Both the position numbers and the translations under genes were made by a program. A stretch of DNA of 16,975 nucleotides from Candidatus Nanopusillus sp. (GTDB lineage Archaea > Nanobdellota > Nanobdellia > Nanobdellales > Nanobdellaceae). This document shows, in pieces, positions 1 to 16,975 of the stretch (positions are counted from its first letter, which is position 1; every line of letters starts with the position of its first letter). Location of the stretch: assembly GCA_028276785.1 (NCBI GenBank), contig JAPYVP010000009.1, forward strand, positions 1-16,975, given 5' to 3'. The notes under the pieces are model-generated. The model saw only the letters and a program-made list of their open reading frames with translations. It searched no databases and had not been told where the DNA came from.

Positions 1-71
1 TATTTATCTAATTCCTTTATCTTATCTATACTACTTGGACCTATTGTAGCAACAATTTTTGTTTTCTTCAT
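1..71 (-). CDS. pyk: pyruvate kinase, first 23 codons only (gene runs off the left edge)
   Basis: The reverse complement from the ATG at 71 reads MKKTKIVATIGPSSIDKIKELDK. This matches the conserved pyruvate kinase N-terminus (K-T-K-I-V-A/C-T-I/L-G-P-A/S-S). Only 71 nt are visible. Confidence 0.55.
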   Translation of the reverse strand, partial: MKKTKIVATIGPSSIDKIKELDK

Positions 72-164
72 AAAAGATATATAAAAATTGAAACTTTTAA
101 TTACAAAAAACCAAAAATATTATTTAACCTTTAATATATCATCATAAATTATATGTTTAATAAG

Positions 165-176
165 ATATTTAAATAT
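165..176 (+). promoter_or_regulatory. candidate archaeal TATA box for the phosphohexomutase gene (leaderless-type spacing)
   Basis: The sequence atatttaaatat is centred about 24-26 nt upstream of ATG 196, and there is no Shine-Dalgarno sequence. TATA-like strings are common in DNA this AT-rich, so support is weak. Confidence 0.3.
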
Positions 177-195
177 CAAAGATTTAAAGTTAATC

Positions 196-1500
196 ATGAG
201 TGGAGTATTTAAATTATATGATATTAGAGGTATCTATGGAAAAGATTTAACAGATGAACTATTATATAAAATTGGATATGCATTTGGGAGGTACTTTAAT
301 AACCATGAATCAATAGGAATTGTAAGGGATATAAGATTATCTTCTCCAAGAATAAGAGATATTTTAGTAGAAACATTAGTTTATACACATAACGTAATAG
401 ATTTTGGAATTGGATCTACACCAATGGCACACTATTTAGCAAAAGTTTACAATATTCCGGTATTAATGATAACTGCATCACATAATCCTCCACAATATAA
501 TGGGATAAAACCAATTAAAAGCGATGGAAATGATTTACCAAAAGAAGAAATTGATAAAATTGAAAAATTAACATATGAAAATATAAGACCTACTCAGAAA
601 GAAGGAATGTTAGAAGTTATTGAAGGAGCAATAGATATTTATAAGAAACATCTAAAAGAGAAGTTTAAGGGAGTAAGTGGATTTAAAGTTGGTTATGATC
701 CTTCAAATTCTGTATTAACTTTAATGAAAGATGTATTGACGGATTTAGGAAACGAAGTTATAGCAATTAATGATAACATAGATGGAACTTTTCCAGGTCA
801 TGGACCAGATCCTTCAAAAGATGAAAATATTAAACCTTTACAAGAATTGATGAAAAATAGAAATGATTTGGATATCGGATTTATTTTTGATGCTGATGGA
901 GATAGACTGGGTATAGTAGATAAATATGGAAATAGAATAGGGATGGATAAATATATAATACCATTTATTAAAAAAGATAGAACATATGTATTAGAAATAT
1001 CTTTACCAATTTATTTAAGAAAATTAATAGAAGAACTAGGAGGAAAAGTAATTGTAAAGAGACCTGGTCATACTTTTGTTAAATTTGCTGGTCAACAAAA
1101 TAGAGCATATTTATGTATTGAATATACTGGTCATATTTATTTTGCTGAAAATGATTATATTGATGATGCATTATTTGGTGCATTAATGTTATTAAAATAT
1201 ATGAAAAAAGGTGTAGATATAAATAATTTAAATATTCCAGAATTTGTATGGTTAGAAAAAGATATACCAATAAATAATCCAAATTTAATTGATAAAGTAA
1301 AAGAATATGGAAAGAATAATGGATTTGCATTAAATGATCTAAATGGAGATTTAGATGGTATTGAATTACTAAAGGATAATTTGAGAATATTGGTAAGATA
1401 CTCAGGAACAGAACCATTATACAGAGTTGTAATAGATTCTTATGATAAAAGTATAGATGTTAATAAAATATTTGAAGATATAGTAAAATTAAATACATAA
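196..1500 (+). CDS. alpha-D-phosphohexomutase (phosphomannomutase/phosphoglucomutase/phosphoglucosamine mutase family)
   Basis: All four family motifs are present in order: catalytic Ser loop TASHNPPQYNGIK, metal loop FDADGDR, sugar loop IEYTGH, and phosphate loop RYSGTEP. The N-terminus FKLYDIRG is typical. Length is 434 aa. Confidence 0.9.
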   Translation: MSGVFKLYDIRGIYGKDLTDELLYKIGYAFGRYFNNHESIGIVRDIRLSSPRIRDILVETLVYTHNVIDFGIGSTPMAHYLAKVYNIPVLMITASHNPPQYNGIKPIKSDGNDLPKEEIDKIEKLTYENIRPTQKEGMLEVIEGAIDIYKKHLKEKFKGVSGFKVGYDPSNSVLTLMKDVLTDLGNEVIAINDNIDGTFPGHGPDPSKDENIKPLQELMKNRNDLDIGFIFDADGDRLGIVDKYGNRIGMDKYIIPFIKKDRTYVLEISLPIYLRKLIEELGGKVIVKRPGHTFVKFAGQQNRAYLCIEYTGHIYFAENDYIDDALFGALMLLKYMKKGVDINNLNIPEFVWLEKDIPINNPNLIDKVKEYGKNNGFALNDLNGDLDGIELLKDNLRILVRYSGTEPLYRVVIDSYDKSIDVNKIFEDIVKLNT

Positions 1501-1503
1501 ATA

Positions 1504-1510
1504 TTTTTTT
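1504..1510 (+). terminator. oligo-T tract (T7) just after the phosphohexomutase stop codon; candidate archaeal terminator
   Basis: ttttttt begins 4 nt after the TAA at 1498-1500. Archaeal RNA polymerase terminates at oligo-T runs. T runs are frequent in this composition. Confidence 0.3.
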
Positions 1511-1541
1511 ATTTAAAATATGTAGATTAATCATATTAACA

Positions 1542-2507
1542 TTATCTCTTTCTTATACAATGTACTAACCCAATATATTTTAATTTTTCTTCTATAAATT
1601 TACATTCAAAATCTTTATTTAATTTATCTAATAATTTACTAACAGGAATTTTAGTATTATAAGCGTGATATTCAAATCCAATTTCATCAAATTCTTTTAT
1701 TGTATCATAATCCTTTAAAATAATATCATATTCACATCCTTCACAATCCATCTTTAATACTTGTGCATCTATATTATATTTTTCAATAATATCGCTTAAT
1801 TTACCTGCAAGTATTTTAATTCCTTTATTATTGGAATTAAAAAGAGAAAATGCTACATGAACAACATCTTTAGTATTAATTGTTATATAATCTTTTTCAT
1901 AATTTATTCCCATATTTATTGGAACAATTTTATCTTCCATATTATTTAATTTTATATTTTCTATCATTTCATTATAAGCATCCGGATGTGGTTCGATTGC
2001 ATATACTTTTTTAGCACCTTTTAGGATAAAATATATTGGTGAATCTCCAACAAAAGCACCAATATCTAATACATTTTTATCTTTTACATTAAAAAACTTA
2101 TAATCTTCTTCTTCAAATACTTCATATATTGATCCATAAAAGTGTTTAAATTTTACATTATTCTTTTCCCAATAATTTTTATAATATAACCAACCAGATT
2201 TTAATGATTTGATTATACTTCCAGGTCCCAAAATTTCAATTTCTCTTAAAGGTAACTGAAAAGTTTTATTATTTATTTTCAAATATATGTTGTCTTTGGT
2301 CATATTTTCAATATATTTTGAGTAATATATTATTCTAGGATAAAGAAATCTGGATACAGTTATAGTTTCTCCATTTTTCAATTTTAATTCAATATTTTGT
2401 TTTCTTAAAATTAAATATTGATATAAACTTGGTGATAAATTTTTAATTAATTTTCTTGATTTAAGTATAGCTTTAGGTCCAATTAGTAATTTTCTTATTT
2501 TATTCAT
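1542..2507 (-). CDS. FkbM-family SAM-dependent methyltransferase
   Basis: SAM motif I is VLDIGAFVGDSPIYF followed by KKVYAIEPHP. The FkbM-type motif LKMDCEGCEYDIL (consensus K-i-D-v-E-G-a-E) is also present. The gene sits inside a glycosyltransferase cluster. Confidence 0.75.
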   Translation of the reverse strand: MNKIRKLLIGPKAILKSRKLIKNLSPSLYQYLILRKQNIELKLKNGETITVSRFLYPRIIYYSKYIENMTKDNIYLKINNKTFQLPLREIEILGPGSIIKSLKSGWLYYKNYWEKNNVKFKHFYGSIYEVFEEEDYKFFNVKDKNVLDIGAFVGDSPIYFILKGAKKVYAIEPHPDAYNEMIENIKLNNMEDKIVPINMGINYEKDYITINTKDVVHVAFSLFNSNNKGIKILAGKLSDIIEKYNIDAQVLKMDCEGCEYDIILKDYDTIKEFDEIGFEYHAYNTKIPVSKLLDKLNKDFECKFIEEKLKYIGLVHCIRKR

Positions 2508-2575
2508 TATTATGGGTTTTTAAAAAATTTTTTAAATGTTATATATAAGTAAAATTCATAATTTTAATTAAACAA

Positions 2576-3760
2576 TTATTTATAGCTATCCAAAGCGTTT
2601 TCAAGTTTATTATCCAACTTTTTAGCAAAAGAACCCCAAGATATATCAATACCTTTTATATAATTTTTATTTTCTTTTCCTTTTTCTATTAATTTGTCTT
2701 TATTTTTAACAAAATATTCTAATGAATTGTATATTTCATTAATCATATGCTCTTCATAAAATTTTTCTTTTATCCAATAAACTCCAGGAGCATTCTTTAA
2801 TAATTCATAGTTTCCAGAAGGATAAACATTAATTAAATATTTTCCGGCAGCTAATGATTCTAAAGGAACTATTCCAAAATCCTCCATATATGGTATATAA
2901 ATACAAGCTAAAGACTTTGCATATAATTCTCTTAATTTTTCATCAGATAAATTTGAATATAATTTCACATTATTTTGTAAATTATATTGCTTAATTAATT
3001 TTAATATTTCTAAATAATATTTTTTGTTTTCAACATTTCCAACTAAATATAATTTATATTCTGAATACTTTTTAATAAACTTTGCAAATGCTTTAATTAA
3101 CATATCTTGTCTTTTTGATAATCCAATTCTGGCTACATATAAAAAATAATCTTCTGGATTATCATTATAAAAATTTAACAAATCTGCTCCTGGATATATA
3201 ACATCTGTTTTTTCTTTATCTATTAAATTTTTATCTAATGCCCTTTTTCTAGATAATTCTGAATTAAATATTGCAAAATCTATTTTCTTCCAAGCTTTTC
3301 TTTCTAGATAATTATAAACATTTAATGCTACTTTATAAGGTAAAAAATAATATTTTTTAAATCTATACTTAATGTTCCAATAAATATCATATTTATATGC
3401 AGCCCTTAAAACCGTATGAGTATATGTAACTTTTGGTATATCAAAATCTTGATTAAATAATATCAACTCGGCAATACCGCCTGTAGATATTAATAATAAA
3501 TCAAAATTATCAATATCATATTTTATTAATAAATTTAATAATGAGAATCCCCCTCTAATTAAATATCCTCTAAAAATCCTTTCATATTTTTTATCATATA
3601 AATTAATTATATCTTTTTCTTTAAAATCATAAGTTTTTTCTTTTATATAATTCCAAGTTAATATTTTTATTTTATTTTTAGATCTTTTATAGTATTCATA
3701 AACAACTCTTTCTGCACCACCTTTTGATTTTAACCAAGGATGAAATAACAAAATTTTCAT
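2576..3760 (-). CDS. glycosyltransferase, GT-B fold, family 4-like
   Basis: The N-terminus MKILLFHPWLKSKGGAERV is typical. The C-terminal half carries an E-x7-E motif (EDFGIVPLESLAAGK). Length is 394 aa. Confidence 0.8.
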   Translation of the reverse strand: MKILLFHPWLKSKGGAERVVYEYYKRSKNKIKILTWNYIKEKTYDFKEKDIINLYDKKYERIFRGYLIRGGFSLLNLLIKYDIDNFDLLLISTGGIAELILFNQDFDIPKVTYTHTVLRAAYKYDIYWNIKYRFKKYYFLPYKVALNVYNYLERKAWKKIDFAIFNSELSRKRALDKNLIDKEKTDVIYPGADLLNFYNDNPEDYFLYVARIGLSKRQDMLIKAFAKFIKKYSEYKLYLVGNVENKKYYLEILKLIKQYNLQNNVKLYSNLSDEKLRELYAKSLACIYIPYMEDFGIVPLESLAAGKYLINVYPSGNYELLKNAPGVYWIKEKFYEEHMINEIYNSLEYFVKNKDKLIEKGKENKNYIKGIDISWGSFAKKLDNKLENALDSYK

Positions 3761-3772
3761 AATAAAAAATAA

Positions 3773-4822
3773 TTATAAAGATTCATAAACTTTCTTAAAC
3801 ATCTCTTCTATCTTTGATAATATTATATTTGAATCAAATTTACTCGCAATTTCTCTAGCTTTTTTAGATAATTCTTCATATTTATCCTTATTATTTTTCC
3901 ATATTTGATAATATTTTAATATTCCATTGATATAGTCATCTATATTATTAAGTTTTGCATAATAAATTGATTCAGATTCCCCGAATGCACTTATTACATC
4001 TGGTAAATTTGATACAACTACAGGGTTCCCTACTGCTAAATTTTCCAATACAGCAAAAGGAAATATTTCATGTCTTGTTGGTAAGAACATTAAATTAACT
4101 GTACTTATAAAATTAATAAATTCTTCTTCACTTAACAGTCCTAAATATTTAACATTAGTTGGCAAATTTTCATATATTGGCTTATTACCGGTTATATAAA
4201 ATTCTATATCATTATATTTCTTTAGATTTTCAGCGACTTTTACTAAAATATCTATTCCTTTTTCAATATTAACAACACCTGGACAAATTATTTTAAATTT
4301 ATCATGACTTTTTTCTTTTGGTTTATACTTCTCTAATTCAATAAAATTTGGAATTACAAATATATTCTTAAAACCTCTTTTTCTATATATATTTGCTCTA
4401 TATTCAGTCAAAAAATGATGATAAGAATCTTTTATTTTTCTAGCAATTATATTTTCTAATAAAGAGTAATAAATTCTTTGGATAGGTTTATCTAAGGGAG
4501 AATGATGACCAAAAATAACTTTATTTGAATATTTTAATATGTCAATTTGTGTTCCAAACCAAACATAAAATGCATATGTTACCTCTGTATCTATTAAATA
4601 ACTTTTTATTTCGCTTATATCATGAAATAAGCCATATTTTTTCTTATGTTTAATTACTATATACTCAAAATTTAAATTATTTAAATCATACTTTTTATTA
4701 AAATCTGTAGTTATAACTTTAACATCATGTTTTTTAGATAAATAGGATGCAACTTTTATTATCCATTTTTCTCCACCCCTACTAAAAGATAGGTGTGGTA
4801 AATTAAATATAGCAATTTTCAT
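3773..4822 (-). CDS. glycosyltransferase, GT-B fold, family 4-like
   Basis: The N-terminus MKIAIFNLPHLSFSRGGEKW is typical, and an E-x7-E motif is present (HEIFPFAVLENLAVGNPVV). The gene lies 12 nt downstream of the preceding GT4 gene. Confidence 0.8.
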   Translation of the reverse strand: MKIAIFNLPHLSFSRGGEKWIIKVASYLSKKHDVKVITTDFNKKYDLNNLNFEYIVIKHKKKYGLFHDISEIKSYLIDTEVTYAFYVWFGTQIDILKYSNKVIFGHHSPLDKPIQRIYYSLLENIIARKIKDSYHHFLTEYRANIYRKRGFKNIFVIPNFIELEKYKPKEKSHDKFKIICPGVVNIEKGIDILVKVAENLKKYNDIEFYITGNKPIYENLPTNVKYLGLLSEEEFINFISTVNLMFLPTRHEIFPFAVLENLAVGNPVVVSNLPDVISAFGESESIYYAKLNNIDDYINGILKYYQIWKNNKDKYEELSKKAREIASKFDSNIILSKIEEMFKKVYESL

Positions 4823-4857
4823 TAACTATATAAAAATAAAAAAAGTTTTATAAATTT

Positions 4858-5757
4858 TTAAACATTTTGAATATTTAAATCCTCAAATATAAATTTTTTT
4901 AAATAATATTTTTTTAGATAATTTCTAAATAATTTATATAAAATAATCTTTGTTAATCTTTTAATATAATTTCTATCAAATATTAGTAAACATTCTAAAT
5001 ATTCCTTTAATGATATTTTATAATTAGTATTATATATAAGGTTTAATAGGATTTTATAACTTATTATTCCATATATTTGTCCTTTACATTTTGTTTTTTT
5101 ATAAATATATTGTAGATCCTGTAAAAGCATTTCTAATGTCTGTCTATTATACTTTTTGCCAGTTAGGTTCTCCTCGTGTCTTCTATAATAAGTTAATGGT
5201 TCATCTAATTTTATAGCTCTTTTATTAAAATAGCACAAAAGGCCAACATCTAAAATGTAATAGATTTTTCTGAGATAGTCTATTAATTTGTTTTTATCTT
5301 TAATATTTAGAATCATGCTACTATTATTAGTTCCTATTGTATATTTTGGTTTTTTCAATGGCCTTTCTTTATCATCTTGAATTATCATAATTTTGTGAAA
5401 AATTAAATATTCATCATACTTAATATTTTTTACAACTTCAAATATTTTACTAATTTTATTTTCTGTAAACATATCATCATCATCTAATAAAAATATTAAA
5501 TTACTAGAAGACTCTTTTATTCCTATAGCAAGTTCACTACCACAATAACGATCTGGACCATTTGGATCTAAATTTATTATCTTATAATTGGGAAAATTTT
5601 CTTTAATATAATTATCTATTTTTTCATCTTGATAATATTTTATAACAATTACTTCAATATCATTTAAATCTATTCCTTTTTGATTTTTAATACTTTGTAA
5701 TGCATCTAATATATATTTCTTTCTTAAATAATCCATTACTATTACCGAAGCTTTCAT
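4858..5757 (-). CDS. glycosyltransferase family 2 (GT-A fold)
   Basis: The N-terminus SVIVMDYLRKKYILDALQSIKNQ resembles the GT2 opening strand and helix. A DxD-type acidic motif (FLLDDDDMF) follows. Length is 299 aa. Confidence 0.75.
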   Translation of the reverse strand: MKASVIVMDYLRKKYILDALQSIKNQKGIDLNDIEVIVIKYYQDEKIDNYIKENFPNYKIINLDPNGPDRYCGSELAIGIKESSSNLIFLLDDDDMFTENKISKIFEVVKNIKYDEYLIFHKIMIIQDDKERPLKKPKYTIGTNNSSMILNIKDKNKLIDYLRKIYYILDVGLLCYFNKRAIKLDEPLTYYRRHEENLTGKKYNRQTLEMLLQDLQYIYKKTKCKGQIYGIISYKILLNLIYNTNYKISLKEYLECLLIFDRNYIKRLTKIILYKLFRNYLKKYYLKKFIFEDLNIQNV

Positions 5758-5804
5758 AAAAGAATATAATAAAAATAAAATTTAAATAATTTATAAATTA
5801 AATT

Positions 5805-6054
5805 ATGAGCCAATATATATTATTTTTAGCTTTTGAAATATCAGAAAAGGAATTTAAGAATAAAAATAAAATTTGTATCCGATAGACCAGGTCATGATAA
5901 AAGATATTGTATGAAAACCTCTCTATCTTATGAAGTAACACCATTAAAAGAAGGATTAAAGAAAACTTATGAATGGTATGTTAAAAATGAATGGTGGTGG
6001 AAACCACTAATAAATGATAAATTCTTTAAGGAAGATGAACCATGGAAAAAATAA
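5805..6054 (+). pseudogene. rfbB: C-terminal remnant of dTDP-glucose 4,6-dehydratase (about the last 60-80 codons of a roughly 320-codon gene)
   Basis: The tracked ORF 5833-6054 reads ...IKFVSDRPGHDKRYCMKTSLSYEVTPLKEGLKKTYEWYVKNEWWWKPL. This is the conserved RfbB/RmlB C-terminus (f-V-x-D-R-P-G-H-D-x-R-Y ... W-Y-x-x-N-x-x-W-W). The Rossmann N-terminus and the catalytic YxxxK region are absent. Upstream there are only stop codons and the GT2 promoter. A second short frame (ATG 5805, MSQYILFLAFEISEKEFKNKNKI) would join only through a frameshift in an A-run. Confidence 0.7.
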
Positions 6055-6395
6055 TTACTATCTTAGAGCCTTAATTATTTAATAAATTTTAGATATTGTA
6101 AAATCTAGGTTAATCTATATAATTTTCTATTAAAATTTCAAAATGAATATGCAAAAAATGTCGTATAACGTTAGTTATCCGACACAACTAAGCCAATAAT
6201 AACCGTAGATCTGATACTCTTTTTAGAACTGCAACAAAATTAATGCTAAAATACGATACGGGTTCCTTAATTGTTAATGGTCAAAGCTTACCAACATGGA
6301 TCCTTTGCTAAAAGAGACATTGTAATAATTGATAATAAAGATAGTAAAGGTAAGAGGGACTTAGTAATCTTCAGAAGGACGGCTTCTTTAAATAA

Positions 6396-6635
6396 TCAAT
6401 AATTGCTGAGCTTTCTATTAATACTTTCATCACTCCTCTTTCTCATTTCTTTAATTTCTCTCTCTAGTTCTTTAACTTCTTCTTCACTTAATATGCCAAA
6501 ATATTTCTCCAACTTTTTATTCCTCAAACTTAACGATTCTTCTATTAACTCCTCGATTATATCGCTAAAGCTTTTATTACCTTTTATCTCATTCAACTTT
6601 CTGTATACATCATCCCTTATCATTATTGTTTTCAT
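6396..6635 (-). CDS. vapB: ribbon-helix-helix antitoxin, VapB-like (archaeal short RHH antitoxin type)
   Basis: MKTIMIRDDVYRKLNEIKGNKSFSDIIEELI has a beta-strand, helix, helix RHH layout. It is followed by an E/K-rich tail, as in the archaeal antitoxins that normally precede PIN-domain VapC genes. Length is 79 aa. A TATA-like catataaatc lies about 25 nt upstream. Confidence 0.6.
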   Translation of the reverse strand: MKTIMIRDDVYRKLNEIKGNKSFSDIIEELIEESLSLRNKKLEKYFGILSEEEVKELEREIKEMRKRSDESINRKLSNY

Positions 6636-7014
6636 GATACAATTTTATAGATTTATATGCACTATAAGTAGATAAACTTTTAGATAAGTTTACCTTTAAG
6701 TAAATTTTATTACCTTATTTTTTTACATCTATTAATATATACCAATCTAAATGGTTTTTACTTTAAATATCTTTAAATTTATATATCTCTTTAGTATTTC
6801 TTTTAGCAAGAAATTTTAGATATTTTCTTATTAAATATATTTGTAATCTAGTGATTTTATTCCAACTAGCACTAGATAAAGCTAAACTAATCTTAAATAG
6901 AATGCTAGTAATTTATTAAAAGTAAGTTATCCAAAGTAGAAGTTATACATTATCTGTTTTATTATATCTTAAATGATTTGACCCCATACTATCTGAAGAT
7001 CTAAAAATATATTA

Positions 7015-7896
7015 TTAGCAACACATAATAAAATGAATATAATAAGGTAAAATTGTTAGACCAATAATGGACCATAATATGCTAACTATAATTGACATAG
7101 GTATAGATTTCTTCCAACTCACATTAAGTATATATTTATAGATAATAAAAGCAAATATAGAAGCTAAAACTCCCCCCATATAAAATGTTACAATATTTTC
7201 TTCCAATATATATGATAAAAAAGAAATTATAATTATTATAAAAGATACTGTTCCTGAAAGCATATTAACTACTAAAGTCTCTAAAAAGGATATATTTACC
7301 TTAGAATATTTAGCAGCCAAATAGGTAAGTATTGTAGATAAAATCAATCCCGCCATAAAACAGATTATTATGTCGCCAATACTTATTGCCAATGTTCCTA
7401 CCGGTGTATCTGCTGTAAATATTCCTAATGTTACTGGACCTAATACTGGTGTTGAAAATGCTATAATATAAAATATCATAGGCAAGTTTGAATTAAAAAT
7501 GAACTCTATTATAGTAGCTACAATAGATATAACAAAAGTTCTCCCCCAATCTAGATTAAACGCGACCTTATAGATAAATAAAGTTATTATAAAACTTATA
7601 ATCATCAAAAGGTTTGTTCCCCAAATAAGTAAAGTAAAATATAAATAATAATTATTTGAAATAGTGGGGGAAAAGTCCAATATTGTTATTAATATTGTTG
7701 TTAATATGGGAAATATTATTGCTGAAAGTATAGTAGCACCTAAAACCTTCTCAAATGATACATTTCTATTAAAATCTTTTGTAACAAAATAAATTGGTAT
7801 TGAAACCATAATCCATCCTACTACAAGAATTACTATCATTATCGTAATTGCTATCCCAATATCTACTGCTACTGCTAATAATTCTAGATTGCCCAT
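7015..7896 (-). CDS. polytopic integral membrane protein of unknown family with internal repeats
   Basis: The 293-aa ORF is almost entirely hydrophobic segments (about 8 TM). A loop motif recurs four times (see findings). I recognise no family. Confidence 0.6.
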   Translation of the reverse strand: MGNLELLAVAVDIGIAITIMIVILVVGWIMVSIPIYFVTKDFNRNVSFEKVLGATILSAIIFPILTTILITILDFSPTISNNYYLYFTLLIWGTNLLMIISFIITLFIYKVAFNLDWGRTFVISIVATIIEFIFNSNLPMIFYIIAFSTPVLGPVTLGIFTADTPVGTLAISIGDIIICFMAGLILSTILTYLAAKYSKVNISFLETLVVNMLSGTVSFIIIIISFLSYILEENIVTFYMGGVLASIFAFIIYKYILNVSWKKSIPMSIIVSILWSIIGLTILPYYIHFIMCC

Positions 7897-8315
7897 CCTA
7901 TAAAATATAAAATTTCTGTATATTTATATTGTTTTGGCTAAAGAATATTTAACATTTGTAAAATTTTTTATGGTATTAGTATGTGGATATCATAATATAA
8001 ATATTCAAAAGCTTCTGAAGAATATACCTTACATTGGAGCTAGATGGCATATTCAAACCAAAAAGAAATAGAGAACTATTGAAATCTTACTAATAGATGG
8101 GTCTTGAGTTTACTCCAGATTATTTCACAGTTTTAGTAAAAGACGAATCAGCTCTATGATCTAAAATAAAAATACATGATCTGCTTTCAGAAGAAATAAA
8201 AAAGATTTTAATAAATTCCCTCATAAATTTATATTATTTATCATATTGGGTAACTTCTCTAATGGATAATTTAGTATAATATATATTTTATTACTATTTT
8301 TATCAGGTTTAAACA

Positions 8316-8661
8316 TTATTTATATAACAACATTAGAATTTTAGTTAATGTATTAATCATTTTGATTGCATCTATTTCATCATCTTTAGAGAAATATTTG
8401 AGTTTTTCTATTGTATTTTTTATATTTAATTTTGGTGATTGTTTATCTTTATTTAATAGATTTTCGTAAATATATATAAGATCATTTGCAAAACACAATC
8501 CCAAAGCATAAGGATGTGGATATTTTTCCTGTATAAATCTTTCACATATTTTCCCATTTTTCTATTACTATATCTTTTTGATTAATATATCATGGATTAA
8601 AGTAATATAATAGTTCATCGTTCATATTAGAATTAATACTTCTAACATATTTATAAATCAT
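8316..8661 (-). pseudogene. probable decayed gene: three consecutive short reading-frame pieces; the last is the tracked 62-aa ORF
   Basis: On the minus strand, ATG 8661 gives MIYKYVRSINSNMNDELLYYFNP and then a stop. The next frame gives YINQKDIVIEKWENM and a stop. The third frame gives KNGKICERFIQEKYPHPYALGLCFANDLIYIYENLL...LLYK, which has no ATG and was tracked from a TTG. Joining the pieces needs two frameshifts. I recognise no family. Confidence 0.3.
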
Positions 8662-8770
8662 TAGAAGTTATACTTCTAATAATATTTAAGAATATTATGT
8701 GAAACAAATATTACTGCCCCCCATAACTATTTCATTAAGTAAATAATTGTCTAGACCAAATATAAAAAAT

Positions 8771-10075
8771 TTATAATAAAATTCCAATTAGTAATAGAAT
8801 TGCCCAAATTAATAAGATAATTCCAGAGAATATGTTCGCAATAGCTAATGTAAAGAATTTAGCTCCATAACTTCCCATTCTTTTTGATAATAAAGACATT
8901 ATAATATCATTCAAACTTGGGATTGAAGTTTTTACTGTTCTACCACCCATATTAATGCTACCTTTATTATATGTACTTGCTAAGAATAATCCTAAAATAC
9001 CTGTAGACATGTCTGGAACAGTAACCTTTACTGGTTTCATATTTATCATTTTTCCAGTATCTGCAAATCCACCTATAACAATATAATCTTCATTAATTGG
9101 TATATATTGTTCTACTAAATATGTATAGTAATGCTTCCTGAATGGCATAAAAGCTCTCTCTATTTTTGCTCCAATATTAAATTCTGATGGCAATACTTCG
9201 TCAGTCGTTACATATCTTTTTAAGTCTCTTGTTTTACTATGTTCCAATCTAAAACCATAATTTTTCATATTAAACAAATTTACTTGGGTGTTCGTACTTG
9301 CAGCTTGTTTTACATACGAAAGGACATCATCGCTAATCTTTTTAATAGCAAGCATACTTATCAAACCCAAAGTATTTGTTGCTAAACTATATGGCTGTAT
9401 TTCAATTATATTGGTTCTTACTTCAATATTTGGTGCCTTTTCTAAATCTACTGCTAAAAAACCAGTTTCATCTACAAGTAATGCAGGTATTCCGGCAGCA
9501 AAGCCATCTATAAATTTAGATTCCCAATATTCACTATTCCCTCTACTTACTTTATGTACATACCAAGTAGAAATAGAATAATATATACAATCCTGTCCAC
9601 TAATTGGTGATTTTAGAGGTTGGTGTCCGTATGGTATAAACTTCCCCTTAACTTTATTTAAACCATAAGTCGCAACATGTATTTTAGAAATCGGGGTATT
9701 GACTAAAATATTATATATTGTATATTTCTTAAAACCCAACATGATTAAGATAATAGATGATACTAATAGTACTACCGGAAATATTATTGTATCTGAAAAT
9801 AGCCACCAGAAAATAAATATGACTATATAAATTCCATAATCTATATAATTCTTTGCTTTAATATTTTTTGCATATGGGGGTATATAATTATGATATTCAG
9901 TTCTTGTGCTTGACAAATTTTTAGCATATGGTAATTCAGACGCTTTAAAAGTCCATTTTTTATTTTTCTGTTCATTTTCTTGTTGTTGATATTGAAAATT
10001 TTGAATATTTGTTTGTTGTAAATTTTCTCGTTTTTTATTTACAGGATTAAAAAAATTTGGAAAATTTTGCTGCAT
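8771..10075 (-). CDS. GIDE-domain membrane protein (prokaryotic MUL1/GIDE-like domain, no RING) with a Q/N-rich N-terminus
   Basis: Residues 1-40 are Q/N-rich. Residues 80-115 form a hydrophobic block and residues 406-434 form a C-terminal TM. The region between carries GIDE-like signatures: KVKGKFIPYGHQPLKSPISGQDCIYYSI...EYWESKF...IPALLVDETGFLAVDLEKAPNIEV and later YLVEQYIPINEDYIVIGGFADTGKMINMKPV...LGLFLAS. The start lies 4 nt after the lemA stop. Confidence 0.6.
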   Translation of the reverse strand: MQQNFPNFFNPVNKKRENLQQTNIQNFQYQQQENEQKNKKWTFKASELPYAKNLSSTRTEYHNYIPPYAKNIKAKNYIDYGIYIVIFIFWWLFSDTIIFPVVLLVSSIILIMLGFKKYTIYNILVNTPISKIHVATYGLNKVKGKFIPYGHQPLKSPISGQDCIYYSISTWYVHKVSRGNSEYWESKFIDGFAAGIPALLVDETGFLAVDLEKAPNIEVRTNIIEIQPYSLATNTLGLISMLAIKKISDDVLSYVKQAASTNTQVNLFNMKNYGFRLEHSKTRDLKRYVTTDEVLPSEFNIGAKIERAFMPFRKHYYTYLVEQYIPINEDYIVIGGFADTGKMINMKPVKVTVPDMSTGILGLFLASTYNKGSINMGGRTVKTSIPSLNDIIMSLLSKRMGSYGAKFFTLAIANIFSGIILLIWAILLLIGILL

Positions 10076-10079
10076 ATTT

Positions 10080-10655
10080 TCAGAATTCTAGCCTTGTAGA
10101 TACATCTTGTTTTGCTTCTTCAGGTGCTCTATATAAAGGCATTGGTTTTATACCAGCCATACCAGCAATAAAATTATATGGTATCTGTTCTATCTTTGTA
10201 TTTAACATTGTTACTGCTTCATTATAAAATTGTCTTGCATCTGCTAGTTGTGATTCTAACTCAACAATTATTTGCTGTAAGTGCATTACATTTTGATTAG
10301 CTTTTAACTCCGGATAATTTTCTATTACTGCAAATAGATATCTAAACATTCCCGTAATCTGATTTGATAAATTTATCTTTCCCTGTATATCATCTGGAGG
10401 TATACTCATAAATTGGGATCTCAATTGAGTTACCCTCTCAAAAACAGATTTTTCATATCTTAAATAACTACTAACTGTTTCTACTAATTTTATTAACATA
10501 TCATGTCTCTTCTGCAATAATACATCTATATTAGACCATGCCTTTTCTGCATTTTTCTTCAATGCTATTAGAGAGTTGTATACTGCTATATAAAATCCTA
10601 TTCCCAGTACTAAAAATACTACTAAAATAATGACAACAATAAGCCAAGACCCCAT
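10080..10655 (-). CDS. lemA: LemA family membrane protein
   Basis: There is an N-terminal TM (MGSWLIVVIILVVFLVLGIGFYIAV). LemA signatures follow: YNSLIALKKNAEKAWSNIDVLLQKRHDMLIKLVE, NYPELKANQNVMHLQQ, ARQFYNEAV and QIPYNFIAGMAGIKPMPLY. I chose the internal ATG at 10655 (191 aa, the usual LemA size), which has a TATA-like taaaatttaaaag about 29 nt upstream. The tracked ORF extends to 10751. Confidence 0.85.
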   Translation of the reverse strand: MGSWLIVVIILVVFLVLGIGFYIAVYNSLIALKKNAEKAWSNIDVLLQKRHDMLIKLVETVSSYLRYEKSVFERVTQLRSQFMSIPPDDIQGKINLSNQITGMFRYLFAVIENYPELKANQNVMHLQQIIVELESQLADARQFYNEAVTMLNTKIEQIPYNFIAGMAGIKPMPLYRAPEEAKQDVSTRLEF

Positions 10656-10927
10656 TAAAAGAATAAAAATCTTGTTACTTTTAAATTTTATTAACATTAA
10701 AACTTTATTTATATAATACAAAAAACAGACAGTAATTATCCTATATAACATTAAAAACTATAAAAATAGTTGATAATATAAATAATCATTTTAAAATTAT
10801 ATTTAACTTATATGATATGCAAATGCAGTTATCCTATTATCAATCATATTATCAATTATAAAATTTTGTCTTAATTTAATAAGATGTTTAATAAAGAATT
10901 TTTAAACATTATATTAAATTAATAGGT

Positions 10928-11560
10928 ATGGCAAATGAAGATTCTCTAGGTAAAGCTTTAACAAGAGTTATTATATATTCAGCAATATTCGTAATAGTAA
11001 TGGGAGTTGTACAGTGGTTCTTTACAGGAGGATTACAAATGCTATATAATATGACAGGTATTGGGGCAATTTTAGGATTAGAAAATTATTCAATATATGC
11101 TATTATCCTTGTAATGATTATATTTGGATGGTTCGTAATAGTTTCAGTAGCATCAATGTTTTATGCAATGTTTAAACCAAAGTATGGAGAATCTTCAGCA
11201 TCAGCAATAAGAAGTTTAATAAAAATTTTGGGAATTGGTGGTATATTTGCAGGTATCGCTGGTGCAGCTGGTGGGGGCGTTGCAGGAGTAGCATTAGGAG
11301 GTTTTATTGGTATGATAATAGGTTTTGCAACACAACAAGTTTTAAGCCAAGCTATTGCAGGTGTATTCTTATTATTAAGTAAACCATTCGAACTTGGAGA
11401 TGTTGTAGATGTAGCTGGAGAGACTGAAATAAAAATAATAGATATAAATGCAATGTTTACAAAAGCATTAAGAAATGACGGAAATACGGTATTAATTCCA
11501 AATAATATGATAATTTCACAAAAAATAGTAATAAGAAAGAAAGCTAAAGGGCAGCAATAA
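10928..11560 (+). CDS. small MscS-like mechanosensitive channel protein (short form)
   Basis: A Gly/Ala-rich pore-helix region (GGIFAGIAGAAGGGVAGVALGGFIGMIIGFATQQVLSQAIAGVFLLLSKPFELGDVVDV) is followed by beta-domain motifs (IKIIDINAMFTKALRNDGNTVLIPNNMI). This matches the MscS core pattern. At 210 aa the protein has no room for the usual C-terminal alpha/beta domain. Confidence 0.7.
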   Translation: MANEDSLGKALTRVIIYSAIFVIVMGVVQWFFTGGLQMLYNMTGIGAILGLENYSIYAIILVMIIFGWFVIVSVASMFYAMFKPKYGESSASAIRSLIKILGIGGIFAGIAGAAGGGVAGVALGGFIGMIIGFATQQVLSQAIAGVFLLLSKPFELGDVVDVAGETEIKIIDINAMFTKALRNDGNTVLIPNNMIISQKIVIRKKAKGQQ

Positions 11561-12464
11561 TTTCTGTATATTTATTATATATTTCATAAATCTTTTTTGG
11601 ATTATTATCTAAATATTCTCCTAAAGTATATCCCAATATCCTCCCATAATTCTCTATTTCTTTAAATAATTCCCTGTTTTCTTCAATTAAACCTATAGTA
11701 TTTCTTATGATATTCTGAAGTTTTTTATTATATATAAATTCCAACATTCTTTTCAAAGTATTTAAGTATTCTTCTCCACTTTTGAATATATAGACATTTT
11801 TAGATATTTCTTCAATTTCTTTTTTATCTAGTTTTCTATATTTTTCAAAGAAACCATCCAATAATCCATTAACAAAAGAAGCAAAAACAAAATTAATTAT
11901 TTCAAATGGATTTACATAATATTTCTTTTTTATTATATTTAAAATTATTTCTTCCGCAAATTTCTTTCCCATTCTATATGGTAATAAATTAAAATCTAAA
12001 TTTTGATATATTAAAATATTGTCCAATTCAAATGCAAGAATTAACCCCCATTTTTCTACAGCTTTTTTATCAATACAGACTGAAAATTCTTTCTTATCAA
12101 AAGATTCATAATTAAACGGTACTCCCATTATTTCTTCTAGTCCTTCGTAAAGTGATATACACATTTTTGTAGTATTTTCAGGTAATTGATAACTAGAATA
12201 ATCAATAATTATTTCTTTATTATGCATTGACCGGAAGTAATGAAAAAATTCTAAATTTTTTATTGATCTATACTCAACTTTAAAGTGTTTCATAATTTCT
12301 CTATTATTTTTCAACTTCTTTTTTATATTTTCTACTTCATTTAATAAGTATTTAGACTTATAAATACCATTCTTGAAATATAAAAATAGTGTAATCAGCA
12401 TAAGGCTTATGATATTTATTGTTTGTCTTTGTAAAATTTTGTCAAGATTATGTTCCATTATCAT
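11544..12464 (-). CDS. hypothetical protein with one N-terminal TM anchor and a soluble, largely helical domain of about 270 aa
   Basis: This is a long 306-aa ORF with a hydrophobic stretch (INIISLMLITLFLYF) near the N-terminus. I recognise no motif. Its 3' end overlaps the convergent MscS-like gene by 17 nt. Confidence 0.5.
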   Translation of the reverse strand: MIMEHNLDKILQRQTINIISLMLITLFLYFKNGIYKSKYLLNEVENIKKKLKNNREIMKHFKVEYRSIKNLEFFHYFRSMHNKEIIIDYSSYQLPENTTKMCISLYEGLEEIMGVPFNYESFDKKEFSVCIDKKAVEKWGLILAFELDNILIYQNLDFNLLPYRMGKKFAEEIILNIIKKKYYVNPFEIINFVFASFVNGLLDGFFEKYRKLDKKEIEEISKNVYIFKSGEEYLNTLKRMLEFIYNKKLQNIIRNTIGLIEENRELFKEIENYGRILGYTLGEYLDNNPKKIYEIYNKYTEIIAAL

Positions 12465-12893
12465 AAATTTATTCTGGCAAAACTTTTATTTTTGTTATTT
12501 AGTAGTAAGTCTATTTATAAATCTAATAAATTAAACTAGACATTTGAATTTCACTAAATGTTTAATAATAAACGTCAATAAAGAATAATATTATATAAGG
12601 ACATTCTAATCTTGTTTATCCTAAAGATCTGGCATTTCTAATATATATAATAGTGTCTTAAAATATAATAGGATATAGAACAAAAAATAAATTATATAAT
12701 TTTTTATAAAATCTCTTAAATTAATATTCATTAATCTTTTGCCTTTTTAGAGAAGATAAAACCTTTAGATAATTATATATGATAATCCTTAATAATCACT
12801 CAGAAATCCATAAAACTTTACTAATCTTTTTTTCATATAATAAAATTTTTCATATCTATTTATTTTTAAATTTCCATATACTTAATATAAAAA

Positions 12894-13325
12894 ATGATCT
12901 CAATACCAACCTGGTTTATATATGCCTTATTAGGAGCAATATTTGCGGCTTTTTCTACAATATTTGCCAAAATCGGATTACAAGGAATAAATTCTACTAC
13001 TGTAACAACCCTTAGATCAATTATTATGACATTTGTTATATTTATTATATTTATGTTAGAAATTAGAGATATAAACATCTTATTTAATTTGTCTAATAAA
13101 GATTATATATTTATAATATTGAGTGCTATATTTGGTGCACTTTCCTGGATAGCTTTCTTTTATGCACTAAAAATTGGAGAAGCTAGTAATGTTAGTATAG
13201 TAGATAAATCTAGTCTTTTATTTGTTATTTTATTAAGTATCTTAATATTAAATGAAAAAATAACAATTCAAAAGGCTATTGCTAGTATATTAATGTTTAT
13301 TGCTTTAGTATTATTAGTTATATGA
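12894..13325 (+). CDS. small DMT-superfamily transporter with a single EamA-like domain
   Basis: The 143-aa ORF has 4-5 hydrophobic helices. The N-terminus WFIYALLGAIFAAFSTIFAKIGLQGINSTTVTTLRSI and the segment SWIAFFYALKIGEASNVSIVDKSSLLFVILLSILILNEKIT match the half-size EamA pattern. Confidence 0.65.
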   Translation: MISIPTWFIYALLGAIFAAFSTIFAKIGLQGINSTTVTTLRSIIMTFVIFIIFMLEIRDINILFNLSNKDYIFIILSAIFGALSWIAFFYALKIGEASNVSIVDKSSLLFVILLSILILNEKITIQKAIASILMFIALVLLVI

Positions 13326-13342
13326 TCTTTTAATATTGATTA

Positions 13343-14413
13343 TTAGTTAGAATCATTAATCATATATTCTATTAAATCATTAACATATGGATTATTCCAC
13401 AATCCAAAAGGATCACCATTATATCCATTCCAATTGTATATTCCAATTATTTCTATACCCATATCACGTAATTGATTAATTATGTTTTTATAATATTTTA
13501 TTGTGGCTCGATATCCCTCTTCAGAAGGACCATTCCAATATCCTAAACCCCCAGAACTTATATAACCTTTTAAATCCCCATTTCTAAATCCTAACTCACC
13601 CATAAAAAATTTAACATTATTTTTATCCGCAAATTGCTTATATTGCATAATAATACTTTTCATATATTCACTCATTGAAATATTTCTATCATTATAGATA
13701 TAATCTCCATATAATTCTAAACCAATCATATCTAGTCTTATTCCATAATTATTTAGCAAATAATTATATAATTCCACTATCCTTTTAGAATTTCCCATAT
13801 CTACATAATAAAATAATTTCGCCTCTGGTAAATATTCTTTCATTAAGAGATAATAGTGTGCTAATTGTTCTATTGGAACTGCATTAATTTCACTAAATCC
13901 AATAACAATATTTTTTCCACTATTAGTAATATTTGATAAATATTTTAAAAATTCTCTAATATCTTGATCATATTGTGACAAATCTGTAATACTATTTCTA
14001 TCAGTTGTAACGAACAAATTTACATAAATTGGTTTATTATTTTTATTATTTTCATATAAATATAATATTTGCTCCAAAGAATGATTATAATTATTATCAA
14101 AGGTTATTATAACACCTTCTGTTATAGTTAAATTAGTCTGAAAATATTGATCTAATAATCTATAAGTTCCATTATTCGGTCCCCATGGAACATTCCAAAA
14201 TATATAATACTGTTGATTATTTAAATTATTGAAAGAACCATTATGTAAATCTAAATTTGAAATTTCTGCTGAATAATTATTCAATTTATTATTTTGGAAA
14301 TCTTGATATGAACTTTTATTTATTCCATATTGAAAAATTAAAGTTCCCAAAATAATAGCTCCCAATAATCCAGTCAATCCTTTTAAAAAATCTCTTCTAC
14401 TTATATTTACCAT
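13343..14413 (-). CDS. Tat-signal secreted or anchored protein, putative TIM-barrel glycoside hydrolase (clan GH-A/GH5-like)
   Basis: A twin-arginine motif (SRRDFLKGL) plus h-region is present at the N-terminus. The candidate nucleophile strand FFMGELGF resembles the GH5 pattern i-G-E-f-G, and the candidate acid/base strand is IVIGFSEINA. There are many N-x-S/T sequons. The hydrolase call is only motif-level. Confidence 0.4.
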   Translation of the reverse strand: MVNISRRDFLKGLTGLLGAIILGTLIFQYGINKSSYQDFQNNKLNNYSAEISNLDLHNGSFNNLNNQQYYIFWNVPWGPNNGTYRLLDQYFQTNLTITEGVIITFDNNYNHSLEQILYLYENNKNNKPIYVNLFVTTDRNSITDLSQYDQDIREFLKYLSNITNSGKNIVIGFSEINAVPIEQLAHYYLLMKEYLPEAKLFYYVDMGNSKRIVELYNYLLNNYGIRLDMIGLELYGDYIYNDRNISMSEYMKSIIMQYKQFADKNNVKFFMGELGFRNGDLKGYISSGGLGYWNGPSEEGYRATIKYYKNIINQLRDMGIEIIGIYNWNGYNGDPFGLWNNPYVNDLIEYMINDSN

Positions 14414-14429
14414 TTAATATAAAAAATTA

Positions 14430-15521
14430 CTAATCTGAGACATAAGGATTGCCTTTATCTGGTATAAATAATATAATTGTACCCTTATAATCTTTTACAG
14501 TAAATATTGGAGCACCATTTTCATATTTACCTTTGTAATCTACTGTTGCAACTGTATCTACATGCAAAATTCCGTAGCTTGTTGGATTTTTATCATTTGG
14601 TTTTCCTAAAATATAGCTAGCTAATTTAATAGCATTTTTTGCTTCATTTACTTGCTGTCCATTTTGATATACTATTATTATACTATCACTATTATAATCG
14701 TTTTTTAGTTGATTACTTCCTCCCCAAACACTATATGGATATGGACCATCCTCCGACATTGGCATTAATGCCAATGCTTTTCCTTTTTTTAGAGTTTCAA
14801 CTATATTATATACATCTTTATCTGAAATTATTATATTATAATATATGTTAGAAGCGGGTAATATCCATTTATCATCCAGTTCAATAGCTTTATTTACGTT
14901 TGCTCTTCCTAATACAAAGTATACTGAATAATTACCTTTATTATATGAATTATATTCTTTTACTCTTGAAAATATATTTGCTATATTTATATCACCTCTT
15001 GATAGATATCTTAAGGGAATTTCAATTACTGCTTTGTTTCGTGTATAACGACTCTCTACTGATAGAATTGCATTATCACCGACTATTTTCGCATCTAATA
15101 TTTCTAAAACTGTAAACTCTAGATTACTATTTCCAAATAATAATTCTTCTAAAGTTCTTGGACTTTGTACTGTAGTAGTTGTAGTTGTTGTTGGTGATGG
15201 TTTTGTTAAAGTTTCTGTCTTAGTTTCTGTAACTGTTTCTGTCTTTGTAACTGTCTTAGTAACTGTTTCTGTTTCTGTTTTAGTAACTGGTGGTTGTGTA
15301 TATGTTGTAGTTTTAGTTATGGTTACGATTTCCGTTTTCGGTTCTGGTGTTGATGTGTATGGTGTTTGAGTGTCTGTATACCGTTTTGATCCTTCTTTAA
15401 AAATACCAGATAAACCAGAATACATGATTGCTGATGTAATTGCTGCAGTTGCTACACTAGTAGCTATGATTTTAAGAAAATCTCTTCTGGTAATTTGTCC
15501 TGTATTTTGGGTTTGTGCCAT
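14430..15521 (-). CDS. Tat-signal surface or secreted protein with a Thr-rich repeat stalk and an unknown C-terminal domain of about 240 aa
   Basis: The twin-arginine motif is ITRRDFLKIIATSVATAAITSA. A Thr-rich region follows at residues about 50-118 (KTETETVTKTVTKTETVTETKTETLTKPSPTTTTTTT), and then a globular domain with no motif I recognise. The gene lies 16 nt upstream of the hydrolase-like gene on the same strand. Confidence 0.6.
   Translation of the reverse strand: MAQTQNTGQITRRDFLKIIATSVATAAITSAIMYSGLSGIFKEGSKRYTDTQTPYTSTPEPKTEIVTITKTTTYTQPPVTKTETETVTKTVTKTETVTETKTETLTKPSPTTTTTTTVQSPRTLEELLFGNSNLEFTVLEILDAKIVGDNAILSVESRYTRNKAVIEIPLRYLSRGDINIANIFSRVKEYNSYNKGNYSVYFVLGRANVNKAIELDDKWILPASNIYYNIIISDKDVYNIVETLKKGKALALMPMSEDGPYPYSVWGGSNQLKNDYNSDSIIIVYQNGQQVNEAKNAIKLASYILGKPNDKNPTSYGILHVDTVATVDYKGKYENGAPIFTVKDYKGTIILFIPDKGNPYVSD
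15168..15374 (-). repeat. in-frame Thr-codon tandem repeat tract (T-K/E-T-E/V units plus a poly-Thr run) encoding a linker or stalk
   Basis: On the plus strand the unit gtttctgt recurs four times in aaGTTTCTGTcttaGTTTCTGTaactGTTTCTGTctttgtaactgtcttagtaactGTTTCTGTttctgtttt. It is followed by tgtagtagttgtagttgttgttggt, which is the poly-Thr run. Confidence 0.8.
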
Positions 15522-15540
15522 ATAATGATATTGTTAGAAT

Positions 15541-15575
15541 ATATTATAAATTTTTCTTATATTATAAATTTTTCT
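15541..15575 (-). promoter_or_regulatory. tandemly duplicated BRE/TATA-like promoter core upstream of the Tat/Thr-rich gene
   Basis: atattataaatttttct occurs at 15541-15557 and again, perfectly, at 15559-15575. On the minus strand each copy reads agaaaaatttataatat, a purine-rich BRE-like element followed by tttataa. The proximal TATA is centred about 27 nt from ATG 15521. Confidence 0.5.
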
Positions 15576-15690
15576 ATCCTAACAATCTCTTAATAACAGC
15601 AAATATATTATATATCAATGGCATTCAAAAGAATCTTACAAAAACTTATATGAAATTAAAAGAATTAATATTAGATATTTAATTAAAAAT

Positions 15691-16338
15691 TTATTGGGTA
15701 TTTTCTAATATTTTTTTAATTTCCAATAATTTATTTTGTAATAATTTATATCTACTAATTATTTCTTCTTTTTCTCTACTAATTTTATCTAAATCAGATT
15801 TTATTTTGCCAATTTCTATTTGCAAATTTTTAATCATTTCGTCTTTTTGATTTATAGTATTTTTCAGATCATCTCTTTCTTTTCTTAACTTTTCTATTTC
15901 TTCTCTTAAATTTTTTATTTGATTTTTTAGATCTTCTAATTCTCTATTAGAACTATTAAATGATATTATTAAATTTAATTGTCCAGATTTTAATTTTTCA
16001 TATGTTTCTATTATAAGAGAACCTGCCTTTGTTTTTCCGCTAATGTGATTTCTTATAGTCTCTTCAGATCTTCCCAATTCATCTGCAATTAAACTTATAG
16101 GCATTCCTGCTTTATATCTTGCATAAGCTGCTGCTGCAATTGCTAAACTATCAACCCATGTAGATTTTTCATTTGGATCTTTTATCAATTCTAATATCTC
16201 TGGTCTATATAAAGTTCCTATAATTAGAAATGTTTCTAATTTTTTTATATCATTTTTTCCCATAGGATTTAGTGGTATATTTTTAGGATCTATACCCATT
16301 TTTTCTGATTGTGATTGTGTAGAAATAGTATCTACCAT
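15691..16338 (-). CDS. helix-turn-helix DNA-binding protein with a long C-terminal coiled coil
   Basis: Residues about 78-100 (MPISLIADELGRSEETIRNHISG) look like a classic HTH, preceded by the helix AIAAAAYARYKAG. Residues about 130-215 are heptad-like and K/E/L/I-rich (ELEDLKNQIKNLREEIEKLRKERDDLKNTINQKDEMIKNLQIEIGKIKSDLDKI...). M14 is an alternative start. Confidence 0.55.
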   Translation of the reverse strand: MVDTISTQSQSEKMGIDPKNIPLNPMGKNDIKKLETFLIIGTLYRPEILELIKDPNEKSTWVDSLAIAAAAYARYKAGMPISLIADELGRSEETIRNHISGKTKAGSLIIETYEKLKSGQLNLIISFNSSNRELEDLKNQIKNLREEIEKLRKERDDLKNTINQKDEMIKNLQIEIGKIKSDLDKISREKEEIISRYKLLQNKLLEIKKILENTQ

Positions 16339-16361
16339 AACAATATAGTTGTAAATTAATC

Positions 16362-16369
16362 TTTATAAA
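16362..16369 (-). promoter_or_regulatory. candidate TATA box for the HTH/coiled-coil gene
   Basis: tttataaa is centred about 27 nt upstream of ATG 16338, with no Shine-Dalgarno sequence. Specificity is weak in AT-rich DNA. Confidence 0.3.
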
Positions 16370-16413
16370 TTAAACGAAGAAACTAAAAAATTAATATTCA
16401 AAATATATTAAAA

Positions 16414-16782
16414 TTATTCTATATCAATTTTCCAAATAATAAGTGCTAATAATGCTTCTATTATATCTATTATCAACGTTATTCCAGCTAGTATGTTTGT
16501 AAATAAGGCATTTATATCACCATTTCTAATGTAATGGACATATCCAAAAATTAATGTTAATAACATTATTAACCAAAATATTATGTTTGGTAAATAGTAT
16601 TTTCTCCAATTTAATAAGAATATTAACCCAGATATTATAGATAATCCTACAAACATTCCTACAAATGCTCCTAATAATAAAGATACATTTATTGCTATTG
16701 CTCCTGCTACTAACATATGTATTCCAGCCCAAAAAGTAGCTAATAACATTCCAACCCAACCAATTATATTTTTTATTTCCAT
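16414..16782 (-). CDS. small integral membrane protein (about 4 TM), unknown family
   Basis: The 122-aa ORF consists of four hydrophobic segments separated by short polar loops. I recognise no motif. Confidence 0.5.
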   Translation of the reverse strand: MEIKNIIGWVGMLLATFWAGIHMLVAGAIAINVSLLLGAFVGMFVGLSIISGLIFLLNWRKYYLPNIIFWLIMLLTLIFGYVHYIRNGDINALFTNILAGITLIIDIIEALLALIIWKIDIE

Positions 16783-16851
16783 CTTGTAACTTTGTTATAA
16801 GAATTTATAAAATCTATAAAATTTATATTTAAATAAACATTATAAATAAAG

Positions 16852-16975
16852 ATGAGAGGAAAAATTTTTGATAGTCTTATGCTATTTATAGGATATTATC
16901 TTCCAATATTTATTATAATTCTTGCAGGAGTTATATTTATTTTAACTTCAATATTTAAATATTACCATATTTATA
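16852..16975 (+). CDS. 5' end of a membrane protein gene (runs off the right edge)
   Basis: ATG 16852 opens MRGKIFDSLMLFIGYYLPIFIIILAGVIFILTSIFKYYHIY, which stays open to the window end and is hydrophobic. Only about 41 codons are visible. Confidence 0.35.
   Translation, partial: MRGKIFDSLMLFIGYYLPIFIIILAGVIFILTSIFKYYHIY

Follow-up and report, generated by a model that had tools for sequence, protein, structure and literature searches.

SPFH/stomatin and NfeD proteins are encoded by widespread two-gene operons, and their membrane-anchored products are thought to build membrane scaffolds; LemA genes, in turn, adjoin genes for TPM-domain proteins. Conserved LemA-DUF2207 pairs have also been noted (PMC12631010). 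As of 2016, only one member of the LemA family, MamQ, had been tied to any cellular process: it is required for the formation of the magnetosome membrane and has been proposed to act as a protein hub at the cytoplasmic membrane (PMC4902198). The mycobacterial protein ML0451c has a LemA-like domain that has been modelled with AF3 as a scaffold at the cytoplasmic face (bioRxiv 10.64898/2026.07.15.738315), and deletion of sppA induces lemA (PMC13236525). For MUL1 (also MAPL, MULAN or GIDE), the eukaryotic E3 ligase of the mitochondrial outer membrane whose BAM/GIDE domain lies between two transmembrane helices, the conserved function of the BAM/GIDE domain has explicitly been called an open question (PMC4457424). 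In the literature that was searched, no paper deals with a pairing of LemA with GIDE, MUL1, MAPL or DUF3592.

The gene pair considered here lies in a stretch of 16,975 nt from Candidatus Nanopusillus sp. (contig JAPYVP010000009.1), which is referred to as the window in its whole length; the genome has a GC content of about 23%. In the ORF map of the window, both genes are on the minus strand, to which all coordinates below refer unless stated otherwise, and lemA comes first. Specifically, the TGA stop codon of LemA (10082-10080) is followed by a junction of 4 nt, AAAT (10079-10076 by direct reading), and then by the ATG (10075) of a 434-aa ORF. Both ORFs and their spacing are as a sequence-only reading of this DNA had described them, and its description of the genome as archaeal-looking agrees with the named homologues of the 434-aa ORF, which come from Candidatus Nanopusillus and Nanobsidianus. 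The corresponding locus of a Nanopusillus MAG (L004) is 94% identical to that of the window, and synteny with a flanking Yip1-like gene is common to the window and N. acidilobi. The intergenic region at 10752..10927 (no strand), presumed to be the promoter region of the lemA-GIDE operon, is shared with a divergent small MscS-like gene on the plus strand (10928-11560; Pfam MS_channel_2nd, E 4.8e-12). No promoter was assignable with a sigma-70 scan (26 sites, indistinguishable from the 21.5±4.6 of shuffles), a model that is not applicable to archaea, and a terminator scan of the window, which is uninformative for an archaeon of 23% GC, returned none. Neither Rfam nor tRNA scans returned anything in the window.

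Sequence matches identify the first product as a bona fide LemA protein, predicted to consist of one N-terminal transmembrane (TM) helix and a helical bundle. The maximal ORF (223 aa, 10080..10751) scores 150.9 bits with Pfam LemA (PF04011), whose cut-off is 26.2 (E 3e-44), and the match spans positions 1-146 of the 149 in the model; phmmer matches the 'lemA protein' of PDB entry 2ETD (E 8.4e-21, residues 27-181; residues 11-163 of 2etd_A). A hydropathy scan places the single TM helix at 10575..10646, while the Pfam and 2etd_A matches delimit the helical-bundle domain (residues 71-218 of the 223-aa ORF, 10098..10541). The gene had been called complete from the letters alone, but the start at 10751 is not conserved: the corresponding region of the 94%-identical locus L004 contains an in-frame stop. 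The true start is probably the ATG at 10655, giving a protein of 191 aa that begins with MGSWLIVV; homologues are 188-191 aa long and start with MGSW or MEVW. The ATG at 10697 may be an alternative start. With 73.4 bits against a cut-off of 250, the protein falls well short of the MamQ equivalog (NCBIfam NF040966).

The second gene (8771..10075) was mapped from the ORF map, alignments and hhalign, and its product is described here as a divergent GIDE/BAM-superfamily membrane protein of 434 aa without a RING. Its N-terminus (residues 1-45, 9941..10075) is a Q/N-rich region of low complexity whose length varies among the homologues in alignment A1, and residues 1-47 have a pLDDT below 50 in the full-length AF2 model. 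It is followed by the juxtamembrane motif NLSSTRTEYHNYIPPYAKNIKAKNY (residues 50-77, 9845..9928), which alignment A1 shows to be specific to the clade: its columns N53-Y77 are invariant or nearly so, even in Micrarchaeia homologues at 34% identity, and the motif is absent from classical GIDE proteins. Next come two hydrophobic helices (residues 78-118, 9722..9844) that AF2 (helices at 80-93 and 99-126), hydropathy and K/R flanks indicate to be a TM hairpin, where classical GIDE proteins have one TM. The beta-rich GIDE/BAM domain itself (residues 127-365, 8981..9697) was delimited with hhalign and a domain-only AF2 model, which has a pLDDT of 87.9 and a pTM of 0.84, compared with a pLDDT of 69.6 for the full-length model. 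Alignments place three motifs in this domain: PLKSPISGQDCIYYSI (residues 153-168, 9572..9619), with the near-invariant P157 and C163; IPALLVDETGFLAVD (residues 196-210, 9446..9490), with the invariant D202 and the near-invariant G205; and VEQYIPINEDYIVIGG (residues 321-336, 9068..9115), which contains E322 and G335. Between the last two lies a lineage-specific expansion of about 55 aa (about residues 262-318, 9122..9292), which interrupts the region matched by the Pfam GIDE model and where hhalign sets 80 query residues (247-326) opposite 34 template residues; residues 298-312 inside it have a pLDDT below 50 in AF2.

The protein closes with a TM helix (residues 405-434, 8774..8863; AF2 and hydropathy). 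Since the ORF ends inside this helix, there is neither a RING nor a tail, and Pfam detects no RING, zinc-finger or any other domain in the 434 aa. The sandwich of TM (residues 95-118), domain (residues 127-365) and TM (residues 405-434) without a RING is therefore present as the sequence-only reading had it, with both TMs inside the hhalign alignment described below. The low-complexity N-terminus, the soluble domain and the C-terminal TM likewise stand, but what had been taken for one hydrophobic block is two helices, so that a third TM had been missed.

Homology to GIDE had been proposed from motifs, with a direct domain search as its check, and the check bears it out only indirectly. Pfam GIDE (PF12483, gathering threshold 23.6 bits) gives no match to the ORF at E up to 0.1, and none of the 23 members of its clade (the ORF and 22 others) matches at E up to 10. 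When the family profile (A1) is aligned by hhalign to the classical GIDE profile (A3, 46 proteins, of which 44 are confirmed by PF12483), the probability is 99.8% with E 1.7e-29 over 242 columns, which include both flanking TMs. A search with the family profile retrieves 607 proteins (24 of 60 sampled match PF12483), and HMM searches connect GIDE proteins with the clade at E values as low as 1e-36. The superfamily motif columns are SPxSGxxCxYY, PFxLxDxTGxxxV and ExxIxPxxxxYxxG; C163, D202, G205, E322 and G335 occupy columns that are invariant or nearly so in A3 and A4, and the three motifs singled out earlier fall on these columns and on P157. These comparisons establish the 434-aa ORF as a GIDE/BAM-superfamily protein that is divergent and lacks a RING, an assignment made from sequence that holds only at the profile-profile level. 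PDB sequence searches with the protein and two profiles gave no relatives, and Foldseek searches of the PDB with the full-length and domain-only models gave nothing significant, the best hits being arrestin-like/Spo0M beta-sandwiches with a probability of at most 0.2. Against BFVD, Foldseek found only giant-virus ORFans with low TM-scores, and an NCBIfam scan of the ORF returned nothing useful.

LemA is encoded directly upstream of the GIDE gene in all seven distinct loci of the ORF's clade, with gaps of -8 to +4 nt and including Micrarchaeia at 34% identity, and it adjoins all five of the distant relatives that were sampled. Gene order varies among loci: LemA is upstream of GIDE in L010, L014 and L013 (gaps of 4, 13 and 225 nt), and the order is GIDE-GIDE-LemA in L012 and GIDE-LemA in L011. 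Among 73 distinct classical GIDE loci from metagenomes, scanned with the narrower alignment A5 as A3 is too diverse, LemA lies immediately downstream on the same strand in 63 of the 65 that are informative, although these loci all belong to a single subfamily (37-46% identity to P0120) and lack phylogenetic independence. Furthermore, the natural fusions P0110 and P0130 join GIDE-GIDE-LemA in one polypeptide. Two GIDE genes on haloarchaeal megaplasmids have no LemA gene within 2.5 kb, and thus a GIDE domain can exist without an adjacent LemA; a prohibitin gene adjoins one of them. When neighbours were clustered across 79 loci in search of a recurring third gene, only lineage-specific housekeeping synteny (TyrRS, a 453-aa ORF) and a minority M48 peptidase were found.

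Genes of the LemA and GIDE families hence adjoin each other almost without exception in lineages that are very far apart, in either order and in some cases as fusions, and the adjacency of LemA to GIDE genes is far above chance. Because the genes are almost always neighbours or fused, their products probably work together at the membrane. The sequence-only reading had derived a functional complex from the 4-nt spacing; with the enrichment of adjacency and the natural fusions, the functional association is genetically well supported, and the physical complex and the surveillance or remodelling role are putative. The reading that we favour, and consider reasonably probable, is a membrane-anchored LemA–GIDE hetero-complex with a role as a scaffold or in membrane homeostasis or stress, and not a ubiquitin ligase. 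In such a two-gene operon, lemA followed by the GIDE/BAM-domain gene, the 4-nt junction would couple the synthesis of the two proteins in roughly equimolar amounts, and these would then assemble into the complex.

On which face of the membrane would this complex work? The GIDE proteins carry on average 3.15 and 3.23 K/R on the domain-side flanks of their TMs, compared with 0.44 and 0.31 on the tails, and in the 73 LemA partners the stretch ahead of the TM is free of K/R, while the 15 residues that follow it contain 3.1 on average. In the fusions, the last GIDE domain is separated from LemA by precisely two TMs according to hydropathy. Because of this charge distribution and fusion topology, both soluble domains are predicted to share one face, which is probably the cytoplasmic one; the positive-inside rule is the only basis for this last step. 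The same complex with both domains turned outward, to the pseudo-periplasm or S-layer side, where they could sense or organize the membrane's outer face, for example at the zone where this ectosymbiont touches its host, would agree with the intermembrane-space location of the BAM domain in MUL1 (PMC4457424) and with one review that predicts the C-terminal domain of LemA to be extracellular or lumenal (PMC3905215), both contrary to a cytoplasmic orientation, and the fusion topology fixes only that the side is shared, so that either side would do. The K/R distribution, however, speaks strongly for the cytoplasmic side in both proteins; the AF3 model of ML0451c has the LemA-like domain at the cytoplasmic face; a free Cys is conserved and a signal peptide is absent. 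In addition, the Micrarchaeial and P0088 homologues have an S/T-rich linker and a Cys-containing domain after the last TM, hence across the membrane from the GIDE domain, and this extra domain looks extracellular. We therefore regard the outward arrangement as unlikely.

Less likely again is a function in the quality control of membrane proteins, with GIDE as an adaptor, substrate presenter or regulated substrate of a membrane metalloprotease and LemA as a cofactor. The analogy is Omi/HtrA2, which cleaves the BAM domain of MUL1 (PMC4457424), and the induction of lemA upon loss of SppA (PMC13236525) would fit. In 6 of the 79 loci, an M48 (HtpX-like) peptidase gene is at most two genes away from GIDE. 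Locus L011 has a C-terminal fragment before P0120 that we take to be HtpX-like from its 'THPPIEERIARLE' motif, and an HExxH protein is encoded 3′ of GIDE in the Nanopusillus locus L007, of which the window keeps a remnant. Protease neighbours are nevertheless a small minority, LemA being the sole near-universal partner; the L007 protein matches no Pfam family, and in the window the HExxH gene has decayed next to an intact lemA-GIDE pair.

That the two genes form a conflict system whose effector disrupts the membrane, be it for abortive infection, as toxin and antitoxin or against viruses, was also considered, and we reject this as very improbable. The compact format with two membrane proteins, the tandem amplification of GIDE (five copies in L019, two in L012), and the VapB gene and remnant of its VapC partner near the pair in the window could be read in this way, as could a PADLOC match of LemA to TmtA, which is weak and sub-threshold (E 0.0095), no single stretch passing. 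On the other hand, PADLOC assigns neither the GIDE ORF nor the fusion P0110 nor P0120 to any family, and no match occurs in 50,697 phage records; the system is absent from mobilisable plasmids, and the only plasmid matches are to haloarchaeal megaplasmids. Very small DPANN genomes keep the pair between conserved flanks, GIDE is co-inherited with LemA across phyla, and both proteins are uniformly and highly conserved, which is atypical for fast-evolving defence genes. That the ORF is a genuine E3 ubiquitin or SUMO ligase is suggested only by the name of a Pfam/RefSeq family ('E3 ubiquitin ligase family protein') and by GO terms that relatives carry through electronic inference, and has next to no likelihood, as a RING or catalytic ligase domain is absent, the protein terminates in its last TM, and prokaryotic BAM proteins all lack a RING (PMC4457424). 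This ubiquitin-ligase reading is ruled out by the architecture of the ORF, and annotations such as 'E3 ubiquitin ligase' or 'protein ubiquitination' are misleading on RING-less prokaryotic homologues.

Returning to the membrane-anchored scaffold, its parts may be pictured as follows. The LemA bundle and the GIDE beta-domain would share one side of the membrane, in all likelihood the cytoplasmic side, where the flanking TMs would clamp the GIDE domain flat on the membrane. LemA would serve as the hub or adaptor, a part that has been proposed for MamQ and ML0451c, and GIDE would be its membrane-apposed partner, to which some lineages may add a further domain across the membrane. The most likely role, extrapolated from distant relatives of LemA, would be that of a housekeeping scaffold in membrane organization or membrane stress. 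A bolder extension, for which we claim little confidence, is that LemA-GIDE is an ancient two-protein machine, common among prokaryotes, that works from the inner side of the cytoplasmic membrane to organize, bend or monitor it, and from which the BAM module of MUL1/MAPL descends. If this were true, (i) its retention in minimal DPANN genomes would mean that it is near-essential, perhaps for upkeep of the membrane at the contact between symbiont and host, and (ii) it would provide a route to what the BAM domain of MUL1 originally did, a question of long standing.

For the window itself, what emerges is a firm annotation and not something unexpected. Its wider value is that the near-obligate pairing, in either order and sometimes in one polypeptide, offers a testable handle on both the LemA and the GIDE family, that the predicted location of their domains on the same face offers another, and that the pair reaches a divergent DPANN clade missed by Pfam. 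Beyond what had been read from the letters alone, the analysis adds that the GIDE protein has a third TM, that the gene order is the inverse of the classical one, that LemA is probably shorter, and that the orientation is predicted to be cytoplasmic.

The likeness to SPFH/stomatin-NfeD operons is one of analogy only, PDB searches having found no sequence or fold relationship. LemA-DUF2207 and LemA-TPM pairs are closer, as they also set LemA beside a second membrane-anchored protein, but the partner family differs, and the window has no DUF2207 or TPM gene. Within the LemA family, which includes MamQ and the T. maritima LemA (PDB 2ETD), the protein of the window is a clear member; MamQ is the best functional precedent, although the LemA studied here is no MamQ equivalog, has GIDE as its partner, and occurs where magnetosome genes are absent. 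With MUL1, the 434-aa ORF shares the TM - beta-rich domain - TM core, and is homologous at the profile level through the classical prokaryotic GIDE proteins; the C, D-x-x-G and E...G columns are common to the ORF and Pfam-verified prokaryotic members, MUL1 itself being outside the alignment. In contrast to MUL1, whose C-terminal RING it lacks along with any ligase function, the ORF is archaeal, scores below the Pfam threshold, carries a cytosolic motif and one more TM at its N-terminus, is encoded with LemA, and is predicted to be cytoplasmic rather than in the intermembrane space. The nearest relatives are the classical prokaryotic GIDE proteins (about 250 aa), which the PF12483 HMM recognizes directly, unlike the clade of the window. 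The window protein differs from them by about 125 extra N-terminal residues including one TM, by the expansion of about 55 aa and by an insert before the last TM, and LemA comes first in the window, whereas GIDE comes first in 63 of 65 classical loci; yet the two are homologous over the whole TM-domain-TM unit and have the LemA partner in common.

The two genes are adjacent on the minus strand of the window, and the arrangement described in the sequence-only reading, a LemA gene ending 4 nt before ATG 10075 of a 434-aa ORF, is indeed seen there: the lemA ORF (10751..10080) ends with TGA, and the four bases AAAT, read from the sequence, separate this stop from the ATG start of the 434-aa ORF (10075 to 8771). 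By comparison with known families the first ORF is unambiguously LemA, scoring 150.9 bits against Pfam PF04011 (cut-off 26.2) and matching T. maritima LemA (PDB 2ETD) with E 8.4e-21. The complete LemA gene proposed at first keeps its identity but probably not its start, as the one annotated at 10751 seems to lie too far upstream. Specifically, an in-frame stop occupies this position in a 94%-identical relative, and LemA homologues are 188-191 aa long with N-termini MGSW or MEVW, making ATG 10655 the likely start, with 10697 as a possible alternative. The GC content is ~21-30% across the whole window, the named nearest relatives of its proteins are Candidatus Nanopusillus and Nanobsidianus, and a Nanopusillus MAG contig (JBMSAQ010000028.1) has ~92-94% DNA identity to it over the lemA-GIDE locus.

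Neither the 434-aa ORF nor 22 relatives match any Pfam family, even at E up to 10, and searches of NCBIfam, PADLOC and PDB sequences with the ORF returned nothing. Its near relatives fall into 44 clusters, nearly all of unnamed metagenomic or Nanoarchaeota proteins; they include two proteins with 34% identity to it, which come from a Micrarchaeia MAG and from a bin with the label 'Methanothrix'. A profile from 23 members (alignment A1) retrieved 607 proteins from 1.84 billion representatives (E up to 1e-3); Pfam GIDE was matched by 24 of 60 distant proteins from this search (best 3.5e-18) and by 44 of the 46 proteins (~250 aa each) of a second set, the classical alignment A3. Comparison of A1 with A3 by hhalign gave a probability of 99.8% and E 1.7e-29 over 242 columns, from the pre-domain TM through the C-terminal TM, and P157, C163, D202, G205, E322 and G335 are invariant or near-invariant superfamily columns that fall within the three motifs initially quoted for the two GIDE hallmarks. 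Together, these profile matches, the hhalign result and the motif columns indicate that the 434-aa ORF is a divergent member of the GIDE/BAM superfamily. The expected GIDE match is thus found between profiles and not with Pfam directly, because ~80 residues (247-326) stand opposite ~34 in classical members in the hhalign alignment. Compared with classical GIDE proteins, the window ORF also has (i) a Q/N-rich N-terminus, (ii) a strongly conserved juxtamembrane motif (NLSSTRTEYHNYIPPYAKNIKAKNY), (iii) a second TM, forming a hairpin and (iv) an additional insert ahead of the last TM, confined to its closest relatives.

A confident AF2 model of the domain alone (pLDDT 87.9, pTM 0.84) is beta-rich with one long helix and matches no solved structure significantly. 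Its sole structural matches in BFVD are uncharacterised giant-virus ORFans of ~210-250 aa (Klosneuvirus A0A1V0SLC3, E 8e-5; Satyrvirus; Tupanvirus) with low TM-scores (~0.35), which may be GIDE-like proteins in Mimiviridae.

In the clade of the window protein, LemA lies directly upstream at 7/7 distinct loci, the spacing ranging from -8 to +4 nt: the window itself, three further Nanopusillus, Nanobsidianus, Micrarchaeia and the 'Methanothrix' bin. Adjacency also holds at 5/5 of the remote relatives picked from the profile hits: LemA is upstream of P0053, P0088 and P0175 (gaps of 4, 13 and 225 nt), while the order is GIDE-GIDE-LemA at P0135 and GIDE-LemA at P0120, where a C-terminal gene fragment that seems HtpX/M48-like by its motif precedes GIDE. 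A metagenome scan with the classical GIDE alignment yielded 80 loci, 73 of them distinct and belonging to one subfamily; LemA is immediately downstream on the same strand at 63 of the 65 with enough flanking DNA, one gene further off in another and absent from the last. Natural GIDE-GIDE-LemA fusions also exist (P0110 and P0130, ~775 aa). These counts and fusions place the coupling beyond chance by a wide margin, as the idea of a coupled cassette had implied, and chance adjacency is excluded. LemA comes first in the DPANN-type clade and GIDE first in the classical group, and that adjacency survives this inversion speaks for co-expression being under selection, as opposed to synteny simply being inherited. 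Two real, conserved genes, LemA and a divergent RING-less GIDE/BAM protein, are therefore present, their families are genetically locked together, and that they constitute a genetic module is almost certain. Tandem GIDE copies occur five in a row at locus L019 (330-4024) and two ahead of LemA at L012 (2190-3774), matching the order in the fusions. Two haloarchaeal GIDE genes, on a Halostagnicola megaplasmid (L095) and a Salinirubellus plasmid (L096), have no LemA within 2.5 kb; the latter neighbours a prohibitin (SPFH) gene and a DUF3592 gene. RefSeq places the GO term 'protein ubiquitination' on RING-less haloarchaeal GIDE proteins.

In the window, an 874-bp ORF-poor spacer downstream of GIDE (7897-8770) holds only ~50 C-terminal codons (8409-8561, minus) of a 222-aa HExxH ('VTHEIGHS') protein. 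Another Nanopusillus (L007, 5392-6060) has it complete immediately behind GIDE, and this L007 protein has no Pfam match; the window gene looks to be decaying. An intact VapB gene (6396-6635, minus; VAPB_antitox 7e-24) is an orphaned antitoxin, its VapC/PIN partner being reduced to the first 15 codons (6386-6430) and intact in L007 (6473-7037 region; PIN 4e-13). Divergent from lemA is a 210-aa MscS-like protein (10928-11560, plus) with a Pfam match to the beta-domain only; the 94%-identical relative L004 lacks bases 11057-11426 inside it, an indel/truncation polymorphism. A 293-aa polytopic membrane protein (7015-7896, minus; weak Yip1 match) is syntenic with the gene 3′ of GIDE in N. acidilobi (50% identity), and shorter paralogues lie on either side of lemA-GIDE in L001 (3814-4293, 6458-7369) and L002 (3844-4275, 6223-6639). 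A sugar-metabolism and glycosylation cluster (196-5757) comprises a phosphoglucomutase/phosphomannomutase (plus) and, on the minus strand, an FkbM-type methyltransferase, two GT1/GT4 and one GT2 glycosyltransferases. Beside it, a 73-aa ORF (…DRPGHDKRYCM…WYVKNEWWW; 5833-6054, plus) without Pfam matches resembles the C-terminus of dTDP-glucose 4,6-dehydratase and may be a truncated remnant. Four minus-strand ORFs (356, 363, 122 and 306 aa; 13343-15521, 16414-16782, 11544-12464) have no Pfam match at E up to 0.001, and a 215-aa ORF (15691-16338) has weak coiled-coil-type matches only.

As for mechanism, a single lemA-GIDE transcript would be translated by termination-reinitiation coupling over the 4-nt junction, and the LemA helical bundle would contact the membrane-clamped GIDE beta-domain at the cytoplasmic face; we lean towards such a direct physical complex. 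The fusions have exactly two TMs between the last GIDE domain and the LemA domain, which would put both domains on one membrane side. In classical GIDE proteins (n=39) the 15 domain-side residues of each TM contain on average 3.15 and 3.23 K/R, and the short N- and C-tails 0.44 and 0.31; partner LemAs (n=73) have 0 in the N-tail and 3.1 in the post-TM segment. By the positive-inside rule, this bias toward the domain side suggests that both soluble domains are probably cytoplasmic. The window clade has K/R counts of 3 before TM1 and 2-3 after TM2, and its extra TM would put the conserved N-terminal motif in the cytoplasm too. After the last TM, some GIDE homologues, including the Micrarchaeial ones (P0043, residues 540-685; P0044; P0088, residues 364-508; loci L003, L009 and L014), carry an S/T-rich linker plus a ~110-aa domain containing Cys (…CSWNGGNVTIYxGxGxSGYV…) without Pfam matches, presumably extracellular, which fits an exposed outer domain. 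This orientation agrees with recent AF3-based work that locates a LemA-like domain on the cytoplasmic side (bioRxiv 10.64898/2026.07.15.738315), but a review has the C-terminal domain of LemA on the outside (PMC3905215) and the MUL1 BAM domain lies in the intermembrane space (PMC4457424), and an outward-facing complex, although unlikely, is therefore kept as the main rival.

The LemA-GIDE pair may serve membrane organisation or membrane-stress homeostasis, a role proposed only tentatively, from three precedents: MamQ is required for magnetosome membrane formation and is a proposed hub in the cytoplasmic membrane (PMC4902198), ML0451c is a LemA-like scaffold (bioRxiv 10.64898/2026.07.15.738315), and sppA loss induces lemA (PMC13236525). 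When a further recurrent partner was sought by neighbour clustering (79 loci), none emerged: apart from lineage-specific housekeeping synteny, there was just an M48 peptidase at 6/79 loci; a protease-linked quality-control module, backed by this minority of M48 or HExxH neighbours, is quite improbable. Still less probable is a defence or toxin-antitoxin cassette, given that it is missing from PADLOC, phages and mobilisable plasmids and that synteny is stable in the reduced genomes.

LemA proteins are widespread and of unknown function, and a look through domain databases already shows LemA+GIDE fusion architectures. BAM/GIDE domains are already known in bacteria and archaea, their function being called an open question (PMC4457424). 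No paper linking LemA with GIDE, MUL1 or MAPL was found in the literature searched, the coverage of which is incomplete. Within a conserved, uncharacterised gene pair, the window protein represents a known domain family in a new form that Pfam misses; it is more a useful lead for tests than a surprise. As first described, the protein is MUL1-like minus the RING finger, its C-terminus lying inside the last TM; the 'E3 ubiquitin ligase' label of relatives therefore does not apply, and the likelihood of a true ubiquitin ligase is negligible because there is no RING. Beyond the last TM, MUL1 carries a RING, the Micrarchaeia proteins a presumed extracellular domain and the window protein nothing, and this variable far side suggests a generic role for the TM-GIDE-TM unit, as a transmembrane coupling or scaffold module.
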